Shown one piece after another: positions 1-64,000 of a stretch of DNA of 64,000 nucleotides (positions are counted from its first letter, which is position 1; the number at the start of each line of letters is the position of its first letter). The DNA comes from Candidatus Paceibacter sp. (lineage in GTDB: Bacteria > Patescibacteriota > Minisyncoccia > UBA6257 > 02-FULL-45-10c), in assembly GCA_020724845.1 (NCBI GenBank), contig DYGE01000005.1, positions 6,116 through 70,115 on the forward strand, given 5' to 3'. The notes beneath the pieces were generated by a model. The model saw only the letters and a program-made list of their open reading frames with translations. It ran no database searches and had not been told where the DNA came from. The translations under genes were made by a program, and so were the position numbers.

Positions 1-2149
1 GTATCGCATCACCAATACGGATACCGACTGAACCAGTAGGAGGGCTGATGACAAATACCGTGCTTCCGTTATCTTTAATTGCAAAATTGCTAGTACCGGT
101 AAGAGAAGCAAAATCCCATTTTCTTCCGGTTGAGGTATCGGTCAAGCGCAAAAATTCACCTGAAGCCCCCTCAATATCCACCTTCGCATCAGGAGAATCA
201 GTTCCAATACCGACTCTGCCACTTGAACCAACAACGGCAAATTGAGAAGAGCCAATTGCAAGTCCTTGTCCATTCGCAATAGTGGAAGTTCCAGAAGTTC
301 CGGTAAGCGATAAGGTGCCAGTCGCGGTTATACCGGCTAAACTTAAGTCGCCGGAAAATAGACCGTTACCTTGAACGGAGAATAACTTGGATGGCGAAGT
401 GGTGCCGATGCCGACGTTGCCATCACCTTGGACTTCTAAATAACTAGCCGAGCCGCTCCTATCTTGGACTAGTAAAGAGGTATCCGCTGAAGTTCCGCCA
501 GCCTTTATCACTAGTCCAAAACTTGTGCCTGCGGCGGCGCTATTAGAAATATCAGCAACATAATTACCAGCGCTGCTCGGATTTACCACCAACCCCGCAG
601 TGCCATTCGCAACTAACCCCGAGGCGGTTAAAGATCCGGTCGCGGTCAAATTAGCCAAGTTTAGATTTCCGGAAAACAACCCATCGCCGTGAACGGAAAA
701 AAGAGATGACGGAGAAGTGGTAGCAATGCCCACATTGCCTGTATTAGTAATAATCGCCCGATTGTTGCCCCTAGTGGCAAAATAGATATTACCCGAACCG
801 TTCAAGTCAGCGTCCGCCGCCACATTTACATCGCCGTCGTTGGAGACTCCGGTAGAAGTCGCCGAAGCAGTGCTTAAAATTGTCCCATCGGCAAATACGA
901 GCCCGTTCCCCACTCCGGAGATTTTAATGTTTCCTTCCACATCCAATTTTTGCGAAGGCGAAGTTGTGCCTATTCCAACATTGCCGTCAACAAAAAGCGT
1001 ACTGTAAAGCCGAGCCGCGCCGGTAACCTGCAGGGTAGAAGACGCTTGTAAGGCGCCGGCATTGCTTTGGGTTCCGTCGATTGTCACGCCGCCGTAAAAT
1101 CTCGCATCGCCAGTTGTTTGTAAAGTTGAGGAAGCGTAAATCGCTGCCGAAGAATTAGCCAGGAGGTTGCCTGACAAAGTCCCTCCGGAAAGCGGAAGAT
1201 AGTTGGAAGCGGTAATATTGTCCGGCACATCGGCATCGGTAATTGACCCGGATTCAAAAGTAGGGTTCACGATAGTAACGTTGGAAATCTGGTCAATCCT
1301 GCTATTTAAGCTCATAGCACTGAACAGGCTTTCAATATCCGCCTGCTGTTTCTGCTGAAGCTGGGTAATTAAGTTTTGTAATTCCAAAAGCCTTGTCTCA
1401 TCAAGCACTACCTGGGTCTCAACGGTCTCGACTTCTCTGACAGTCTGGGTTTCCCGAATAACTTGCTGCAGCTCCGGAAGGCGGGCAGAAATAATTTCCA
1501 CCAGGCGGTTGATAGTTTCATCGCTCAATTCCCGCGGGGCAGAAAGGCCGGCATCGCTGATCTGGCTGATTTCTTCCGGAGTAAAAATTTCCGGCAGATT
1601 GAATTCTCTAACTTTCTGGAGCAGTTCTATCGCCAACTCCTTTTGTTCAGGAGTGAGAAGCGGAGGAGAAGGCTGGGGGGCAAACAATTGCCTTGCCCTT
1701 GGCGCAATGTATTCCGGAGCAAGCTGTACGGACTGGATAATACCTTCTCCGGTCTCCCGGATAAGCCGGGTAGTTTCCAGCACTCCTTGCCCGAAAATCT
1801 GCCCGGATAGCTGGGCTAAAGCAGACACGGATTTGTAAACCCGGAAATCAGAATCGCCCGCGTTCAAATTGGGCGAAAAAGATGTCAAGAAATCAGCCAA
1901 AAATTGTTTATTTTGCCGATGAATCCCTGCGTACTTTAACAAAGAAGCTTTAGCGTTAAAGACAGCCGCGTCAAGATATTTATCCAATGAATTACGTAAA
2001 TCAAATTCCGATTCACTCTCTTTGGCGTAAACAAGCCGCAAACCGAAAGCATTTTCCTTCGCGTAAGAAACAAAAACTAGCCCAAAAGCTAGGAAAAATA
2101 GCAACAAAATTAACTTAATTTTCCTTCCGATTACGGGATTTCCAGTCAC
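1..2149 (-). CDS. Partial giant secreted repeat protein, tail-fiber-like. N-terminal signal peptide and coiled-coil region, then repeats with the motif GNVGIGTTSPSxKLxVxG. The C-terminus lies beyond the window start.
   Basis: Manual minus-strand translation runs from GTG at 2147-2149 to position 1 without stops; the track missed it because there is no in-window stop. The N-terminus VTGNPVIGRKIKLILLLFFLAFGLVFVSYA|KE is a classic signal peptide. A QLQQKQQ coiled-coil segment follows. At least four tandem copies occur of G(N/R)VGIGTTSPSxKL(D/F)V(E/Q)G...GLxFxDGT, a pattern I associate with phage tail-fiber and beta-helical surface proteins. Confidence 0.6.
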   Translation of the reverse strand, partial: MTGNPVIGRKIKLILLLFFLAFGLVFVSYAKENAFGLRLVYAKESESEFDLRNSLDKYLDAAVFNAKASLLKYAGIHRQNKQFLADFLTSFSPNLNAGDSDFRVYKSVSALAQLSGQIFGQGVLETTRLIRETGEGIIQSVQLAPEYIAPRARQLFAPQPSPPLLTPEQKELAIELLQKVREFNLPEIFTPEEISQISDAGLSAPRELSDETINRLVEIISARLPELQQVIRETQTVREVETVETQVVLDETRLLELQNLITQLQQKQQADIESLFSAMSLNSRIDQISNVTIVNPTFESGSITDADVPDNITASNYLPLSGGTLSGNLLANSSAAIYASSTLQTTGDARFYGGVTIDGTQSNAGALQASSTLQVTGAARLYSTLFVDGNVGIGTTSPSQKLDVEGNIKISGVGNGLVFADGTILSTASATSTGVSNDGDVNVAADADLNGSGNIYFATRGNNRAIITNTGNVGIATTSPSSLFSVHGDGLFSGNLNLANLTATGSLTASGLVANGTAGLVVNPSSAGNYVADISNSAAAGTSFGLVIKAGGTSADTSLLVQDRSGSASYLEVQGDGNVGIGTTSPSKLFSVQGNGLFSGDLSLAGITATGTLSLTGTSGTSTIANGQGLAIGSSQFAVVGSSGRVGIGTDSPDAKVDIEGASGEFLRLTDTSTGRKWDFASLTGTSNFAIKDNGSTVFVISPPTGSVGIRIGDAI

Positions 2150-2213
2150 TATATAATTTTATCAAATGGCCACTATATTATATATGCCAAGATGTGAATA
2201 ACTTTCCTTACGG

Positions 2214-4394
2214 CTAATCGAGTTTTAAACTTAAAACTTTCGATACGCCGTCTTCCTCCATGGTGACGCCGTAGAGAACGTCGGCGGCTTCCATAGTGGC
2301 GCGGTTATGGGTAACAATGATAAATTGGGTCTTTTTTGAAAAATTACGCACAATATCGGCAAATCTTTTAGTGTTTTTCTCGTCCAAGGCGGCGTCCACC
2401 TCGTCCAGAACTAAAAATGGCGGCGGGCTTACCGAAATCAAAGCAAAAAGAGCGGCAATGGAAACTAAGCTCTTCTCTCCCCCGGAGAGCATGTCCAAGC
2501 CGTGAATCCTTTTCCTCGGCAAACTTAAATCAATCTCAATGCCCAATTGTTTGGAAAGCTCGTCTTCTTCCATTTCTTTTTGGTGTTCTTTAATCTCCGC
2601 TTCCATCTCTTCCGAAGGCGCCTCTTTGACAACCGGCTTTTCCAAAAACATTTTTGCTTTTCCCCCGCCGAACATCAGGTTGAAGAATTTATCAAATTCA
2701 TCGTTGATCTTCTTCAGAGAATCAGTAAAGCCGGTGTGGATTTTATCCTCCAGCTCTTTAATCAGCTGTTCCAAATCCTGAAAAGCTTTTTCCAAATCCT
2801 CCAGCTGGCCGGCTAGGAAATTATGGCGCTCTTCGGTGTCTTTGGCTTCTTGAAGAAGCGCTTGGTCAATATCGCCAATGCCGGCAACTTCCGATCGCAG
2901 TTTTAAGATTCTCCGCTCCAGCGCCGGAAGATCCTCCACCGGAGGCGGTCCGCCAACCGGCGGATTCGCCAATTCTTCAAATTCCTGGATATTTCTCCCT
3001 ACTTGAGAAAGCTGCATCTCCAAATCCTGCCGGCGCAGATTAAATCTTTCAACCTCAAATAAAACTCTGTTTTTTTCGCTGTCCAGTTTGGAAATTTCAT
3101 CTTTCTTTTTTTCCACTTTATCAAAAGCCTCCCTGAATTCCTTATTGAATTGCTCCAGTTCATCAGCCGATGACTCTTCAACTTTCGCTAATCTTTCCAA
3201 CTCCTCCCGAATCGGTTGAAGTTTTTGCATCAAAGCGTCTTTAGCATTTTTTAAATCAGAAATTTCTTCCTTCTTTTTGGAAGAAGCGTCTGTCATCCCC
3301 GCAATTTTAGAAAGCAAAACCCGCAGTTCCTCATGCACCTTTCCTAAATCTTGTTCCTGCAATAATCCGGAAACTGCTTCTTTTACCTCCCCAAGGAGGG
3401 CCAGCAGCTCCCCGGAACGTAGATCCAGATTTTCGCTGGCGGCCACCGAGTGCAAAAACTCTATTTTGGCGTCCAGCTTTCCGACTTCCAGTTCTATTCT
3501 GGATCTTTCTTGAAGAAGCGCGTCCCTCTTTTTCCTGGCCTCGCTCATCTGATTTTTCTGCTTCGGCTGGCCGGATTCCACTTTATCAAGCGCGGACCTC
3601 AAATCATTCAACTCCTTTTGTTTTCCGGAAATTTCCGAATCAATCCGTTTTATTTCCGGGTCAAACTTCCGCAGGCCGTCCTGAATTTCTTTCAGTTTAT
3701 TCGCAAAGAAGATGTCTTCGCATTCCCGCAATTCTTTTTCTATATCGGAGAGCTTCTCCCATTTGGAAGTCTGGCGCTTTAAAAATCTAAGATGCGGGGC
3801 GATTTCCTCAATCATGGCCCGCACTTTTTCAATATTTATATTGGTATTTTTCAGCTTACGCTCCGCCTCGTGTTTCTTCAGCTGATATTGGCGCAAGCCC
3901 AGAATTTCTTCAATCATCGCCCGACGCTCCTGCGGCGTGGCGCGAACAAATAAATCGCTGGAACCCTGATTGATGATGGAAAGCCCGCGAGTTCCCAAGC
4001 GGACTTTCGCAAAAAAATCTATGATGTCTTTCAAGCGAACTTCCGCTTTGTTCATAAAGTATTTGGAGGTGCCGTCACGATCTATTCTTCTAATAATAGT
4101 CACCTCGTTAAAATCCACCGGAAAAAATCCGGAGCTGTTGTCAAAAGTAATAGCTACTTGGGCCATTCCCATTCTCGGACGTTTCGGGGTGCCGGCAAAA
4201 ATTAAATCCCCGGCCTTGCCGCCGCGCAAGTGCTTCGCTTCCCGCTCGCCCAAAATCCAGCGGATAGCGTCAATAACATTGCTTTTACCGCTGCCGTTCG
4301 GGCCGACAATCCCGGCGATACCGCCGGGAAAATCCAAAGTTGTTTTAGGAGCGAAAGATTTAAAACCCAATAATTCTAAACGCTTTAGATACAT
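2214..4394 (-). CDS. smc: SMC-family chromosome segregation ATPase, unusually short at 726 aa
   Basis: N-terminal Walker A GPNGSGKSNVIDAIRWILGE, central coiled-coil-rich region, C-terminal ABC signature LSGGEKSLVSIAALFA and Walker B LVLDEVDAALD. Confidence 0.75.
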   Translation of the reverse strand: MYLKRLELLGFKSFAPKTTLDFPGGIAGIVGPNGSGKSNVIDAIRWILGEREAKHLRGGKAGDLIFAGTPKRPRMGMAQVAITFDNSSGFFPVDFNEVTIIRRIDRDGTSKYFMNKAEVRLKDIIDFFAKVRLGTRGLSIINQGSSDLFVRATPQERRAMIEEILGLRQYQLKKHEAERKLKNTNINIEKVRAMIEEIAPHLRFLKRQTSKWEKLSDIEKELRECEDIFFANKLKEIQDGLRKFDPEIKRIDSEISGKQKELNDLRSALDKVESGQPKQKNQMSEARKKRDALLQERSRIELEVGKLDAKIEFLHSVAASENLDLRSGELLALLGEVKEAVSGLLQEQDLGKVHEELRVLLSKIAGMTDASSKKKEEISDLKNAKDALMQKLQPIREELERLAKVEESSADELEQFNKEFREAFDKVEKKKDEISKLDSEKNRVLFEVERFNLRRQDLEMQLSQVGRNIQEFEELANPPVGGPPPVEDLPALERRILKLRSEVAGIGDIDQALLQEAKDTEERHNFLAGQLEDLEKAFQDLEQLIKELEDKIHTGFTDSLKKINDEFDKFFNLMFGGGKAKMFLEKPVVKEAPSEEMEAEIKEHQKEMEEDELSKQLGIEIDLSLPRKRIHGLDMLSGGEKSLVSIAALFALISVSPPPFLVLDEVDAALDEKNTKRFADIVRNFSKKTQFIIVTHNRATMEAADVLYGVTMEEDGVSKVLSLKLD

Positions 4395-4440
4395 AACTAA
4401 TATAAATTATATAATTAATATAAACATTATATCCCAGCCG

Positions 4441-4469
4441 AGGAAAAAGAAAAATCCGCCCTTAGGCGG
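4441..4469 (-). terminator. Intrinsic terminator overlapping the ftsH stop codon
   Basis: Hairpin ccgcc-taa-gggcgg followed by a T-run on the minus strand. Confidence 0.55.
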
Positions 4470-6300
4470 ATCCGTTACAGATTAGATCAATCTCTTCGGA
4501 GTTAAGTTCTCCCTTTTCAAAAAGCGCCTCTGCCAACTTCTCAAGAGTTCGCTTATGCTCTTTGAGCAACGTCAGAACCTCGCTTCTGGCCTTGCTGATT
4601 ATATCCCCAACTTCGGCATTAACGTCATCCAGCATCTTTGAAGAGGGGTTGGAGGAAGCGTTCTCGTACATCATCTGGTTTCTCAATCCTTGATTTTCCG
4701 GGACAACTATCAAGTTCTTGCCCATCCCCCACTTAGCAACCATATGCCAGGCAAGCTGACTCGCTTTCCGCAAGTCGTCCGATGCCCCGTTAGTTACCTT
4801 ATTATCGTCTCCGCTAAAGAACAGCAGCTCACCGGTCCGTCCGCCCAGCAATATCTTAATGCGATTCAGGGCCGCCTCTTTGGAAGTCAGCTTTTTATCG
4901 TCATCCGGAAGCTGAAGGGTATACCCAAGGGCCTCGCCATGCGACAGCAAAGTAACCTTGTGCACCGGATCAGAGCTAAGCAGTTTTGCCACCAAGGTAT
5001 GCCCGCTCTCGTGATAAGCGACGATCTTCTTTTCCTCGCCGACAAGGATAGGCCTTTTCCGCTTCGGTCCGGCTATCACCCGCTCAATCGCCTCTTCCAA
5101 TTCCGATTGCTGAACGGTTTCTTTGTCATGCCTGGCCGCGAGCAAAGCGGCCTCATTAATCACATTCGCCAGATCGGCGCCGGTGAAGGTCGGAGTTCTT
5201 TGCGCGATAACTTTCAGATTCGCGCCAGGGTCCAACTTAACATTCGCGGCGTGAACCTGAAGAATTTCCTCTCTGTCTTTAAGAGTCGGAAGCGGAATCG
5301 GAACCTTTCGATCAAACCGCCCGGGTCGAGTCAAGGCCGGATCCAGAACTTCAGGCATGTTAGTCGCGCCAATGAGAATTATCTCGTCGCTGGCATCAAA
5401 ACCGTCCAATTCCACCAGGAGCTGGTTAAGGGTTTGTTCCCGCTCGTCATGTCCGCTGCCAATTCCGGAAAATCTTTTCCGGCCGACTGAATCCAGCTCA
5501 TCAATAAAGATGACTGCTCGGCCGGCCTGTCTGGCCTGATTGAACAAGTCTCTGACTCTGGAAGCGCCGACGCCGACAAACATCTCCACGAATTCCGAGC
5601 CGGAACCCTTGAAAAAAGCGACATTGGCTTCTCCGGCCACCGCTTTGGCAAGCAAAGTTTTACCGTTGCCGGGCGGACCAACCAGAAGGACTCCCTTTGG
5701 AACTTTTCCGCCCAGTTTTCGAAACTTCGCGGGATTTTTCAGAAACTCAACGACTTCCTGCAATTCTTCTTTGGCTTCCTCGCAACCAGCAACGTCTTTG
5801 AATGTCACGTCGCCGGCTTTTTTCTGGTGCCGCTTGGCTTTGGACTGGCCGAAAGAGAACGCGGCCTTGCCGCCTTTAGCCATCGGCCTAATCACTATAA
5901 ACCACCAAGCGCCAAAGAAAAGTGCCAGCCAAAAGAGGTTCCCGATTATTGAAGCTATCCAGCTTCTATCGGGCATTCTCTTATAAGTAACCTTGCTTTT
6001 TTCCGCCAATTTCCTAATCTCCTCAGCCTCTTCCAAAGTCGCCGGCAAAGTATAAACTTTCCGCGACCTAGCCGACGACTGATTGCCGGACTTGGCTTGC
6101 GGATCGCGCAATTCGCCGGTGATTTTCTCTCCAGAATATTCTAAATTATCAACTTTCTTCGCCGAAATATATTCTTTAAATTGCGTAGGACTAATCTCCG
6201 CCGGGGCAGTCAACCCTTTAAAAAGACTGAGAAGGAAGATAAACGCGCCAATCAAGATAAGCATCTTCCAGGGACTGCCTTGCGAAACTCGACCGCTCAT
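4462..6300 (-). CDS. ftsH: ATP-dependent zinc metalloprotease FtsH
   Basis: N-terminal TM segments, AAA Walker [22 protein letters not shown], zinc motif HESGH, length 612 aa. Confidence 0.9.
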
Positions 6301-6346
6301 CCGGATCTCCTATTCTTTTTATATCAATGCTGTATAAATAAAAACA

Positions 6347-6376
6347 TAAAAACGGCCGCGCCGCAAGCCGTTTTTA
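6347..6376 (-). terminator. Intrinsic terminator downstream of rnc (palindromic, could act bidirectionally)
   Basis: aaaaACGGCcgcgccgcaaGCCGTttttt. Confidence 0.5.
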
Positions 6377-6395
6377 ATCCGAAGCAATTTTTAAA

Positions 6396-7079
6396 TTATC
6401 CGATTTTCTCCAGAGCCAACCTGGCCGCTTCTATTTCAGCGTCTTGCTTAGACAGGCCCTTGCCTCGGGCTATTTCTTTGTCGTTGATAAACACTCCTAC
6501 CGTGAAAACTTTTTTATGATCCGGACCGCTGTCGCCAATCAGCTTATAAGCCGGAGTTTCCTTAAACTTTGCTTGCGATTCTTCCTGCAATAAACTCTTC
6601 GGATCTTTATATAGGCCCTTACTAATAACTTCTCCGATTTCCGGAAGAACAACTGCATCAACAAAATTTTGCGCCGCCGCGTATCCCCCATCCAGATAGA
6701 TCGCCCCGATTAAGGCCTCCATAGCATTGGCGAGGATAACTTCCCTGGCGCGCCCGACGTCCTTGGCCTCTCCCCTGGACATTAGAAGAAAATTTTCCAG
6801 CTTAATTTTGCGGGATAGCTTAGCCAGCATCTGATAATTGACCAGAGCGGCCCGGAAAGTAGTCAATTTGCCCTCCTGCTCTTCCGGGAATTTTTCAAAT
6901 AAGGCTTCAGTGGAAGCCAGTTCCAAAACGGCATCGCCGAGGAATTCCAATCGCTCGTTGTGAGGCAATCCCCACTTCGGATTCTCGTTTAAATAAGACC
7001 TGTGCGTCAGGGCTTCCCTTAGCAGATCTTTGTTTTTAAATTCGTAAGAGATCAGTTTCTCTAATTTTTCTGTATTCAA
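6396..7079 (-). CDS. rnc: Ribonuclease III
   Basis: RNase III signature ERLEFLGDAVLEL, C-terminal dsRBD, 227 aa. Confidence 0.9.
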   Translation of the reverse strand: MNTEKLEKLISYEFKNKDLLREALTHRSYLNENPKWGLPHNERLEFLGDAVLELASTEALFEKFPEEQEGKLTTFRAALVNYQMLAKLSRKIKLENFLLMSRGEAKDVGRAREVILANAMEALIGAIYLDGGYAAAQNFVDAVVLPEIGEVISKGLYKDPKSLLQEESQAKFKETPAYKLIGDSGPDHKKVFTVGVFINDKEIARGKGLSKQDAEIEAARLALEKIG

Positions 7080-7087
7080 ATTATTTT

Positions 7088-7168
7088 ACGAACGTACGAA
7101 AATGTACGAAAGTACGAAAGTTTTGCTATTTTTTCGTAATTTCGTATGTCTTCGTAACTTCGTACGGA
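7088..7168. repeat. Hairpin-array element A: TACGAA x4, loop, TTCGTA x4 (imperfect ~34-bp stem), filling the nusB-rnc intercistronic gap
   Basis: TACGAA at 7088, 7096, 7106, 7114; TTCGTA at 7134, 7142, 7152, 7160. Spacers are 2-4-2 nt on both arms, giving a palindromic arrangement. Confidence 0.8.
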
Positions 7169-7669
7169 TTACTTATTTTCCTCTTTCTCTTCTTGGCTGC
7201 CTGCCCGGTCAGAGGACGGGTCTTTTGGTTTGGGTTTATCATCTTTGCCCGGTTCGCCGATTTCTCTGTAAACAGTCCCTAAAACTCCGTTGATGAATTT
7301 GCCAGAATTCGGGCCGCCATAGTTTTTGGCAATTTCAATCGCCTCATTAATAGCCACCTTCGGCGGGACTTCTTCACGGTCGGCAAACAATAATTCATAA
7401 AGCCCGATTCTTAAGGCATTCCTGTCAACCGGAGCAATCTGCTCCAATGGCCAGTCGGGAGCGGCTTTAGTAATAATATCATCTATCTCTTTTTTATGCT
7501 CAATGACACCCTTCGCTAATTTCCAAGCAAATTCCGGCTCATCAATGCCGGGACCGAATTCCTGAAGATTCCTCTCCAAAATGCCGGTAAAATCGGCTTT
7601 TTGCTTATAAAAATCCCACTCGTAAAGAGATTGAAGAACTATTGATCTGCAAAGTTGTCGAGTTGCCAT
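7169..7669 (-). CDS. nusB: Transcription antitermination factor NusB
   Basis: NusB-like helical protein (LQSLYEWDF ... [13 protein letters not shown] ... [14 protein letters not shown]) with an acidic/basic C-terminal tail. Confidence 0.8.
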
Positions 7670-7670
7670 A

Positions 7671-7770
7671 TACGAAATCTAATTACGAAAGTACGAAACG
7701 GTACGAATGTACGAAATTCTTTTGACTACCCCTTTCGTACTTTAGTATATTTTCGTAATTTCGTAAGCTG
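7671..7770. repeat. Hairpin-array element B: TACGAA x5, loop, TTCGTA x3, filling the rpmF-nusB gap
   Basis: TACGAA at 7671, 7684, 7692, 7702, 7710; TTCGTA at 7734, 7752, 7760. Confidence 0.75.
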
Positions 7771-7772
7771 AT

Positions 7773-7925
7773 TTATTTCTGTTTGCAATTTGAACAAATC
7801 TTATGAGCAAGTTTCGGGGCCTGGCAATTCTGGCAAACCGCCAGCTGGACTTTTTTCAAAGCCAAATGAGATCGGCGGCGGCCAACCTTTGATCTTGTAT
7901 GATGTTTTACTGGCACTCCTCCCAT
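7773..7925 (-). CDS. rpmF: 50S ribosomal protein L32 (50 aa, below the ORF-track cutoff)
   Basis: Manual translation gives MGGVPVKHHTRSKVGRRRSHLALKKVQLAVCQNCQAPKLAHKICSNCKQK. This has the bL32 N-terminal basic motif and a CxxC...CxxC zinc ribbon. Confidence 0.85.
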   Translation of the reverse strand: MGGVPVKHHTRSKVGRRRSHLALKKVQLAVCQNCQAPKLAHKICSNCKQK

Positions 7926-8010
7926 AGTTAAAATTATACCTTAATTAAGATAAAGTTATACTCTTTCCCGCCGAATGTCAACAGATCACAGGGCACTATC
8001 TCTGAATATA

Positions 8011-8256
8011 AGGAAAACCATGCTATTTCCGGACATTCGGGCTGCGCAGTGGGGACAAAGTGTCATAACCAGAAAGTATCCTCCTACCGGCACCAGCGTA
8101 GTTCCGCTCCCGCGGCGGAACTCGCTTACAACTCCCAGCCGGAGTCGCCCATAGGCGACACCAAGCTCCGGCTGGTCCGTTAGTTGCCGCACAGAGGATA
8201 CTTTCTGGTTATGTTTATCAGGTGGAGGCGTTGTCCGGAAATAGCATGGTTTTCCT
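8011..8256. ncRNA. 246-bp structured element with nested perfect inverted repeats (25-bp outer stem, 20-bp inner stem, branched GC-rich apex). Candidate ncRNA or palindromic DNA element.
   Basis: 8011-8035 is the exact reverse complement of 8232-8256. 8064-8083 is the exact reverse complement of 8194-8213. The inner region has three further perfect hairpins (gttccgc/gcggaac, cagccggag/ctccggctg, tcgcc/ggcga). The ORF 7986..8192 inside it is probably spurious. Confidence 0.4.
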
Positions 8257-8351
8257 AAAAATCTGAAAGTTATTTCCTGCTATACGCGGATTGTACTCCC
8301 CGGATGACCTATGCTATCCTAACCCCATAGTTCTTCGACACAGGGAAAGCA

Positions 8352-9242
8352 GTGAATCCCAAAAGAGAAAAATATTTTATCTTGTCCTTATTTGTCTTGG
8401 CCGGGTCATTTTTCATAATGAATTTGCTGTTCTCCTTAGCCGGGCCCGAATTTTTTAAGGCAATAGGAGTACGAGTATACAGAAAGATGGAAAAGCGGGA
8501 AAGCCAAATCGTCAAAAACGTTCCGGGATTGAAATTCCCGCATAAAGCATATTCTAGCAATGACGGCGATCCAAGTCCGGAAGAAATCTACGAAAAAGCC
8601 GGTTATGTAACCAAGATCGAAGTTTGGCAAGACACGATCCTTCCGGGGATAAAATCTTTCGCCGGATCGGGATCGAGGTCAGTGATCAATTGCAAAACTT
8701 ATGACAAGTGCGTACTCACCGCCTGGCATGTAGTGGACCGCTCCACCTCTACTAATCTTTACTTGGCACGCTTTAAGGATGGGTCACCACCCGAAATCAT
8801 GGAGTTAGTCGGTTGGTCAGAAAAGTATGATTTCGCAGTCCTGAGATTCAGTAACGCGAAGTCAACACCAACAGCGAAGACCGCTGCCGTCATCGGGAAA
8901 TCCTCAGAACTGAAGCCCGGCTCAAAAATCATGGCCATCGGATCCAATATCTTTGGCGATTATTGGTTCAGCGTAGTTGGAAACCTATATAAAGAAGCCG
9001 GCGCCCCCAAGCCAAACTTAAAACTTCAACTTCAAGCGCATGGATTACCGAATGAAAAGGTCTTGATTTTCTCTACGCCGCTTTTCGCCGGCTTCTCCGG
9101 CGGCCCGCTGCTTAACGCAAAAGGAGAGCTGATAGGAATCAGCTCCGCCGTAATTATCATAGACGGGATTCCGACTTATCTAGGGATGCCAATTGACGAA
9201 ATTATGGAAGAGATGGAAGACATGCTTAAACCTGAAAAATAA
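8352..9242 (+). CDS. Secreted trypsin-like (S1 family) serine protease
   Basis: N-terminal TM/signal, His motif LTAWHVVD, Ser motif GFSGGPL (GDSGGP-like). Confidence 0.7.
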   Translation: MNPKREKYFILSLFVLAGSFFIMNLLFSLAGPEFFKAIGVRVYRKMEKRESQIVKNVPGLKFPHKAYSSNDGDPSPEEIYEKAGYVTKIEVWQDTILPGIKSFAGSGSRSVINCKTYDKCVLTAWHVVDRSTSTNLYLARFKDGSPPEIMELVGWSEKYDFAVLRFSNAKSTPTAKTAAVIGKSSELKPGSKIMAIGSNIFGDYWFSVVGNLYKEAGAPKPNLKLQLQAHGLPNEKVLIFSTPLFAGFSGGPLLNAKGELIGISSAVIIIDGIPTYLGMPIDEIMEEMEDMLKPEK

Positions 9243-9253
9243 TCAGATAACCA

Positions 9254-9282
9254 AACCGCCAAGCGCAACTAGGCGGTTTTTT
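9254..9282 (+). terminator. Intrinsic terminator
   Basis: aaaCCGCCaagcgcaactaGGCGGtttttt. Confidence 0.6.
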
Positions 9283-9351
9283 ATTTGAAAATACCATCTT
9301 ATCCCCAGAAATTATTGCAACCTCGGAACTCAAAAGATAAAATTACTACAT

Positions 9352-12300
9352 ATGAAAAAATTTGTTCATCTTCATACTCACTCGCACTATTCCCTGCTGG
9401 ACGGCTTAGGGAAAATAGACGCGCTAGTTGAAAGAGCGAAGGAGCTGGGGATGGACGCATTGGCAATAACTGATCACGGCAACCTCTACGGCGCCGTAGA
9501 GTTTTATAAAAAAGCCAAAAAGGCGGGCATCAAACCAATTCTCGGAATTGAAGCATACGTGGCGCCCGGCGACCACAAGCAAAAACAATCCAATACCGGG
9601 GTAAAATATTATCACCTAATACTTCTCGCTAAAAACGAAACCGGCTGGAAAAATCTAATCAAATTGGTGACCACCTCCCATCTAGAGGGATTCTATTACA
9701 AACCGAGAATCGACAAAGAACTTCTAAAAAAACATCATGACGGCCTGATCGCCCTTTCCGCTTGCATCACCGGAGAAATACCGAAATTAATTTTGGAAAA
9801 CAAATCAGAGGAAGCTAAGCGGACAGCGCTGGAATATCAGGACATCTTCGGAAAAGGCAATTTCTATCTGGAAATTGGAGAGCATCCTTACATCAAGCCA
9901 ACCTTAAAAGCTAATGAAGGGTTAAAGAAGATTTCCGCGGAAACCGGAATACCTCTGGTTGCCACCCAAGACATCCACTACGTAAAGCCGGATGACGCGG
10001 AATATCATGACATTCTTCTGGCCGTACAAACCGGCAACCGCCTAACCGACGAAGACCGCTTAACGCTCAAAGACGATAACTTTTCCATGCGATCGCCGGA
10101 AGAAATGGCGGAACTATTCAAAGACGCGCCGGAAGCGCTGGAAAACACCGTTAAAATAGCCGATGCCTGCAATCTAGACCTGGAGCTCGGGAAAATTCAG
10201 CTGCCGAGATTTGACCTTCCTGATGGCGAAAACGCCAATTCTTACCTCAAAAAACTGATCGCTGAACGAGTCACTCATCGCTATCCCGAAGTGACCGAAG
10301 AAGTGAAAAAAAGAATCAATTATGAACTCGGAGTTATTGAGAAAACCGGCTTCGCGGATTATTTTTTGATCGTCCAAGATTTCATAAACTGGGCTAAAGA
10401 CCACGGCATTGTTGTAGGCCCAGGCAGAGGCTCGGCGGCCGGCAGCATTATCTCTTACATCCTTAACATTACCGACTTAGACCCGCTGGAATACAATCTT
10501 CTTTTTGAGAGATTTTTAAATCCGGACAGAATCCAAATGCCGGATATTGACGTTGATTTTGCCGACACCCGCCGAGATGAGGTATTTGGATACTTGGAGG
10601 AAAAATACGGTAAAGATAAAGTGGCTCACATTATAACTTTCGGAACCATGGCGGCTAGAGCGGCTATCCGAGACGCCGGCAGGGCAATGGGTTTGAGTTA
10701 TGGATTCTGCGACCGCATCGCGAAACTAATACCCTTCAACGCAAAGCTGGATGAGGCTATCAATAATGTCCAAGAACTAAAAGATTTGTACCGCAACGAC
10801 GCCGACGCTAAAAGAGTTTTGGACGCCGCTAAAAATTTGGAAGGAGTGGTCAGGCACGCATCCGTGCATGCTTGCGGAACGGTTATCGCCAAAGAGCCGC
10901 TGACTAATTACATGCCGATTCAGTACGCGCCACAGGATGACAACACTATCATCACCCAATTTGAGATGCACAGCGTAGAGGCCTTGGGGCTTTTAAAGAT
11001 GGATCTTTTGGGCCTAAAGAACCTTACCATCATTGAAAACGCCCTGCGGCTCATAGAAGAAAATAACGATATCAAAATAGACATCGGGAAAATCCCGCTG
11101 AATGATCAAAAAACCTTTGAGCTTTTGCAGTCAGCCGATACCACCGGCGTATTCCAGTTGGAATCCAGCGGCATGAGACGATACCTCAAAGAGCTGAAAC
11201 CCTCCGAACTTGAGGACATCATTGCCATGGTCTCTCTATACCGGCCAGGGCCGATGGAACTTATCCCCCAGTACATCAGGAGAAAATTCGGCAACGAGCG
11301 GATTACCTATTTGCATCCGAAACTGGAACCTATCCTGAAGAAAACCTATGGGGTCGCTATCTACCAAGAGCAGCTCATGCAGATTGCCAGAGACCTGGCC
11401 GGCTTTACACTCTCCGAAGCGGATATCCTAAGAAAAGCAGTGGGCAAAAAGATAAAATCATTATTGGAAGAACAATCCAAGAAAATGATAGACGGCATGA
11501 TCGGCAATGGAATCTCCCAGAGGATCGCTGAACAGATTTGGCATTGGTTTGAGCCATTCGCCCGCTACGGGTTCAATCGCAGCCATGCCGCGTGTTACGC
11601 AATGATTGCTTATCGAACCGCTTACCTGCGCGCCCATTATCCGGTGGAATTTTATACCAGCTTGTTTAACGCTGATGCCGGAGACGTAGAAAGGATCGCC
11701 TTTCTCATTGGCGAAGCTAAAAAGGCCGGAATTGAAGTGTTCCCTCCGGATATTAATAAGAGCTTGGCGGATTTTGCCCCGGAAGAAAAAGGGGTGCGCT
11801 TCGGCCTGTTGGCAATAAAAAATGTCGGCAAGAACATAGTGGATGCCTTAGTTCAAGAACGGCGGCAGGGCGGACCGTATAAAAATCTAGTAGACTTAAT
11901 TCAAAGAGTCGGACACAAAGATCTCAACAAGAAATCACTCGAAAGCCTGCTGAAATGCGGGGCGCTGGACTCCTTGGGATTGGAAAGAAACTCCGGCTTA
12001 TTCAATATTGATGAGATTCTTAAATTTTCCAGTTCGCTTAGAAAGGCCAAATCGACTAACCAAGCTTCACTCTTCGGAGGAGCAACTGTAAGCGCGGGCG
12101 CCCTTAGATTAAAACCCTGCGAACCGGCTTCTCCGCAGGAAAGGCTCCAATGGGAAAAGGAACTGCTGGGACTATACGTGTCCGATCATCCGCTTAACCA
12201 GCACAAAGAAAAAATTAGCAAGCTGGGCACTCAAGCGATCAAATCCCTGCTCATTAAGCAAGAAGATTCGCAATACAGACAGAGATCCAAAATAGCCGGA

Positions 12301-12522
12301 ATAGTTTCCAAAGTCCATAAAATCAACACTAAACTCGGCCAGCCGATGGTTTTCGCAACCGTTGAAGATCTAAATGACTCTATGGAGGTAATAGTTTTTT
12401 CCAACACATTGGAAAAAACCATGCCATTCTGGGAAGAAAATAAAGTGGTGATGGTATCCGGGAAAATGTCCTGGCGAAACGGGGAACCCAAGCTGATTTG
12501 CGACAGCGTAAAAGAGATTTAA
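9352..12522 (+). CDS. dnaE: DNA polymerase III alpha subunit
   Basis: PHP domain HLHTHSHYSLLDG, polymerase core, OB fold; 1056 aa. Confidence 0.92.
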   Translation: MKKFVHLHTHSHYSLLDGLGKIDALVERAKELGMDALAITDHGNLYGAVEFYKKAKKAGIKPILGIEAYVAPGDHKQKQSNTGVKYYHLILLAKNETGWKNLIKLVTTSHLEGFYYKPRIDKELLKKHHDGLIALSACITGEIPKLILENKSEEAKRTALEYQDIFGKGNFYLEIGEHPYIKPTLKANEGLKKISAETGIPLVATQDIHYVKPDDAEYHDILLAVQTGNRLTDEDRLTLKDDNFSMRSPEEMAELFKDAPEALENTVKIADACNLDLELGKIQLPRFDLPDGENANSYLKKLIAERVTHRYPEVTEEVKKRINYELGVIEKTGFADYFLIVQDFINWAKDHGIVVGPGRGSAAGSIISYILNITDLDPLEYNLLFERFLNPDRIQMPDIDVDFADTRRDEVFGYLEEKYGKDKVAHIITFGTMAARAAIRDAGRAMGLSYGFCDRIAKLIPFNAKLDEAINNVQELKDLYRNDADAKRVLDAAKNLEGVVRHASVHACGTVIAKEPLTNYMPIQYAPQDDNTIITQFEMHSVEALGLLKMDLLGLKNLTIIENALRLIEENNDIKIDIGKIPLNDQKTFELLQSADTTGVFQLESSGMRRYLKELKPSELEDIIAMVSLYRPGPMELIPQYIRRKFGNERITYLHPKLEPILKKTYGVAIYQEQLMQIARDLAGFTLSEADILRKAVGKKIKSLLEEQSKKMIDGMIGNGISQRIAEQIWHWFEPFARYGFNRSHAACYAMIAYRTAYLRAHYPVEFYTSLFNADAGDVERIAFLIGEAKKAGIEVFPPDINKSLADFAPEEKGVRFGLLAIKNVGKNIVDALVQERRQGGPYKNLVDLIQRVGHKDLNKKSLESLLKCGALDSLGLERNSGLFNIDEILKFSSSLRKAKSTNQASLFGGATVSAGALRLKPCEPASPQERLQWEKELLGLYVSDHPLNQHKEKISKLGTQAIKSLLIKQEDSQYRQRSKIAGIVSKVHKINTKLGQPMVFATVEDLNDSMEVIVFSNTLEKTMPFWEENKVVMVSGKMSWRNGEPKLICDSVKEI

Positions 12523-12525
12523 AAG

Positions 12526-12547
12526 AAAAAGCCCCTAGGGGCTTTTT
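12526..12547. terminator. Bidirectional intrinsic terminator between convergent dnaE and DUF2384 genes
   Basis: aaaaaGCCCCTAGGGGCttttt, a perfect palindrome. Confidence 0.65.
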
Positions 12548-12552
12548 AAGTT

Positions 12553-12942
12553 TTATGATGTCCATATGAAAGATTTGGCCGCGTTTACTGCTGATTCAAA
12601 GTCCTTCTCTAACTTCCCATGCCTTAGAGCGTACGCCGGCGCCTTGCCGTCCAAAAAGCTATTCGTGCCCATCAGCCAAGCATAAACTGACGCGGATCGA
12701 TAATAGCTGGAAAGCAACTTGACGACGTGATAAGCGGTCCGCAGACGCGCTTCCCGCAACTCGTCCGGACCGCCCGAGCCAATAGACCAAGCATCCAGCT
12801 TATTAATATCCTTTTTCTTCAGGCCAGCCATGTAAGCAACCAATTTTTCTTCCAATTCCCTTTTTAAATAACAGATAACGGCGGCGATGTCTTTGCCCCT
12901 GGCTTCCGCGGCAATCTCCTCAATTTCTTCTTCAGAAAGCAT
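12553..12942 (-). CDS. DUF2384-like protein (Xre/MbcA/ParS antitoxin toxin-binding domain), paralog 1
   Basis: C-terminal WLMGTNSFLDGKAPAYAL fits my recollection of the WLxxPNxxLgGxxPxxLL motif of the DUF2384/PF09722 family. Start reassigned to the internal MLSEEE, making it non-overlapping with the upstream paralog. Confidence 0.5.
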   Translation of the reverse strand: MLSEEEIEEIAAEARGKDIAAVICYLKRELEEKLVAYMAGLKKKDINKLDAWSIGSGGPDELREARLRTAYHVVKLLSSYYRSASVYAWLMGTNSFLDGKAPAYALRHGKLEKDFESAVNAAKSFIWTS

Positions 12943-12943
12943 T

Positions 12944-13336
12944 TTACGCTCCCTGCCCATTAAAATTGAGCGCCGCCCCGACAACCTCTCTAAGATCCTT
13001 TTCTTCTGCGTGGTCTGCCAACCATGTAATTATCACCTTATCGCCAAGATGAGAATTTGAACTCCAAAATGCCGAAACAACTATGCTGGCGCCATAGTCA
13101 CCTTCCAGGATTTTTGCCGCAAAATAACCATAGCGGAGACGGAGCTCTTCCGTCTTAGACGGCTTAAGCGAACCATGAGCCCATTCATCAACAGACTGAG
13201 TTTCGCTCTTGCCGCTCAAAACCGCTATCATCCTGGCGCTCCCCAGCAAGCTCCTAAGCTCGTTAACAATCTTCCAGATCGGCTCAGAATTAAGGGCTTT
13301 TTGTTCCAGCTTTTTCAGCTCTTCAGCGCTCAACAT
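12944..13336 (-). CDS. DUF2384-like protein, paralog 2 (tandem duplicate of 12553..12942)
   Basis: Same length (about 130 aa) and a shared W..GS..EL..RL..Y..K.L..Y.ASV..W...NS.L pattern with paralog 1. The motif is weaker: FWSSNSHLGDKVIITWL. Confidence 0.45.
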   Translation of the reverse strand: MLSAEELKKLEQKALNSEPIWKIVNELRSLLGSARMIAVLSGKSETQSVDEWAHGSLKPSKTEELRLRYGYFAAKILEGDYGASIVVSAFWSSNSHLGDKVIITWLADHAEEKDLREVVGAALNFNGQGA

Positions 13337-13432
13337 CTTCGTCCTCTTCCGAATATTCCCAGGTTAGATTATCAGAAATCCCGCTAATCTACAAGATTGA
13401 GATATCAGAATAAATAAATTATAATCAACTAC

Positions 13433-15184
13433 ATGGCAAAGAAGGCCAATATAGACAATGAAAATCTAGACGCGGTCCGCCACTCGCTGGCCCACTTGTT
13501 AGCCGCGGCAGTGCTTAAAAAATATCCTAAAACCAAACTAGGGATAGGGCCGACAATTGAAAACGGCTTTTATTATGATTTTCAATTTCCACAGCCTATC
13601 AGCGAATTAGAACTGAAAGATTTTGAAAAAGAAATGCGCCGGCTTATAAACCAAAAACTGGATTTTAAAGGCGAGAAGCTTACTCCCGCAAAAGCTAAAA
13701 AGATGTTCCGGGGCCAGCCATTCAAGCAAGAGTTAATCAAAGAATTCACTAAAGAGAAGAAAAAACTTACCGCCTATCATACCGGGGATATTTTCACAGA
13801 CCTATGCAGGGGCGGACACGTGAAAAATACCAAAGAAATAAATCCGGAGGCGTTCAAGCTCACCCACTTGGCTGGAGCATACTGGAGAGGCAGCGAGAAA
13901 AATCCGATGCTAACCAGAATCTATGGCCTAGCTTTCCGCGCCAAGAAAGAATTAGATGACCATTTAAAAATACTGGAAGAAGCCAAAAAAAGAGATCATC
14001 GCGTATTGGGCGAACGTCTGAAAATATTCGCTTTCAGCGATCAGGTGGGCCCCGGGTTCCCCCTTTGGCTGCCTAATGGGGAATTTATAAAACATCAGCT
14101 TCAAGAATACATGCGAGAAAAAGAAGAGGCTCAAGGATATCAGTATGTTAGCACTCCAGTACTAACCCAGGAGAACCTTTATCAAAGAAGCGGCCATAAG
14201 CAGTACTTCGCCGAAGATATGTACAAGTTTGAGGATCCTGACGGAGTAGAAATGTACGTGAAGCCAATGAACTGCCCGCACACGCACATGATTTATGAAA
14301 AGCTCGTTCAAAGTTACCGCGATCTGCCTCTCCGGCTAGCAGAGCCAGGCACTATTTATAGGTTTGAACGTTCCGGAACTTTAACCGGGTTAATTAGAGT
14401 CAGAGGGGCTATAACCCAAAACGACGCCCACATCTACGTAACTCCGGAACAGTTGGCAAGAGAATTTCAGAAAGTATTGGAGCTCTTTAAAGAAGTATAC
14501 TCCGAGCTTGGCATTAAGGATTACTGGTTCCGATTGTCCCTGCCGGATTTCAAAAATAAAAAAAATAAATTCGGCGGAAATCTTAAGATGTGGAAATGGG
14601 CTTCCGAGCAAATCAGAAGGTCTCTGGAAAAAAGCGGTATGAAATTTGAAGAAGCCGTCGGAGAAGCGGCGTTCTACGGGCCGAAGCTAGACGTGCAAGC
14701 CAAGAATGTGCTCGGCAAAGAAGATACTATCGCCACTGCCCAGGTAGATATTTTAGTTCCGGAAAGAATGGGGCTCGCATACATCAACGAAGAAGGCCAG
14801 AAGGAAACGCCGATCGTGATTCATCGGGCAATTATGGGTTCTTATGAGCGGTTTATTGCTTTCTTGCTGGAACAAACCGCGGGCAACCTGCCGCTTTGGC
14901 TGTCGCCGGTTCAGATTGTAATTCTGCCGATCTCTGAAAAACAAAATTCCTACGCCGAAGAAGTAGCAAAGGAGTTAAAAGACAACGGTTTCCGAGTAAG
15001 GGTAAATATGGATAACTCTACGGTGGGAAAAAGAATCCGAGAGTCGGAAATGCAAAAAATACCTTTCATCCTGGTAGTGGGCGAAAACGAAAAAGCCAGC
15101 AAGACGGTCAGTGTTCGCCAGAGAGAAAAGGGCAACCTGGGAGAAATGATGCTGGAGAAATTTATGGATAACTTGAATTCCTAA
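13433..15184 (+). CDS. thrS: Threonyl-tRNA synthetase (lacks the N-terminal TGS domain)
   Basis: ThrRS N2/editing-domain start HSLAHLLAAAV, class II core RDHRVLG, HRAIMGSYERFIAFLLEQ, anticodon-binding C-terminus. Confidence 0.9.
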   Translation: MAKKANIDNENLDAVRHSLAHLLAAAVLKKYPKTKLGIGPTIENGFYYDFQFPQPISELELKDFEKEMRRLINQKLDFKGEKLTPAKAKKMFRGQPFKQELIKEFTKEKKKLTAYHTGDIFTDLCRGGHVKNTKEINPEAFKLTHLAGAYWRGSEKNPMLTRIYGLAFRAKKELDDHLKILEEAKKRDHRVLGERLKIFAFSDQVGPGFPLWLPNGEFIKHQLQEYMREKEEAQGYQYVSTPVLTQENLYQRSGHKQYFAEDMYKFEDPDGVEMYVKPMNCPHTHMIYEKLVQSYRDLPLRLAEPGTIYRFERSGTLTGLIRVRGAITQNDAHIYVTPEQLAREFQKVLELFKEVYSELGIKDYWFRLSLPDFKNKKNKFGGNLKMWKWASEQIRRSLEKSGMKFEEAVGEAAFYGPKLDVQAKNVLGKEDTIATAQVDILVPERMGLAYINEEGQKETPIVIHRAIMGSYERFIAFLLEQTAGNLPLWLSPVQIVILPISEKQNSYAEEVAKELKDNGFRVRVNMDNSTVGKRIRESEMQKIPFILVVGENEKASKTVSVRQREKGNLGEMMLEKFMDNLNS

Positions 15185-15186
15185 AC

Positions 15187-15220
15187 AAAAAAAGCGGCTC
15201 CTTTGGGTGGCCGCTTTTTT
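15187..15220. terminator. Bidirectional intrinsic terminator
   Basis: aaaaaaaGCGGCtcctttgggtgGCCGCtttttt. Confidence 0.65.
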
Positions 15221-15221
15221 G

Positions 15222-15524
15222 TTAGAGCTGAACGTTTTCCAAATCTTCCTTTTCCTGGCCCGCCTTAGCAGCGGCATCTCTTTCTTCCTGGGTAGTGCCC
15301 TCTTCCAGGGCTCTCTCCAAACTTTCTCTGGCTTTCCTGCTTTCTTGCTCCCTGAAATATGCCTCGCCGCGGCGCTTAAGTTCTTCTTTTTCCTCTTGCG
15401 CCTTTCTATTTCTTGCCGCCGCTTCTTCTGCCTCTTTCATAGCTTTTTTAGCAGCTTCTTTCGCGAGCGCCTGCTCTTCCGGAGTAGCTTCCGGCTGCGT
15501 TGGATTTTCGAATTTGAATCTCAT
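15222..15524 (-). CDS. Small K/E/A-rich charged hypothetical protein
   Basis: 100-aa ORF co-directional with gatB and bounded by the terminator. Low complexity, so it could be non-coding. Confidence 0.35.
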   Translation of the reverse strand: MRFKFENPTQPEATPEEQALAKEAAKKAMKEAEEAAARNRKAQEEKEELKRRGEAYFREQESRKARESLERALEEGTTQEERDAAAKAGQEKEDLENVQL

Positions 15525-15539
15525 GGCTTGATTATATAA

Positions 15540-17024
15540 TTAAGATAGCATTTTGTCAAGGAGAGTCCTTAAAACCGCCGGATTTCCCCGCCCTTTCAAT
15601 TCTTTCATAGCTTGCCCGACAAGAAATTGGATCGCGGAGCTCTTGCCGTTTTTGTAATCTTCCACAGCCTTAGGATTTGCCCCTATAACTTTCAGGACCA
15701 CTCCGCTTAACTCCCCTTCTTCAGAAACCTGCCCCAATCCTTCGTTTTCCACCAGAGTTCTCGGATCCACTCCAGATTCAAGAATCTTGACTAGCAAGTC
15801 TTTGGCTGTTCGGCTAGATATTTCTTTTTTAGAAATCATATCAATCAAGTCCGCAAAATTTTCCGGCGTAAGCTTCAAATTTGAAAAATTTAATTCTTTT
15901 TCCCTGACTAATCCCTTAAGGTCGCTGTTTAAGTAGTTAAAAAGCAATTGCAACTTGTCGGCAGGCGCGGATTCTTGATCATCAGCTTCCATTTCTGAAA
16001 CCGCCTCCTCAAAATACTCCGCCTCTTTTCTGTCTTCAACTAAAATATTCGCCTGGTCATCCGTAAGCTGAAACTGTTTCTTAAAGCGCTCCCTCTTTTC
16101 ATTAGGCAATTCCGGCACTTCTAACTTTAAAGCATCAAGATCAAAAGCGGAGCTGTCTAAAGGAGGCAAATCCGGCTCCGGGAAGTACCTGTAATCGTGG
16201 GCCTCCTCCTTAGAACGCTGGGAGGTAGTTTTCTTTTTTGCGTCATCCCAACCGCGAGTTTCCTGTTTGATATCTTTTCCATCATCCAATAGAGCAGCCT
16301 GCCTCTCAACCTCGTAATTAATGGCTTCCTCAATCGCCCTGAAAGAGTTCAGATTCTTAATTTCCACTTTTGTACCCAGCTTTCCATCTTCCATGCTCAA
16401 ACTGATATTGGCATCGCCTCTCATCTGGCCTTTTTCCAGATCAGCATCAGCCACCCCCAAATATCGCAAAATCAGCTGAAGCTCCTTGGCAAACGCCACC
16501 GCTTCCTTGACGCTATGCATATCGGGTTCCGTAACCAGCTCCATCAAAGGCAATCCGCCGCGGTTAAAGTCAACAAGCGTAGACTTCCCGTCCGGCGAGT
16601 GTACGAGCTTGCCCGCGTCCTCCTCCAAATGGACGCGATTCAATTTCACTATTTTTTTACTGCCTAACCCTTCAATAGAACTCTGGGCAAGACGCGCGGA
16701 AATATCTATAACGCCGCCCTGAACTATCGGAAGATCATATTGGGAAATCTGATAACCCTTCGGGAGGTCCGGGTAAAAGTAATTCTTTCTATCAAATTTA
16801 AAACTGTCATTGATTTTCCCTCCTACAGCCATGCCGATTTTAATCATCGCTTCTACTGCTTTTTTATTGATGACAGGAAGCGTTCCCGGGTGACCAAGGC
16901 AAATCGGGCAGACGTTGGTATTTGGATGCTTTTCTTCCGTATTATTCGGACAATCACAAAACATCTTCGTCACGGTTTTCAGCTCCGCGTGAATTTCTAA
17001 TCCAATTGTAGGTTTGTATTTCAT
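15540..17024 (-). CDS. gatB: Asp/Glu-tRNA amidotransferase subunit B
   Basis: N-terminal IGLEIHAELKT...KMFCDCPN, GatB/YqeY C-terminus. Confidence 0.92.
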   Translation of the reverse strand: MKYKPTIGLEIHAELKTVTKMFCDCPNNTEEKHPNTNVCPICLGHPGTLPVINKKAVEAMIKIGMAVGGKINDSFKFDRKNYFYPDLPKGYQISQYDLPIVQGGVIDISARLAQSSIEGLGSKKIVKLNRVHLEEDAGKLVHSPDGKSTLVDFNRGGLPLMELVTEPDMHSVKEAVAFAKELQLILRYLGVADADLEKGQMRGDANISLSMEDGKLGTKVEIKNLNSFRAIEEAINYEVERQAALLDDGKDIKQETRGWDDAKKKTTSQRSKEEAHDYRYFPEPDLPPLDSSAFDLDALKLEVPELPNEKRERFKKQFQLTDDQANILVEDRKEAEYFEEAVSEMEADDQESAPADKLQLLFNYLNSDLKGLVREKELNFSNLKLTPENFADLIDMISKKEISSRTAKDLLVKILESGVDPRTLVENEGLGQVSEEGELSGVVLKVIGANPKAVEDYKNGKSSAIQFLVGQAMKELKGRGNPAVLRTLLDKMLS

Positions 17025-17031
17025 ATTTAGA

Positions 17032-17095
17032 CCGTAGGCAGTAGCCCGCAGTCCGTAGCAATTTTTTCTACACGCTACGTACTACGATCTACGAA
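17032..17095. repeat. Hairpin-array element C (GTAG words x3, loop, CTAC words x4) between the HD-protein stop and the gatB start
   Basis: accGTAGgcaGTAGcccgcagtccGTAGcaattttttCTACacgCTACgtaCTACgatCTACg; near-identical to the element at 34557-34630. Confidence 0.75.
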
Positions 17096-18400
17096 CTATT
17101 TGGTGAATTCTAAAAGGTAATCTTTGATTTTATCCGCCTTCTTGTGAAGTTGGTCCCGATATTCGGGGAAAGCGCAAACTCGCAGCATATGGTGAGAACG
17201 CCCATATTCCACCATGGCCGCGAAATGGCTGGGGTAAAAATCGCTCAGCTTAACAATTTTCCCCTCTCTGCCGTAAACTTTCACGTCTTCCGGCACAAAT
17301 CGATGATGCGACATTGGCGGCACTACCACTATCTCGGATTCCGGGATGTCAGCTTCTTTAGCGATACCCCTCTCTAATTCGGCCAGTTTTTCCAGGGTAG
17401 AAATCGCGCCGCCGGACATGAAGCTATCCAAGACGGATTCTGACAGGCCAATCACCTGCAGAGCCTTATCTTCCCGGCGCTCATCCATCTTCACAAACTG
17501 CTCGTACTTTATCTCAATGGCTGTTTTCGGGAAATTCCCGGCCCGCAACCGGCTATTATACTTCTGAATCAGAGGATTTTGAGAAATTTCAAATCTCCCC
17601 AAAAGGCCGAAATCGGTCAATTTCCAAATGTCATGCACCGACATTCCGTCTTTGACCAGCTCATAAGCCATGTGCTGAATCAAACGCTGAATAATGGCGG
17701 ATTTTTTTCTCAAATAAACATGCTTGGACATCTTGATGTAAAAATCCTGAATCGCTTTAGCTTGGTCTATCACCTTCTCGTCCACCACCACCTGATTGTC
17801 TATAAAATAGATATAGCGGGATAAGTAAGCCACTCCGGGAACTTCCTGAATAGTATAAAATGCGTCTCGGGAGAGATAATCAAACTTTTCCATTCCCAGA
17901 TTTTTGTCGTGAATCGCGAGATAAAGCTTGTCTTCGTGCCTAAAGAACTTAAGTAAAGCTTCAAAATCCACCCCCACCTTTTCAATCGGCTCCCGCAAGT
18001 TGCTAACGATTTCAATAGCCATCGCGTCATCGGCTCGTAACCCGGATTTGCCGGCATCCGGCAGGAGATCAAACAACGGCTCGACGGTGTGCGAAAAAGG
18101 GCCATGCCCTATGTCATGATAAAGAGCATAAGCGGTCGCAAGCTTAGCCTGCTCTTTGGTAATCATGCCGCTTTCCGCCCAGCGCCTAACTAAATTCTTA
18201 GTCCTCTGGAAAGCGCCAAGACAATGCTGTTTGCGGGTGTGGGTAGCGGACGGGAAAAGCAGAAAAGCCAGCCCAAGCTGGTATTTATAAGCCAAGGATT
18301 GAAACTGCTCCACATCAATCATCGGAAGAAATTTGCTGATATCGATCAAACCGAGAATCGGATCGGAGACAATTTTCTGTTCAGGTAATTTAGCGGCCAT
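17096..18400 (-). CDS. dGTPase-family HD-domain dNTP triphosphohydrolase-like protein
   Basis: HD motif YHDIGHGPFSHTVE after HCLGAFQRT. Confidence 0.75.
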   Translation of the reverse strand: MAAKLPEQKIVSDPILGLIDISKFLPMIDVEQFQSLAYKYQLGLAFLLFPSATHTRKQHCLGAFQRTKNLVRRWAESGMITKEQAKLATAYALYHDIGHGPFSHTVEPLFDLLPDAGKSGLRADDAMAIEIVSNLREPIEKVGVDFEALLKFFRHEDKLYLAIHDKNLGMEKFDYLSRDAFYTIQEVPGVAYLSRYIYFIDNQVVVDEKVIDQAKAIQDFYIKMSKHVYLRKKSAIIQRLIQHMAYELVKDGMSVHDIWKLTDFGLLGRFEISQNPLIQKYNSRLRAGNFPKTAIEIKYEQFVKMDERREDKALQVIGLSESVLDSFMSGGAISTLEKLAELERGIAKEADIPESEIVVVPPMSHHRFVPEDVKVYGREGKIVKLSDFYPSHFAAMVEYGRSHHMLRVCAFPEYRDQLHKKADKIKDYLLEFTK

Positions 18401-18492
18401 TTACTTAAATTTAACATAAATTTAAAGAAAATAAAGCAAAAAACCGCCCTAGGGGAAATATAAAAAATACTGCCCTTAAGCGGTTTATAAAA

Positions 18493-19176
18493 TTACAGCC
18501 GACGCCTCACAACTTTCCAAACTTTCTCATGAATCTCCTCTCGACTAAGCAACTTTCCGTCTTTTACGCACTCAATTACAACAAAATGCTTCGGATCCAT
18601 CCTGGCCATCTCCAGATACACTGCTTCCGCGTGCTTGAGATGATTCAAATCATTCTCGTGGATATCGCGCTTTTTGCCCTTGAGATATTTCCGCTTCTCT
18701 TTCTGATCAACCAGCTGCTGCGCGATTTCAGCAGGCACGTGCAAAATGATACAGAAGTCGGCGCGCGGAATTCCAAGAATATCATACTCAAATTCCTGAA
18801 CCCAATTGTAAAACTTCTTTCTTGCCGCCTTACTTCTGATTTTTCCGCCCTGATGCCCCCTATTAGACTCTTCGTATCGGTTAGACACCACAATCTTTCC
18901 TTCCTTAAGGCATTTTATGATAAAAGGCGAAATATCAAATCTATCCACTCCATAAAACACAGACGCCTTGTAGGGTCCGACCTCGTCAGCCGAACCATAT
19001 TTTCCATTTAAATATTCTCTGACTAAATAGGAAGATGGTTTATTGTATTGCGGGAAATCAAAGGTAGTAGTTCGGCGACCTTCTTTCTTAAGGCGAGAAA
19101 CTAAGAGTTTAAATTGGGTTCCCTTGCCAGATCCATCGGTACCCTCAATGACTATAAATTTGCCACGCTTTTCCAT
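18493..19176 (-). CDS. tmk: Thymidylate kinase-like (dTMP / deoxynucleoside kinase family)
   Basis: P-loop FIVIEGTDGSGKGTQ, DRY-like SNRY. Confidence 0.65.
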   Translation of the reverse strand: MEKRGKFIVIEGTDGSGKGTQFKLLVSRLKKEGRRTTTFDFPQYNKPSSYLVREYLNGKYGSADEVGPYKASVFYGVDRFDISPFIIKCLKEGKIVVSNRYEESNRGHQGGKIRSKAARKKFYNWVQEFEYDILGIPRADFCIILHVPAEIAQQLVDQKEKRKYLKGKKRDIHENDLNHLKHAEAVYLEMARMDPKHFVVIECVKDGKLLSREEIHEKVWKVVRRRL

Positions 19177-19204
19177 ATTCTCATGTTAATCAAAAAGACC
19201 GCTG

Positions 19205-19495
19205 CCTTAAAGTATAGCAGACCAGGATACGAACTCAAATCAATTTAGCGGAGACAATTTTAGCTATATTCAAGGCGCGATGAGCGCGGTGTGGCAATAG
19301 CCACATAAGCGAAATCGCAACGAAGAAGATAGTTAAAATTGGCCCGCCCCTTGGGAAGCTTAAAAACCGGCCATCTTCTTTGTCGCTCCTCCTTGAAGTG
19401 CCTATTGGCACTCCTTCGTCGTCGCTTCTCGAATCTGCCTACTTTTTAAGCTTCTAAATTTGATTTAGTTCGTATTCTGGTCTGCATCAAGATAG
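19205..19495. repeat. ~290-bp imperfect palindromic element with 32-bp near-perfect terminal inverted repeats, sitting where rplA normally follows rplK. MITE-like or structured RNA.
   Basis: gcagaccaggatacgaactcaaatcaatttag (19215-) vs ctaaatttgatttagttcgtattctggtctgc (19459-). Inner mirrored hairpins tgtggcAATAgccaca / agtgccTATTggcact and gaagcttaaaaa / tttttaagcttc. Confidence 0.55.
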
Positions 19496-19525
19496 CGGTC
19501 TTTCACCAAGCAATTCTGTGGAAAA

Positions 19526-19951
19526 CTAATCCACTATTTCAATTCCCATATTTCGGGCGGTGCCGGAGATTATCTTCATCGCCGCTTCCACATCATAGGC
19601 GTTAAGATCAACCATTTTCTTTTCGGCAATCGCGCGAAGATCGGCTTTCGTAACCTTGCCAACTTTAGTTTTTAGCGCCTCGCCGGAACCCTTCTCAATG
19701 CCAGCCGCTTTTTTCAGCAAAGCGGAAGCCGGCGGGGTTTTTAATTTGAAGTCAAAGCTTCTGTCTTCATAAATAGTGATTTCCGCCGGCACAACATCGC
19801 CGATCATGTCTTTAGTGGCGTCATTGAATCGCTTGCAGAAGTCCTGAATGTTAACGCCGTGCTGGCCCAAAGCAGGGCCGATCGGCGGGGCCGGATTTGC
19901 CTGTCCGGCAGCAATTTGTAGTTTTAGAGTTGTTTTAATTGGTTTTGCCAT
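19526..19951 (-). CDS. rplK: 50S ribosomal protein L11
   Basis: [35 protein letters not shown]. Confidence 0.95.
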
Positions 19952-20027
19952 ATTATAAGCATTTAACGGTTAACGAATAACGATTAGTAGAGGCCTAAGC
20001 GCCAAAGGTCGAACGTTATAAGCTGGT

Positions 20028-20612
20028 TTATATTTTTTGTATTTGTAATGAATCTAATTCAACTGCAGTGTCTCTTCCAAAAATCGGGACGAGTACTTTC
20101 ACTTTCGCTTTTTCCTCGTCTACTTCAGACACCTTGGCATCATAGTCCTTAAACGGCCCGTCAATAATTTTCACCATATCGCCAACCTGGACTTCCACCT
20201 TGAATTTAGTTTCCTTGCCGCCCATCCTCGCCATTAGATCTTCAATTTCTTCGGTAGAAAGCGGAACCGGCGTGGTGGAATCAGGGCCGACAAAACCAGT
20301 GACTCGCGGAGTATTTCTAACTACATACCAAGAATCTTCAGTTAAAAACATATCCACTAACACATAACCGGGATAAATCTTTTCTTCCACTGTCCGCCTT
20401 TTGCCATTCTTGATCTTCACTTTGGTCTCCTTAGGAACCAAGACATTAAAAATCTTATCATTCATAGAGAGCGAATCTACGCGCTGCCTTAAATAACGGG
20501 CAACCGCGTCTTCATATCCCGAATAAGTGTGAACCGCGTACCAATGACGGTCCTTGTCTTTGATCTCTACCATCTTATTTTTTGAATCCCCCGGATTTTG
20601 CGGCTTTGCCAT
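20028..20612 (-). CDS. nusG: Transcription termination/antitermination factor NusG
   Basis: NGN domain HWYAVHTYSGYE, KOW motif VGDMVKIIDGPFKDYDAKV. Confidence 0.9.
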   Translation of the reverse strand: MAKPQNPGDSKNKMVEIKDKDRHWYAVHTYSGYEDAVARYLRQRVDSLSMNDKIFNVLVPKETKVKIKNGKRRTVEEKIYPGYVLVDMFLTEDSWYVVRNTPRVTGFVGPDSTTPVPLSTEEIEDLMARMGGKETKFKVEVQVGDMVKIIDGPFKDYDAKVSEVDEEKAKVKVLVPIFGRDTAVELDSLQIQKI

Positions 20613-20626
20613 ATAAAAATATCAGT

Positions 20627-20815
20627 TTAGTTTAATAAGAGAACCTCCAATAAATAGGTAAAAAGATAATCCAACGCCCCCAAAAATGCTGCTACCAGGA
20701 CCGATAGGGCAATAACCACCAAAGTCAAGCGGACAGTTTCCTGCTGGGTCGGCCAATTCACACGGCCAAGCTCTTGTTTTGATTCTTGTAAAAATGAGGT
20801 TAATTTATTAAGCAT
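20627..20815 (-). CDS. secE: Preprotein translocase subunit SecE
   Basis: 62 aa with a single TM segment, sitting in the conserved secE-nusG-rplK arrangement. Confidence 0.8.
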   Translation of the reverse strand: MLNKLTSFLQESKQELGRVNWPTQQETVRLTLVVIALSVLVAAFLGALDYLFTYLLEVLLLN

Positions 20816-20866
20816 TGTGTTATTATACCTGTTTGCATCGGCGCTGTCAACAAATAACCGGCGGTT

Positions 20867-22843
<1,977 letters not shown>

Positions 22844-22914
22844 TTAATTAAAAAAAGCCGGGGCTTTTTACTTATACAGTATAGCAAATTACACCCCGTA
22901 TTTCAATTAAAAAA

Positions 22915-22934
22915 GCCGCCTATTTAGGGGCGGC
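22915..22934 (-). terminator. Terminator hairpin overlapping the coaD-HD stop codon; a second hairpin follows at 22851-22869
   Basis: gccgcctatttaggggcggc followed by a T-run on the minus strand; further downstream aaaaaaGCCGGGGCttttt. Confidence 0.5.
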
Positions 22935-24050
22935 GGATAATGCTGCTAGCGACCTGCTTAGGTTTTCTCTGGCGGATTTTTCGAACTTATTCCTGAAATA
23001 TTCGGTGTGATAAATATTCGGCCTTTCTAAGAACATTCGGAGAACCGCTTCCCTCCCCCGATTAAAAGCCTCTTTAGTAACTGACCTATATTCCTTTCTG
23101 ATATTTTGTTCGTATTCATCAAATTCCCCGGGTGCGGCCCCCAGAATAGCAAGGTCAACGTCGAGCAAAAGCTTAGCATCGTCATCCTTTGGAACGCTAG
23201 TATGCCTGGTGGCTAGAATCAGCCTGACTACTTTCTCTATTAAAGCTTCCGATAGTCCATCACTCATGACTTTCTTGAAGAACTCGGCGCTTTGCGCCTC
23301 ATTATCACCTCTGTCTGGATCATAGACCGCGTCGTGGAAATAAAGAGCTAATTCCACGGCATCAAAGTTTTTCGGTAAACTTCCGGCATCAGCCAATTCT
23401 TTAGCTGCAACCAGCTCCCTGAGGCAATGGCTGATATGAGAAAAAGTGTGATAGGCCCTATGAGGTTCAGAATATTTTTCTACAAGTAAAGAATATACGC
23501 CTCGAGGATCTCCTTTGGCCCCGGTGCTATTCCACAGCCGGATCCAGGTAAGTTCAGATAGCCGGTTCATCAAAATTGCCCTATATACAGGCGCCGGAAC
23601 GTACTTTCTCACCACTTCCCTCCAACCCTGCGGACCGATCAGGCCCTTGACCAGACTAGAGCTAATTTCGGCAATTTCCCTCGGAGGCATCAAAAATACG
23701 GTAGTAACCTCTTTCTTTAGATCGGCATTAATATTTCTCATAGAATGCTCATTAAAATAATCCGCTCCATTCCTAATTCCTCTCAAAACATATTGAGCTC
23801 CTGCCTCCTTGGCATAGTCAACCAGAAACTTATTTTCAAAACTCGCAACCCGAACATTCGACATCTCAACCGTGACTTGGCGCAACATTTCTAACCTTTC
23901 ACTCAACGAAAAAGTGTATCTTTTATCGGGATTGACACCGATAGCCACTACCATCTCGTCAAATAACGCCGTACCCTGCTCAATCATCCAAAGATGCCCG
24001 TTAGTCGGGGGGTCAAAGCTTCCGGCGTAAACTCCGATTCTCTTTTCCAT
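22920..24050 (-). CDS. coaD: Fusion protein: phosphopantetheine adenylyltransferase (CoaD) N-terminal domain plus a C-terminal HD-domain hydrolase-like domain
   Basis: IGVYAGSFDPPTNGH (PPAT HxGH-type motif) at the N-terminus. C-terminal HTFSHISH ... LALYFHDAVYDP (HD motif). Start set at MEKRIGVY because a terminator lies further upstream. Confidence 0.7.
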   Translation of the reverse strand: MEKRIGVYAGSFDPPTNGHLWMIEQGTALFDEMVVAIGVNPDKRYTFSLSERLEMLRQVTVEMSNVRVASFENKFLVDYAKEAGAQYVLRGIRNGADYFNEHSMRNINADLKKEVTTVFLMPPREIAEISSSLVKGLIGPQGWREVVRKYVPAPVYRAILMNRLSELTWIRLWNSTGAKGDPRGVYSLLVEKYSEPHRAYHTFSHISHCLRELVAAKELADAGSLPKNFDAVELALYFHDAVYDPDRGDNEAQSAEFFKKVMSDGLSEALIEKVVRLILATRHTSVPKDDDAKLLLDVDLAILGAAPGEFDEYEQNIRKEYRSVTKEAFNRGREAVLRMFLERPNIYHTEYFRNKFEKSARENLSRSLAALSAAPK

Positions 24051-24130
24051 TCCTTTCTGTCTTAGTTCAATTTTCAACGATAGCCATATTCTAGTATAAA
24101 TCCTGTATAAAGTCAAAATTAACCGCCATA

Positions 24131-24163
24131 AGAAAAAACCCCGCAATGCGGGGTTATTTTTTT
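24131..24163. terminator. Intrinsic terminator with core CCCCGCAATGCGGGG (shared with 25948-25980)
   Basis: aaaaaaCCCCGCAATGCGGGGttattttttt overlapping the methyltransferase stop codon. Confidence 0.6.
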
Positions 24164-24807
24164 AGACAGCGATACAACGAAGCGCCGCCTTCCACTTTCA
24201 CATCCAATAGGAAATAAGGATTCAGCATTCTCGCCAGTCGTTCCGGAGATAGCCAGTGGAAAGAAGTTAGGTGGCAAGGCATTCCTTCTCTGACCTGCAC
24301 ATGATGCACGATATCGCCCACCAACCAGCTGACTTCCACAAAATTATCTCCATCGAGCTGATATTCTTTAACTAGCGGCTTTTCTGGCGGTCTTTTATTG
24401 AAAGTATTAAACACAAATACTCCGCCACCCCTTAGAAACGCAGCCAAGAAGCTCGCAATCTCTTCGCAAAGCCAGTAATTAACGGCTTGCTGACAAAAAA
24501 TGAAATCAAATTGCTTTTTATCTTTTACGGAAGATTTGATATAGGAATCAACCGTGTCTACCTCCACCCGAATTCTGGGATTCAATTTGGCCGGCAGGCC
24601 CATCATACGTTCTTCTCTGTCAACTAAGACTACTTCTTCGGCGCCAAGACGAGCCGCTTCAAGCGACAATCTGCCGCTCCCGCCGCAAAGATCCAGCACT
24701 CTCTTACCGGCAACCGAACCGACTAATTCAATCAAGCTTCCGGCCGGCCGGCTATAAAATCGCTTATAAAGCTTTTCGTAAGTTTGGTAATCCGGATATT
24801 GTTCCAT
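24154..24807 (-). CDS. Class I SAM-dependent methyltransferase
   Basis: Motif I VLDLCGGSGRLSLEAA, motif II VVLVD. Confidence 0.75.
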   Translation of the reverse strand: MEQYPDYQTYEKLYKRFYSRPAGSLIELVGSVAGKRVLDLCGGSGRLSLEAARLGAEEVVLVDREERMMGLPAKLNPRIRVEVDTVDSYIKSSVKDKKQFDFIFCQQAVNYWLCEEIASFLAAFLRGGGVFVFNTFNKRPPEKPLVKEYQLDGDNFVEVSWLVGDIVHHVQVREGMPCHLTSFHWLSPERLARMLNPYFLLDVKVEGGASLYRCLKK

Positions 24808-25914
24808 TTAGAGCCTCCTCCCATCCTTATCAAACAACAAGATACAGCCATGTGCCTCAATATTGTAAGAAATGTGATTCGGACGATTGGTATCTCTTAC
24901 CGTTCCTGGCGGAGCGTAAGAAAAAGTCGGCAGCGAAGGCTCTTGCTTATGATAATGAACAACGTGGTCAACTTTCGGATTCTCAAAAATTCTAGCCAAA
25001 AGAGGCGCGTTTAAGCTGGCTTTCCTGGGTCCGGAGATCACTTCCCTTTTTTTATGACTAACCCGCAAAACCCGCACTATATCATCCAACTCTTTCTTGC
25101 CCCGGCCAGTAGTCACAAAACCGCTTTTATACCTTACCGCGATTGTGCCAAACATCGTTCCATCTTCCACGGCTACAAATTTGTCGGCGAATTTGCCCAG
25201 TAGCTTCTTGATCTTGTTTACTGCGCCGGCCGGCAAAGATTGGTCCGGCATTAAGACTGTTCGGTAATATAGATCATTGATGACGTCCCATATCCATTCA
25301 GCTAAATCCCCTTGAGACAACTCATGAACTGCCCTCTCTCTGGTAACCGCGTACTTCTTCAAAAGATTTCCGGTGTCATTCGCGAAAACGGCCGTTGCCG
25401 CAGAATTCAAAACTATTTCGTAAGCAGCTCCAATGAGATCTTCATAGGAAACTCCAGACAATAATTTGAATCCGAAAAGCTGAGTATGCGGGGCCACGCC
25501 CCTGACCCGATCTATGATTCTCGGAGCAATGGTAAAATTGATCGGAATAATATCTCCAGGCCTATAATTATGGCTTGGGAATTTTCCCGTAAATGGTTCC
25601 GCCGGAATTAGGTTAGCGACTGCCGCTCCCAGAATCACCGCATCCATTTGGGGCGCTAATTCTAGAACCAGGCGCTGATAATCTTCTATGCCTTGGTGCG
25701 GCAAAAGCTTTAGGCCTTTATCGCTTTTCGGCAATTTTGTCTCCAAACGATGCGGATGCACGTAGGTTACTTCCGCGCCGAAAGAAATCAGGTTATCTGC
25801 CAACTCGGCAATCAACCCCCCCTTAAAGCGATTGGTAATAATCTTAACAGCGTCAAGATAGCAATGTACCGGCCCGCCGGTTATCAAAACTTTTTTGGAA
25901 GTTTCCATCTTCAT
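24808..25914 (-). CDS. coaB: Phosphopantothenate-cysteine ligase (CoaB/DFP-like) with an extra C-terminal region
   Basis: ITGGPVHCYLDAVKIITNRFKGGLIAELADNLISFGAEVTYV aligns with the CoaB motif ITAGPTxEPLDPVRxIxNxSSGKMG...G..VTLV. Confidence 0.6.
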   Translation of the reverse strand: MKMETSKKVLITGGPVHCYLDAVKIITNRFKGGLIAELADNLISFGAEVTYVHPHRLETKLPKSDKGLKLLPHQGIEDYQRLVLELAPQMDAVILGAAVANLIPAEPFTGKFPSHNYRPGDIIPINFTIAPRIIDRVRGVAPHTQLFGFKLLSGVSYEDLIGAAYEIVLNSAATAVFANDTGNLLKKYAVTRERAVHELSQGDLAEWIWDVINDLYYRTVLMPDQSLPAGAVNKIKKLLGKFADKFVAVEDGTMFGTIAVRYKSGFVTTGRGKKELDDIVRVLRVSHKKREVISGPRKASLNAPLLARIFENPKVDHVVHYHKQEPSLPTFSYAPPGTVRDTNRPNHISYNIEAHGCILLFDKDGRRL

Positions 25915-25947
25915 TTTTCAACCTGAAGTATAACTGGCTGTAGTTTA

Positions 25948-25980
25948 CTCTAAAAAGAAAAGCCCCGCAATGCGGGGCAA
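25948..25980 (-). terminator. Intrinsic terminator with the same CCCCGCAATGCGGGG core
   Basis: agCCCCGCAATGCGGGGc with a T-run on the minus strand after the HIT gene. Confidence 0.6.
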
Positions 25981-25991
25981 TGAATCAAGAC

Positions 25992-26912
25992 TTACAAACC
26001 GACGGTGGAGAACAGATCTTCCCTGATCTCTTGAATCGCCTTTTCCTTATTCCAGCTGTTGTCGGATGCCTTGATAATAGCTATAGCCAATTCCTCCGGC
26101 AAACCAATCTCCCGCGCGTACAACATTTCCGCTCCCGGATAGCAATGCTTCCACTTAACAAAAGCGCAAACCGCCATGATCGGATCGTAGCCCAGATTAT
26201 CAGCCGTCCGGAGATGACCCTCTTCGGTAATTTTCCAAGAATACCGAGAATTCCGCAGATTATACAAAAACTCTTCATAGGCTCTAACCATCGGATGAGA
26301 AAAATACGGGCTGAGGCGAGCAACGGTGTCTTCCCACAAAGATCTATCAATATCCCTATCCATAACCTTCCAATCGGCCCTTTCCGGACGCTTCAGGAGC
26401 TGGGCCGCTACCGTGCGAAAATACTGCTTCGGCGCGTTCGGTTCCCAGCAAGTACGGTATACCTTTTCCGGGTTCCAAAGCAGATATGGCTTTTTAAAAA
26501 CTTGGTACTTCTCACGGATATCCGTGAGAGCGCCTGATAACATCATTAAGTTGCCGGGAAAGTCATCCATCAACCTGTCGTCCAGAGATCCTAAAACAGC
26601 CGGGATCAGATGAAGATGAGCATGATTAATGGTTTGTCCGACTATTCCATGCTCAAACAAACTCACCGATTCACCATAACCCCCTGCTGCCAAACGGGAG
26701 AAAGCGACATCTTTTAAGCGCTCCATTTCTTCCAGTTCCGGAACTTTCATTTCACCAATACAAGAAACGTGCCTCTTGGGAAAGATGAGGAGATAACCGC
26801 CATCTGTTATTTGACCAAGACTCGCAACGATATTAAATCGTTCATTCTCAAAAATAAGCCTATCCTCAAATAAAGCCTGCTCGCAAAACACGCAGTCGTT
26901 TTTCATTTTCAA
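25992..26912 (-). CDS. HIT-family (histidine triad) nucleotide hydrolase/transferase with a ~170-aa C-terminal extension
   Basis: N-terminal CVFCE ... HAHLHLIP (HxHxHxx). Confidence 0.75.
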   Translation of the reverse strand: MKMKNDCVFCEQALFEDRLIFENERFNIVASLGQITDGGYLLIFPKRHVSCIGEMKVPELEEMERLKDVAFSRLAAGGYGESVSLFEHGIVGQTINHAHLHLIPAVLGSLDDRLMDDFPGNLMMLSGALTDIREKYQVFKKPYLLWNPEKVYRTCWEPNAPKQYFRTVAAQLLKRPERADWKVMDRDIDRSLWEDTVARLSPYFSHPMVRAYEEFLYNLRNSRYSWKITEEGHLRTADNLGYDPIMAVCAFVKWKHCYPGAEMLYAREIGLPEELAIAIIKASDNSWNKEKAIQEIREDLFSTVGL

Positions 26913-27023
26913 AGCTCGCCTTAATTGCTAGCTATATATTAGTTGAAAAATTGCCTAATGTCAAAACAATAAAGTAAGAAACAGGTCTATTGCCGGTTAA
27001 AAATAAAGATAAAAACTTTCCAT

Positions 27024-27048
27024 TAAAAAAACCGCCTATTTAGGCGGT
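27024..27048 (-). terminator. Intrinsic terminator (ctattta loop class)
   Basis: aaaaaaaCCGCCtatttaGGCGGtt. Confidence 0.6.
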
Positions 27049-27059
27049 TGTAATCATTA

Positions 27060-29078
27060 CTACCAAACTTTCGCCCTCTTTGATTTCGGGCGATACATTC
27101 TGTCTTTCGGCCTACAACCAAACGCTTTATGGAAGGCTTCCATGTTGGCCAGGGGCTCTAAGACCCTCAATTTGCAAGGCGCGTGAGGGTCAATTACAAG
27201 ATGCTGCCTAGCCAATTCATCGTTAATATTTATCCTCCAAATCTGCGCCCAGTTAATGAAGAATCTTTGTTCAGGCGTAAAACCATCAATCAGACCAGGG
27301 CGGCCCTTTTCTTTTAGAGCTTTTTGCAAAGCATCAAAAGCGATCGATAACCCGCCAAGATCAGCAATGTTTTCTCCCAAAGTTAGTTTGCCGTTTACTT
27401 TCTTTCCGTCGATTACCACGCGATTTTCGAACTGTCTCACCAGCTTTTTGGTTCTTTTTTCAAAGTTATCCCTATCTCTCTTGGTCCACCAGTCTTTCAA
27501 GTTACCCTTAGCGTCATACTTACTGCCTTTATCATCAAACCCGTGAGTCAGCTCATGACCGATCACTGCCCCAATACCGGCATAGTTGACCGCGTCATCA
27601 GCATCGGGATCAAAAAATGGCGACTGCATAATACCGGCAGGGAACAGAATCTCGTTCATCTGAGGCAAGTAGCCAGCGTTAATAGTCGGAGGGTTCAAGA
27701 ACCACTCACTCCTATCAACCGGCTTACCCAGCTTTTTCAGCATCCGACGGAACCAGAATTCATTTGCTCTCAAGCAATTAAGAATGTAGGCATCAGGCCG
27801 AATATCCATATCCCCATAATCTTCCCAAACATCCGGATAACCCAATTTCCTAGCTACCCTATCCAGCTTTTCGAGCGCCTTTGCCTTGGTTTTTCCCGTC
27901 ATCCAGTCCAGGTTTTTGATTCTTTCCCCATACGCCGCAATAAGGTGATCTACTAATTCATTAACTATCTTTTTAGCCTTAGGCGGGAAATAGAAGGCAA
28001 CGTAATCCTTGCTGATAGCGTGACCGATGAATTTATCCAACACTCCGATACACCTCTCCCATCTAGGCTTCATCTTTTTTGCCCCGCTAAGCTTCTTCCC
28101 ATAAAAGGAGAAACTATGCCTTACAAATTTATCTCCCAGGCGGCTGAAAGATTGATTCAATAAGCACCAGGAAAGATAGACCCTCCACTCTTCAATGCTG
28201 ATTTGTCCCAACAAGGAACTGGTTCCTTCAAAAAATTTCAATTGCTCAACAACAAGCGTTCGCAACTTCGGAATCTTTACCTCATCAAAATATTTTTGCC
28301 ACGGAACATTTGGAGCTAATTTTCTCAGTTGAGAGAAAGTCATTTTATTGTACCGAGAAACCGGATCGCGCCTCTCAACCCTTGTCATAGAAACCCGGGC
28401 AAGAGAAGCCTCGATTTTAAGCACAATCTTTGCTGACCGATTCGGGTTCTTGTTCCCTAATAGAGCAAATGACCTCGCAATGTAGTCGAGGTATTGCTCA
28501 AGAAGCTCTTTGGCCTTTCCTTCCTTACTGACATAATAATCTTGATCTGGAAGGCCGAGCCCTCCTTGACAGAGCTTCAAAGCCATCAGCTCATTATCCT
28601 TAGCATCTTGATCAACATATATGTTCCATAGGCTGTTAATGCCAATTCTATGGAGATGAGCGACAACTGCCATTAGATCCTCTAAGGTCTTTACCGACGA
28701 AATGCGATCAAGCTCTCCTTGAAGAGAGACAATGCCTTGCCTATTAAGCTTCTTACTATCCATGCCGGTCAAATAGAAATCTTTCACTTTCTGACGCTCG
28801 CTTCCCTTTGGATGTTCCTTAGAAACAATTTTCTCAACGATAGCTCTCAATCTCCTGGCACTCTGGCGATCAAGGACATCAAACGTCCCCCAACGACTTT
28901 TGGATGGCGGAATCGGATTACTTTTCAACCAGCCGCCATTTACATACTGATAAAAGTCGTCTCGAGGATCAGCGCTTAAATCAAAATTCTTTCGATCGAT
29001 GATCTTCTTTTCCATATTTGTTTCCATATATCTAAACAATGCTGACAATATTTTAGCTAAAAAATAGACCCAGGTCAA
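27060..29078 (-). CDS. pepO: M13-family zinc metallopeptidase (PepO/neprilysin-like)
   Basis: HExxH VIGHELTHGFDD, GENIADLGG (ENIAD motif), 672 aa. Confidence 0.85.
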   Translation of the reverse strand: MTWVYFLAKILSALFRYMETNMEKKIIDRKNFDLSADPRDDFYQYVNGGWLKSNPIPPSKSRWGTFDVLDRQSARRLRAIVEKIVSKEHPKGSERQKVKDFYLTGMDSKKLNRQGIVSLQGELDRISSVKTLEDLMAVVAHLHRIGINSLWNIYVDQDAKDNELMALKLCQGGLGLPDQDYYVSKEGKAKELLEQYLDYIARSFALLGNKNPNRSAKIVLKIEASLARVSMTRVERRDPVSRYNKMTFSQLRKLAPNVPWQKYFDEVKIPKLRTLVVEQLKFFEGTSSLLGQISIEEWRVYLSWCLLNQSFSRLGDKFVRHSFSFYGKKLSGAKKMKPRWERCIGVLDKFIGHAISKDYVAFYFPPKAKKIVNELVDHLIAAYGERIKNLDWMTGKTKAKALEKLDRVARKLGYPDVWEDYGDMDIRPDAYILNCLRANEFWFRRMLKKLGKPVDRSEWFLNPPTINAGYLPQMNEILFPAGIMQSPFFDPDADDAVNYAGIGAVIGHELTHGFDDKGSKYDAKGNLKDWWTKRDRDNFEKRTKKLVRQFENRVVIDGKKVNGKLTLGENIADLGGLSIAFDALQKALKEKGRPGLIDGFTPEQRFFINWAQIWRININDELARQHLVIDPHAPCKLRVLEPLANMEAFHKAFGCRPKDRMYRPKSKRAKVW

Positions 29079-29164
29079 ATGGAGCCCCCAACAGAATTTA
29101 TTGCGCTATAATCTCGAATAAAACATCTGGGAAAATTTACCGCGGGATAAATCGCGTAGAGTGT

Positions 29165-31018
29165 TTATTGCCGATTTCTAAATAACGTTTTCGCAAAATC
29201 CCAGAACTCTTCTCGTCCTTGCAGTTTTTCCCAATACCACCACTCTACGCCCCACAAGTAGGCCTCGCGAAATCCTACTTCCCGCGCGTACTCAATATTT
29301 TCCTGAAATTGCTCAAAACTCAAAGACTTGTCTCGCTCTTCAGCTGACATATGCGAAGTCGGCGCCGGCCCCCAGGGCTCGGCCTGAAGTTCTACTACGA
29401 CTATATCTTCAGTATCCGCAAAATATTTAATCAGGTTCGCCTTCCAATGGAAAAAACTCGGCGGAAGGGGGTAGCGCCAGTAGCCATCCCCGGGAATCAT
29501 ATCGCTCCAGATAACTCGATACATGGTAGTCCCGAAAACATCAGCTCGCCTGGCCGCTTGAATCCACAAGCTCAACTCCCCACTGTCGGTTACAATCACC
29601 GGGCGAGCATCCAACGATCGAACTAATTCCAGCTCTTCATCCAAAAAACCCTTATCAAACTCCGGACAAATCCCAAAACCAATCAAGAATGGCTCGTTTT
29701 CCACCTGCCAATATTTGATGCTCGGGTTGTCCTTATATCTGTTAACTGTTTCGGATATCAACTCCAAAAGATTATCTTCCCGCTCCTCCTTCTCAAATTG
29801 CATAGCCCAATCGGGTATGTGGCACTCCGGCCACCTTGGAACCCTTTGCCCAACAGCCAAAATAATTTCCGCGCCTCGCGCCCCGGCTTCACTTACCTGC
29901 CAGTCCAGATTGGAAAAATCCAACTCGCCCTCTTTTTGTTCGATGTCAGTCCAATAAGCAGAAATCCTGACCTTTCTTACCCTCAACTCATCTAGCATCG
30001 CGGCGTAGGCTGCTTGCCAATCTAAGCCAAGCTCTTCGGCCCGGAACTGGCTGAAAGTCACGCCAAAATCCTTCAAACCAGGCGCCAGATCTTCCGGCCT
30101 CTCGCGAAAAGCGAGAATTGCTAGCCCCAAGAAAATGAGCAAAATCGCGATAATCTTAGTGATAATAATTTTTCTGGAAGTTATTTCTTTGAAGAGAGCC
30201 GGGTAATACCTGGAAACCCCGGCCGCCAAGATCAGCACAAAAACATATTGCACTCCGGACAACGCCTGCACCAAGGCCACGCTACCAAGAAAAATCGCGT
30301 AATTCTGCAGTAAAAAGAAAACCCCAGCCAAAGATTTATTCAAAACAAACAGGCCGGCAGCTTTCCCGGAAATTCCCCTTAAATAATCTTTTAAAGTTTG
30401 ATGGCCGCCTATCCGCGATAAATATAAAAATGCTAATCCGGCAATAAGTTCCCCCATCCTGCCAACGACAAAACCATTTACAAAACTGGTTTCCGTATAG
30501 ACATGCTTTATCAAGACAAGCGAAACGGCGAGGAGTAAAGAGCTGGCTAATACAAATACCACTGATTCTAATGTGTGGAGCAAAACATCGGATATTTTAG
30601 TAGAGATCACGATGCCACCCGCTAACAAGACTAAAAACGCAAGAAGCTGGACACTATCCAGCTTCTCAACCAGAAACCAGCTACCGACCGCCAATGTAAA
30701 AATGGCGGTTAACGAGCCGGAGAGCGGAGTCACGCGGGAGATATCGCTTATCTGGATCGCCGAATAAAGAAAAAACAGCCCAATAACATAAATCGCTCCA
30801 CTGGCAAGAGCTAGCCAAACTAGACTCGGATTCTGTACCAGCGGTCCAAGCTCAAACCCGAAAGGGACCAAAATCAGTCCGTATATTCCAAAAACCCCAA
30901 CCCAGGCGGCATAAGTGATCGGCCGCGGAATGGCGGCTTTCAAAATAACCTTATCTAAAATCGCCACCAACGCGGCGACGAAGTAAGCAAGTATCGCGAA
31001 AAATAGCCAAGAAGACAT
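29165..31018 (-). CDS. Polytopic membrane protein (~10 TM) fused to a C-terminal clan GH-A (GH5-like TIM-barrel) glycoside hydrolase domain
   Basis: N-terminal 330 aa hydrophobic; the C-terminal domain has the YWQVENEPF (NEP acid/base) motif. Confidence 0.6.
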   Translation of the reverse strand: MSSWLFFAILAYFVAALVAILDKVILKAAIPRPITYAAWVGVFGIYGLILVPFGFELGPLVQNPSLVWLALASGAIYVIGLFFLYSAIQISDISRVTPLSGSLTAIFTLAVGSWFLVEKLDSVQLLAFLVLLAGGIVISTKISDVLLHTLESVVFVLASSLLLAVSLVLIKHVYTETSFVNGFVVGRMGELIAGLAFLYLSRIGGHQTLKDYLRGISGKAAGLFVLNKSLAGVFFLLQNYAIFLGSVALVQALSGVQYVFVLILAAGVSRYYPALFKEITSRKIIITKIIAILLIFLGLAILAFRERPEDLAPGLKDFGVTFSQFRAEELGLDWQAAYAAMLDELRVRKVRISAYWTDIEQKEGELDFSNLDWQVSEAGARGAEIILAVGQRVPRWPECHIPDWAMQFEKEEREDNLLELISETVNRYKDNPSIKYWQVENEPFLIGFGICPEFDKGFLDEELELVRSLDARPVIVTDSGELSLWIQAARRADVFGTTMYRVIWSDMIPGDGYWRYPLPPSFFHWKANLIKYFADTEDIVVVELQAEPWGPAPTSHMSAEERDKSLSFEQFQENIEYAREVGFREAYLWGVEWWYWEKLQGREEFWDFAKTLFRNRQ

Positions 31019-31024
31019 AAAATT

Positions 31025-32182
31025 CTAATTTCTGATTCCTGATTCAATAATATCACGATAAACCACAACACTCCGCCTAACTTTTCTTTCCATTGTTTTG
31101 TAATCCACCTCAATTAGGCCAAACCTTGGCCCGAAGCCCTTGTCCCACTCAAAGTTATCTATCAGCGACCAATGGAGGTATCCCCGCACGTCCACGCCTT
31201 CATCTTTTGCCTTTTTCATCCATGCAACATGTTCCTTTATGAATTGGGCGCGTTTTTCATCTTTGGCGTCGGCAAGGCCGTTTTCGGTGATGTAAATCGG
31301 CTTGTTGTATTTTCTTAGGTCTTTTAGAACGCGGCATAACCCCTCCGGATAAATCTCCCAGCCGAGGTCAGAAACATTCCGGTTTTCATTTTGGTTAAAC
31401 TTGAATCCCTTGATTCGATTATGAAAATAGTAATTAAAGCCGACAAAATCTTGATAATTCCGTATCTTGTTCAAAAACCTCTTATTCCACCACCAGTCGG
31501 CGCCCCATTTCAACAAAAAATTCCACGGATTATAGCCGGCCGCTTCAAAGTAAGTGTTATTTTTCGCGACTCCGACTTGCGCGGAAGAGATATTGCTATG
31601 GATTATTTTGTAAGCCAGCTTATGAGCTTTGGCCAAATTGCGGATGGCTCCTAAATAGCCCAAAAAAGATCTTTTCTGCGGGGGCCACAAACCTCTCAAA
31701 TAGGCGTTCATCGCATAAATCATAGGCTCATTTATAGTCACCCAGTATTTTATTTCGGGAAAGCTTCTGGAAAGGACTTCTGAATATCTCTCAAAGTATT
31801 TTAAATTTTCTTTATTCTCAAAACCGCCAAGTTTGGAGAACCAGATCGGATTAGTAAAGTGCCAAAGAGTTACAAACGGCTCTAAGCCGTTTTCCCGAAG
31901 GGAAGCAAAGACTTTTTTATAATGCTCGATTTCCTTTATATCAAACTTCCCCTCCTCCGGCTCTACCCGCGCCCACTCAATGGAAAGGCGATGCGCATTA
32001 TGGCCAAGTTTTTTTGCTAAATCAAAATCTTCTTTGAACCGATTATGATGATCAGAAGCTTCGCCGGCGTCAAAGCCCGCGGCGGACCAATCATTTTTAA
32101 TTCCACCCTCAACTTGATAGGCGGAAGTGGCCGCGCCCCAAAAGAAATTATTATCGTTCTTCATCCAGATTTTTTCTTTCAT
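31025..32182 (-). CDS. GH1 beta-glucosidase
   Basis: FFWGAATSAYQVEGG (GH1 N-terminal signature), TINEP, IYITENG (nucleophile motif). Start trimmed to MKEKIW/MKNDNN to limit overlap with the upstream gene. Confidence 0.85.
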   Translation of the reverse strand: MKEKIWMKNDNNFFWGAATSAYQVEGGIKNDWSAAGFDAGEASDHHNRFKEDFDLAKKLGHNAHRLSIEWARVEPEEGKFDIKEIEHYKKVFASLRENGLEPFVTLWHFTNPIWFSKLGGFENKENLKYFERYSEVLSRSFPEIKYWVTINEPMIYAMNAYLRGLWPPQKRSFLGYLGAIRNLAKAHKLAYKIIHSNISSAQVGVAKNNTYFEAAGYNPWNFLLKWGADWWWNKRFLNKIRNYQDFVGFNYYFHNRIKGFKFNQNENRNVSDLGWEIYPEGLCRVLKDLRKYNKPIYITENGLADAKDEKRAQFIKEHVAWMKKAKDEGVDVRGYLHWSLIDNFEWDKGFGPRFGLIEVDYKTMERKVRRSVVVYRDIIESGIRN

Positions 32183-32603
32183 CAACCTCCGCCGCCACAG
32201 AATCCAAAAAAGCGCCAACTTTAGCCCTGTCCATTCCTGATAAAATTCCTTTCATCTTATTAATCTGGCCTTCTATCTCCCCAATCTGTTTCTTATATGC
32301 CAAGGCTCTGTTCGGATCCGAATCTTTAATCTTCTCCAAGATGGCTGCTTTACTATCTCTCATTGCCAAAGCATGTTCAAGCAACCCCCTAAGGCGCGTT
32401 TCAAATTCTGCTTCCGGCAGATACGCCATGCCTTTATCTCGCGCTTTTTCGGCCGAGGGGTAAACTTCTTCTGGTGAAAGCTTGCCTTCCTTGGCGAGCT
32501 TTCTGCGCATAGCCAAAGCGGCAGCCATCTTTTCTTCCATATCCTTAAGCTCGCCCGAGGAAAGATTGTTCTCCTTATTCGGTTTCTCTTTTCCGAAAGC
32601 CAT
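32151..32603 (-). CDS. Hypothetical coiled-coil protein
   Basis: 150-aa ORF with charged, helical character, tightly packed after pheT. Confidence 0.5.
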   Translation of the reverse strand: MAFGKEKPNKENNLSSGELKDMEEKMAAALAMRRKLAKEGKLSPEEVYPSAEKARDKGMAYLPEAEFETRLRGLLEHALAMRDSKAAILEKIKDSDPNRALAYKKQIGEIEGQINKMKGILSGMDRAKVGAFLDSVAAEVDERKNLDEER

Positions 32604-34549
32604 TACCTTAGCTCAACGTTAAGCTTATCAATTAATGTTTTAGTTATGACTGACATTTCTTTATCAACCTCGGAATCTTTCAAAGTGCGGTCCTCCGCCT
32701 GAAAGACTATTCTGAAAGTTAAACTCTTCCTTCGCGCATCAGGCCGCGCGCCGCGCTCCAGAGTGGTATGCTTGGCTGGCGGCGCTTCGTAGTAATCCAG
32801 CAAATCAACATCTCTGACCAGTTTTAGGCTGGTTCGCTGAATCAAAGAAAGAATGTCCCCGACGCGCGCTTTTTGAGGGACAAAAAGAGAGATGTCTCGA
32901 ACAACCGCCGGATACTTGGGGATCGCCTTGAATTCTCTGTCTTCCAGCTCGGCTCCTAGCAATTCACCTAAATCCAATTCCAGAACCGAGGCGTCTTTTG
33001 GATCTTGGGAAATCGCCAATCGTCCGACTACCTTAGTTCCAATTTCAAAACGCAACCCGCCCCCTTCATCAGCGGCCCGGTAATCGGTGATGCCTAAATT
33101 GCCAAAAATCATATCGGCCAATCCCTTGAGTTCCAAGGGCGAATCTTTAGCGGCAATACCCACGCCGAGCATCAGCCGCTCATTCAAAGAACCATCCCGA
33201 ACGGAAAATACTTTTCCGATTTCAAAAATCCGCACGGCGTCAAAAAATCTTAGATTGTCCCGTAAATTTTTAAAGAGATTCGGCGCCAGACTGTCTCGCA
33301 AATGACTGAACTGGCCGCTAATCGGATTCAGGATTTCCTGGGCGCCTTCGCCAACTTCTTCCTTAGAAAGAAATGAATAATTATATACCTCGCTAATGCC
33401 GGCGCCAGTTAATAAAGAGCGAACCCTATCTTTTAGGGTGACCTGCTCCTCTTCTTGGGCGAAGCCCATCGAAACAGTAGGCGCTTGGGCGGTTAAATTA
33501 TCAAATCCGTAAATCCTGGCCACCTCCTCTGCTAAATCCTCAATATTATTTATATCCGATCGTAAAGCCGGCACTTCTACTCTGCTACCAACCTTCTTAA
33601 AGCCAAGTGACTGCAGAGTTTGAAAAACTTCTTTAGCGGCAAATTGGCGCCCGATCATACTGTCAATCTTTTTAATGTCCACTTTCAGTAATTTTCTCGG
33701 TTGTTTTTTTGGATAAACATCAGCTGTTTTATAAACTTTGGCGCCGGCGATTTCCCGCAGGAGCTGAAGCGCCCGCTTCATACCCAATTCCGATAATTCC
33801 GGGCTTAGCTGATGAGAAAACCTGACCGAAGAATCCGTAATCAGTCCCAATTTTCTGGAAGACTGATATATACTCACGCCGTCAAAATTAGCAGCTTCCA
33901 CCAAGATGTGCTTGGTGGAATTTTTAACCTCGCTAAACTTCCCGCCCTTAATGCCGGCAACGGCAAGCGCGGAATCAGAATCGGCAATGACTAAATTGTC
34001 AGGCATTAAGCTTATTTTTTGTTCATCAATAGTTTCAATCTTCTCCCCTTTTTTGGCCGGCCTGACAATAATGCCTCCATTAACTTTATCGGCATCAAAA
34101 GCATGCAACGGCTGACCGACTTCCAGCATCACGTAATTCATAATGTCCACTACGTTATTAATGGAACGCAAACCGCAGGATTCTAAGACCTCTTTCATCC
34201 AGACCGGAGACGGCCCGACTTTGATATTAGAAACATAGGTTGCCATATAACGACGGCACAACTTCTTATCCTTGATGTTCACTGTAAACATGCCGCGCTG
34301 CCTTACATCCGGCTTCAAAGCTTTAACTGTCGGGTCGGCTAATTTAGTGCTCATGACCGCCGACACCTCCCTGGCAATGCCAAGGTGGGACGCCGCGTCA
34401 CTGTATCGGTTGGGAGAAATGGAAATGTCTAAAATATCACCACCGACATCGTCCGTTTCAAAAATATAAAGATTCAGCTTTTCTAGAAGCTGTGATTTGG
34501 TGTACATGCCTGGGGCTAGTTTTTTTATGAGATTATATGAAAATTTCAT
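32603..34549 (-). CDS. pheT: Phenylalanyl-tRNA synthetase beta subunit (short form)
   Basis: B3/4 domain, B5 and the FDAVRIFEIGKVF class II-like core. Confidence 0.85.
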   Translation of the reverse strand: MKFSYNLIKKLAPGMYTKSQLLEKLNLYIFETDDVGGDILDISISPNRYSDAASHLGIAREVSAVMSTKLADPTVKALKPDVRQRGMFTVNIKDKKLCRRYMATYVSNIKVGPSPVWMKEVLESCGLRSINNVVDIMNYVMLEVGQPLHAFDADKVNGGIIVRPAKKGEKIETIDEQKISLMPDNLVIADSDSALAVAGIKGGKFSEVKNSTKHILVEAANFDGVSIYQSSRKLGLITDSSVRFSHQLSPELSELGMKRALQLLREIAGAKVYKTADVYPKKQPRKLLKVDIKKIDSMIGRQFAAKEVFQTLQSLGFKKVGSRVEVPALRSDINNIEDLAEEVARIYGFDNLTAQAPTVSMGFAQEEEQVTLKDRVRSLLTGAGISEVYNYSFLSKEEVGEGAQEILNPISGQFSHLRDSLAPNLFKNLRDNLRFFDAVRIFEIGKVFSVRDGSLNERLMLGVGIAAKDSPLELKGLADMIFGNLGITDYRAADEGGGLRFEIGTKVVGRLAISQDPKDASVLELDLGELLGAELEDREFKAIPKYPAVVRDISLFVPQKARVGDILSLIQRTSLKLVRDVDLLDYYEAPPAKHTTLERGARPDARRKSLTFRIVFQAEDRTLKDSEVDKEMSVITKTLIDKLNVELR

Positions 34550-34556
34550 TTTTTAG

Positions 34557-34630
34557 ATCGTAGGCAGTAGCCCGTAGTTCGTAGAAATCATATTTTTATT
34601 CTACGCCCTACGCTCTACGTACTACACGCT
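34557..34630. repeat. Hairpin-array element D (GTAG x4, loop, CTAC x4) between the pheS stop and the pheT start; a copy of element C
   Basis: atcGTAGgcaGTAGcccGTAGttcGTAGaaatcatatttttattCTACgccCTACgctCTACgtaCTACa. The first 30 nt are near-identical to 17032-17060, including the junction with the start codon. Confidence 0.75.
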
Positions 34631-34633
34631 ATT

Positions 34634-35713
34634 TCAGAATTGTTTAATAAACCTCAAATCTCCCGAATAAAATAAACGGATATCCGGAATATTATATTTA
34701 ATCATTGCAATTCGTTCCAGGCCTAGGCCGAAAGCGAAACCTTGCAAATCGCGGGGATTGTAGCCAGCCGCCTCAAAAACCCGCGGATGCACCATGCCCG
34801 CTCCCATAACCTCAAGCCAACCGGAATTCTTGCAGATATTACAGCCATTGCCGCCGCACTTCACGCACTGAATATCAACTTCCAACCCAGGCTCAACGAA
34901 AGGAAAATAACTCGGTCGGAGCCGAATGGAAAGTTTTCTTTTAAATAACCTCTGGAAAAATTCTCGAATGACGAACTTGAAATTCGCCAGATTCGCGTCT
35001 TTGCCGACCATGAGCCCCTCAACCTGATGGAAATTAGTTTCATGGGAAGCGTCAGTCGCCTCATAGCGGAATACTCTTCCAGGAACAATAATCTGAAACG
35101 GAGGCTTGTGCTGCTCCATATACCGCACTTGCACTGGACTCGTGTGAGTCCGAAGTAACAACCTTTCGCCGCCGCCTTGCCGTTTTGTTCTTTTGTTCTT
35201 TTGTTCTTTTGTTCTTCCGTCATTTTGGCGTAGCCAAAATGTATCCCACATATCCCGAGCCGGATGGTCTTTGGGTATGTTAAGAGCGTCAAAATTATAA
35301 TAATCGCTCTCCGCCTCCGGGCCTTCTACCACCGAGAAATTCAAAGATTTAAAAATTTCCCTTATCTCCTTTTCTACTGACGTCAGCGGATGCAGACTGC
35401 CGCGCTGAACCTTTCTGCCGGGCCTAGTTAAATCAATATCAGCTTGTAGCTTGTGGCTTGCAGCTTGCAGAGACTTCAACTTTTCGCTAAGGGCAGATTC
35501 TATTTCTTGGCGAAGAGCGTTAGCGAGCGGGCCAATCTTCTTTTTTTCAGCGATGCTAAAATCTTTTAAAGAACGCAAAATCTTGGTGAGTTCTCCTTCT
35601 TTCCTGCCTAGGAACTTAACCCTCAAAGATTCTAAAGAAGCGGCATCCGCCGCGGCTTTAATGCTCTTAAGCGCATCCTCTCTCAACCTTTTTATATCAA
35701 TATCCTTAGTCAT
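34634..35713 (-). CDS. pheS: Phenylalanyl-tRNA synthetase alpha subunit
   Basis: Class II motifs FPFVEPGLEVDI, GAGMVHPRV. Contains an internal (TTTTGTTC)x4 microsatellite at 35170-35215. Confidence 0.9.
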   Translation of the reverse strand: MTKDIDIKRLREDALKSIKAAADAASLESLRVKFLGRKEGELTKILRSLKDFSIAEKKKIGPLANALRQEIESALSEKLKSLQAASHKLQADIDLTRPGRKVQRGSLHPLTSVEKEIREIFKSLNFSVVEGPEAESDYYNFDALNIPKDHPARDMWDTFWLRQNDGRTKEQKNKRTKRQGGGERLLLRTHTSPVQVRYMEQHKPPFQIIVPGRVFRYEATDASHETNFHQVEGLMVGKDANLANFKFVIREFFQRLFKRKLSIRLRPSYFPFVEPGLEVDIQCVKCGGNGCNICKNSGWLEVMGAGMVHPRVFEAAGYNPRDLQGFAFGLGLERIAMIKYNIPDIRLFYSGDLRFIKQF

Positions 35714-35725
35714 AGTTTCCTATGT

Positions 35726-36322
35726 TTAAAATATACTTAAAACAATTTGATAATCCTTAACTTTATCTCCGGAAGTTATTTTAAATTTAATTTCGTAGTC
35801 GCCTCCCCTCTTCCAGCTGTGCGAAACTACTAGTTCTTTGCCGACGCCCAAATTGCCTTTATCTTTTTCTCCATCCCGCCAATCAATTTCATACGAAGCG
35901 CTTTGAAGTTCTCGGTTCTTAATTGAGAAATATGCCGGCGTATCGGCCGGAATGGCAAAGATCACCGGCGAAGCTTCCTCTGTTTTCGGCGGAACTCCAT
36001 GAATGTCCACCCCCAAGCTTTCTCCGAAATTTTCTAGCTTTGTATTTAATGAGTTCTTTAAAAATTCAAAGGTGCTCTCTTTCAGTTTATTCTCCAGTTT
36101 GGCGGCCGCCTCTTCTCCTTTCTGCGCCGCCGAGCCGATTATTTTCGGAATCACGGCTTTTATTCCGTCTACCGCCGCGCTTAATGACCCAGTAAGCGCC
36201 TCCCGCTCTTCATGGCGCATATCCGGGAAAGTATAGCTGGAAGTATTGTCTTTTGAAAAAAGATAGTACGAGGCCCCAGCTATCAAAAAAATCCAAAATA
36301 GAATACGGAATAGCTTTGCCAT
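35726..36322 (-). CDS. Hypothetical secreted/membrane-anchored protein
   Basis: N-terminal TM MAKLFRILFWIFLIAGASYYLF. Confidence 0.5.
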   Translation of the reverse strand: MAKLFRILFWIFLIAGASYYLFSKDNTSSYTFPDMRHEEREALTGSLSAAVDGIKAVIPKIIGSAAQKGEEAAAKLENKLKESTFEFLKNSLNTKLENFGESLGVDIHGVPPKTEEASPVIFAIPADTPAYFSIKNRELQSASYEIDWRDGEKDKGNLGVGKELVVSHSWKRGGDYEIKFKITSGDKVKDYQIVLSIF

Positions 36323-36362
36323 CTATAACTTATTATAAAAGATTTTTGCTTTCTTTTAAATG

Positions 36363-36434
36363 TGCCTGTGGGAGGGATCGAACCTCCGACCTCGGCCTTA
36401 TGAAGACCTCGCTCTACCACTGAGCTACACAGGC
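36363..36434 (-). tRNA. tRNA-Met (CAT) elongator type (or tRNA-Ile2/lysidine)
   Basis: Cloverleaf GCCTGTG-TA-GCTC-AGTGGTA-GAGC-G-AGGTC-TTCATAA-GGCCG-AGGTC-GGAGG-TTCGATC-CCTCC-CACAGGC-A. G1:C72 paired. CCA not encoded. Confidence 0.8.
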
Positions 36435-36517
36435 ATAGGTATTTTCTTAATTTAAATTAAATTTTAAAATAATATGCCATTTTTTACAACTACTTATAGT
36501 TTATCACGGCGCCGAAT

Positions 36518-36553
36518 TAAAAATCCCGCTCCGTTATTTAACGGAGCGGGATT
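36518..36553 (-). terminator. Intrinsic terminator after the GLUG protein gene
   Basis: aaaaATCCCGCTCCGTTAtttAACGGAGCGGGATttt. Confidence 0.65.
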
Positions 36554-36565
36554 TCGCGACAAACC

Positions 36566-39106
36566 TTATTTTTTGAAAGAGGAAATTGCGCCTCCTATCA
36601 ATAATAACAGTCCGCCTATCAGATAAGGCAAGTTGCCATTAACCGCGTACAGCAATCCCAAAAGGTTGTTTGACCTTATAAATTTATCCATGGTTTCTTT
36701 GGTGCAGCCAAACTTAACTTGACCCTTTTCCTTTCCGGGAGCTTCCTCTAAGATTTGTCCGCAAGTACAGCCCTTAGTTTCGGTCATCCTGTATTTGCTA
36801 TTTACCAATTCTTTTGTTTTCGGATCCCTAGTCTTGAAAAACTCCCCTCCCAACCAAGCATAATGGTTTTCTCTTGGCTCTTCATCCAAAACCGAATTCG
36901 GACACCTATCAAAGAATTTTTCTTTAGCGGAAAGATTCAGCGTCGCTCCTTCTACCTCAAAAGTCACGATATTATTGCTTAAGTTGGTTAAAACAACCTC
37001 TTCTTCCTCTCCTTGAAATTCAACATCTAAAGTTTGACCAGGTTCTAGACTCCCGCCTCCAATTGTCGCACCGGATTCGTCTAAGATCTCGACTTCTACC
37101 GACCCAGGATTATCAAATGGTACGCTCACCGGACTGCCTAAAGTAACGGTCTGGCCCGCGGCAAGATTTACTTTAGTGGCCTTTCCTTTCACAGTAGAGT
37201 TCGGATCTCTTACTTCAATTTTAGGAAATGCCTGTAAGGCGGTCACTGTTATGGAGCCACAGGTTATTATAGCTGATTCACCAGCAGAATCCAACGTGAC
37301 CTCCGCGTTATTTGAGCAACTGATTATGCTCACAGCCGAGGTTCCAGAGCCATTAACAGTTACTAGAACGCCATCGGGAGAAACCGCGTCTTCAACTATT
37401 ACATTCCAGCCGCCACGGTCGGCAATGGCGCCATAGGTAGTTCCGTCATTAAAGTCATTTGAAGCGAACAAGCTCTCATCCGCGCCGGAAGTTTTATTTT
37501 TATCCACACTGTTTGCTATGCCATCGTTATCCGCGTCAGAATCGCAAGCGTCGCCTAATCCGTCAGCATCCTGATCGGCTTGATCGGCATTAGAAATCAA
37601 TGGGCAGTTGTCAGAAGAATCGCCTAGTCCGTCTTCGTCAGAATCGCCAGCGACCCAATTGTGCTCTGCCGGAGTCACATCAACGTTACCAACAGCATCA
37701 GTCGCTCTTACCGAGAAAGAGTGCGGCCCTTCGGAAAGCCCGCTATATGATTGGGGGCTTGCGCAAGAAGAAAATGGACTCAAATCCAGAGAACATTCGA
37801 AGGTCGCTTCCTCATCCGCGGAAAATTCAAAAGTGGCATCTAAGCTTGCAGTAATAGCTGGAGGAGCGGAAGTTATGGTAGTTTCCGGGGCGATAGTGTC
37901 CGCTGGAGTTTCCCAAGAAAGGATGGGAAAGCCGGAACCGCCAGAATTCCAGGCAGCCCCCCAGCTTGCCATTGGTTGATTATTCCCATCATAGAAATAA
38001 CTTTCATTATTCGGAATGGCCGAGCACCCATCTAAAGAAAAGCCATGTCCGGCGCATGCTGCTGGATTGCCGGAGTGGTCATTCCAATAAGAATTGACTA
38101 TTTGTCCTCCACCATTCCAGCCAACGCCAGCCAACCCACCGGCATAGCTGCCTCCAGAAACATTTCCGGTGGCGAAAGAATTTATTATTTTAGAAGTGCC
38201 ATAATAATTATTCGCCTCACCGACTATGCCGCCTCCGGCATAAGCTCCGTTAACATTTCCAGTAGCGAAGGAATCCTCTATAGAGATTAAGCTTACGCCC
38301 ACCAATCCCCCAGCCCTTCCACCTGAAATATTCGCGCTTGAATAAGAATTGGCTATTGATCCGCCGGAGCCATATCCCACCAAGCCGCCTGCGTAAGCTC
38401 CGGAAACATCTCCGGAAGAATTAGAGCTCGATACGCTGCCGCCGCCGAGATAACCGGTTAACCCGCCAACGTATCCGCCAGCCCTAACATTTGTTGACGC
38501 ATAAGAGTTCGTTATTGTCCCGCTGTTTGTTCCAACCAATCCCCCGGCCATATATTGGCTTCCGCTGGTAGCGCCGCTAATGTTTCCAGTAACGTAAGAA
38601 TTGGTTATCGTACCGGCGTTATTTCCCACCAGGCCGCCGACTTCGGTATTGCCGGCAACCTGCGCGTTCTCTAGGCCGACATTTTTTATCTGGGCGCTGC
38701 CGGTAGTGTACCCAAATAATCCAAACCTTTTCCTCTCTCCAACATTGGTTTCCATTCTATAAATGTACAGATTAGTTATTTTATAACCCTGACCATCAAG
38801 AGTGCCGCTAAAGGGAGTGGCCCCCCTGCCAACCGGATCAAAACCGGTATTTCCAACCCATCTTTCAGGATTCCAATTCACTGTATCAGAGCAGTCTATA
38901 TCATTGACTAGAATATAATTAGCGCTTGGGTCATTTTTCATTTCCTGAAGCTCCAAGCAAGTGGAGATCTGGTAAGGATTCCCCGCGCTTCCATCTCCGC
39001 CCGCGAAAGCGCCGACAAAAGCTGGATTTAATAATAAAACCGCAATAGAAGCGGCTGCAAAAACATAAAAAACGACTCTTGAATTAAGCTGATAATTTTT
39101 AAACAT
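36566..39106 (-). CDS. Large surface protein with a GLUG-repeat domain, thrombospondin type-3 calcium-binding repeats and a C-terminal hydrophobic anchor
   Basis: Signal peptide. Repeats of the form (Y/R)AGGLVG ... NSYA(S/T)GNV(S/N)G (GLUG-like). D-rich DxDxDGxxDxxD repeats (DSDEDGLGDSSDNC ... DQDADGLGDACDSDADNDG). C-terminal LIGGLLLLIGGAISSFKK. Confidence 0.65.
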   Translation of the reverse strand: MFKNYQLNSRVVFYVFAAASIAVLLLNPAFVGAFAGGDGSAGNPYQISTCLELQEMKNDPSANYILVNDIDCSDTVNWNPERWVGNTGFDPVGRGATPFSGTLDGQGYKITNLYIYRMETNVGERKRFGLFGYTTGSAQIKNVGLENAQVAGNTEVGGLVGNNAGTITNSYVTGNISGATSGSQYMAGGLVGTNSGTITNSYASTNVRAGGYVGGLTGYLGGGSVSSSNSSGDVSGAYAGGLVGYGSGGSIANSYSSANISGGRAGGLVGVSLISIEDSFATGNVNGAYAGGGIVGEANNYYGTSKIINSFATGNVSGGSYAGGLAGVGWNGGGQIVNSYWNDHSGNPAACAGHGFSLDGCSAIPNNESYFYDGNNQPMASWGAAWNSGGSGFPILSWETPADTIAPETTITSAPPAITASLDATFEFSADEEATFECSLDLSPFSSCASPQSYSGLSEGPHSFSVRATDAVGNVDVTPAEHNWVAGDSDEDGLGDSSDNCPLISNADQADQDADGLGDACDSDADNDGIANSVDKNKTSGADESLFASNDFNDGTTYGAIADRGGWNVIVEDAVSPDGVLVTVNGSGTSAVSIISCSNNAEVTLDSAGESAIITCGSITVTALQAFPKIEVRDPNSTVKGKATKVNLAAGQTVTLGSPVSVPFDNPGSVEVEILDESGATIGGGSLEPGQTLDVEFQGEEEEVVLTNLSNNIVTFEVEGATLNLSAKEKFFDRCPNSVLDEEPRENHYAWLGGEFFKTRDPKTKELVNSKYRMTETKGCTCGQILEEAPGKEKGQVKFGCTKETMDKFIRSNNLLGLLYAVNGNLPYLIGGLLLLIGGAISSFKK

Positions 39107-39240
39107 ATTTTTTATTTAATTATTAATAAATTTAAAGAAAGCGACTTGGAGTTTAATTCTAACATTTTGCTATAAAACTTAAAATGTAAAAGTGTGTATA
39201 AAGTAGGGCGCCTTTCCCAATCTAACCCTCCTCACAAATT

Positions 39241-39265
39241 AAAAAACGGCCAAAGCCGTTTTTTA
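39241..39265 (-). terminator. Intrinsic terminator immediately 3' of tRNA-fMet
   Basis: aaaaaACGGCcaaaGCCGTtttttt. Confidence 0.6.
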
Positions 39266-39270
39266 ATTTG

Positions 39271-39343
39271 TTGCGGGGGTTGGATTCGAACCAACGATCT
39301 TTTGGTTATGAGCCAAACGAGATAACCACTTCTCCACCCCGCG
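39271..39343 (-). tRNA. Initiator tRNA-fMet (CAT)
   Basis: CGCGGGGTGGAGAAGTGGTTATCTCGTTTGGCTCATAACCAAAAGATCGTTGGTTCGAATCCAACCCCCGCAA. Near-identical at both ends to E. coli tRNA-fMet, with a C1xA72 mismatch, the CUCAUAA loop and an A73 discriminator. Confidence 0.85.
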
Positions 39344-39367
39344 ATTATATTATATTGTAAATATAAT

Positions 39368-39814
39368 ATGAACGCAACCCAAACTAAGCTGCTGGGAATC
39401 GCCCGATCCCATCTGGGCGCTCCCTATGTGTATGGAGCCAAACCGGAAGAAATCCCTCAAAAAATGGATTGCTCATCTTTTACTCAATATATTTACAAGC
39501 AAATTGGCATAGATCTGGAAAGAAGCACCATCCTGCAGGCGGCCCATACGGGAGCAGAGATTAAACTTACAACTGACAACTTACAACTGACAACCGCACT
39601 AAGAACCGGCGACCTCTTGTTTTTCCGAGGAACTAGAGGGCATTACAACGATGAATTATTCCCCAACAGGGAAATTTATATAGGCCACGTTGCCATGTAC
39701 ACAGAAGACGAAAAGGCAATCCACGCGAGTTACCCGGAGGGAGTAATTGAACAATCACTCGCTGATATCATTAAAAAAAGAGGTCCGATTGTAATGGCGA
39801 AGAGAGTAATATGA
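39368..39814 (+). CDS. NlpC/P60-family cell-wall peptidase
   Basis: YVYGA...DCSSF (catalytic Cys), GDLLFF...GHVAMY (His). Confidence 0.75.
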   Translation: MNATQTKLLGIARSHLGAPYVYGAKPEEIPQKMDCSSFTQYIYKQIGIDLERSTILQAAHTGAEIKLTTDNLQLTTALRTGDLLFFRGTRGHYNDELFPNREIYIGHVAMYTEDEKAIHASYPEGVIEQSLADIIKKRGPIVMAKRVI

Positions 39815-40362
39815 AAATAAGCCACCTTGTTCCTGCTTATTCCCAAAGAATCCATATTAAAGACCGAAAATGGCAAAATCGGTCTTGCGGTATAGTTTCT
39901 CTGGCAATGGTTCTAAATAGTCTAGGAGGAAATACCACCCTCGGTAAACTGTTAAACATTGGACAAAATCTGAAGTTTACTTATAAGGATAAAAGTTATT
40001 CCGCTTATTCAAAAAAGGGCGGTTGGAATCATTGGGGACTAGTTCGGCTTGCGGAAAAACAGGGTTTTGAGGGGGTGGTGTACGATTGGAATGTTGACAA
40101 TGATGTGTGTAAAAAAATTTCTAAAGCGGAGGCTTTCAAAAAAACCATTCAACACCTGCGGAGATTTCCATTACTCGCCTCGGTGCATAACAGCTTTGAT
40201 AAGGCGCGAGGCGGACACCTCATCGTGCTTATCGGCGCCGATGGCGATAAGCTGCTCTTTAATGATCCTGACGCTAAGACCACAGGCGAAGTGAAAAAAG
40301 AAGTTGCGGTTAATAAGTTTCTTAATGGCTGGAAAAAGAGGATAATTATATTAAAAGCGTGA
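39811..40362 (+). CDS. Peptidase C39-like (papain-fold) domain protein
   Basis: WQNRSCGIVSLAMVLN (Cys) ... GGHLIVLIGADGDKLLFNDP (His). Overlaps nlpC by 4 nt, so it is translationally coupled. Confidence 0.55.
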   Translation: MKISHLVPAYSQRIHIKDRKWQNRSCGIVSLAMVLNSLGGNTTLGKLLNIGQNLKFTYKDKSYSAYSKKGGWNHWGLVRLAEKQGFEGVVYDWNVDNDVCKKISKAEAFKKTIQHLRRFPLLASVHNSFDKARGGHLIVLIGADGDKLLFNDPDAKTTGEVKKEVAVNKFLNGWKKRIIILKA

Positions 40363-40976
40363 ATTGGAAAAAATTTATAAAACTTACCGTTGTAATCTAT
40401 ATAGCTGTCGGCTTCTTTCTAATCTTCGGGAAAACATCCTGGTTCCCGGAGTTTTATAATCCCCGCTTTATGGGCGGACTGGCTTTTGTCTCCGTTTTGC
40501 TTATGTTAGCGCCGCACTTTGTCTTTAATTCCAACGGGGAGCAAAGGCAGCAATCTGTTTTTCTCCTCCAAAAGGTAGTCACGGTAACAATGATACTGAA
40601 CGGGCTCGGCGGGCTAGGCCTCTATCAGCTTTATAGATTCGGATTTGAATATGATAAACTGATGCATTTCGTGGGCCCTATGCTTTTCACTGTCAGCGCC
40701 AGCTATCTATTGCACAGTTGGTACGCGACCGACATCAAAAAGTCGCTCGGGGCCGCAGTCATCATAGTCATGCTATTTGGCATTGGCTGGGAATTTTTTG
40801 AACTTTTCGCCGACCTATGGTTCGGTACGGAAACCTTAGGCCAGTACGGCCAGGGCATTCCTGAAGATACGGTTGTTGATATTATTATGAATTCCTTCGG
40901 AACTTTATCCGGAGCGCTTTGGATAATGTCAAAAAAAGAATTTTGGCATGACTCGGAAAATTCTCACAAAATTTGA
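40359..40976 (+). CDS. Hypothetical polytopic membrane protein (third gene of the nlpC module)
   Basis: 5-6 predicted TM helices; 4-nt overlap with the upstream gene. Confidence 0.5.
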   Translation: MNWKKFIKLTVVIYIAVGFFLIFGKTSWFPEFYNPRFMGGLAFVSVLLMLAPHFVFNSNGEQRQQSVFLLQKVVTVTMILNGLGGLGLYQLYRFGFEYDKLMHFVGPMLFTVSASYLLHSWYATDIKKSLGAAVIIVMLFGIGWEFFELFADLWFGTETLGQYGQGIPEDTVVDIIMNSFGTLSGALWIMSKKEFWHDSENSHKI

Positions 40977-41033
40977 TTTTTTAGAGAGAAAAATCTATAA
41001 TCTAGCAAATCCTTTTAAGCCCAATAAGGGTTA

Positions 41034-41345
41034 ATGAGAAAGCACGGGCGTCGAACTTATATTGCAACCTATTGGCTGAAAACAACCATCCAGATCGCTC
41101 CTGGAATCGGCAGCGGAGACGAATGCCACAAACTGCCGGAGGAAGAAATAGCGGCCATTAGCGATGATAAGGCAATTGAGGGCGCTGAAACTAAAAGACA
41201 AGCGCTAGAAATCCTGGAAAACGCCGGAGAAAATCCTTATAACCTGGAAAAAAATGTGCTTTTGGTGAGTATCAAAGATAAGAGAAGCGGCCTAGAAATA
41301 TACAGCCGATTCACCGATCCGACCATAAACAAAACTTCGCGTTAG
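41034..41345 (+). CDS. Hypothetical small protein
   Basis: 103-aa ORF; no recognised motifs. Confidence 0.35.
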   Translation: MRKHGRRTYIATYWLKTTIQIAPGIGSGDECHKLPEEEIAAISDDKAIEGAETKRQALEILENAGENPYNLEKNVLLVSIKDKRSGLEIYSRFTDPTINKTSR

Positions 41346-41362
41346 CGAAGTTTTTTAATGAA

Positions 41363-42553
41363 CTAAAACATGAAAAGATACGGTTGAAAGAAGTCCGGGT
41401 AGGCCTTCACATAAGCACAAAAACAATAGATAAGACCGGAAACTATCAGGCCCAGCACCGCGTAAGCTCTAGCGCTTTTAATCGGGATCTCCCAGGGCTT
41501 AGTTAAGAGGTAGAGGACAAAGAAAGTCCCTCCGATTTTCTGCAGTTCGCCGATCCCGTAAACTGATCCGACAAAGAGCGCGGTAATGCCAGCGACGATG
41601 GTAACTATCTGTGAGAACACGTAATTCCGGCTTCCATCGTACCAGCGAGTAGAGCTGATGAGCAGCCCCAAATATCCGACAAAACTACCGAGGAAAAGCC
41701 CGCCATAACGGAATGATTCCAATGGACCAACTACCACTCCGGAAATCTGAAGCGCAACATAAACCGCCAGCACGGCAAAAGCCGCTATGGTGCCACGACC
41801 TAGCGCCGCCTCATCCTGGAATCCAATAAACGCGCAAAGCGGCAGCACCAACACGCTGAACCCCAGCGCGCACATCAGAGCAAGCACTCCGATAAAACCG
41901 ATTAGAGCGCTGTTATACCAGATAGCTACACCGCTCCAAACAACGAAAAGAATTGACCAGAAACTGACATAATTCTCTTTTAATTTATGGATCTCTCCGC
42001 TTAACAACAGCGAGGCGGCAAGAAGAATACAACCGGTAAAACCTACGTAGGGGGCCGTACCCGGGCCAAATTCATAACCTTGGAAAATCAAGCCAAAGCT
42101 TAGCACATAAAGCATAACCTCCCAGACCTCTTTAGGAATGGCCGTAAGCATATTAACTATAAAATCTCCTATCAAATATACTCCGCAGCCGACAACTCCA
42201 AAAATTGCCAACACCCAAAGAATGTTAGTAAAGGTAATAAAACCAGCAGCCTTCTGAAGAAGAGTGAGCTGATTAGCAGTTTGGGAGTCGGCATCCTGGC
42301 CGGCAAGAAGATCCTGTAAGCTGATTGGCTTGCCAGCTACCTTCGACGCTTGCTTAAGATATCGCTCTGTCCCCTGCTCCGCCTGCATGGATGAAACAAC
42401 CCCGTCCTTTACAAGCTCATGCAGAGCCGAAACTTTTGTCCTGATAGCAGCAAGATCATTTGTTTGCTTAGCAGAAAATTCCGTCGTATTGGCAAAAGCC
42501 AAACCAACGGTCAAAGACCAAAGCGCCGCGGCAATTACTAGCGCCCGTTTCAT
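41363..42553 (-). CDS. Hypothetical membrane protein with signal peptide and ~8 TM segments
   Basis: N-terminal MKRALVIAAALWSLTVGLAFA; C-terminal half strongly hydrophobic. Confidence 0.55.
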   Translation of the reverse strand: MKRALVIAAALWSLTVGLAFANTTEFSAKQTNDLAAIRTKVSALHELVKDGVVSSMQAEQGTERYLKQASKVAGKPISLQDLLAGQDADSQTANQLTLLQKAAGFITFTNILWVLAIFGVVGCGVYLIGDFIVNMLTAIPKEVWEVMLYVLSFGLIFQGYEFGPGTAPYVGFTGCILLAASLLLSGEIHKLKENYVSFWSILFVVWSGVAIWYNSALIGFIGVLALMCALGFSVLVLPLCAFIGFQDEAALGRGTIAAFAVLAVYVALQISGVVVGPLESFRYGGLFLGSFVGYLGLLISSTRWYDGSRNYVFSQIVTIVAGITALFVGSVYGIGELQKIGGTFFVLYLLTKPWEIPIKSARAYAVLGLIVSGLIYCFCAYVKAYPDFFQPYLFMF

Positions 42554-42640
42554 TTCTCTTACTCCTGTCCCGAGATTTCAATGTGCATCTGCGTTATATA
42601 ATATCCAAGAACAAGCAAAAGTCAACCCTGGATAAAATAT

Positions 42641-42682
42641 GTTTTAAAAATAAAAAGGCGCCCCAACACGTTGTTGGGGCGC
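42641..42682 (-). terminator. Intrinsic terminator of the GC-rich cassette
   Basis: Perfect 11-bp stem gcgccccaaca / tgttggggcgc followed by TTTTTATTTTT on the minus strand. Confidence 0.7.
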
Positions 42683-42704
42683 TGCTGGCCTTGGACCAGC
42701 CGGG

Positions 42705-42971
42705 CTACGGGAGAACGAACCCTTCCATCTCCTGCTTGATCAGCGAGGGGATGGATTGCTTCATCCTCTCCTCGTAGTGCTTCGTGATCTGGTCGTTCTT
42801 CTCGGGGTAGCCGTTGGTGTACCAGCGATCTCCCTTACGGACCAGGTGCGCCGTGACCGTCTGGGAGTTGCCCTTGAACCGGAACGTCACCTGCGCCCGG
42901 CGACCGTTCCGAGAACGGCTGATCACCTGCGCGACTTCCAACACCGGCACTTCCGCGGTTTGGCCTTTCAT
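42705..42971 (-). CDS. Foreign high-GC small protein (88 aa), unknown function
   Basis: About 60% GC with GC3-rich codons (GGC, CGG, CTG, ACG) against a ~48% host. Perfect SD GGAGGG 7 nt upstream, whereas host genes lack SD. Has its own promoter and terminator. Confidence 0.65.
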   Translation of the reverse strand: MKGQTAEVPVLEVAQVISRSRNGRRAQVTFRFKGNSQTVTAHLVRKGDRWYTNGYPEKNDQITKHYEERMKQSIPSLIKQEMEGFVLP

Positions 42972-43019
42972 CTTTCATCCCTCCTTGGGGTTTACAGATT
43001 GCACCGGTACATCATGGTG

Positions 43020-43056
43020 CTGACTAAATGCTAGCACATTTTATTGCTTTTGTCAA
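43020..43056 (-). promoter_or_regulatory. Consensus-like sigma70 promoter for the GC-rich cassette
   Basis: On the minus strand: TTGACA (43056-43051), 17 nt spacer, TAGCAT preceded by TG (43033-43028). Confidence 0.5.
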
Positions 43057-43394
43057 GAAGGAGGATTCCTATACAAAAGGTCGAAGCAAAATGATCCGGT
43101 TAAATGGCGCAGCAAACAGTGATGAAAGGCATCTGATAAGATCAAAGCCCATCCAATACAAGATAGCGCCATGCCGGCAATACCGCCAATCCCCAGATAA
43201 TAACAAAGCAGTAATATCACCGCGCCAACGTAACCATGATGAATTCTTACGCCAAAAGTATACTCGCCAATGAACGTAGTATCTTTCGCGCTTTCCTTGC
43301 CCAGCACGAAACGGAGAAAGCAAGTTGCCAATTCAATGATTATGGCCAAAAGGAAAGTTGCGACAACAATAACTCCGGCGGTCAGCTCTACCAC
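43053..43394 (-). CDS. Hypothetical small membrane protein
   Basis: 113 aa with three hydrophobic helices. Confidence 0.45.
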   Translation of the reverse strand: MVELTAGVIVVATFLLAIIIELATCFLRFVLGKESAKDTTFIGEYTFGVRIHHGYVGAVILLLCYYLGIGGIAGMALSCIGWALILSDAFHHCLLRHLTGSFCFDLLYRNPPS

Positions 43395-43513
43395 GGCAGG
43401 CTCCTAGATCAACTTTTGAACAAGCTTATTATATTTTAAAATATAATTGCAGCATTGTGAACCTTTTCGGGAAAGCTTTAGTTTTCCTGACTCACTTTTT
43501 GTTCAAATCCGGT

Positions 43514-43539
43514 CGCAAAAATAAAAATTGGACTTAAGT
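43514..43539. terminator. Palindromic terminator 3' of tRNA-Asp
   Basis: aaaaATTGGACTTAAGTCCAATttttt. Confidence 0.6.
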
Positions 43540-43545
43540 CCAATT

Positions 43546-43620
43546 TTTATTTTTGCGGGCGCGACCGGATTTGAACCGGCGGTCTCCTCCGTGACAGGGA
43601 GGCGTGTTAACCAGGCTACA
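43546..43620 (-). tRNA. tRNA-Asp (GTC)
   Basis: GGGCGCG-TG-GTGT-AGCCTGGTTA-ACAC-G-CCTCC-CTGTCAC-GGAGG-AGAC-CGCCGG-TTCAAAT-CCGGT-CGCGCCC-G. Discriminator G73. Confidence 0.85.
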
Positions 43621-43667
43621 CCACGCGCCCATATTTAAAAAAGCATAAGCTAAACCGAAGCCAATGT

Positions 43668-44198
43668 CTACTCCCTAATCAGGTTCAACTCCTTGAAAGA
43701 CTGCTGATAAATACTTATCACCTCTTTAGCTTCCTCGTGAGTGATTTCATAAGTCGGGTCTTTAGCAATCCGGTCGCGGACCACATGGGCGTTTTTCACG
43801 TCGTCAACATTCGCTAATTGCGCCGGCGTTATTAATTCCAGCTTTTCCTCCATTCTAATCCCGAGGTAACCGGACATTTTGAGAATTTCATCCAGAATAT
43901 GATCAGCTTCCAAGATGGCGAGCTTCCATTGGCTTTGTTCCTCGGATTCCATTCTCTTTTGTATTTGCTTCCAGGCGCGGAGCGATCGCCTGCGAGAAAC
44001 GCGCCCCCCTCCGAGCACATCCAAGAATTGCTCCCGCTTTGTCTCTAAATAATTGGTTTTATTGATTATATAGACTATCCCCCACAAAAAAAGGGCTGAC
44101 AAAAGCAGCGAGACTATCTCCAGCCACCAAAGGTTGGGCTCAAGATAGCCGCCAAAAAAATCTCTGATCGGATAGATAATATCCAAAAGGAGCTCCAT
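43668..44198 (-). CDS. Hypothetical membrane-anchored protein
   Basis: 176-aa ORF with N-terminal TM, immediately upstream of gatA. Confidence 0.45.
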   Translation of the reverse strand: MELLLDIIYPIRDFFGGYLEPNLWWLEIVSLLLSALFLWGIVYIINKTNYLETKREQFLDVLGGGRVSRRRSLRAWKQIQKRMESEEQSQWKLAILEADHILDEILKMSGYLGIRMEEKLELITPAQLANVDDVKNAHVVRDRIAKDPTYEITHEEAKEVISIYQQSFKELNLIRE

Positions 44199-44201
44199 AA
44201 A

Positions 44202-45641
44202 CTAATTATACAGCTTTTCGTAGAATTGGCCGATGCCCAAAATGTCCGCCTCTCGGAAACGGCGGCCGATGAGCTGAAAACCGACCGGCAACCCAGTCCG
44301 CTTTTTCACCGGTATAGAAAGGGCCGGCAAGCCGGCAAGATTAACCGGTATAGTAAAAATATCGGAAAGATACATCTCTAGAGGATCGGCTGATTTTTCT
44401 CCTATTTTAAAGGCGCGAGTCGGGGTAACCGGAGTCGCAATCACATCTACCTCTTTAAAGGCCTCGTCAAAATCCCTCTTGATGAGCTGTCGCACCTTTT
44501 GAGCTTTGGAATAATAGGCGTCATAGTAACCGGAAGAGAGAACAAAATTGCCCAATAATATTCTCCTCTTCGGCTCCGCGCCGAAACCAGCCTCCCGATT
44601 TTTACGATACAAATCCAGAAGACTGCCGGCTTTGTGCCTAGTGCCGTATCTTATGCCATCAAACCTCTCCAGGTTGGAGCTGGCCTCCGCGGGCATAATT
44701 ATGTAATAACAAGAGAGAGCGTATTTTGTGTGAGGCAATCGAATTTTCTTAATTTCCAAACCCAAGCTTTTTATATCATTTATAACCCTTTCCACTTCCG
44801 CAGAAACTCCCTTATCAAGGCCTTCAATAAAGTATTCTTCAGGAATTCCGATTTTCAATTTTTTAATATTTTCCAGTTTTGGATTGAGCAAATCTTCCAA
44901 AGAATAATCAACATCGGCGCTAGTGGCATCAAGATCATCTTTCCCACGTATCTCATTAAATAAAATTGCAGCATCCTCAACCGTCTTGGTTAACGGCCCG
45001 ATCTGATCCAAACTGGAAGCCAAAGCAATCAGCCCATGCCGGGAAACCGATCCATAAGTAGGCTTTAATCCAACTACCCCGCAAAAAGCTGCCGGCTGGC
45101 GGATTGAGCCTCCCGTATCGGACCCCAAAGCCGCGACCGCCATATGATCCGCCACTGCCGCAGTTGATCCGCTGGAAGATCCGCCCGGAACTCTCTCCAA
45201 GTCTTTAGGATTCTTGGTAATCTTAAATCCGGAATTTTCTCCGGATGATCCCATTGCAAACTCATCCAGATTGGTTTTGCCCAAAATAACCGCGCCGGCA
45301 TCCTTTAATCTTTTGGATACCGTTGAGTCATAGCTCGCCGTGTAATCTTTCAAAATTTTTGACCCAGCGGTGGCCGGCAGTCCCTCAACAAGAATATTGT
45401 CTTTCAGGGCTATAGGTATTCCCGTCAATTTAGTCACTTTCTCATTCTTGGCTATTTTGATATCCGCCGCCTCTGCCTGCTTAATTGCAAAATCTTTATT
45501 TAAACTCAAATAAGCGCCAATTTCGGAATCCCTTTTTTCTATCCAGTCATATGTAGCTTGAGTTATTTCAAGCGCCGAAAAATCTTTTTTTAGCAACCCT
45601 TCGTGGAATTTTTTGATTGTTAGATCGTGTAAGTGTGCCAT
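44202..45641 (-). CDS. gatA: Glu-tRNA(Gln) amidotransferase subunit A
   Basis: Amidase signature GGSSSGSTAAVA, Ser-cisSer-Lys triad region. Confidence 0.9.
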   Translation of the reverse strand: MAHLHDLTIKKFHEGLLKKDFSALEITQATYDWIEKRDSEIGAYLSLNKDFAIKQAEAADIKIAKNEKVTKLTGIPIALKDNILVEGLPATAGSKILKDYTASYDSTVSKRLKDAGAVILGKTNLDEFAMGSSGENSGFKITKNPKDLERVPGGSSSGSTAAVADHMAVAALGSDTGGSIRQPAAFCGVVGLKPTYGSVSRHGLIALASSLDQIGPLTKTVEDAAILFNEIRGKDDLDATSADVDYSLEDLLNPKLENIKKLKIGIPEEYFIEGLDKGVSAEVERVINDIKSLGLEIKKIRLPHTKYALSCYYIIMPAEASSNLERFDGIRYGTRHKAGSLLDLYRKNREAGFGAEPKRRILLGNFVLSSGYYDAYYSKAQKVRQLIKRDFDEAFKEVDVIATPVTPTRAFKIGEKSADPLEMYLSDIFTIPVNLAGLPALSIPVKKRTGLPVGFQLIGRRFREADILGIGQFYEKLYN

Positions 45642-45726
45642 GTTTATCTAAATTTTTAAGCTCATGCGTAACGAAGAAAATTTAGCTACAAACATGAGCA
45701 TCCCGCCGTAGCGAGGCTCCTTTAAC

Positions 45727-46026
45727 TCAAAAAACTGGGGGAACTTTTAAATAGCCGCCTTTATTTTCCGGAAATTGCCCGGGTCCCCTGGCCGGGTAGG
45801 CTTTTCCGGTATCATCGGTTTTTCCCGGCATATCTTCTCTTACGACATTTTTATTATCGGTTCCTCCTGTCATTGGCTCAACATTCTCCGTATCCAATTC
45901 TTGCAGTTCTTTAAAATAATTCAGGATTTCCTCCAAGTCTTTTAAGAGCTTAGCCTCTTCGCTCTCCTTAAGCTCTATACGGGACAGCTCGGCCAAATGC
46001 TCCAAGTCTTTTTTATTAATATCCGC
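45727..46026 (-). CDS. gatC: Asp/Glu-tRNA amidotransferase subunit C
   Basis: MADINKKDLEHLAELSRIEL..., about 100 aa. Start reassigned to the internal Met. Confidence 0.7.
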   Translation of the reverse strand, partial: ADINKKDLEHLAELSRIELKESEEAKLLKDLEEILNYFKELQELDTENVEPMTGGTDNKNVVREDMPGKTDDTGKAYPARGPGQFPENKGGYLKVPPVF

Positions 46027-46087
46027 CATACGTATAGTATAAATTAATTTAAACAAAAAAAAAGATCCACGAAGGGATCTTGGTGGC

Positions 46088-46600
46088 TTAGAAAGCCAAA
46101 TGGGCCTGCTCCTCTTTTCTCAATTCCATTTTCATATAAGCAAGATCGTTAAGTCCTACAAAAAGAAGATCTTCAACCAAAATTTGATATAAGCCCATTC
46201 TGCTCCTCAAATTAAAATCACTATCCGCACTGCCCATCTGATATCCTAATTCCTTGCCAACTTCTCTCAATATCTTCTTAGAAAATTTATTTCTCTTCAA
46301 TAACCAGGTGGTCTCCGTCATTTGCTTCATCAATCTCTCACATCGGTCATTGGAAATTTCCAATTCCACAGAACTCAATCTGCCACCCCTCCGCAAAATA
46401 TCAACGTTATCTTTTACGTATCTGTAATCATCAATTTGAAGAAGAATCTTCCTGGAAAGATCAGGGGTTAGCTTGGGATTCTTGGAATGAATCTTTTCTT
46501 CTATATCTTTAACCAATAGGCCGGCAACCCTGGAATAATCCAGAGAATGACCGAGGGAAGGGATAATAGTTATCGCGAAAATAAGCAATGCCTTTTTCAT
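46088..46600 (-). CDS. Hypothetical secreted protein
   Basis: Signal peptide MKKALLIFAITIIPSLGHS. Confidence 0.45.
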   Translation of the reverse strand: MKKALLIFAITIIPSLGHSLDYSRVAGLLVKDIEEKIHSKNPKLTPDLSRKILLQIDDYRYVKDNVDILRRGGRLSSVELEISNDRCERLMKQMTETTWLLKRNKFSKKILREVGKELGYQMGSADSDFNLRSRMGLYQILVEDLLFVGLNDLAYMKMELRKEEQAHLAF

Positions 46601-46694
46601 GCTACCCTCCTTTTTTGACTTTACAAGGTTGTCAGGCCGAGTTGCTGACCATAAATTAACACAAAATTAAATAATTTACAAATCTAACGCGCTA

Positions 46695-48758
<2,064 letters not shown>

Positions 48759-48808
48759 TCAAATATCGAAACCCGAAACAATGACTAAATCCAAAAATTT
48801 AAGGATTT

Positions 48809-49180
48809 CTAATCTAGGGTGATTTCAAACGCTCTCGCGTTTTGCAGAGATTGTCCGGTTGATTTGATTACGACGCGCGAAGCCCCGCCTCCCAAATCTT
48901 CAAGCGTGCAGGTAGTTTGAAATGAAGAATTATTCTGCATAGAAGGCTCGGGGCAAGCAACACCGTCAGGGCAATCATTGCATATCTGGTCATCACTATA
49001 AAATTTATAAAGCCGCCACTCCAATCCGGAATCAGCCGCATAAATTGCCTTGGTGGAATTTACGATATCGGTTGACTGCCTGATTTGGTAAAGCATCAAA
49101 AGCCCGGCGATGGTTGTTGCGCCAAGTATAGTCCCTGACAAAGCTAAAACTGTTATAAGCATTACTTGCCCACTTCTCAT
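48809..49180 (-). CDS. PilX/ComGG-like minor pilus protein (hydrophobic N-terminal helix, no canonical prepilin cleavage motif)
   Basis: MRSGQVMLITVLALSGTILGATTIAGLLMLYQIRQSTD ... Confidence 0.4.
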   Translation of the reverse strand: MRSGQVMLITVLALSGTILGATTIAGLLMLYQIRQSTDIVNSTKAIYAADSGLEWRLYKFYSDDQICNDCPDGVACPEPSMQNNSSFQTTCTLEDLGGGASRVVIKSTGQSLQNARAFEITLD

Positions 49181-49205
49181 ATATATAAATGATAGCAAAA
49201 AACGC

Positions 49206-50471
49206 TTACGGCCTCACTTCTTCAATTCCTCCGGGAGTGGTAGTTGCCTGGAAATTCTTTTTATTGAAAGTAGCTGTGGCTGTTTTCGGAGCATCCATAT
49301 TCAGGATACATTGGCTGGTTCCCGCGCAAGATCCAGTCCATCCGGCGAATTCTGAATCTCCGCTTGGGCTGGCAGTTAAAGTCACGATTGTCCCGGTTGA
49401 ATAATCTTCTGTACAATCCGATCCGCAATTAATGCCTGTGGGATTGGATGTTACCGTGCCGGTGCCATCTCCAGTTTTCGTAACCTGCAAAGCCGCTGTT
49501 TCCGGATCAAATACTGCCGTGACAGATTTAGGAGAGCTCATATCCAAATCGCAAGATGGATTAGTCCCATAGCCGCTGCAATCCCCGAGCCAACCGCCAA
49601 AAACCGACCCGCTAAATGACGAGGCGGTTAAGGTAATAGTTCCCGTCAATTCCGACTCAAAACAATCAAGTCCGCAATTAATGCCGGGACCGGTTACTAC
49701 ACCATCTCCGATTCCGGTGCGCGCAACATTAAGGGTTACCGGATCAAAATGCGCTTCAACCGATTTAGATTCGTCCATGGTCAGCGTACATGGTTCGGTT
49801 CCCGTGCATGCGCCCGACCAACTATTGCCAAACCAGGATCCCGGAGCCGGGTTGGCAAATAAAGTATAAGTATCGCCGGTAACATAATTTGTTGTAGCGG
49901 ATGGACAAGTTAAACCGCAGTTAATTCCAGTACCGGTTACGGTTCCATTACCGTTTCCGGTTTTAGCTATATTAATTGATGGACCGTTACCAACTAAAGA
50001 TTGAGTAGAATATATTACTCCACCATAACCAACATCGCTACTCACCGGATATTTATTTCCATCTTTAATATTGTTCAAGTAATAAGATACGGACTTTACC
50101 CAATAACCATTATATATGTAACCATTGTTAACTACATATGCACACTTAGATTCTTCTAATGGATTGCCGTTACCCATGACCCTCGTTCGTTTCCCTAATT
50201 GACCAGTTCTTGATAACCATTCATTACAGGATTCTCCAAAATTACCTTCCCCAGCAGTATCAGTCCAAGTTCCTGAAAGATGCGGCGGCACAACACCAAC
50301 CTCTTCACTAAAAGCGCTATCTCCCGCAGAATTTTCTGCCACTATCTTAAAATTCCAAGTTCCTGGGGGATTTAATTGATCGCTATAAAAATACTGATTG
50401 TATGAAAACACAATCCCATGATTTCCAGCCCATTCTCCATTGCGATAAAGCTTATAGTTCGTAATCGCCAA
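49206..50471 (-). CDS. Secreted protein: C-terminal part of an FN3 plus three divergent InlB-B-repeat-like (GINCG...C) modules, ending in EVRP. In frame with 50511..52466 across a single TAG.
   Basis: Three repeats of the form GINCG(L/S)DC...TLTASP..GS.F.GW.G.C.GT..C.L.MD..K(S/T)..A.F. The codons after the upstream TAG, ITVTWEAPADNGGLAITNYKLYR, are a canonical FN3 start. The ORF-track start is TTG. Confidence 0.6.
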   Translation of the reverse strand: MAITNYKLYRNGEWAGNHGIVFSYNQYFYSDQLNPPGTWNFKIVAENSAGDSAFSEEVGVVPPHLSGTWTDTAGEGNFGESCNEWLSRTGQLGKRTRVMGNGNPLEESKCAYVVNNGYIYNGYWVKSVSYYLNNIKDGNKYPVSSDVGYGGVIYSTQSLVGNGPSINIAKTGNGNGTVTGTGINCGLTCPSATTNYVTGDTYTLFANPAPGSWFGNSWSGACTGTEPCTLTMDESKSVEAHFDPVTLNVARTGIGDGVVTGPGINCGLDCFESELTGTITLTASSFSGSVFGGWLGDCSGYGTNPSCDLDMSSPKSVTAVFDPETAALQVTKTGDGTGTVTSNPTGINCGSDCTEDYSTGTIVTLTASPSGDSEFAGWTGSCAGTSQCILNMDAPKTATATFNKKNFQATTTPGGIEEVRP

Positions 50472-50510
50472 TCCGCCATTATCCGCCGGCGCTTCCCAGG
50501 TTACCGTAAT

Positions 50511-52466
50511 CTAGCCCTGATTTGGTCCCGGCACCGCGCTTACATTTCTCGGAACATCTGGCACTGTATTCGGCATCGCGCTCGCTTCATTACTCAAAGG
50601 ACTTTCCCCGCTTGCGGTTACTGCGGAAATTTTATAGTAAAAATTTTTCCTATTGGAATAAGCGGATCCGATATTATCCGCATAGGACGTAGTATTTCCT
50701 ACAGTTGTTAATAATGTTTCCTGCCCCGAAACTTCGCTCCTGTAAATTTTATAGTTCGTAACTTCAGATCCTACGGAGTTCCAATTCAAAATCACTTGAC
50801 CATTTCCAGGAGAAGCGCTAAGTGTCGGGGCAGATGGAATAGCAACTTTTACCTCATTACTAAAACCGCTTTCCTCATCGGGATTAGAACCTCTTACTTT
50901 ATAATAGTATGTGTTCCCGCTTGCTATCGTGCTATCGCTATAACTATACGTACTGCCGCTGATAGTCTCTAAAAGAGTTTCGCCGCTAGTAATAGTATCC
51001 CTATATATTTTATAATCGGCCACGGGCGCGCCTGAGGGCTGCCAATTTAACACCACGACTCCATCCACGAACGAAGAAGAAAGGTTTTTAGGAGAATCTA
51101 ATCCTATCTCTACACAATAAAGCCGATTTGAGTTATCACAACCATTAGAGTCTGAATAATGCGACCACCTACTGTCTTGGAAATTAATACCTCCTTTAAT
51201 GGGCTTATAGCTGAGCCATCCATGATAATAAAATGAATTAGAGGTCCAATTTGAACAATGACCTCGAGAATTGATAGAGGCAATACTGCCATTTGAGTTT
51301 GTGTTAGTAAAAGCTAATCCACTAGAAATTTCATTTCCAATTTCATCCCTATTAATAGGAGAATTTAACGAACCATCAAGCAAATCATTCCAATTTTCAG
51401 CAACAAGTAAGCCATTTGTTAAATTATAAGATTTTTGAGATTCAGAGTTTGGAATTCTTGAAGCGGCCGAAATCGAACCGTCGCTAAGCCATGCCCTGAA
51501 AAAGCCGTTCATTCCAGCGGAATTGGCTCTTTGTTGACATATCGCGTCAGCGCCATCTAAACCGCCAAGATTGCCATTATGTGAAGTGCTCGTAACAAAT
51601 ACCCTAAAAGAATTAGCAGTGCTTATCGCTGCGACTTCGTTGCTAAGGTCGCTTTCACCAACACTATTTACAGCAGACACTTTGTAATAATAATTTTTAT
51701 TTGGGTCTAAATTGATGTCGGTATAGCTTAAATTATCCCCTACAGTCGTTAATAATGTTTCCTGTTCTGAGACTTCGCTTCTGTAAATTTTGTAATTGGT
51801 AATTTCTAACCCGCCATCAAAATCCGGCATATCCCAGCTTAAAAATAATTGTAAGTCAGTTCTATTAATAGATAAGTTTAATGGTGCGTTTGGTTTAACT
51901 GGGGGCTGTTCGAAGCAATACAATGGCAATGTAGCTCCGCAATAATAATTAGCACCATAACTCCAAGCATTGGGATAAGTAGTATTGAAAAATCCTACAT
52001 TTTCCCTTTCCCACCAGCTATTTGAAGTCCAGTTATTACAGAAGCTGGTTGCAAAAGCATTTTTTTCTCCGTTTGCAAGGGTATTTGTTCTAACTCTAGG
52101 TCCATAAGGTGTACCTGAAATTAGGCTACCAAATTCAGTTATATTAATAGGTGAATTAATTGTTCCATCGGTTAGATCTTGCCAATCATTAGCAATAATA
52201 GTCCCATCCAACAACGTATAAGGAATGCTCTGTTTTATGAATCTTTCACTAACAGAAAAGCTGGAATTACTTAACCACGCCTTCCACGAACCTCCTATTT
52301 CGGCCACATCAGCGCGGGATTGACATTTAGCATCGGCCCCAGACAAATCACCTAAATTACCATCGTAAAATGTACTAGTAATAAAAACTCTATTCGCTTC
52401 CTGCGCATGGGCAGTCCCGAACAAGAGTGTCGCCGCAAAAATAATTAAAATATAAAATTTTTTCAT
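50511..52466 (-). CDS. Secreted giant protein with two DGNLG..ADA.CQ..A.....FKAWLSD modules and at least three FN3 domains. It terminates at an in-frame TAG inside the fourth FN3.
   Basis: Signal peptide MKKFYILIIFAATLLFGTAHA. FN3 hallmarks ITNYKIYRSEVS ... YYYKVSAVNSVGES. The C-terminus PDVPRNVSAVPGPNQG* matches A-strand PSAPTLSASPGNGQVILNW of the preceding FN3 repeat. Confidence 0.65.
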   Translation of the reverse strand: MKKFYILIIFAATLLFGTAHAQEANRVFITSTFYDGNLGDLSGADAKCQSRADVAEIGGSWKAWLSNSSFSVSERFIKQSIPYTLLDGTIIANDWQDLTDGTINSPINITEFGSLISGTPYGPRVRTNTLANGEKNAFATSFCNNWTSNSWWERENVGFFNTTYPNAWSYGANYYCGATLPLYCFEQPPVKPNAPLNLSINRTDLQLFLSWDMPDFDGGLEITNYKIYRSEVSEQETLLTTVGDNLSYTDINLDPNKNYYYKVSAVNSVGESDLSNEVAAISTANSFRVFVTSTSHNGNLGGLDGADAICQQRANSAGMNGFFRAWLSDGSISAASRIPNSESQKSYNLTNGLLVAENWNDLLDGSLNSPINRDEIGNEISSGLAFTNTNSNGSIASINSRGHCSNWTSNSFYYHGWLSYKPIKGGINFQDSRWSHYSDSNGCDNSNRLYCVEIGLDSPKNLSSSFVDGVVVLNWQPSGAPVADYKIYRDTITSGETLLETISGSTYSYSDSTIASGNTYYYKVRGSNPDEESGFSNEVKVAIPSAPTLSASPGNGQVILNWNSVGSEVTNYKIYRSEVSGQETLLTTVGNTTSYADNIGSAYSNRKNFYYKISAVTASGESPLSNEASAMPNTVPDVPRNVSAVPGPNQG

Positions 52467-52467
52467 C

Positions 52468-52746
52468 TTATAAATTACATCTTTCCCTTAATTGCACATA
52501 CTCTTCATCATTTTCCAAATCAATGACCTCGGGGCTATGCAGCAAATTCATCAATCGCGGACTGGCATTAGTATCAAAACATTCTTTCCTTCTTTCTATA
52601 ATTTGATTCATTATTCCACCGATAATTCTTCCGGGCCGAATCCCCTCATCGGATTGCCGAAGATTGATAAACCAATAAAGCCAAGCCGTCAATAAAAAAA
52701 TAGTGATTAGCAAAGTCGCGGATATTAACAAAAGCTTTTTGCTCAT
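52468..52746 (-). CDS. Hypothetical small membrane protein
   Basis: 92 aa with N-terminal TM LLLISATLLITIFLLTAWLYWFI. Confidence 0.4.
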   Translation of the reverse strand: MSKKLLLISATLLITIFLLTAWLYWFINLRQSDEGIRPGRIIGGIMNQIIERRKECFDTNASPRLMNLLHSPEVIDLENDEEYVQLRERCNL

Positions 52747-52790
52747 TACTAAAATAATATCATAAAAAATACCCTGTTTACAGGGTATTT

Positions 52791-53849
52791 TTACGGCCTT
52801 ACTTCTCTCGGGGTTCCGGTAGCTGTTCCATTTCCCCCGGATCCTCCGCCAGTTCCATTGCCATTAGTTCCATTTACCGGTACCGGCTCCAGTGATTCGC
52901 TGACCATAATCAATGTTTGCGCCTGGGCTGCCGGCTCTTCGCCTCTCTGCAAGATTACTTTGGCGGTATACAAACCGGGATTTTCATAGGTGCAAAGATT
53001 TTGCGCGGTTCTTGTATCTTCGGCAGTGGTAAATTGCGCGTCTATCGGAGTGGTTATATTGGTCCCAGGGTCTTCTCGGTGGCAATAAAAAGTGTAAGTA
53101 AACTGCATAGGCAGGTCAGGATTAGCCGATGCATCAGCAATTAAATTTACCCCGAAAAGAGGCGCTCCGTTTGAAGACGGTTCCGCGCTCAATGAAACTT
53201 GCAACGGCTCATTCAAATTTTCCCACCACAGCTGCAGTCGCGGCTGTTCTCCTGGCCATGGCTTATCCGGATATGTCGGAGTATTGAAATAATGAGCAAC
53301 ATATATTTGCGTATAGCCGCCGGGCAAAGTATAAATATTAGAGCTTGCCAACCTGCCATCGTTAGTACCCACGGTCTTCTTGAAATAAGGCCAAACTTGG
53401 AGCTCAACACTATCATTAGTAAATAGATGGAACCGATACTGCCCCGGTTTAAGATTAACTAATCCCCTGATTTCAGATCTTACATATACCCCGCTGTCAC
53501 ATGTATACAATATACTTCCTTCTATAGCAGACCAGCGGCTGCGAGCGCAACGCTCTCTTCCAAGCACATAACTTGAAGCAAACATTGTTCCTTGCAAATT
53601 AAAAGTGTTTTCAAAATTAACAAAATGAGAACCAACCTGGCCGGATGGCAAAGATAAATTATGCTGTTGAGTCAAATAAGAATCCAAGGATCCTCCACGC
53701 CATCCATTAAATTCTGCCTTCCAATCATAAAAACATAGACGAAATACATCGCTTGGATAATTATGGCATTGCGAGTGAGTAGCGTTTGCAACATACGCCC
53801 CGCCTATTGCAATAAAAAATATAATTAAAATCAAAAACTTATTTTTCAT
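52791..53849 (-). CDS. Secreted protein with PA14-like and PKD-like domains and a Gly/Asn/Thr-rich linker ending in EVRP
   Basis: Signal peptide. GQYRFHLFTNDSVELQVW (PA14-like). FTYTFYCHREDPG...YENPGLYTAKVIL (PKD-like). C-terminal ...NGTATGTPREVRP. Confidence 0.5.
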   Translation of the reverse strand: MKNKFLILIIFFIAIGGAYVANATHSQCHNYPSDVFRLCFYDWKAEFNGWRGGSLDSYLTQQHNLSLPSGQVGSHFVNFENTFNLQGTMFASSYVLGRERCARSRWSAIEGSILYTCDSGVYVRSEIRGLVNLKPGQYRFHLFTNDSVELQVWPYFKKTVGTNDGRLASSNIYTLPGGYTQIYVAHYFNTPTYPDKPWPGEQPRLQLWWENLNEPLQVSLSAEPSSNGAPLFGVNLIADASANPDLPMQFTYTFYCHREDPGTNITTPIDAQFTTAEDTRTAQNLCTYENPGLYTAKVILQRGEEPAAQAQTLIMVSESLEPVPVNGTNGNGTGGGSGGNGTATGTPREVRP

Positions 53850-53856
53850 ATGAATT

Positions 53857-54027
53857 TTATGGGAGTGGGTCTGTGGGCAATAGAACGCTCTCTGCTTCTC
53901 CGGTAGCTTCTATGGGCGGATTAGGCGGAATTAATTTAACTTGCTGCCTAAAATACCAAAAATAAATGCCTATGCCGACAAGAATCAACAAGGCTAAAAT
54001 TTCAATTGTCAGTATTTTTTTACTCAT
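53857..54027 (-). CDS. Possible 56-aa single-TM protein (below the ORF-track cutoff)
   Basis: Manual translation MSKKILTIEILALLILVGIGIYFWYFRQQVKLIPPNPP... Confidence 0.25.
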   Translation of the reverse strand: MSKKILTIEILALLILVGIGIYFWYFRQQVKLIPPNPPIEATGEAESVLLPTDPLP

Positions 54028-54042
54028 CCCGTTAAATAACTA

Positions 54043-54240
54043 CTATTGAGTTTGCACTAATAAAGAAAGCACCAGGATAGTCCAAAGGAGCGCAAAAACA
54101 GTTATCGCCCAGCCTTCTTTCCTGAATTGGGGTTCAGCAATCAGCGCCAAGCCGTAAACTATCCCCGCAGGGCCGCTTAAAATTGAGATAACAATGCCGA
54201 CCCAAAACCACTTTTGCCAAAATTTAAATTTATTTTCCAT
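54043..54240 (-). CDS. Small two-TM membrane protein
   Basis: MENKFKFWQKWFWVGIVISILSGPAGIVYGLALIAEPQ... The 5' end and promoter region are duplicated at 54405-54580. Confidence 0.4.
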   Translation of the reverse strand: MENKFKFWQKWFWVGIVISILSGPAGIVYGLALIAEPQFRKEGWAITVFALLWTILVLSLLVQTQ

Positions 54241-54286
54241 ATTTATATTATAACAAATTATCCATCTTATACTATAATTAGTATAG

Positions 54287-54484
54287 ATGAAGACGCGCAA
54301 TCAAAAAGGTTTTTCTTTGGTGGAAATGCTGGTGATAGTAATGACTTTCGGATTGATTTCCGGGATTCTGATTGTTTACAGCCGGACCGCTGATTACGCT
54401 CACAACTACGCCGACCCAAAACCACTTTTTCCAGAATTTAAATTTATCCATAGAGTATTCGCGAATATGGCAAATTTATTTTAA
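54287..54484 (+). pseudogene. Truncated type IV pilin paralog (remnant of a segmental duplication)
   Basis: MKTRNQKG|FSLVEMLVIVMTFGLISGILIVYSRT parallels the downstream pilin MNSKG|FTIVEVLVVISVTALLTGVSIFYNRT for about 36 aa, then diverges and stops. Its 3' part is antisense to a second copy of the MDKFKFWKKWFWVG N-terminus. Confidence 0.5.
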
Positions 54485-54579
54485 TAACGCAAATATTATT
54501 CGCATCATTTTGCTAAATTCGCATTGTTAGCGATTACTCTCATTATAACAAATTAGGCAACTTATACTATAATTAATGT

Positions 54580-55128
54580 ATGAATAGCAAAGGATTTACG
54601 ATTGTGGAAGTGTTAGTAGTCATCAGCGTAACCGCTCTTTTGACCGGAGTATCTATTTTTTACAACCGCACCAGCCAAAAACAGATAACCCTTTTTAAGG
54701 AACAGGCCAAAATAATCAATACCGTCTTGCGCGCTAAATCTTTGGCGCTTACAACCTACACCAAGGAAGGCGCGCCTTGCGCTTACGGTATTCATTTTAA
54801 TAAAGATGCTAGAGAAATGAGAATTTTCCGCGATCTGGACGCTAGCGGAACAACTGACGATTGTGCAACCGCGGATAATCAATATGAAGCAACGCCTCCG
54901 CCAAACGCGGAAGATCTTGATCCTCCTGCCGTTGAGATATTAAGCGGCGAAATCAGCTTTATAGAACCTTTTAACCTGACCGATATCGTTTTCATACCGC
55001 CGCAGCCGGAAGTCGTTATTATCCCAGATCCGTCCCCGGCCACCGACGTTGCCATAGAAATAGGAACCGCTGACGGCGTTTCGAAATTAATAAAAATAAA
55101 CAGTTTCGGCCAAGTGACCGCGCAATAA
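54580..55128 (+). CDS. Type IV pilin / pseudopilin
   Basis: Class III signal MNSKG|FTIVEVLVVISV with Glu+5. Preceded by the promoter-like repeat tataacaaatta..cttatactataatta also found upstream of the truncated copy. Confidence 0.8.
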   Translation: MNSKGFTIVEVLVVISVTALLTGVSIFYNRTSQKQITLFKEQAKIINTVLRAKSLALTTYTKEGAPCAYGIHFNKDAREMRIFRDLDASGTTDDCATADNQYEATPPPNAEDLDPPAVEILSGEISFIEPFNLTDIVFIPPQPEVVIIPDPSPATDVAIEIGTADGVSKLIKINSFGQVTAQ

Positions 55129-55129
55129 T

Positions 55130-55672
55130 ATGGATAACAAAGGGCAAGTCTTAGTTGAAGCAATAGTTGCCATTACCATAGCAACCGTCGGGTTATTGGG
55201 TATTTTCGGTTTAATGAACCGATCCCTAAGCTTAAACCGCCAGACCGGAGACCAGTATGTCGCCGCCAACCTGGCCATGGAAGGAGTGGAAGTGATAAAA
55301 AATATGATTGACAACAATATCATCCAAGGGCTTCCTTGGAATAACGGCATTTCTGACGGGATATATGAAGTTATGTATAATGACGCGGGGCTAAGCAGAA
55401 AAATACTAGGCGCGGATCCGGTTGCGGACTGCAATTCCGCCTTCATATTACAAGATGAAAATACCGACTACCTGGACTTTGACCCAATAACCGGAATCTA
55501 TGGATACGGCTTTTCAGAGCAAACTAGGTATAAGCGGGGTGTCTGCGTAAGAAATCTCCTCGGCGGGAACGAAATACAGGTTAACGCGATAATAGTTTGG
55601 ACCACCAGAGGCCAGGCAGTCTTTGATATCAATCTGGAAGATCATTTCTATAATTGGAGACCGGAACTATAA
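55130..55672 (+). CDS. Minor pilin (PilV/GspH-like)
   Basis: MDNKG|QVLVEAIVAITIATVGLLGIF, a prepilin-type N-terminus with Glu+5. Confidence 0.7.
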   Translation: MDNKGQVLVEAIVAITIATVGLLGIFGLMNRSLSLNRQTGDQYVAANLAMEGVEVIKNMIDNNIIQGLPWNNGISDGIYEVMYNDAGLSRKILGADPVADCNSAFILQDENTDYLDFDPITGIYGYGFSEQTRYKRGVCVRNLLGGNEIQVNAIIVWTTRGQAVFDINLEDHFYNWRPEL

Positions 55673-55703
55673 AACGTCTAGCGTTTAGAATTGAAATAGG
55701 ATT

Positions 55704-56294
55704 ATGAAAAATATTTTTAATATATCAAATTTGCGAAGCGAGCTGAGCGCTGAAAAAGGTTTCACTGTCGTGGAGCTAATCGTCGCCTTTGGGCTATTTG
55801 CCATCGTACTTTCCATAGTCACCGGAACTTTTATAAAATCCCTGCGCACCCAGCAGCAAATCACGGCTTTCATCGCCGCCAACAGCAATGCCAGCCTGAC
55901 CATCGAGCAGATAGCAAGAGAGATAAGAACCGGACAAGATTTCTGCGTAGACCCGAACGCCGTCTGCGAGTTGGATAACGGAGACATATATAATGACATA
56001 GTCTTTACCAATGCCAGAGGACAGCAAGTAAAATACAGTCTTGCCGAACGGACTATCGGCTCCAATGTCATTCAATCTATCATGCGCAGCGTGGATGGCG
56101 GCCAAGCTATTCCGGTAACAGCCGATAACGTCAATATCCAAAGATTGAAATTCTACCTTAGCGGCCAGGAAACCGCGGACGGCCAAAATCCGAAAATAAC
56201 TATCGTGCTTGGCGCCGGATCTCCCAGTATTTCTTTCGCGGACCTGCTGATAAACTTGCAGACTACTATCAGCTCGCGTATATTGCAGACCTAA
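55704..56294 (+). CDS. Minor pilin with a long leader (PilW-like)
   Basis: ...LSAEKG|FTVVELIVAFGLFAIVLSIV. Confidence 0.7.
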   Translation: MKNIFNISNLRSELSAEKGFTVVELIVAFGLFAIVLSIVTGTFIKSLRTQQQITAFIAANSNASLTIEQIAREIRTGQDFCVDPNAVCELDNGDIYNDIVFTNARGQQVKYSLAERTIGSNVIQSIMRSVDGGQAIPVTADNVNIQRLKFYLSGQETADGQNPKITIVLGAGSPSISFADLLINLQTTISSRILQT

Positions 56295-57157
56295 TACAAA
56301 TTGAAGAAGCTAAAATAGGCGCGAAGCAGATTTTCACCGAAGAAAAAGAGCGTTAGCGTCCCAGCTATTAGAAATGGCCCGAACGGCACTTGGCTCTTCA
56401 TATTCTTTTTTTGGAAGAGAATCAGCGCCAAACTCACAATCGCGCCTATAAAAGTTCCAAATATGAAAAGGAATAAGGTATCCGGCCAGCCGAATAAAAC
56501 CCCAAGCGCCGCCATTAATTTCAAGTCACCCATGCCCATTCCCCTTCCTTTAGTAATAAGAATTATCAAACCGACGATCGACGCGCCGATTAAGGCGCCG
56601 AATAGATGATTCAGAATCACGCTTTCGCGCAAACCAAACAGTGCCGCGTAACTTCCTATGAAAGATCCTTGGAATTCCCCGAATTGCGCGTAAAAAGTGG
56701 TTGACGCAATCCTAAAAAAACCAAGAAGGGCCAAGCTAATATTCAATTCGTCCGGGATCAGGTACAAGCGATAATCAATCGTCCCGATTAGAATAAAGGT
56801 CAAAAAAACGGCAATCCAGACGGCACTTTCTATAAGGGTCTGGGGTAGAGGGTAGAGGGTATAGTTAGAAAAATATAATGGGAGTAAAAATACAAAACCG
56901 CTCGCCAGCTCCACCAACGGATACTGCCAGGAAATTTTCTTACCGCAGGTCATGCATTTTCCGCGCTGAATCAAAAAACTCAAAACCGGCACCAACTCAA
57001 ACCAGCTTAAAGTGGCGCCGCAAGACGGGCAATGCGATCTGCCGAGCAAATTTCTAAAATCAAAAACGTTCTTTTCTGGGTCATAGCGAAGGGAAACAAC
57101 ATTGAGGAAACTCCCAACTATAAGACCGAAAAGAAAAAGAAAAAAGTAGGTCATAGC
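56291..57157 (-). CDS. pilD: Prepilin peptidase (A24 family)
   Basis: Zinc-binding CPSCG...CMTCG, multiple TM segments, catalytic Asp region DYRLYLIPDEL. Confidence 0.85.
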   Translation of the reverse strand, partial: AMTYFFLFLFGLIVGSFLNVVSLRYDPEKNVFDFRNLLGRSHCPSCGATLSWFELVPVLSFLIQRGKCMTCGKKISWQYPLVELASGFVFLLPLYFSNYTLYPLPQTLIESAVWIAVFLTFILIGTIDYRLYLIPDELNISLALLGFFRIASTTFYAQFGEFQGSFIGSYAALFGLRESVILNHLFGALIGASIVGLIILITKGRGMGMGDLKLMAALGVLFGWPDTLFLFIFGTFIGAIVSLALILFQKKNMKSQVPFGPFLIAGTLTLFFFGENLLRAYFSFFNLY

Positions 57158-57243
57158 CAATACCACTATAATATCAATTATAAAACGCAAACGCCACGAA
57201 AGTTCGCGGCGTTTGTACTTCTATAAGAAGCGCTGCTGACGGC

Positions 57244-57720
57244 TTAGAATTGTACGCAATAAACCGGATTCGGGGTATCACTGCAATCAATACCGAATAC
57301 AGTACCATCCACGTCATCATCTAGAGAACGGTCGCCTACGTTTTCCAAGACGGCGCCGATAATATAGCTCTGGCCATCACCAGACACTCCGTAGCGATAA
57401 TCATTGGTTCCCAATGGATCAGTTGGAACCTTGGTAATTCCCAATCCGCTAGTGCCGGTAAGCGCAGTTGATAGCGCTGACCAAGTCTTTGCTCCGGCAG
57501 TGCCGGCATCGCAGTCCGCGGCACCCGGGTATCGTCCGCAACGTGTATAATAAATCTCCACGCCCTGCTGAACACTCTTGATGTCAGCCAACCTTCGCGC
57601 GTCCCTGCCTCGGGAGCGAAAACCAGCCAAACCAACCAAGAAGACAGAGGACAGTAAGCCGACGATGGAAATAACCACCAAAATTTCAATCAAAGTAAAG
57701 CCCTTTTTAGATGCTGTCAT
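57244..57720 (-). CDS. pilA: Major type IV pilin
   Basis: MTASKKG|FTLIEILVVISIVGLLSSV. Upstream is the tandem palindromic AT element TGATTAATTAAT x2. Confidence 0.85.
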   Translation of the reverse strand: MTASKKGFTLIEILVVISIVGLLSSVFLVGLAGFRSRGRDARRLADIKSVQQGVEIYYTRCGRYPGAADCDAGTAGAKTWSALSTALTGTSGLGITKVPTDPLGTNDYRYGVSGDGQSYIIGAVLENVGDRSLDDDVDGTVFGIDCSDTPNPVYCVQF

Positions 57721-57789
57721 TGATTAATTAATTGATTAATTAATTTTTTCGACTTTTTTTAAGTATAACATATTCATATAGCGGAATAG

Positions 57790-58998
57790 TTAGAATGCCC
57801 GGGTCAAGTTGAATATCGGCAGCAAAATGGCAACGAAAAGAACTCCAACTGCTATACCGATGAATACCATTAAGGCGGGCTGGATCAGCTCAACTAGCCG
57901 TCCGATTAAATCATCAACTTCTCTGGAGTAAAACGAAGAGACTCTGGACAGGAGAGCTTCCAGCTTGCCGGTAGATTCTCCTACCGACACCATTTGGCTC
58001 ACCAACGGAGGGAAAAACTCATCGTGCTCCTGAAGCGCTTGAGACATTAATTCGCCGCCCCTTACCGATTCGGCAATCTTATGCAGAATATCGCTGTAAA
58101 TAGGACTCCCAATAGTGCGTCCGGAAATTTCTATAGCTTGCGCCACCGGCAAACCGCCCCGAATCAGCACGGCCACAGATTCCGCGAAGCGCGCTACATA
58201 CAATTTTTTGTAAAGATTCCCAAGAATAGGCACTCGCAGCCGCACTTCATCCAGTATGATTTTCCCCTCTTCCGTTCTCAAATAATCGTAGATGACAAAT
58301 ACGATCACTCCCAAGGTTATCGCTATTGCCAGCCACCAGTTAGTAAGAAAATCCCCGCTTCCAAGCAAAATTCTGGTTATCAAAGGAAGCTCCACTCCGG
58401 ATTCCTGAAAAACCGGAGCCAGCTGCGGGAAAACAAAGCCAATTAACACTCCGCCAACCACGCCAAAAAGAATGATGACAATTATCGGATAGATTAAGGC
58501 ATTCCTTATACGCGACACTAAACCCGCCTCCTTTTCCAAATATTCAGCTAAAAAGCCGATAACTTCTTCCAAACGCCCGGTTATCTCCGCGGAGCTAACC
58601 ATGCTCACATAAAATTCAGAGAAGGCTCCCGGATGTTTTTTCAACGCTTGAGAAAGCGACAGGCCGGCGTCTATATCCGAAGAAACTTCCGAAATAATTT
58701 CCTTCAGAATCGGATTTTTAGTTTGCTTGTAAAGATTGCGCAGGGCATCGCCTAAAGAAATTTTGGCTTCCAAAAAAGTGGCGAATTGCCTAGTGAACAC
58801 CATCACGTCCGCCGACTTCACTCGCTCAAAGATATTAACCAACCGCTTATACCAAGGGAGAGCTTCGGCGGAAACTAGGCTGAGCAGAACCAGATCGTGG
58901 CCGGTTAAAACATTAATGGCCGCTTCTCGGTTAGCCGCCTCCACAAAACCAGTCTGAAGCTCCCCTTGTTTAGTTCTGGCATTATAACGAAATTTCAT
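57790..58998 (-). CDS. pilC: Type IV pilus assembly platform protein (GspF family)
   Basis: Two T2SSF repeats, 3 TM, 402 aa. Confidence 0.85.
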   Translation of the reverse strand: MKFRYNARTKQGELQTGFVEAANREAAINVLTGHDLVLLSLVSAEALPWYKRLVNIFERVKSADVMVFTRQFATFLEAKISLGDALRNLYKQTKNPILKEIISEVSSDIDAGLSLSQALKKHPGAFSEFYVSMVSSAEITGRLEEVIGFLAEYLEKEAGLVSRIRNALIYPIIVIILFGVVGGVLIGFVFPQLAPVFQESGVELPLITRILLGSGDFLTNWWLAIAITLGVIVFVIYDYLRTEEGKIILDEVRLRVPILGNLYKKLYVARFAESVAVLIRGGLPVAQAIEISGRTIGSPIYSDILHKIAESVRGGELMSQALQEHDEFFPPLVSQMVSVGESTGKLEALLSRVSSFYSREVDDLIGRLVELIQPALMVFIGIAVGVLFVAILLPIFNLTRAF

Positions 58999-59006
58999 CC
59001 TTTCTT

Positions 59007-60098
59007 TTATTTAATCTGCCCGCTTTCCAGCAGAACCCGCAATTCCGCCGGGTTCAAAGAATAAAGCTCGGCGCTTTCCAAAGAAATTTCCCTGTTGAGA
59101 ACCAGTTTAGCCAGCGAGCGATTAAGAGAAATCATCCCGTCTTTAACGCTGGTTTCAATGACTAAGTCTATTTGATGAGTTTTCCTCTCGCGAATCAGGT
59201 TTCTGATGGCCGGATTCACAAGCATAACCTCTACCGCCGGGATGCGGCCGCCGTCGATTCTCGGAACCAGCCGCTCTGAAATTATCCCGACCAAAGTGGA
59301 AGAAAGCTGGGTAATAATTTGGGACTGCTGTTCTGGCGGAAAGCTGTCTATTATTCTATCAATAGTTTGCGCGGCGGAATTGGTGTGGAGAGTGGAAAAA
59401 ACCAAGTGCCCGGTTTCAGCGGCAGTCATAGCGGTGGAAATTGAACCTTGATCGCGCATTTCTCCGATCATGACCACGTCCGGATCCTGCCTAAGCAGAG
59501 TGCGCAGGCCGTCATGAAAACTCAAAGCATCTGCCCCAACCTCTCTTTGAGATACTATGCAGCGATCTTGTGTGAATAGATATTCAATCGGATCCTCAAT
59601 GGTAATAATGTGATCAGTTCGCTGATGATTAATTTGATCTAGAATAGCCGCCACCGTTGTTGATTTTCCATGGCCGGCAGGACCCACCACCAAAACAAAA
59701 CCTTGAGAGAGACGGGAAAAATTTTGAATAATCGGCGGCAAACCCAACTCTTCAAGAGACTGCACTTTGCCTGGGATGAGGCGAAGAGCGGCTGCCATAT
59801 CTCCACGCTGAAAAAATACGTTGACTCGGAACCTTGCCTTATCTTCATAGGAGTACGCAAGGTCAATCTGCTTTTCCTGCAATAATTTTTCTTTTTGTTC
59901 AGGAGTCAGCAAGGCGCTCACTAATCCTTCCGCTGATTCGGAAGTTAAAACTTCCTCCTGCTGTAGCGGCGCCAAAACCCCATCTAATCTTAGAGTGGGC
60001 TTTCGGCCAACCGATAAATGGAGATCAGAAGCGTTTTGCTTTACCGCCGTTGATAAATACGATTCCAGTAATTGTTTGTATTTGTTATTAGTAGGCAT
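59007..60098 (-). CDS. pilT: Twitching motility ATPase PilT
   Basis: Walker A VLVVGPAGHGKSTT, Asp box, His box; 363 aa. Confidence 0.9.
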   Translation of the reverse strand: MPTNNKYKQLLESYLSTAVKQNASDLHLSVGRKPTLRLDGVLAPLQQEEVLTSESAEGLVSALLTPEQKEKLLQEKQIDLAYSYEDKARFRVNVFFQRGDMAAALRLIPGKVQSLEELGLPPIIQNFSRLSQGFVLVVGPAGHGKSTTVAAILDQINHQRTDHIITIEDPIEYLFTQDRCIVSQREVGADALSFHDGLRTLLRQDPDVVMIGEMRDQGSISTAMTAAETGHLVFSTLHTNSAAQTIDRIIDSFPPEQQSQIITQLSSTLVGIISERLVPRIDGGRIPAVEVMLVNPAIRNLIRERKTHQIDLVIETSVKDGMISLNRSLAKLVLNREISLESAELYSLNPAELRVLLESGQIK

Positions 60099-60134
60099 AC
60101 ATTTATTATATTCTTTAGCGGGAGATACTAAAAG

Positions 60135-61865
60135 TTATAGCTCCTCCGTTTCTCTTAAAACCTCTTCCAGGCTCACCAAGCCATCCAAGGCCTTCAGAAT
60201 GCCATCTTGCCGCATTGCTATCATACCCTGCCTTCGCGCCTCTTCCAAAAGCTTAGCTTCGCTGAATCCGGAATTTATTACCTCCTGCAATTGAGGGGTC
60301 ATGATTAAGGCCTCAAAAATCGCAACCCTGCCGACAGTGCCTTTCTCATTGCATTCTTTGCAGCCGGCCGCTCTGTAAATTTTGACATCTTTTATTTTTT
60401 TTCTGGTTTCCGCCGGCATCTTTTCCAATTCCCTGTTAAGAATTTCCCCCAACTTTCCGGACGGGACTTCGGCTTTCTTGCAATTCTGGCAAAGCCGGCC
60501 CAACAACCGCTGAGCCATCATCAAATTTAAAGAAGACGGGAGCAGAAAGCTGTCAACTTGCATATCAATCAAGCGAGGGATGACTCCAAGCGCGTTATTA
60601 GTGTGGAGAGTAGAAAGCACAATATGCCCGGTAAGGGCGGCATTAATGGTAAGTTGGGCGGTTTCTTTATCCCGCACCTCTCCCACCATAATAACATCCG
60701 GGTCTTGCCTCAAAATCTGCCTCAATCCGGAAGCAAAAGTATAGCCGATCTCCGGCTTCACTTGCGATTGGTTGACGCCTTCAAGGTAATATTCAACCGG
60801 ATCCTCCAAGCTGACTATATTCACATCCGGAGTATTTAAAATCTGGAAAATAGCGTAAAGCGTGGTGCTCTTTCCGGAACCGGTCGGACCAGTAACTAGA
60901 ATTAAGCCGTACGGCTTATCAATCGCCTCTCTGACTATTTCCGCGTTCCTGCCAATCAGCCCCAGCCCCTCTAAATCCTTCAGGCCGACAGTCGGGTCAA
61001 GAATTCGGAGAGCCACCTTTTCCCCATTGGGCGTCGGGAAGGTCGCAACACGAAAATCAATATCTCTTCCGAAAATAATGGAGCGAAATCGGCCGTCCTG
61101 CGGCACCCTAGTCTCATCCAATTTCAAGCTGGCCAGAACTTTAATTCTTGAAATAAATGGCTGATGAATTTCCGGCGGCATCTTGCTGACCTCTATAAGA
61201 TCGCCGTTAACTCGGAACCGAACCCGGAAGCTGGAGCGCTGCGGCTCAAGGTGTATGTCTGAAGCTCCCACGTTAATCGCCTCTTTCAAAGTAGAGGCTA
61301 CAAGCTTGATAACCGGAGCCTCCTCGGCTGTCTTTGCTCCTTCTTCTATTCCGACAATCTTCCCGCCGGCCGCGGTAAACTTTGAAGACTTCAGATTCAG
61401 CGACTGCAGAGCCTCCTCCACTTCATCTTTATAGGGAGAATACTTCCGCATCACCAAGTCAAAATCTCCCGGAGTAATAAGATAAACTCCGAGGTTAATC
61501 TTTTGCTGCTTAGCCACGAAACGCAAAGCTTCTTGGGCTTGGGCATTGGTCGGTTCCAGCATCCCGACCACTAGCATATCCTTGGTTTTGGACAGCGGCA
61601 CAACTTTATAAGTTCGGGCGACTTCCTCGCTGATGCTGGAAAGCAATTCCTTAGTTATGGTATCTAAATTAATTTTCCGAAAAGGAATACTTAAAATCTT
61701 GCTTTTTACTTTTGCCACCTCCTCTTCATCTATCAAATTGCGATCATAAATAAGCTGTTCGGCAGTTCTTCCAATAGCCGCAGCTTCTCCCTGTATTTTA
61801 TTAGCCGCGTCCTGCGCCAACAGGCCGGCAGCAACCAAATTTTCTAAAAGTTTTTTATCGTCCAC
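60135..61865 (-). CDS. pilB: Type IV pilus assembly ATPase PilB (GspE family)
   Basis: N-terminal GSPII_E_N domain, Walker A ILVTGPTGSGKSTT, tetracysteine CQNC...CKEC. Confidence 0.9.
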   Translation of the reverse strand: MDDKKLLENLVAAGLLAQDAANKIQGEAAAIGRTAEQLIYDRNLIDEEEVAKVKSKILSIPFRKINLDTITKELLSSISEEVARTYKVVPLSKTKDMLVVGMLEPTNAQAQEALRFVAKQQKINLGVYLITPGDFDLVMRKYSPYKDEVEEALQSLNLKSSKFTAAGGKIVGIEEGAKTAEEAPVIKLVASTLKEAINVGASDIHLEPQRSSFRVRFRVNGDLIEVSKMPPEIHQPFISRIKVLASLKLDETRVPQDGRFRSIIFGRDIDFRVATFPTPNGEKVALRILDPTVGLKDLEGLGLIGRNAEIVREAIDKPYGLILVTGPTGSGKSTTLYAIFQILNTPDVNIVSLEDPVEYYLEGVNQSQVKPEIGYTFASGLRQILRQDPDVIMVGEVRDKETAQLTINAALTGHIVLSTLHTNNALGVIPRLIDMQVDSFLLPSSLNLMMAQRLLGRLCQNCKKAEVPSGKLGEILNRELEKMPAETRKKIKDVKIYRAAGCKECNEKGTVGRVAIFEALIMTPQLQEVINSGFSEAKLLEEARRQGMIAMRQDGILKALDGLVSLEEVLRETEEL

Positions 61866-61868
61866 AAC

Positions 61869-62159
61869 CTAAAAACTAATAAATGGATTCGCCCTCCCCG
61901 CTTCTCCGACCGATGGCCTGTCTATGTAACGGCGCAGCGACTTGAATGAATCGCTGTTAACTACCCCCGCAGGATCGAAGCGAATGCCGGAGAGCTCCGA
62001 AGTAGAGCGCACAGCCGGAGGAGCTATAACCTCTATGACCGGAGTCGGGGCAAAAAACAAAAAGTAGATGCCCCCGCCGATAACAATCAGGGCCGCCAGG
62101 ATCCCTGCCAATATTTTCCAATTTATTTGCCTTTCTTCTCCGCCTAGAACTATTGCCAT
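61869..62159 (-). CDS. Hypothetical single-TM protein in the pilus operon (possible PilP-like component)
   Basis: 96 aa with TM ILAGILAALIVIGGGIYFLFF, lying between pilO and pilB. Confidence 0.4.
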   Translation of the reverse strand: MAIVLGGEERQINWKILAGILAALIVIGGGIYFLFFAPTPVIEVIAPPAVRSTSELSGIRFDPAGVVNSDSFKSLRRYIDRPSVGEAGRANPFISF

Positions 62160-62162
62160 AAA

Positions 62163-62732
62163 TTATTGGGGTTGATAATAAGTATCGACTGTTAAGGTGT
62201 AGAGATATATGTCCTGATCCGGCCGGCCGGCCAAGCCGATAGTCAGAGATCGAACATCCATGATCCTGATATTTGTTTCCAGCAGCTGCAAAAACCTCTT
62301 GATTCCAGAATAGCTTCCAGCCAAATCCAGTTGTAGCCTCAAAGTACCCAGGCCGCGAGCCGAAGATAATCTGGAAACTGGCGGCTTGATAGGAAGATTA
62401 TTTATGCCTACCGACTGCACTAGAACACCGCTGGAGCCGGCCATAGCATTTATCTGAGCAATAACTGAAGAAACGGATTCCTCGTTCGGCAGAGCAAGGG
62501 ACAAAGACTCCCCCAACCGGGAAACGCTCTGGTACTGCGCGATCAAGTTTTGCACTTGCGTAATTGCCGTACGCTCTTCTTCCAGGAAAAGAGTTTTGGA
62601 CTCCAATTCTCCACGCAACTGATTAACCCTCTCATATTCCGGACTAATTAGAGTCGCGTAAATAACCAAAGAGGTTATCAACAAAGCCGCTGAAAGAAGT
62701 ATGCTAAGCGCTCTTTTGGCTGATGGTTGCAT
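62163..62732 (-). CDS. pilO: Pilus assembly protein PilO
   Basis: N-terminal TM then a coiled coil, 189 aa, in the position after pilN. Confidence 0.65.
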   Translation of the reverse strand: MQPSAKRALSILLSAALLITSLVIYATLISPEYERVNQLRGELESKTLFLEEERTAITQVQNLIAQYQSVSRLGESLSLALPNEESVSSVIAQINAMAGSSGVLVQSVGINNLPIKPPVSRLSSARGLGTLRLQLDLAGSYSGIKRFLQLLETNIRIMDVRSLTIGLAGRPDQDIYLYTLTVDTYYQPQ

Positions 62733-62751
62733 TGATAAATATTGACTTAAA

Positions 62752-63297
62752 TTATTTTAATAGGTCAGCGCGCAAATTCAGAACTACCCTGAATTCAACA
62801 AGGTCTCCGCTTGTTTCCGACCTGCTTAAGCTATAACGATTCACCTCTTCAGATTGGTCGAAAATTTCCAGCTGCTCGGATAAAGCCGTAAGATCCCCGG
62901 CAAACCCAGTCAGCTCTAGCTCGCTCCCGGAAACTCCCAAGCTGGCGTTAGTGTAATAAACCTGCTGATGAGTTGTCTGCTCAAGCAGCGGAAAAAGATT
63001 GGAAACAAGCGCGTGATCGTTTAAGAGACCCTCTAAATTCACCAACTGCGAATAAAATTTTACGAATTGCTCCTGATCCTCCCTGGGCACGCTGGCGGCC
63101 AGTTGGTCAATCTCGTTTTCTACTTCCCTTAACTGCGAGGCAAGATATGGGCCGTAGCCGAAAGCCAAGCCCGCGTAAACCAAAACCGCGAATAAGAATA
63201 TGGCGGATACAATAGAAAGAAGGCGCCAGGGCCAGCCGACAGGTATCTTTTCCGGCTCAAATTGCTCTAAAGGATTCTGATTATATTCTTGCGCCAT
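62752..63297 (-). CDS. pilN: Pilus assembly protein PilN
   Basis: Short cytoplasmic N-terminus, TM, periplasmic coiled coil; 181 aa. Confidence 0.65.
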   Translation of the reverse strand: MAQEYNQNPLEQFEPEKIPVGWPWRLLSIVSAIFLFAVLVYAGLAFGYGPYLASQLREVENEIDQLAASVPREDQEQFVKFYSQLVNLEGLLNDHALVSNLFPLLEQTTHQQVYYTNASLGVSGSELELTGFAGDLTALSEQLEIFDQSEEVNRYSLSRSETSGDLVEFRVVLNLRADLLK

Positions 63298-63331
63298 AAA
63301 ATATTCTTTTATAAAACAAATATTAAAATGC

Positions 63332-64000
63332 TTATTTAAATCTTCTCAATCCCAGGCCGATCGCTACCGCGAATTCCGGACCGAGATCGTTCGCGAGCGG
63401 ATCCAACTTAGCGCCATACTTGACCCGAGAGAATGGATTTGCTTTTTTGGTAGGTAATCCCATTTCGCCTTGAATATAGTCGGATATACCCAACAAATTT
63501 GCCCCCCCTCCGGCGAGAATAACTTGTTTTAAGGGTTCGCCGTATTTACTTTCATAACCTTCCTTCACTCGCCTCGCCTCCTTTATTATAACATCCAGAA
63601 TAGGCAGCATTAAAGTGGATAACTCATATTCTCCGCCCACCCCCTTCAGGCCTCTTTGTTTTTTAAGATCCTCCGCCTTGGCAAGCGGAATATTAAGCCC
63701 CGATGAAATGGTTTGAGTAAAAGAGCTTCCAGCGAAGTCTATTTGTCCGGCAATCTTTAAGCCTCCCTTTTTTGCTACGGAAAAAGCCGTAGACCTGGCT
63801 CCAATATCAATAATTAAAAGCGGCTCCTCAATATCCCTAGTTAAAGCCCTGGCAATACTAAGGCCCTCAATCTCTAAAGCTGTAAGATTCAGGCCCGCGC
63901 CCTGAAAAATGTTCTTGTATTTTTGTATATATTCGTTGGGAACGGAAATAAGAAGAATCTGCTGGGTTACATTTCCCTTCTCATCTCTCCGCTCTCCCGC
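63332..64000 (-). CDS. pilM: Pilus assembly ATPase-like protein PilM (partial; N-terminus beyond the window end)
   Basis: Actin-like fold C-terminus ...VILAGGGANLLGISDYIQGEMGLPTKKANPFSRV... The frame stays open to 64000. Confidence 0.7.
   Translation of the reverse strand, partial: AGERRDEKGNVTQQILLISVPNEYIQKYKNIFQGAGLNLTALEIEGLSIARALTRDIEEPLLIIDIGARSTAFSVAKKGGLKIAGQIDFAGSSFTQTISSGLNIPLAKAEDLKKQRGLKGVGGEYELSTLMLPILDVIIKEARRVKEGYESKYGEPLKQVILAGGGANLLGISDYIQGEMGLPTKKANPFSRVKYGAKLDPLANDLGPEFAVAIGLGLRRFK

Follow-up and report, generated by a model that had tools for sequence, protein, structure and literature searches.

An in-frame amber codon in a large adhesin-like gene next to the type IV pilus locus of a Candidatus Paceibacter genome

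In-frame stop codons and modular surface proteins in described systems

Premature stop alleles of inlA in Listeria monocytogenes are common in some populations (PMC5131979). The gene investigated here is comparable, in that a point nonsense codon lies in a modular surface adhesin and would leave an exported N-terminal fragment from which the C-terminal part that holds the protein to the cell is removed. However, InlA possesses a characterised LPXTG/sortase anchor, whereas the protein described here ends in an uncharacterised tail, TTTPGGIEEVRP, with no transmembrane segment after it, and the host is not Listeria but an uncultured Parcubacteria-type bacterium. A second parallel comes from the CS3 pilus gene cluster of enterotoxigenic E. 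coli, in which Jalajakumari et al. 1989 (cited in PMC6681793) reportedly found the bypass of an amber codon and interpreted it as regulatory readthrough. Both cases feature an in-frame amber codon in a gene of a pilus locus and an open frame continuing past it; yet the CS3 case is reported as regulatory readthrough, while the orthologs of our gene lack the stop and nothing indicates elevated readthrough. In addition, CS3 pili are chaperone-usher fibrillae, whereas the pilus locus considered here is of type IV.

Recoded stop codons are conserved among orthologs and depend on dedicated tRNAs and factors, and genome screens for recoding use conservation of the in-frame stop as a working criterion (PMC1914089). 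As in the recoding of UAG to pyrrolysine or of UGA to selenocysteine, the stop codon reported here is in frame and is followed by conserved coding sequence. In contrast to these systems, the orthologs carry Lys or Thr at this position, TAG ends housekeeping genes, and no tRNA-CUA was found in the DNA scanned. In terms of domain content, the closest resemblance is to the Len proteins of Leptospira and other DUF1554/FN3/InlB-B-repeat surface proteins, with which our protein shares DUF1554/Endostatin, fn3 and Flg_new_2 domains, all of them typical building blocks of extracellular binding proteins. The likeness holds at the domain level only, as the NCBIfam Len models score 31-35 bits here against family cut-offs of 300-400, and the architecture and the C-terminal tail are specific to this Parcubacteria lineage.

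The interrupted gene and its uninterrupted orthologs

The window, by which we mean the whole 64,000-nucleotide stretch analysed, carries on its minus strand a frame of 1087 codons (1085 of them sense) that extends from an ATG at 52466 to a TAA at 49208..49206. Its lone internal stop is a TAG at codon 652 (50511..50513, read as 50513..50511 on the minus strand; context CAG GGC TAG ATT ACG), so that the whole interrupted gene (49206..52466, minus strand) consists of 651 codons, TAG, 434 codons and TAA, as judged from its translation and from full-length orthologs. If read through, it would yield a modular adhesin-like protein of 1086 aa, predicted to be secreted. Translation of the minus strand agrees with the earlier note, which had described two same-frame ORFs parted by TAG at 50511-50513: the 651-aa ORF (50511..52466) and the 421-aa ORF (49206..50471) share one frame, and the 13 codons between the TAG and the TTG that was called as the start of the latter are open as well. 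This TTG (50469..50471, minus strand) is probably no real start. An annotation should join the 651-aa and 421-aa ORFs and mark them as a single disrupted gene. Two further same-frame pairs separated by TAG in the window are simply ordinary neighbours: a GH1 gene precedes one for an EamA-type protein, and gatA precedes a 176-aa ORF, with an ATG start for each gene and unrelated domains. The identical length of the 651-aa product of 20867..22822 is likewise without meaning and a coincidence, this gene being gyrB.

The part upstream of the stop (50514..52466, minus strand) comprises a signal-peptide-like N-terminus, a DUF1554/endostatin-like domain, an FN3 domain, a second DUF1554, two further FN3 domains and strand A of a fourth. 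Its residues MKKFYILIIFAATLLFGTAHA/QE form a putative signal peptide, and Pfam recognizes fn3 (1.6e-17), DUF1554 (6e-11) and Endostatin (5.2e-10) in it, while NCBIfam returns weak matches to the LenA/B endostatin-like family. The remainder past the stop (49206..50510, minus strand; 434 sense codons and TAA) encodes the rest of the fourth FN3 domain, a Cys-containing middle region, three InlB-B-repeat modules (Pfam Flg_new_2, 6.7e-21, in three stretches) and the C-terminal tail.

The fourth FN3 domain (residues ~638-723; 50298..50555, minus strand) is thus cut near position 15 of the profile, after strand A and before strand B, the flanking residues being GPNQG before the amber codon and ITVTWEAPADNGGLAITNYK after it. 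When K or Q is substituted for the stop, the two halves together align to positions 2-81 of the 84-position Pfam fn3 profile at 30.2-30.3 bits, above the cut-off of 25 bits, whereas the part after the stop, taken by itself, aligns to positions 16-81 and scores 23.6 bits, which falls below it. In an AlphaFold model of the third and fourth FN3 domains (mean pLDDT 82), strands are predicted on both sides of the junction, at residues 102-107 of the modelled segment before the stop and at its residues 116-120 after it, with pLDDT 82-92 in the blocks covering residues 101-140. Both lines of evidence are in accord with the earlier proposal that the amber codon splits a single FN3 domain.

Four full-length orthologs (P0002, P0004, P0005 and P0006) align to the gene with 98-100% coverage and 42-44% BLAST identity, and the alignment runs unbroken through the stop. 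Because homology to full-length proteins crosses the stop, the split pair of ORFs is not a product of chance, and homology shows the gene to be one unit. Moreover, positional orthologs on two related Parcubacteria-type contigs (L004 and L006; LigA 70% and PilT 77-79% identical) are single ORFs of 1143 and 1145 aa, respectively, and P0002 and P0004 are likewise intact. The interrupted gene lies in the interval from the type IV pilus minor-pilin genes to ligA; the pilus locus named in the earlier note is indeed present, with pilB, pilT, pilC, pilin, pilD and three minor pilins at 54.5-61.9 kb. On both related contigs the order is likewise pilB-pilT-pilC-pilin-pilD, then three minor pilins, then variable secreted proteins and the giant protein; in L004, where the contig continues beyond the giant gene, the 117-aa gene, ligA and gatCA also follow in the same order. 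The slot occupied by the giant gene is variable: the closest relative found (LigA 82%) has a different 640-aa protein in it, and another relative has two other proteins.

The earlier note had called for orthologs to be inspected at the position of the stop, and the relatives proved to have a sense codon there, namely AAA (Lys) in both syntenic contigs; at the protein level, the aligned residue is K in three of the four orthologs and T in the fourth, so that none of them conserves the stop. AAA, the nearest ortholog codon, is two steps away from TAG, and the codon that preceded the stop was probably a sense codon which a single change turns into TAG, such as AAG or CAG. Scans of species-representative genomes, with the junction region and with a five-sequence alignment, found no relative, and the sole match in a scan of metagenome contigs (L003) encodes a giant protein of FN3 repeats that is unrelated and thus no ortholog.

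Elsewhere in the window, TAG terminates 18 of the 63 crude ORFs. In TAG-ended genes the Pfam profile ends close to the end of the product, at 139/141 residues in L11, 668/672 in the M13 peptidase, 719/726 in SMC and 468/479 in gatA; pilD and the cytidylyltransferase-like gene 22920..24146 end in TAG as well. TAG is therefore an ordinary terminator in this genome, as the earlier note had maintained, and reassignment of TAG in the genetic code is ruled out, because it ends housekeeping genes.

Origin of the amber codon

We consider it probable (about 0.74) that a real and evolutionarily recent nonsense mutation interrupts a large adhesin-like gene that is normally uninterrupted. Among the readings put forward in the earlier note, this one is favoured by syntenic orthologs whose frame is unbroken and whose codon at the site is AAA (Lys), and by a downstream half that has not decayed. 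Ribosomes would terminate at codon 652, and the 651-aa precursor would be exported through Sec, releasing a fragment made up of two endostatin-like and three FN3 domains plus an FN3 A-strand that is left unpaired. Such a fragment would be devoid of all three InlB-B-repeat modules and of the conserved tail at the C-terminus, and for this reason the surface or pilus association of the full protein has probably been lost. The 434 downstream codons would be silent, with traces of the full-length protein arising only from background near-cognate readthrough. Since the slot is variable and the protein diverges fast, the loss of one accessory protein is plausible and unremarkable.

The condition of the downstream part bears on the age of the event. 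No further stop or frameshift is present in the 434 post-stop codons, all 12 module cysteines are retained, and identity to the orthologs is 50-52% in the post-stop part compared to 43-49% in the pre-stop part. About 4.7% of single substitutions in the post-stop part would create a stop, and the number of neutral substitutions since the amber codon arose is estimated at fewer than ~63, i.e. <4.8% per site (95% level). Under a recent mutation, the silent codons would still be intact because there has been too little time for further damage; the lack of downstream decay does not contradict a recent event, although the intactness of these 434 codons is as compatible with continued use through readthrough as it is with a mutation of very recent date. 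The stop itself matters little; it illustrates on a small scale how easily reduced, host-dependent bacteria lose accessory surface proteins.

Nonsense and sense alleles might both circulate in the population, for instance under phage or host pressure, with the assemblies reporting the commoner one. Such polymorphism, which is a sub-case of the nonsense-mutation explanation rather than a true alternative to it, appears unlikely. It would be in keeping with the quick turnover of surface proteins in this slot and with signs of strain variation inside the pilus locus, where the JGI assembly is interrupted at positions 56813 and 62055 and a cluster of five mismatches occupies 56615..56785. On the other hand, no assembly breaks at the site itself, and neither an alternative allele nor a full-length protein is on record, the search of 5.8 billion clustered proteins having recovered only the 651-aa and 421-aa pieces; an exact look-up of the 421-aa ORF gave no match. 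Nor is there a mechanism for a reversible switch. Neither a homopolymer nor a short repeat occurs around CAGGGCTAGATTACG, and no inverted repeat flanks the site in the 24 kb examined, in which the sole repeat touching the FN3-repeat half is an internal FN3 duplication (50693-50765 / 51734-51806); a weak 34-nt repeat pair lies further downstream, in the B-repeat modules. Phase variation, which the earlier note had suggested, thus loses its basis at this site, where a repeat or invertible element is absent, and it is ruled out together with a diversity-generating retroelement, as no template, inverted or short repeat was found.

Slightly less credible still is an error of sequencing, consensus or assembly, in which case the real genome would have a sense codon and an intact gene. 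A single-base difference would suffice for this, and the three assemblies available represent one sampled population rather than independent lineages, probably derive from the same or sister libraries, and hence are not fully independent. Nevertheless, the TAG is identical in the NCBI, JGI (L001) and Logan (L002) assemblies, which come from different pipelines and are identical except for mismatches at JGI contig ends, and the Logan contig, recorded for two samples, crosses the site unbroken. Furthermore, no local homopolymer or repeat favours mistakes, and contigs of 60-90 kb require a coverage at which substitution errors seldom persist in the consensus. Of the suspicion of a sequencing error raised in the earlier note, what stands is that all three assemblies sample one population; the error itself has become less likely, given the same TAG in each of them.

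Programmed readthrough or suppression of the amber codon, by which a short secreted isoform would be made alongside a long one that includes the C-terminal modules and tail, is in our view very improbable. Several observations agree with it: the downstream frame is intact and as conserved as the upstream part, the stop lies in what the structural model suggests to be a domain boundary-like loop, and the amber bypass reported for CS3 offers a precedent from a pilus operon of enterotoxigenic E. coli. In addition, the C-terminal tail looks functionally important, and therefore the two isoforms would differ in localisation. Against this, the site is occupied by a sense codon in four of four orthologs, the two syntenic ones having AAA; the 124 nt from the TAG onward fold no better than shuffled sequences (-25.2 kcal/mol compared to a shuffle mean of -26.6, z = +0.46) and thus reveal no stimulatory RNA structure; three ordinary terminators of the window likewise have the TAG-A context; and a scan of the 64-kb window and its ~14 kb flanks (~78 kb of genome) found no tRNA-CUA. 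The earlier note had itself proposed that a TAG conserved in relatives would speak for programmed readthrough, and the idea fails this test because the stop is not conserved in them.

Just as improbable, to our mind, is a tolerated or selected leaky stop that would set the ratio of the free 651-aa fragment to a rare full-length form that bears the C-terminal tail and is displayed on or near the type IV pilus. If true, a CPR bacterium would be controlling at the level of translation where its adhesin is localised, and a stop that is either leaky or polymorphic would bear on how these bacteria vary pilus display. A functional split, with the 651-aa and 421-aa products both made and working together, is close to refuted: gene callers do annotate both ORFs, but the cut passes through a single FN3 domain, the downstream product would, as read from the sequence, lack a signal peptide and depend on a poor TTG start, with GGCGGA abutting it as a poor ribosome-binding site, no promoter-like site was found just upstream of this TTG (50472..50620), and no relative shows such an arrangement.

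The C-terminal tail and the adjoining small gene

The tail at the very end of the protein (49209..49244, minus strand), absent from the stopped product, is of greater interest than the stop. Its motif Q-A-T-T-T-P-G-G-x-x-E-x-R-P is invariant in all four orthologs, and the same kind of tail is present on unrelated secreted proteins encoded in this locus and in that of relatives. NCBIfam searches with the C-terminal half and with a 352-aa tail-bearing protein gave no match, and therefore no known sorting domain is recognised there. When a profile of the last 48 residues was searched against 1.84 billion representatives, multi-copy InlB-B-repeat proteins dominated the outcome; full-length matches were confined to P0005 and the fragment from the window itself, and of the 148 further matches none had the tail at its end. 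Common to several Parcubacteria lineages, the tail may be an undescribed C-terminal sorting or pilus-docking signal; to our knowledge, no such sorting or pilus-attachment signal has been described for this group. The novelty of the tail is better supported than the leaky-stop reading, and, as a concrete and testable candidate for a sorting or pilus-attachment signal, the tail may matter more than the stop.

Downstream of the interrupted gene, a small protein with one N-terminal hydrophobic segment is encoded at 48809..49198 (minus strand). It has no family match above threshold in Pfam or NCBIfam; we read it as PilX-like. The gene adjoins the adhesin slot in all related loci: its product is 73% identical to that of the 117-aa gene in L004, and counterparts are present in L011 and L013.

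A single amber codon within one adhesin-like gene

On the minus strand, the giant-protein gene reads from an ATG at 52466 to a TAA at 49208..49206, a translation of 1087 codons whose sole internal stop is codon 652, the TAG at 50513..50511 (sequence context CAG GGC TAG ATT ACG). The ORF listing divides it into a 651-aa upstream ORF (50511..52466, minus strand) and a 421-aa downstream ORF on the same strand, starting at TTG 50471. The 13 codons from the TAG to this TTG are likewise open, so the frame is continuous, which upholds the earlier note's statement that two ORFs share one frame with only a TAG between them.

Pfam places DUF1554/endostatin-like, fn3, DUF1554, fn3 and fn3 domains, in this order, before the stop, and after it an fn3 match from profile position 16 onwards and then three Flg_new_2 (divergent InlB B-repeat) modules. 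By itself, the post-stop part scores 23.6 bits against the fn3 cut-off of 25 bits, while joining both sides through a K or Q in place of the stop yields a match over positions 2-81 of 84 with 30.2-30.3 bits. In an AlphaFold model of FN3-3 and FN3-4 (mean pLDDT 82.3), one strand covers residues 102-107 of the modelled segment, the stop falls at 114 and the following strand covers 116-120, which puts the stop within a single FN3 domain, in its A-B turn. The joined Pfam match and the strands on both sides bear out the claim that the amber codon splits a single FN3 domain, and the 651-aa and 421-aa ORFs should be annotated as one disrupted gene, not two.

The assignment to a pilus locus is also correct. 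Upstream, at higher coordinates and on the gene's own (minus) strand, lie pilB (60135..61865), pilT (59007..60098), pilC (57790..58998), a pilin gene (57244..57720) and the prepilin peptidase gene pilD (56291..57190), with three minor pilins (54580..56294) on the opposite strand. Downstream, at lower coordinates, are a 129-aa protein that has a single hydrophobic segment at the N-terminus (48809..49198, minus strand), ligA (46695..48740), gatC and gatA. Among named organisms, the window's GyrB is closest to those of Candidatus Harrisonbacteria and other Patescibacteria/Parcubacteria MAGs (84-85% identity), which identifies the source as a CPR bacterium of the Parcubacteria type.

In the JGI assembly, which represents this same population, breaks near 56813 and 62055 flank pilD-pilin-pilC-pilT-pilB, and five mismatches fall within the 200 bases preceding the first break (56615..56785), which hints at strain-level variation within the pilus locus. 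Two pairs of direct repeats, 54167..54233/54381..54447 and 54247..54285/54542..54580 (78% and 87% identical, 214 and 295 bp apart, respectively), sit in the divergent region where the minor-pilin genes begin, as if a promoter or 5′ region had been duplicated locally. At the window's left edge, a very large ORF starting at about 2107 (1..2107, minus strand) continues in another contig (L007, 12288..19520), where the call is 2411 aa long and reaches the end of the contig without a stop; there is no family information on record for it.

Origin of the stop

Searched against 5.8 billion clustered proteins, the joined sequence matched the 651-aa fragment and four full-length homologs (P0002, P0004, P0005 and P0006; 1143-1394 aa, 42-44% identical, 98-100% query coverage) with the same domain set and C-terminus, P0002 having an additional repeat unit; no full-length near-identical allele was found among these proteins. 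Two of the four are positional orthologs, each one uninterrupted reading frame (1143 or 1145 aa), on contigs L004 and L006 of relatives whose housekeeping proteins are 70-79% identical to those of the window (LigA 70%, GatA 77%, PilT 77-79%, PilC 70%). L004 carries pilB, pilT, pilC, pilin, pilD, three minor pilins on the opposite strand, variable secreted proteins, the giant protein, a 117-aa gene, ligA, gatC and gatA; the L006 contig has this order too, but stops at the giant protein. Invariant residues flank the stop in the alignment, which continues across it. The earlier note had proposed checking orthologs for a sense codon; all four found here have a sense residue at this position (K in three and T in the fourth, with AAA as the codon in both L004 and L006), and the stop is therefore specific to the window's lineage.

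With a lineage-specific stop and an undamaged downstream frame, we favour a real, recent nonsense mutation (probability about 0.74), one of the readings first put forward. The 434 codons after the TAG contain no further stop or frameshift; as about 4.66% of possible single substitutions there would create a stop, fewer than about 63 neutral substitutions (<4.8% per site; 95% level, indels ignored) have accumulated since the event. Either the mutation is recent or the downstream part is still under selection. Identity to the orthologs is 50-52% downstream vs 43-49% over the upstream 651 codons, and all 12 B-repeat cysteines are kept across the three modules. Columns invariant among the four orthologs are retained at 62% downstream vs 73% upstream, a difference that is partly due to a middle-region deletion and that we do not read as decay. 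Within this reading, it is unlikely, though conceivable, that the site is still polymorphic. Nonsense interruption of an accessory surface gene is a well-known, common event, and this stop is already known in kind.

A consensus error is slightly less probable again. Two further contigs, one from JGI (sample 3300029893) and one from Logan (SRR5011275, listed under two samples), encode this 651-aa ORF and match the window at 100% across the gene, which makes an assembler artefact unlikely; the few mismatches between the window and the JGI contigs lie near contig ends, including the five at 56615..56785. However, the three assemblies represent the same population, not independent lineages, so that a library-level artefact or an allele short of fixation in the population stays conceivable.

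TAG is a stop codon in this genome. In a crude gene call, it ends 18 of 63 ORFs (TAA 37, TGA 8), and in ribosomal protein L11, the M13 peptidase, SMC and gatA the Pfam profile ends shortly before it (residues 139/141, 668/672, 719/726 and 468/479, respectively). Together with the likewise TAG-terminated pilD and cytidylyltransferase-like gene (22920..24146), these confirm that TAG is a genuine stop elsewhere. TAG likewise terminates a GH1 glycosidase ORF that is only 397 aa long (31025..32218, minus strand); a 617-aa ORF (29165..31018, minus strand), with an EamA-type membrane domain at its start and a weak GH42-like match further on, begins two codons past this TAG in the same frame. We treat the two as separate genes.

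In computational screens, an in-frame stop conserved among orthologs is the accepted mark of recoding (PMC1914089). At codon 652, the four orthologs share no such stop. Programmed readthrough of the TAG, to which only the intact 434-codon downstream part points, is thus improbable: the 124 nt from the TAG on are no more stably folded than shuffled sequence (-25.2 vs a mean of -26.6 kcal/mol, z = +0.46), the TAG-A context recurs at three ordinary terminators in the window, and no tRNA with a CUA anticodon is encoded in the window or about 14 kb of added flanking sequence from the same population. Nor is the TAG site involved in any repeat, inverted repeat or DGR-type template copy. We located a single pilus-related precedent, in the CS3 cluster of enterotoxigenic E. 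coli, where an amber codon is reportedly bypassed functionally (Jalajakumari et al. 1989, cited in PMC6681793); apart from the intact downstream part, nothing here suggests such a bypass. A functional split into 651-aa and 421-aa genes is scarcely credible, given, as read from the sequence, the poor ribosome-binding context of the TTG and a product that would have no signal peptide; no promoter-like or terminator-like site was found at the junction.

Predicted truncated product

Termination at codon 652 would yield a precursor with a Sec-type N-terminus and, after export, a fragment of two endostatin-like and three FN3 domains ending in the unpaired A-strand of FN3-4. It would lack the rest of FN3-4, the Cys-containing middle region, the three B-repeat modules and the tail ...FQATTTPGGIEEVRP, and with the tail probably the normal localisation of the giant protein. 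The nearest known parallel is offered by premature stops in Listeria inlA, with a truncated InlA form devoid of the cell-wall anchor. Such stop codons in inlA truncate the protein (PMC5131979).

A shared C-terminal tail in a variable slot

The stop itself is of low interest; the leads worth following are the shared C-terminal tail and the apparently cassette-like organisation of the slot between the pilus genes and ligA. The tail is invariant in the four orthologs, and in the window it also ends a 352-aa secreted protein unrelated to the giant protein (52791..53849; ...GTATGTPREVRP), the two sites (49209..49244 and 52794..52829, minus strand) being at the extreme C-terminus. Kelch-repeat proteins beside the giant genes end in it as well (...TTTPGGIREIRP in L004, ...TTTPGGIRETRP in L006; tail-bearing genes 7911..9404 and 10001..13432, and 7706..9235 and 10001..13438, respectively). 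In L011, from the closest relative found (LigA 82%), a 640-aa protein at the giant-gene position (881..2803) ends ...ATPTQIKEVRPE, and in the more distant L013 (LigA 72%; NCBI GCA_030646915.1, JAUSKT010000019.1) two locus proteins end in ...FLKKFKELLPF and ...FLKKLRELLPF. Across lineages, the tails share a core of roughly [KRE]-E-[VIL]-[RL]-P, optionally with one more residue at the end. Judging from these sequences, the tail appears to be a constant element of the slot.

Variants on unrelated secreted proteins of the pilus locus include ...TTTPGGIEEVRP, ...GTPREVRP, ...TTTPGGIREIRP and ...TPTQIKEVRPE, and the L013 slot proteins (2287..3828 and 4287..5732) carry a different yet parallel tail (...SLFLKKFKELLPF and ...SLFLKKLRELLPF). 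The heads to which these tails are attached are of different kinds (FN3/DUF1554, Kelch propeller, Cys-rich CGN repeats, the uncharacterised 352-aa protein). No transmembrane segment follows the tail, which matches no sorting domain in NCBIfam or Pfam and may be a hitherto undescribed signal for sorting or pilus docking.

The giant FN3 protein lacks an ortholog in L011 (1..3220), whose 640-aa protein resembles it only in the last B-repeat module and tail (49% over 97 residues). The slot thus appears to exchange head domains and keep the C-terminal module. A small gene (92-228 aa) directly precedes most tail-bearing genes examined: 52468..52746 (minus strand) in the window, 9424..9996 in L004, 9309..9995 in L006, 554..871 in L011, and 1878..2300 and 3860..4282 in L013. 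None of the six has a family match, and four of the products, those of L004 and L006 being the exceptions, have a single N-terminal hydrophobic segment. This arrangement suggests a two-gene cassette of a small membrane protein and a tagged secreted protein.

Follow-up and report, generated by a model that had tools for sequence, protein, structure and literature searches.

A conserved C-terminal tail on secreted proteins encoded among type IV minor-pilin genes of Patescibacteria, a possible tag for attachment to the pilus tip

INTRODUCTION

Pilins of the PilK family receive a β-strand in trans from the last ~10 residues of PilC/PilY1 (Ellison et al., PNAS 2026, PMC13533445), and this C-terminal peptide is needed for retention at the pilus tip (PMC13533445; PMC13190605). 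By modelling, MshQ makes the same strand addition to PilK-family pilins (PMC13533445), and PMC13190605 cites Treuner-Lange et al. as a further precedent for PilC/PilY1. The K-class pilins GspK, ComGG, CpaL/TadG and ComZ have a terminal strand of their own or extra domains in the same chain (PMC13533445), and PilX1 and PilX2 of Saccharibacteria TM7x bear C-terminal β-jelly-roll or β-propeller domains (PMC12206443). For type IVb pili, a short flexible peptide is reported to dock a secreted protein on the tip minor pilin, TcpF on TcpB and CofJ on CofB (PMC9565799, PMC10120004, PMC6048534). In the Kil Tad pilus of Myxococcus, minor-pilin 'Tips' are interchangeable (PMC12075869).

Here we describe an EVRP ending shared by two secreted proteins that are encoded next to type IV pilus genes in 64,000 nt of a Candidatus Paceibacter contig (the window), and its counterparts in related Paceibacteria (Patescibacteria/CPR, bacteria of ultra-small size).

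RESULTS

Two ORFs of the window close with the same tetrapeptide, ORF 49206-50471(-) with ...TTPGGIEEVRP-stop and ORF 52791-53849(-) with ...TGTPREVRP-stop. Among 325 window ORFs (stop-to-stop, ≥60 aa), these were the only 2 ending in VRP or EVRP, which bears out a sequence-only reading that had noticed the ending in no other protein; its remarks on the flexible G/T/P-rich linkers before both tails and on pilD, the minor pilins and the PilX-like gene as neighbors were equally correct. The final 15 nt, GAAGTRAGGCCGTAA, are identical at 14/15 positions in both genes, hereafter cargo genes 1 and 2 (Table 1). Exact matches to this 15-nt pattern were found twice in the window, at the two cargo gene ends, and with ≤2 mismatches three times against 0.20 expected by chance.

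Table 1. Features of the tail-bearing locus and neighboring pilus genes (window coordinates; a slash marks the leader boundary)
Feature	Position	Strand	Remarks
PilX/PilK/GspK-like apical minor pilin	48809..49180	-	123 aa, leader MRSG/QVMLITVL...
Cargo gene 2	49206..52466	-	1086 codons, signal peptide MKKFYILIIFAATLLFGTAHA, interrupted by in-frame TAG
Cargo 2 C-terminal tail I-E-E-V-R-P	49209..49226	-	stop codon 49206-49208
In-frame TAG	50511..50513	-	inside FN3 domain of cargo gene 2
Small single-TM ORF	52468..52746	-	92 aa, between both cargo genes
Hairpin + T-run	52763..52788	-	ATACCCTG-TAAA-CAGGGTAT-TTTTTT, read from sequence, directly after cargo 1 stop
Cargo gene 1	52791..53849	-	352-aa secreted protein, signal peptide MKNKFLILIIFFIAIGGAYVANA
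Cargo 1 C-terminal tail P-R-E-V-R-P	52794..52811	-	stop codon 52791-52793
Minor pilin 1 (G/FTIVE)	54580..55128	+	N_methyl; weak best match GspH
Minor pilin 2 (G/QVLVE)	55130..55672	+	weak best match PilV (GspI class)
Minor pilin 3 (G/FTVVE)	55704..56294	+	weak best matches XpsI, ComGF, GspJ
Prepilin peptidase PilD	56291..57190	-	A24_N_bact, Peptidase_A24
Rest of type IV pilus operon	57244..63297	-
Major pilin	57244-57720	-
PilC	57790-58998	-
PilT	59007-60098	-
PilB	60135-61865	-
PilO	62163-62732	-
PilN	62752-63297	-

The product of cargo gene 1 consists of a signal peptide, a PKD-like C-terminal region, a G/T/N-rich linker and the tail. It has no match in Pfam/NCBIfam and counts as an orphan: apart from itself, the homolog search yielded one partial match to a PKD-like region. 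The hairpin and T-run 3' of this gene look like a terminator; the consensus scan did not list them. The 92-aa ORF that follows has no family matches, and similar small TM ORFs lie upstream of cargo genes in a related locus, L163.

Cargo gene 2 encodes DUF1554/endostatin-like domains, FN3 domains and three InlB-B repeats, with a TTTPGG linker before the tail, and its in-frame TAG splits it into a 651-aa half with the signal peptide and a 421/434-aa half with the tail. The InlB-B-repeat protein, which had been read as a separate protein, does end in EVRP but is the C-terminal fragment of this 1086-codon gene: the 421-aa part has no N-terminus of its own and continues in frame ORF 50511-52466, which has a signal peptide. 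Both the JGI and the Logan assemblies show the TAG, which is an ordinary stop codon in the window (ending 9/34 long ORFs), and the ortholog has Lys instead. This intact 1146-aa ortholog, encoded in L163, aligns with cargo 2 residues 1-1086 at 44% identity and retains the tail (...TTTPGGIEEVRPE; C-terminus ...FQATTTPGGIEEVRPE), with 23/27 residues identical in the tail region against 44% overall.

In contigs of related Paceibacteria from many samples, 36 distinct tails were found that follow [PG]-G-h-[KR]-E-[VI]-x-P(-0-2 aa)-COOH. Every tail (36/36) has Glu at -3 and Pro at 0, whereas V/I at -2 (31/36), K/R/E at -4 (32/36) and I/L/V at -5 (29/36) are frequent, and 13/36 tails have 1-2 residues beyond Pro. 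The codons vary synonymously (GTG/GTA/GTT/ATT/ATC; AGG/AAG/CGT; CCG/CCA/CCT/CCC) and the tails are followed by any of the three stop codons, indicating that selection acts on the tail peptide. The carriers are unrelated signal-peptide proteins, among them four S8 subtilases, a Kelch propeller, Flg_new_2, a Kre9_KNH Ig protein, InlB-B/FN3/Ig proteins and several unknown folds, and the tail often stands after a low-complexity linker. The tag is conserved as a peptide and independent of any particular domain, and h-[KR]-E-[VI]-x-P is a new and well-defined motif.

Nearly all tail genes sit between the minor-pilin genes and a gene for a PilX/PilK-like protein of ~120 aa. Of ORFs ≥200 aa, the tail was carried by 28/179 that have a same-strand PilX-like gene no more than 8 kb downstream, compared to 14/1003 elsewhere (Fisher p = 1.3e-14, in a sample biased towards pilus loci because they were fetched through LigA and PilX-like proteins), and at least 8 of these 14 are likewise pilus-locus cargo. 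At 19 distinct loci the tail-bearing gene lies immediately 5' of the PilX-like gene, and in some the two are translationally coupled through an ATGA overlap, as in L002, where the cargo stop overlaps the PilX-like start. The association of the tag with the minor-pilin/PilX-like cluster is thus tight. One locus can have 2-3 cargo genes for a single PilX-like gene, in the order J-[cargo]-K, in contrast to K-Y1 in PilY1 systems.

The PilX-like protein resembles an apical pilin of the PilK/GspK class, having Gly at -1 and no Glu at +5, and in relatives it comes after GspH-, PilV- and GspJ-like pilins; in the window, minor pilin 2 bears the family C-terminus ...LEDHFYNWRPEL and minor pilin 3 ends in ...LQTTISSRILQT. 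Its AlphaFold2 model (pLDDT 90.7) has the lollipop fold of pilins, with a helix at 3-62 and a three-stranded sheet. Foldseek against solved pilins gave no significant match for this model (best ComZ, E = 0.57), and Pfam PilX_N remained sub-threshold on PilX-like proteins (E = 0.19 and 9.5e-4). The family comprises 1377 representatives, and some homologs contain a lectin (Laminin_G_3), β-helix or dockerin domain in the same chain before the last strands, indicating that the subunit is cargo-presenting. Its length and C-terminal strand (..RAFExxL) are the same with or without tail-bearing cargo genes, so that, unlike in PilK of PilY1 systems, there is no obvious missing strand for cargo to supply. 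Across related loci, variants of the tail showed no clear covariation with the C-terminus of the PilX-like protein.

DISCUSSION

With confidence a little above even, we favor the reading that the EVRP endings are two copies of a lineage-wide C-terminal tag that would attach Sec-exported cargo to the type IV pilus tip. The cargo would be exported via its N-terminal signal peptide, and its free last ~6-12 residues, tethered by the linker, would then bind the minor-pilin complex at the apex of the pilus. The most probable contact would be a β-strand added to the small sheet of the PilX/PilK-like pilin, whose gene lies directly downstream and which we propose as candidate receptor, so that the pilus would carry the cargo domains at its tip. 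These would be PKD/InlB-B/FN3 adhesin-like proteins in the window and also S8 subtilases and a Kelch propeller in relatives, and where a locus has several cargo genes, the tips would be interchangeable. The docking itself, the identity of the partner and the geometry of the strand are inferred. The sequence-only reading had offered either docking onto pilus or minor-pilin components or a tag for a protease or transpeptidase. The former fits a conserved motif that is nearly confined to the minor-pilin/PilX-like cluster and parallels the PilC/PilY1/MshQ mechanism, whereas the latter is unsupported, since no peptidase or sortase consistently co-occurs with the cargo genes.

As in PilC/PilY1/MshQ systems, the minor-pilin genes are accompanied by that of a large, Sec-exported protein that is not a pilin, and the functional element would be the extreme C-terminus (about 6-12 residues); as for PilC/PilY1, the partner proposed from the genes would be an apical pilin without Glu+5, and an adhesin or effector would be mounted on the tip. 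On the other hand, the cargos lack the β-propeller of PilY1/PilC and have diverse architectures, subtilases included, several of them share one PilX-like gene, the motif is well defined, the hosts are Patescibacteria, and the PilX-like partner appears to retain its own terminal strand. The apical pilin would be the cargo-presenting subunit as in GspK, ComGG, CpaL/TadG, ComZ and TM7x PilX1/PilX2, but that of the window is minimal (123 aa) and its cargos are separate polypeptides with a common tail. TcpF and CofJ are likewise secreted proteins encoded in a pilus operon, and a short unstructured terminal peptide is reported to bind them to the tip minor pilin, comparable to the tip binding proposed here; their peptides are N-terminal, however, the minor pilin that receives them (TcpB/CofB) is homotrimeric and of the T4b type, unlike the PilX-like candidate, and TcpF is released rather than retained. 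Like the Kil Tad Tips, the loci would combine one pilus machine with alternative tip modules exposing variable domains, which in Kil Tad are part of alternative minor-pilin complexes and here are separate proteins with a C-terminal tag. Diverse secreted surface proteins that share a short conserved motif at the C-terminus are also known from LPXTG/sortase, PEP-CTERM/exosortase and PGF-CTERM/archaeosortase. As the sequence-only reading had recognized, our tail differs from these tripartite signals: neither a TM helix nor a basic tail comes after it, because the protein ends at the motif or ≤2 residues later, no NCBIfam sorting-signal model matches it, and the loci have no cognate sortase-type gene.

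Rather than stable display, the tail might serve pilus-dependent export or release, with cargo that docks transiently on the pilus tip or machinery and is then pushed out and set free as for T2SS substrates or TcpF/CofJ, which we consider rather unlikely. Genomic association with pilus genes speaks equally for both, many cargos are S8 proteases, typically released enzymes, and a terminal strand of its own in the PilX-like protein would permit a weaker, reversible contact; type IVb pili are reported to secrete TcpF and to bind CofJ via short flexible tip-attaching peptides (PMC9565799, PMC10120004, PMC6048534). The TcpF and CofJ signals described there are N-terminal, however. Adhesin-like cargos (InlB-B, FN3, PKD, Kelch) better suit display. 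Moreover, neither an outer membrane nor a secretin is known from Patescibacteria, so a Sec-exported protein should need no piston to exit. Recognition by a dedicated processing or anchoring enzyme (protease, transpeptidase or C-terminal modifier) is less probable still. An extreme C-terminus so short and conserved, in which Glu and Pro never vary, could serve a protease or ligase as its site, and among the cargo genes of L163 lies one for signal peptidase I (S26); yet no enzyme gene is a consistent companion, the pilD-ligA interval holds only pilins and cargo in the window, L002, L027 and L076, over a third of the tails (13/36) run past Pro, and the sorting-signal features are absent as described above.

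It is quite improbable that the ending acts in translation, with slow termination at ...[KR]-P-stop tuning the coupling to the downstream PilX-like gene. C-terminal Pro-stop contexts are generally known to slow termination (TnaC; SsrA tagging at Pro-stop), and some loci have a cargo stop that overlaps or directly adjoins the start of the PilX-like gene. However, Pro is not the final residue in those 13 tails, the tail is also present on cargo genes that do not adjoin the PilX-like gene, such as cargo 1 of the window with a hairpin and T-run after its stop, and a termination effect leaves the invariant Glu (-3) and the hydrophobic residue (-2) unexplained. Finally, the two window copies, with their nearly identical DNA (14/15), could by themselves suggest a recent copy, and the sequence-only reading had deemed coincidence likely should only these two proteins carry the motif or orthologs lack it. 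The ortholog keeps the tail, above background identity, and about 35 further carriers occur in relatives; a coincidence or functionless relic of local duplication is hardly credible and effectively refuted by 36 distinct tails with synonymous codon variation on unrelated proteins from many contigs and samples, and by the location enrichment (p ~1e-14).

Pilus locus and its source lineage

The window encodes a full type IV pilus operon (PilN, PilO, PilB, PilT, PilC, a major pilin and PilD) and three minor pilins whose best matches, all weak, are to GspH, PilV and GspJ/ComGF in that order, followed by the genes for two secreted proteins (cargo 1 and cargo 2), a gene for a small PilX-like pilin and ligA. 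In 17 LigA-anchored loci of relatives, the canonical order was pilD, three minor pilins (GspH-like, PilV-like and GspJ/ComGF-like), PilX-like and ligA. LigA, which adjoins the locus, found its best matches in Patescibacteria MAGs (Harrisonbacteria, Wolfebacteria and 'Paceibacterota') at 75% identity or less, indicating that the source is an unrepresented Paceibacteria lineage.

The minor-pilin block of the window is inverted relative to pilD and the PilX-like gene while still adjacent to them; in L004, L027, L076 and other related loci they have the same direction, and no convincing inverted repeats were found flanking the inverted block. In the family of the PilV-like minor pilin, the C-terminus ...LEDHF[FY]NWR(P) is strongly conserved across many loci.

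Positions of the features discussed, in the window and in related loci
Feature	Source	Position (strand)	Length	Remark
Cargo 1	window	52791-53849(-)	352 aa	ends ...GNGTATGTPREVRP, then stop
Cargo 2, both halves joined	window	49206-52466(-)	1086 codons	
Cargo 2, upstream ORF	window	50511-52466		signal peptide, DUF1554 and FN3 domains
Cargo 2, downstream ORF	window	49206-50471(-)	421 aa	ends ...QATTTPGGIEEVRP, then stop
In-frame TAG of cargo 2	window	50511-50513(-)		PGPNQG-stop-ITVTWEAPADNGGLAITNYKLYRNGEW
PilX-like ORF	window	48809-49180(-)	123 aa	
PilX-like, NCBIfam match	window	48812-49180(-)		'tapirin' N-terminal region, E = 0.004
Small single-TM ORF	window	52468-52746(-)	92 aa	no family match
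Small single-TM ORF	window	54043-54300(-)	85 aa	no family match
Minor-pilin block	window	54580-56294(+)		
PilV-like minor pilin	window	55130-55672(+)		
DUF2238, Peptidase_C39_2, NLPC_P60	window	~39.8-41.4 kb		same trio as next row
DUF2238, Peptidase_C39_2, NLPC_P60	L161 (window contig)	15838-17446		
Cargo 2 ortholog, intact	L163	2171-5611	1146 aa	ends ...FQATTTPGGIEEVRPE
Signal peptidase I (S26)	L163	6428-7021		among cargo genes
Cargo with variant tail	L017	2209-3828		...SLFLKK[FL][KR]ELLPF
Cargo with variant tail	L017	4266-5732		...SLFLKK[FL][KR]ELLPF

Two tails in the window and an in-frame stop in cargo 2

The sequence-only reading had proposed that an EVRP ending was unique to the two cargo proteins, and this was borne out, in that 2 of 325 window ORFs (stop-to-stop, at least 60 aa) end in VRP. 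The last 15 nt of both tagged ORFs are GAAGTRAGGCCGTAA, differing solely in the Val wobble base; this pattern has two exact matches in the window, namely these two gene ends, and three matches when up to two mismatches are allowed, against 0.20 expected by chance. The signal peptides of the cargos are MKNKFLILIIFFIAIGGAYVANA and MKKFYILIIFAATLLFGTAHA, neither of which has a G|FxxxE pilin leader. Cargo 1 is an intact, tagged orphan with a PKD-like region: a search for its orthologs returned only cargo 1 itself and a partial match to the PKD-like region, and its single-sequence AlphaFold2 model (pLDDT 36.5) was unusable. Small ORFs precede both cargo genes, and comparable ORFs of 149 and 105 aa, again without a family match, precede the cargo genes of L163, the closest relative found.

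The same reading had treated the 421-aa 'InlB-B protein' as a separate gene. It is instead the in-frame continuation of the ORF upstream, from which a single TAG in the middle of an FN3 domain divides it, and the joined codons align end to end with the intact L163 protein at 44% identity. From that 44% over the whole protein, identity rises to 23 of 27 residues in the tail region. The JGI and Logan assemblies, 100% identical to the window in their DNA, contain the TAG as well, and recoding of TAG was rejected as its cause, since TAG ends 9 of 34 long window ORFs and the ortholog has Lys at this position. The split leaves the exported half without the tag and the tagged half without a signal peptide, so the cargo 2 gene was probably inactivated recently, barring readthrough of the stop; possibly the TAG serves as a readthrough or phase-like switch. 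Homologs of the 421-aa fragment were generic InlB-B-repeat proteins from many phyla, none with the tail, and are thus uninformative on orthologs.

Conservation and location of the tail

The motif was scanned first in the LigA-anchored loci (1.3 Mb) and then in 80 metagenome loci fetched by PilX-like alignment, a DNA set biased towards pilus loci, and many large ORFs in both carried a tail of the same type. One Harrisonbacteria locus holds three (...LKPGIKEVKP, ...LKPGFYEIRP and ...PVQLREVKP), and others end in ...FVPGVKEVKP, ...GGKLKEIRP(GQ), ...LFIPGQLHEINP, ...TPGSLEEVRP, ...VRKEVKPQ, ...NKIREILPR, ...SLKEVLPR, ...SYKETNPGK or ...LFLKKFKELLPF. The consensus of 36 distinct tails is [P/G]-G-[ILV]-[KR(E)]-E-[VI]-x-P, with Glu and Pro invariant; Pro is the last residue in 23 of them and is followed by one residue in 11 and by two in 2. 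A cause at the DNA level, such as a shared Shine-Dalgarno sequence or repeat, was rejected: relatives differ in synonymous codons and use all three stop codons, which places the constraint on the peptide instead of the nucleotide sequence.

In the fetched, pilus-biased DNA, counting ORFs of 200 aa or more, the tail is found on 28 of the 179 that lie up to 8 kb upstream of a same-strand PilX-like gene and on 14 of the 1003 elsewhere (Fisher p = 1.3e-14), and at least 8 of these 14 are pilus-locus cargo missed by the positional rule. In the window, as in 19 distinct related loci, the cargo genes are flanked by the minor pilins on one side and the PilX-like gene on the other; the gene directly before PilX-like is a tagged gene in 19 distinct loci and the third minor pilin in 23 others, and in L002 the stop codon of the cargo gene and the start codon of PilX-like overlap (CCATGAAG). 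A chance origin of the shared tail is excluded by this enrichment together with the 36 distinct tails, and the tag is real, conserved and tied to the minor-pilin cluster of the Paceibacteria type IV pilus. Literature searches (Patescibacteria C-terminal sorting signals; peptide strings) returned nothing relevant, and the tag has apparently not been described before.

All tagged proteins have an N-terminal signal peptide or signal anchor and none a pilin leader, and their architectures are unrelated (four S8 subtilases, a Kelch propeller, Flg_new_2/FN3/Kre9-Ig proteins and several without Pfam match). The tail often follows P-, G- or T-rich linkers, indicating a portable module and not the end of one domain family. 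Cargo sets differ between close relatives: L163, whose PilX-like protein is 74% identical to that of the window, has three tagged proteins (a Kelch protein, the cargo 2 ortholog and another InlB-B protein), and L002 has three others, which points to rapid cargo turnover.

In L017, whose LigA is 72% identical, both cargos share a variant tail. Some other ORFs upstream of PilX-like genes end in ...GNYxW[HY]GGR (L134, L150, L160) or ...GIRYWFG... (L094, L098); these may be further tail classes.

The PilX-like pilin as candidate receptor

The PilX-like leader reads M-R-S-G|QVMLITVLALSG... (MRSG|QVMLITVL...), in which Gly at -1 is conserved among homologs and +5 is Ile instead of Glu. Absence of Glu at +5 is a hallmark of the apical PilK/PilX/GspK class (PMC13533445). 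AlphaFold2 with a 110-sequence alignment gave a confident model (pLDDT 90.7) of a pilin lollipop, with an N-terminal helix of 60 residues and an antiparallel sheet of three strands, the last of which is the conserved ..RAFEITLD end. The family comprised 1377 representatives at 50% clustering in an exhaustive search; it has no Pfam domains and its members are 'hypothetical' in every source. PilX_N of Pfam stayed below threshold (E = 0.19 for 3 of 6 members; 9.5e-4, also below the cutoff, for homolog P0281), a sequence profile search of the PDB gave no match, and Foldseek of the model against the PDB gave no significant hit, the best pilin match being ComZ (E = 0.57).

The sole NCBIfam match of PilX-like, a weak one, is to the N-terminal region of the cellulose-binding protein 'tapirin'. 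Tapirins are encoded in the pilus locus of Caldicellulosiruptor.

Several PilX-like homologs carry cargo on the same chain, namely Laminin_G_3 lectin domains (P0258, P0345), a right-handed β-helix (P0331) and a type I dockerin (P0274), all inserted ahead of the last two strands; in P0378 the chain is extended at its C-terminus by about 365 residues. Such same-chain cargo marks PilX-like as a cargo-presenting subunit, and the dockerin in the tip pilin P0274 suggests cohesin-type cargo recruitment.

In homologs P0143, P0148, P0160, P0195, P0197, P0202 and others, the ..RAFELxF strand is followed by T/S/E-R-[EDQ]-[LVI]-P and then poly-Pro; this extension resembles the cargo tail R-E-[VIL]-x-P but belongs to the PilX-like chain itself.

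Proposed docking of tagged cargo and rival explanations

In PilC/PilY1, and by modelling in MshQ, the last ~10 residues add a β-strand in trans to a PilK-family pilin (PMC13533445; see also PMC13190605), and this C-terminal peptide of PilC/PilY1 is needed for piliation and for retention of the adhesin at the tip, whereas in GspK, ComGG and CpaL the equivalent strand is supplied by their own chain (PMC13533445, PNAS, 2026, which combines experimental work in Neisseria and Acinetobacter with models of several further systems). The cargos described here resemble PilC/PilY1/MshQ in being large non-pilin proteins with a Sec signal peptide, encoded within the minor-pilin set and bearing a conserved peptide at the extreme C-terminus (last ~6-12 residues). 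They differ in that Pfam detected no PilY1/PilC propeller in the window cargos or in 10 cargos of relatives, and the Kelch propeller of one relative's cargo is of a different family, so the cargos are not PilY1 family members. By analogy, the preferred interpretation of the tail is a novel form of the docking in trans by a C-terminal peptide that is known from PilC/PilY1. An equivalent genomic niche, a functional extreme C-terminus on a Sec-exported protein and an adjacent K-class-like pilin occur together.

The h-[KR]-E-[VI]-x-P tail would then be a pilus-tip docking peptide for Sec-exported cargo, most probably donating a strand to the PilX-like sheet or to the interface of the J- and K-class pilins, and its invariant Glu might pair through a salt bridge with a basic receptor residue that is likewise invariant, for which Arg116 of the ..RAF.. 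strand is a candidate. PilX-like proteins from loci with and without cargo are of equal length with the same ..RAFExxL end, the window model shows only three strands, and comparison of tail variants with the PilX-like C-terminus for covariation, and of PilX-like with versus without adjacent cargo, gave no clear signal. Since PilX-like is alike in both situations, a strict model in which cargo completes an incomplete PilK is unsupported; augmentation of the sheet or binding in a groove is the likelier mode, and piliation may be independent of cargo. We tentatively propose, as a possibility falling somewhat short of even, that in Paceibacteria (CPR) a universal tag of ~6 residues loads interchangeable enzymes and adhesins, including subtilisin-type proteases, lectin-like repeat proteins and Kelch propellers, onto one pilus tip via the PilX/PilK-like subunit.

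Cargo might instead dock only transiently and then be released by the pilus, as with TcpF/CofJ or the T2SS. This would explain the genomic association equally well and would suit the proteases, but there seems to be no need for it in a lineage that is not known to have an outer membrane, and we consider it unlikely. The type IVb systems also differ from the present one: the conserved peptide is C-terminal here, whereas that of TcpF/CofJ is reported to be a flexible N-terminal peptide binding a homotrimeric T4b minor pilin, and the locus here combines four minor-pilin genes of H/I/J/K-like type with PilT, PilM, PilN and PilO.

That the tail is a signal for a dedicated protease or transpeptidase is improbable, with no enzyme, TM segment or model in its favour. 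Unlike LPXTG, PEP-CTERM and PGF-CTERM proteins, the cargos stop at the motif Pro or one or two residues later, without a TM segment or basic tail; neither the scanned cluster genes nor the Pfam tables precomputed for L161 and L163 contained a sortase, exosortase or archaeosortase, and no NCBIfam sorting-signal model matched any of 10 tails. A translational effect of Pro next to the stop codon is very improbable, since 13 of the 36 tails have residues past the Pro and some tagged genes are not followed by a PilX-like gene.

Docking of cargo at the pilus tip would bear on host contact. To our knowledge, all cultivated Patescibacteria live attached to host cells, and we know of no description of the adhesins of Paceibacteria or of how these are mounted on the pilus. 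Patescibacteria type IV pili have been implicated in host binding (PMC12206443). If docking holds, the tag would allow the host-contact 'tip effectorome' of an uncultivated lineage to be listed from sequence, and would show that pilus tips deliver proteases and that cargo is swapped rapidly between close relatives. A short, searchable tag common to all cargo genes of the pilus locus would extend the recently published β-strand-addition principle of tip assembly to a deep-branching monoderm-like lineage and to cargo without the PilY1 propeller, predict proteases besides adhesins on pilus tips, and offer both a simple route to host-interaction proteins in metagenomes and a minimal tag with which pilus display could be engineered.

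Other features of the related loci

Among the cargo genes of L163 there is a signal peptidase I gene, and the trio DUF2238, Peptidase_C39_2 and NLPC_P60 is conserved a few kb past gatA in the window contig and in L163. In L166 (JAGWYA010000003.1), the PilX-like-ligA pair lies away from any pilus operon, with UbiA, Lnt and an aromatic lyase upstream, indicating that the link between PilX-like and ligA is more conserved than that between PilX-like and the pilus operon.
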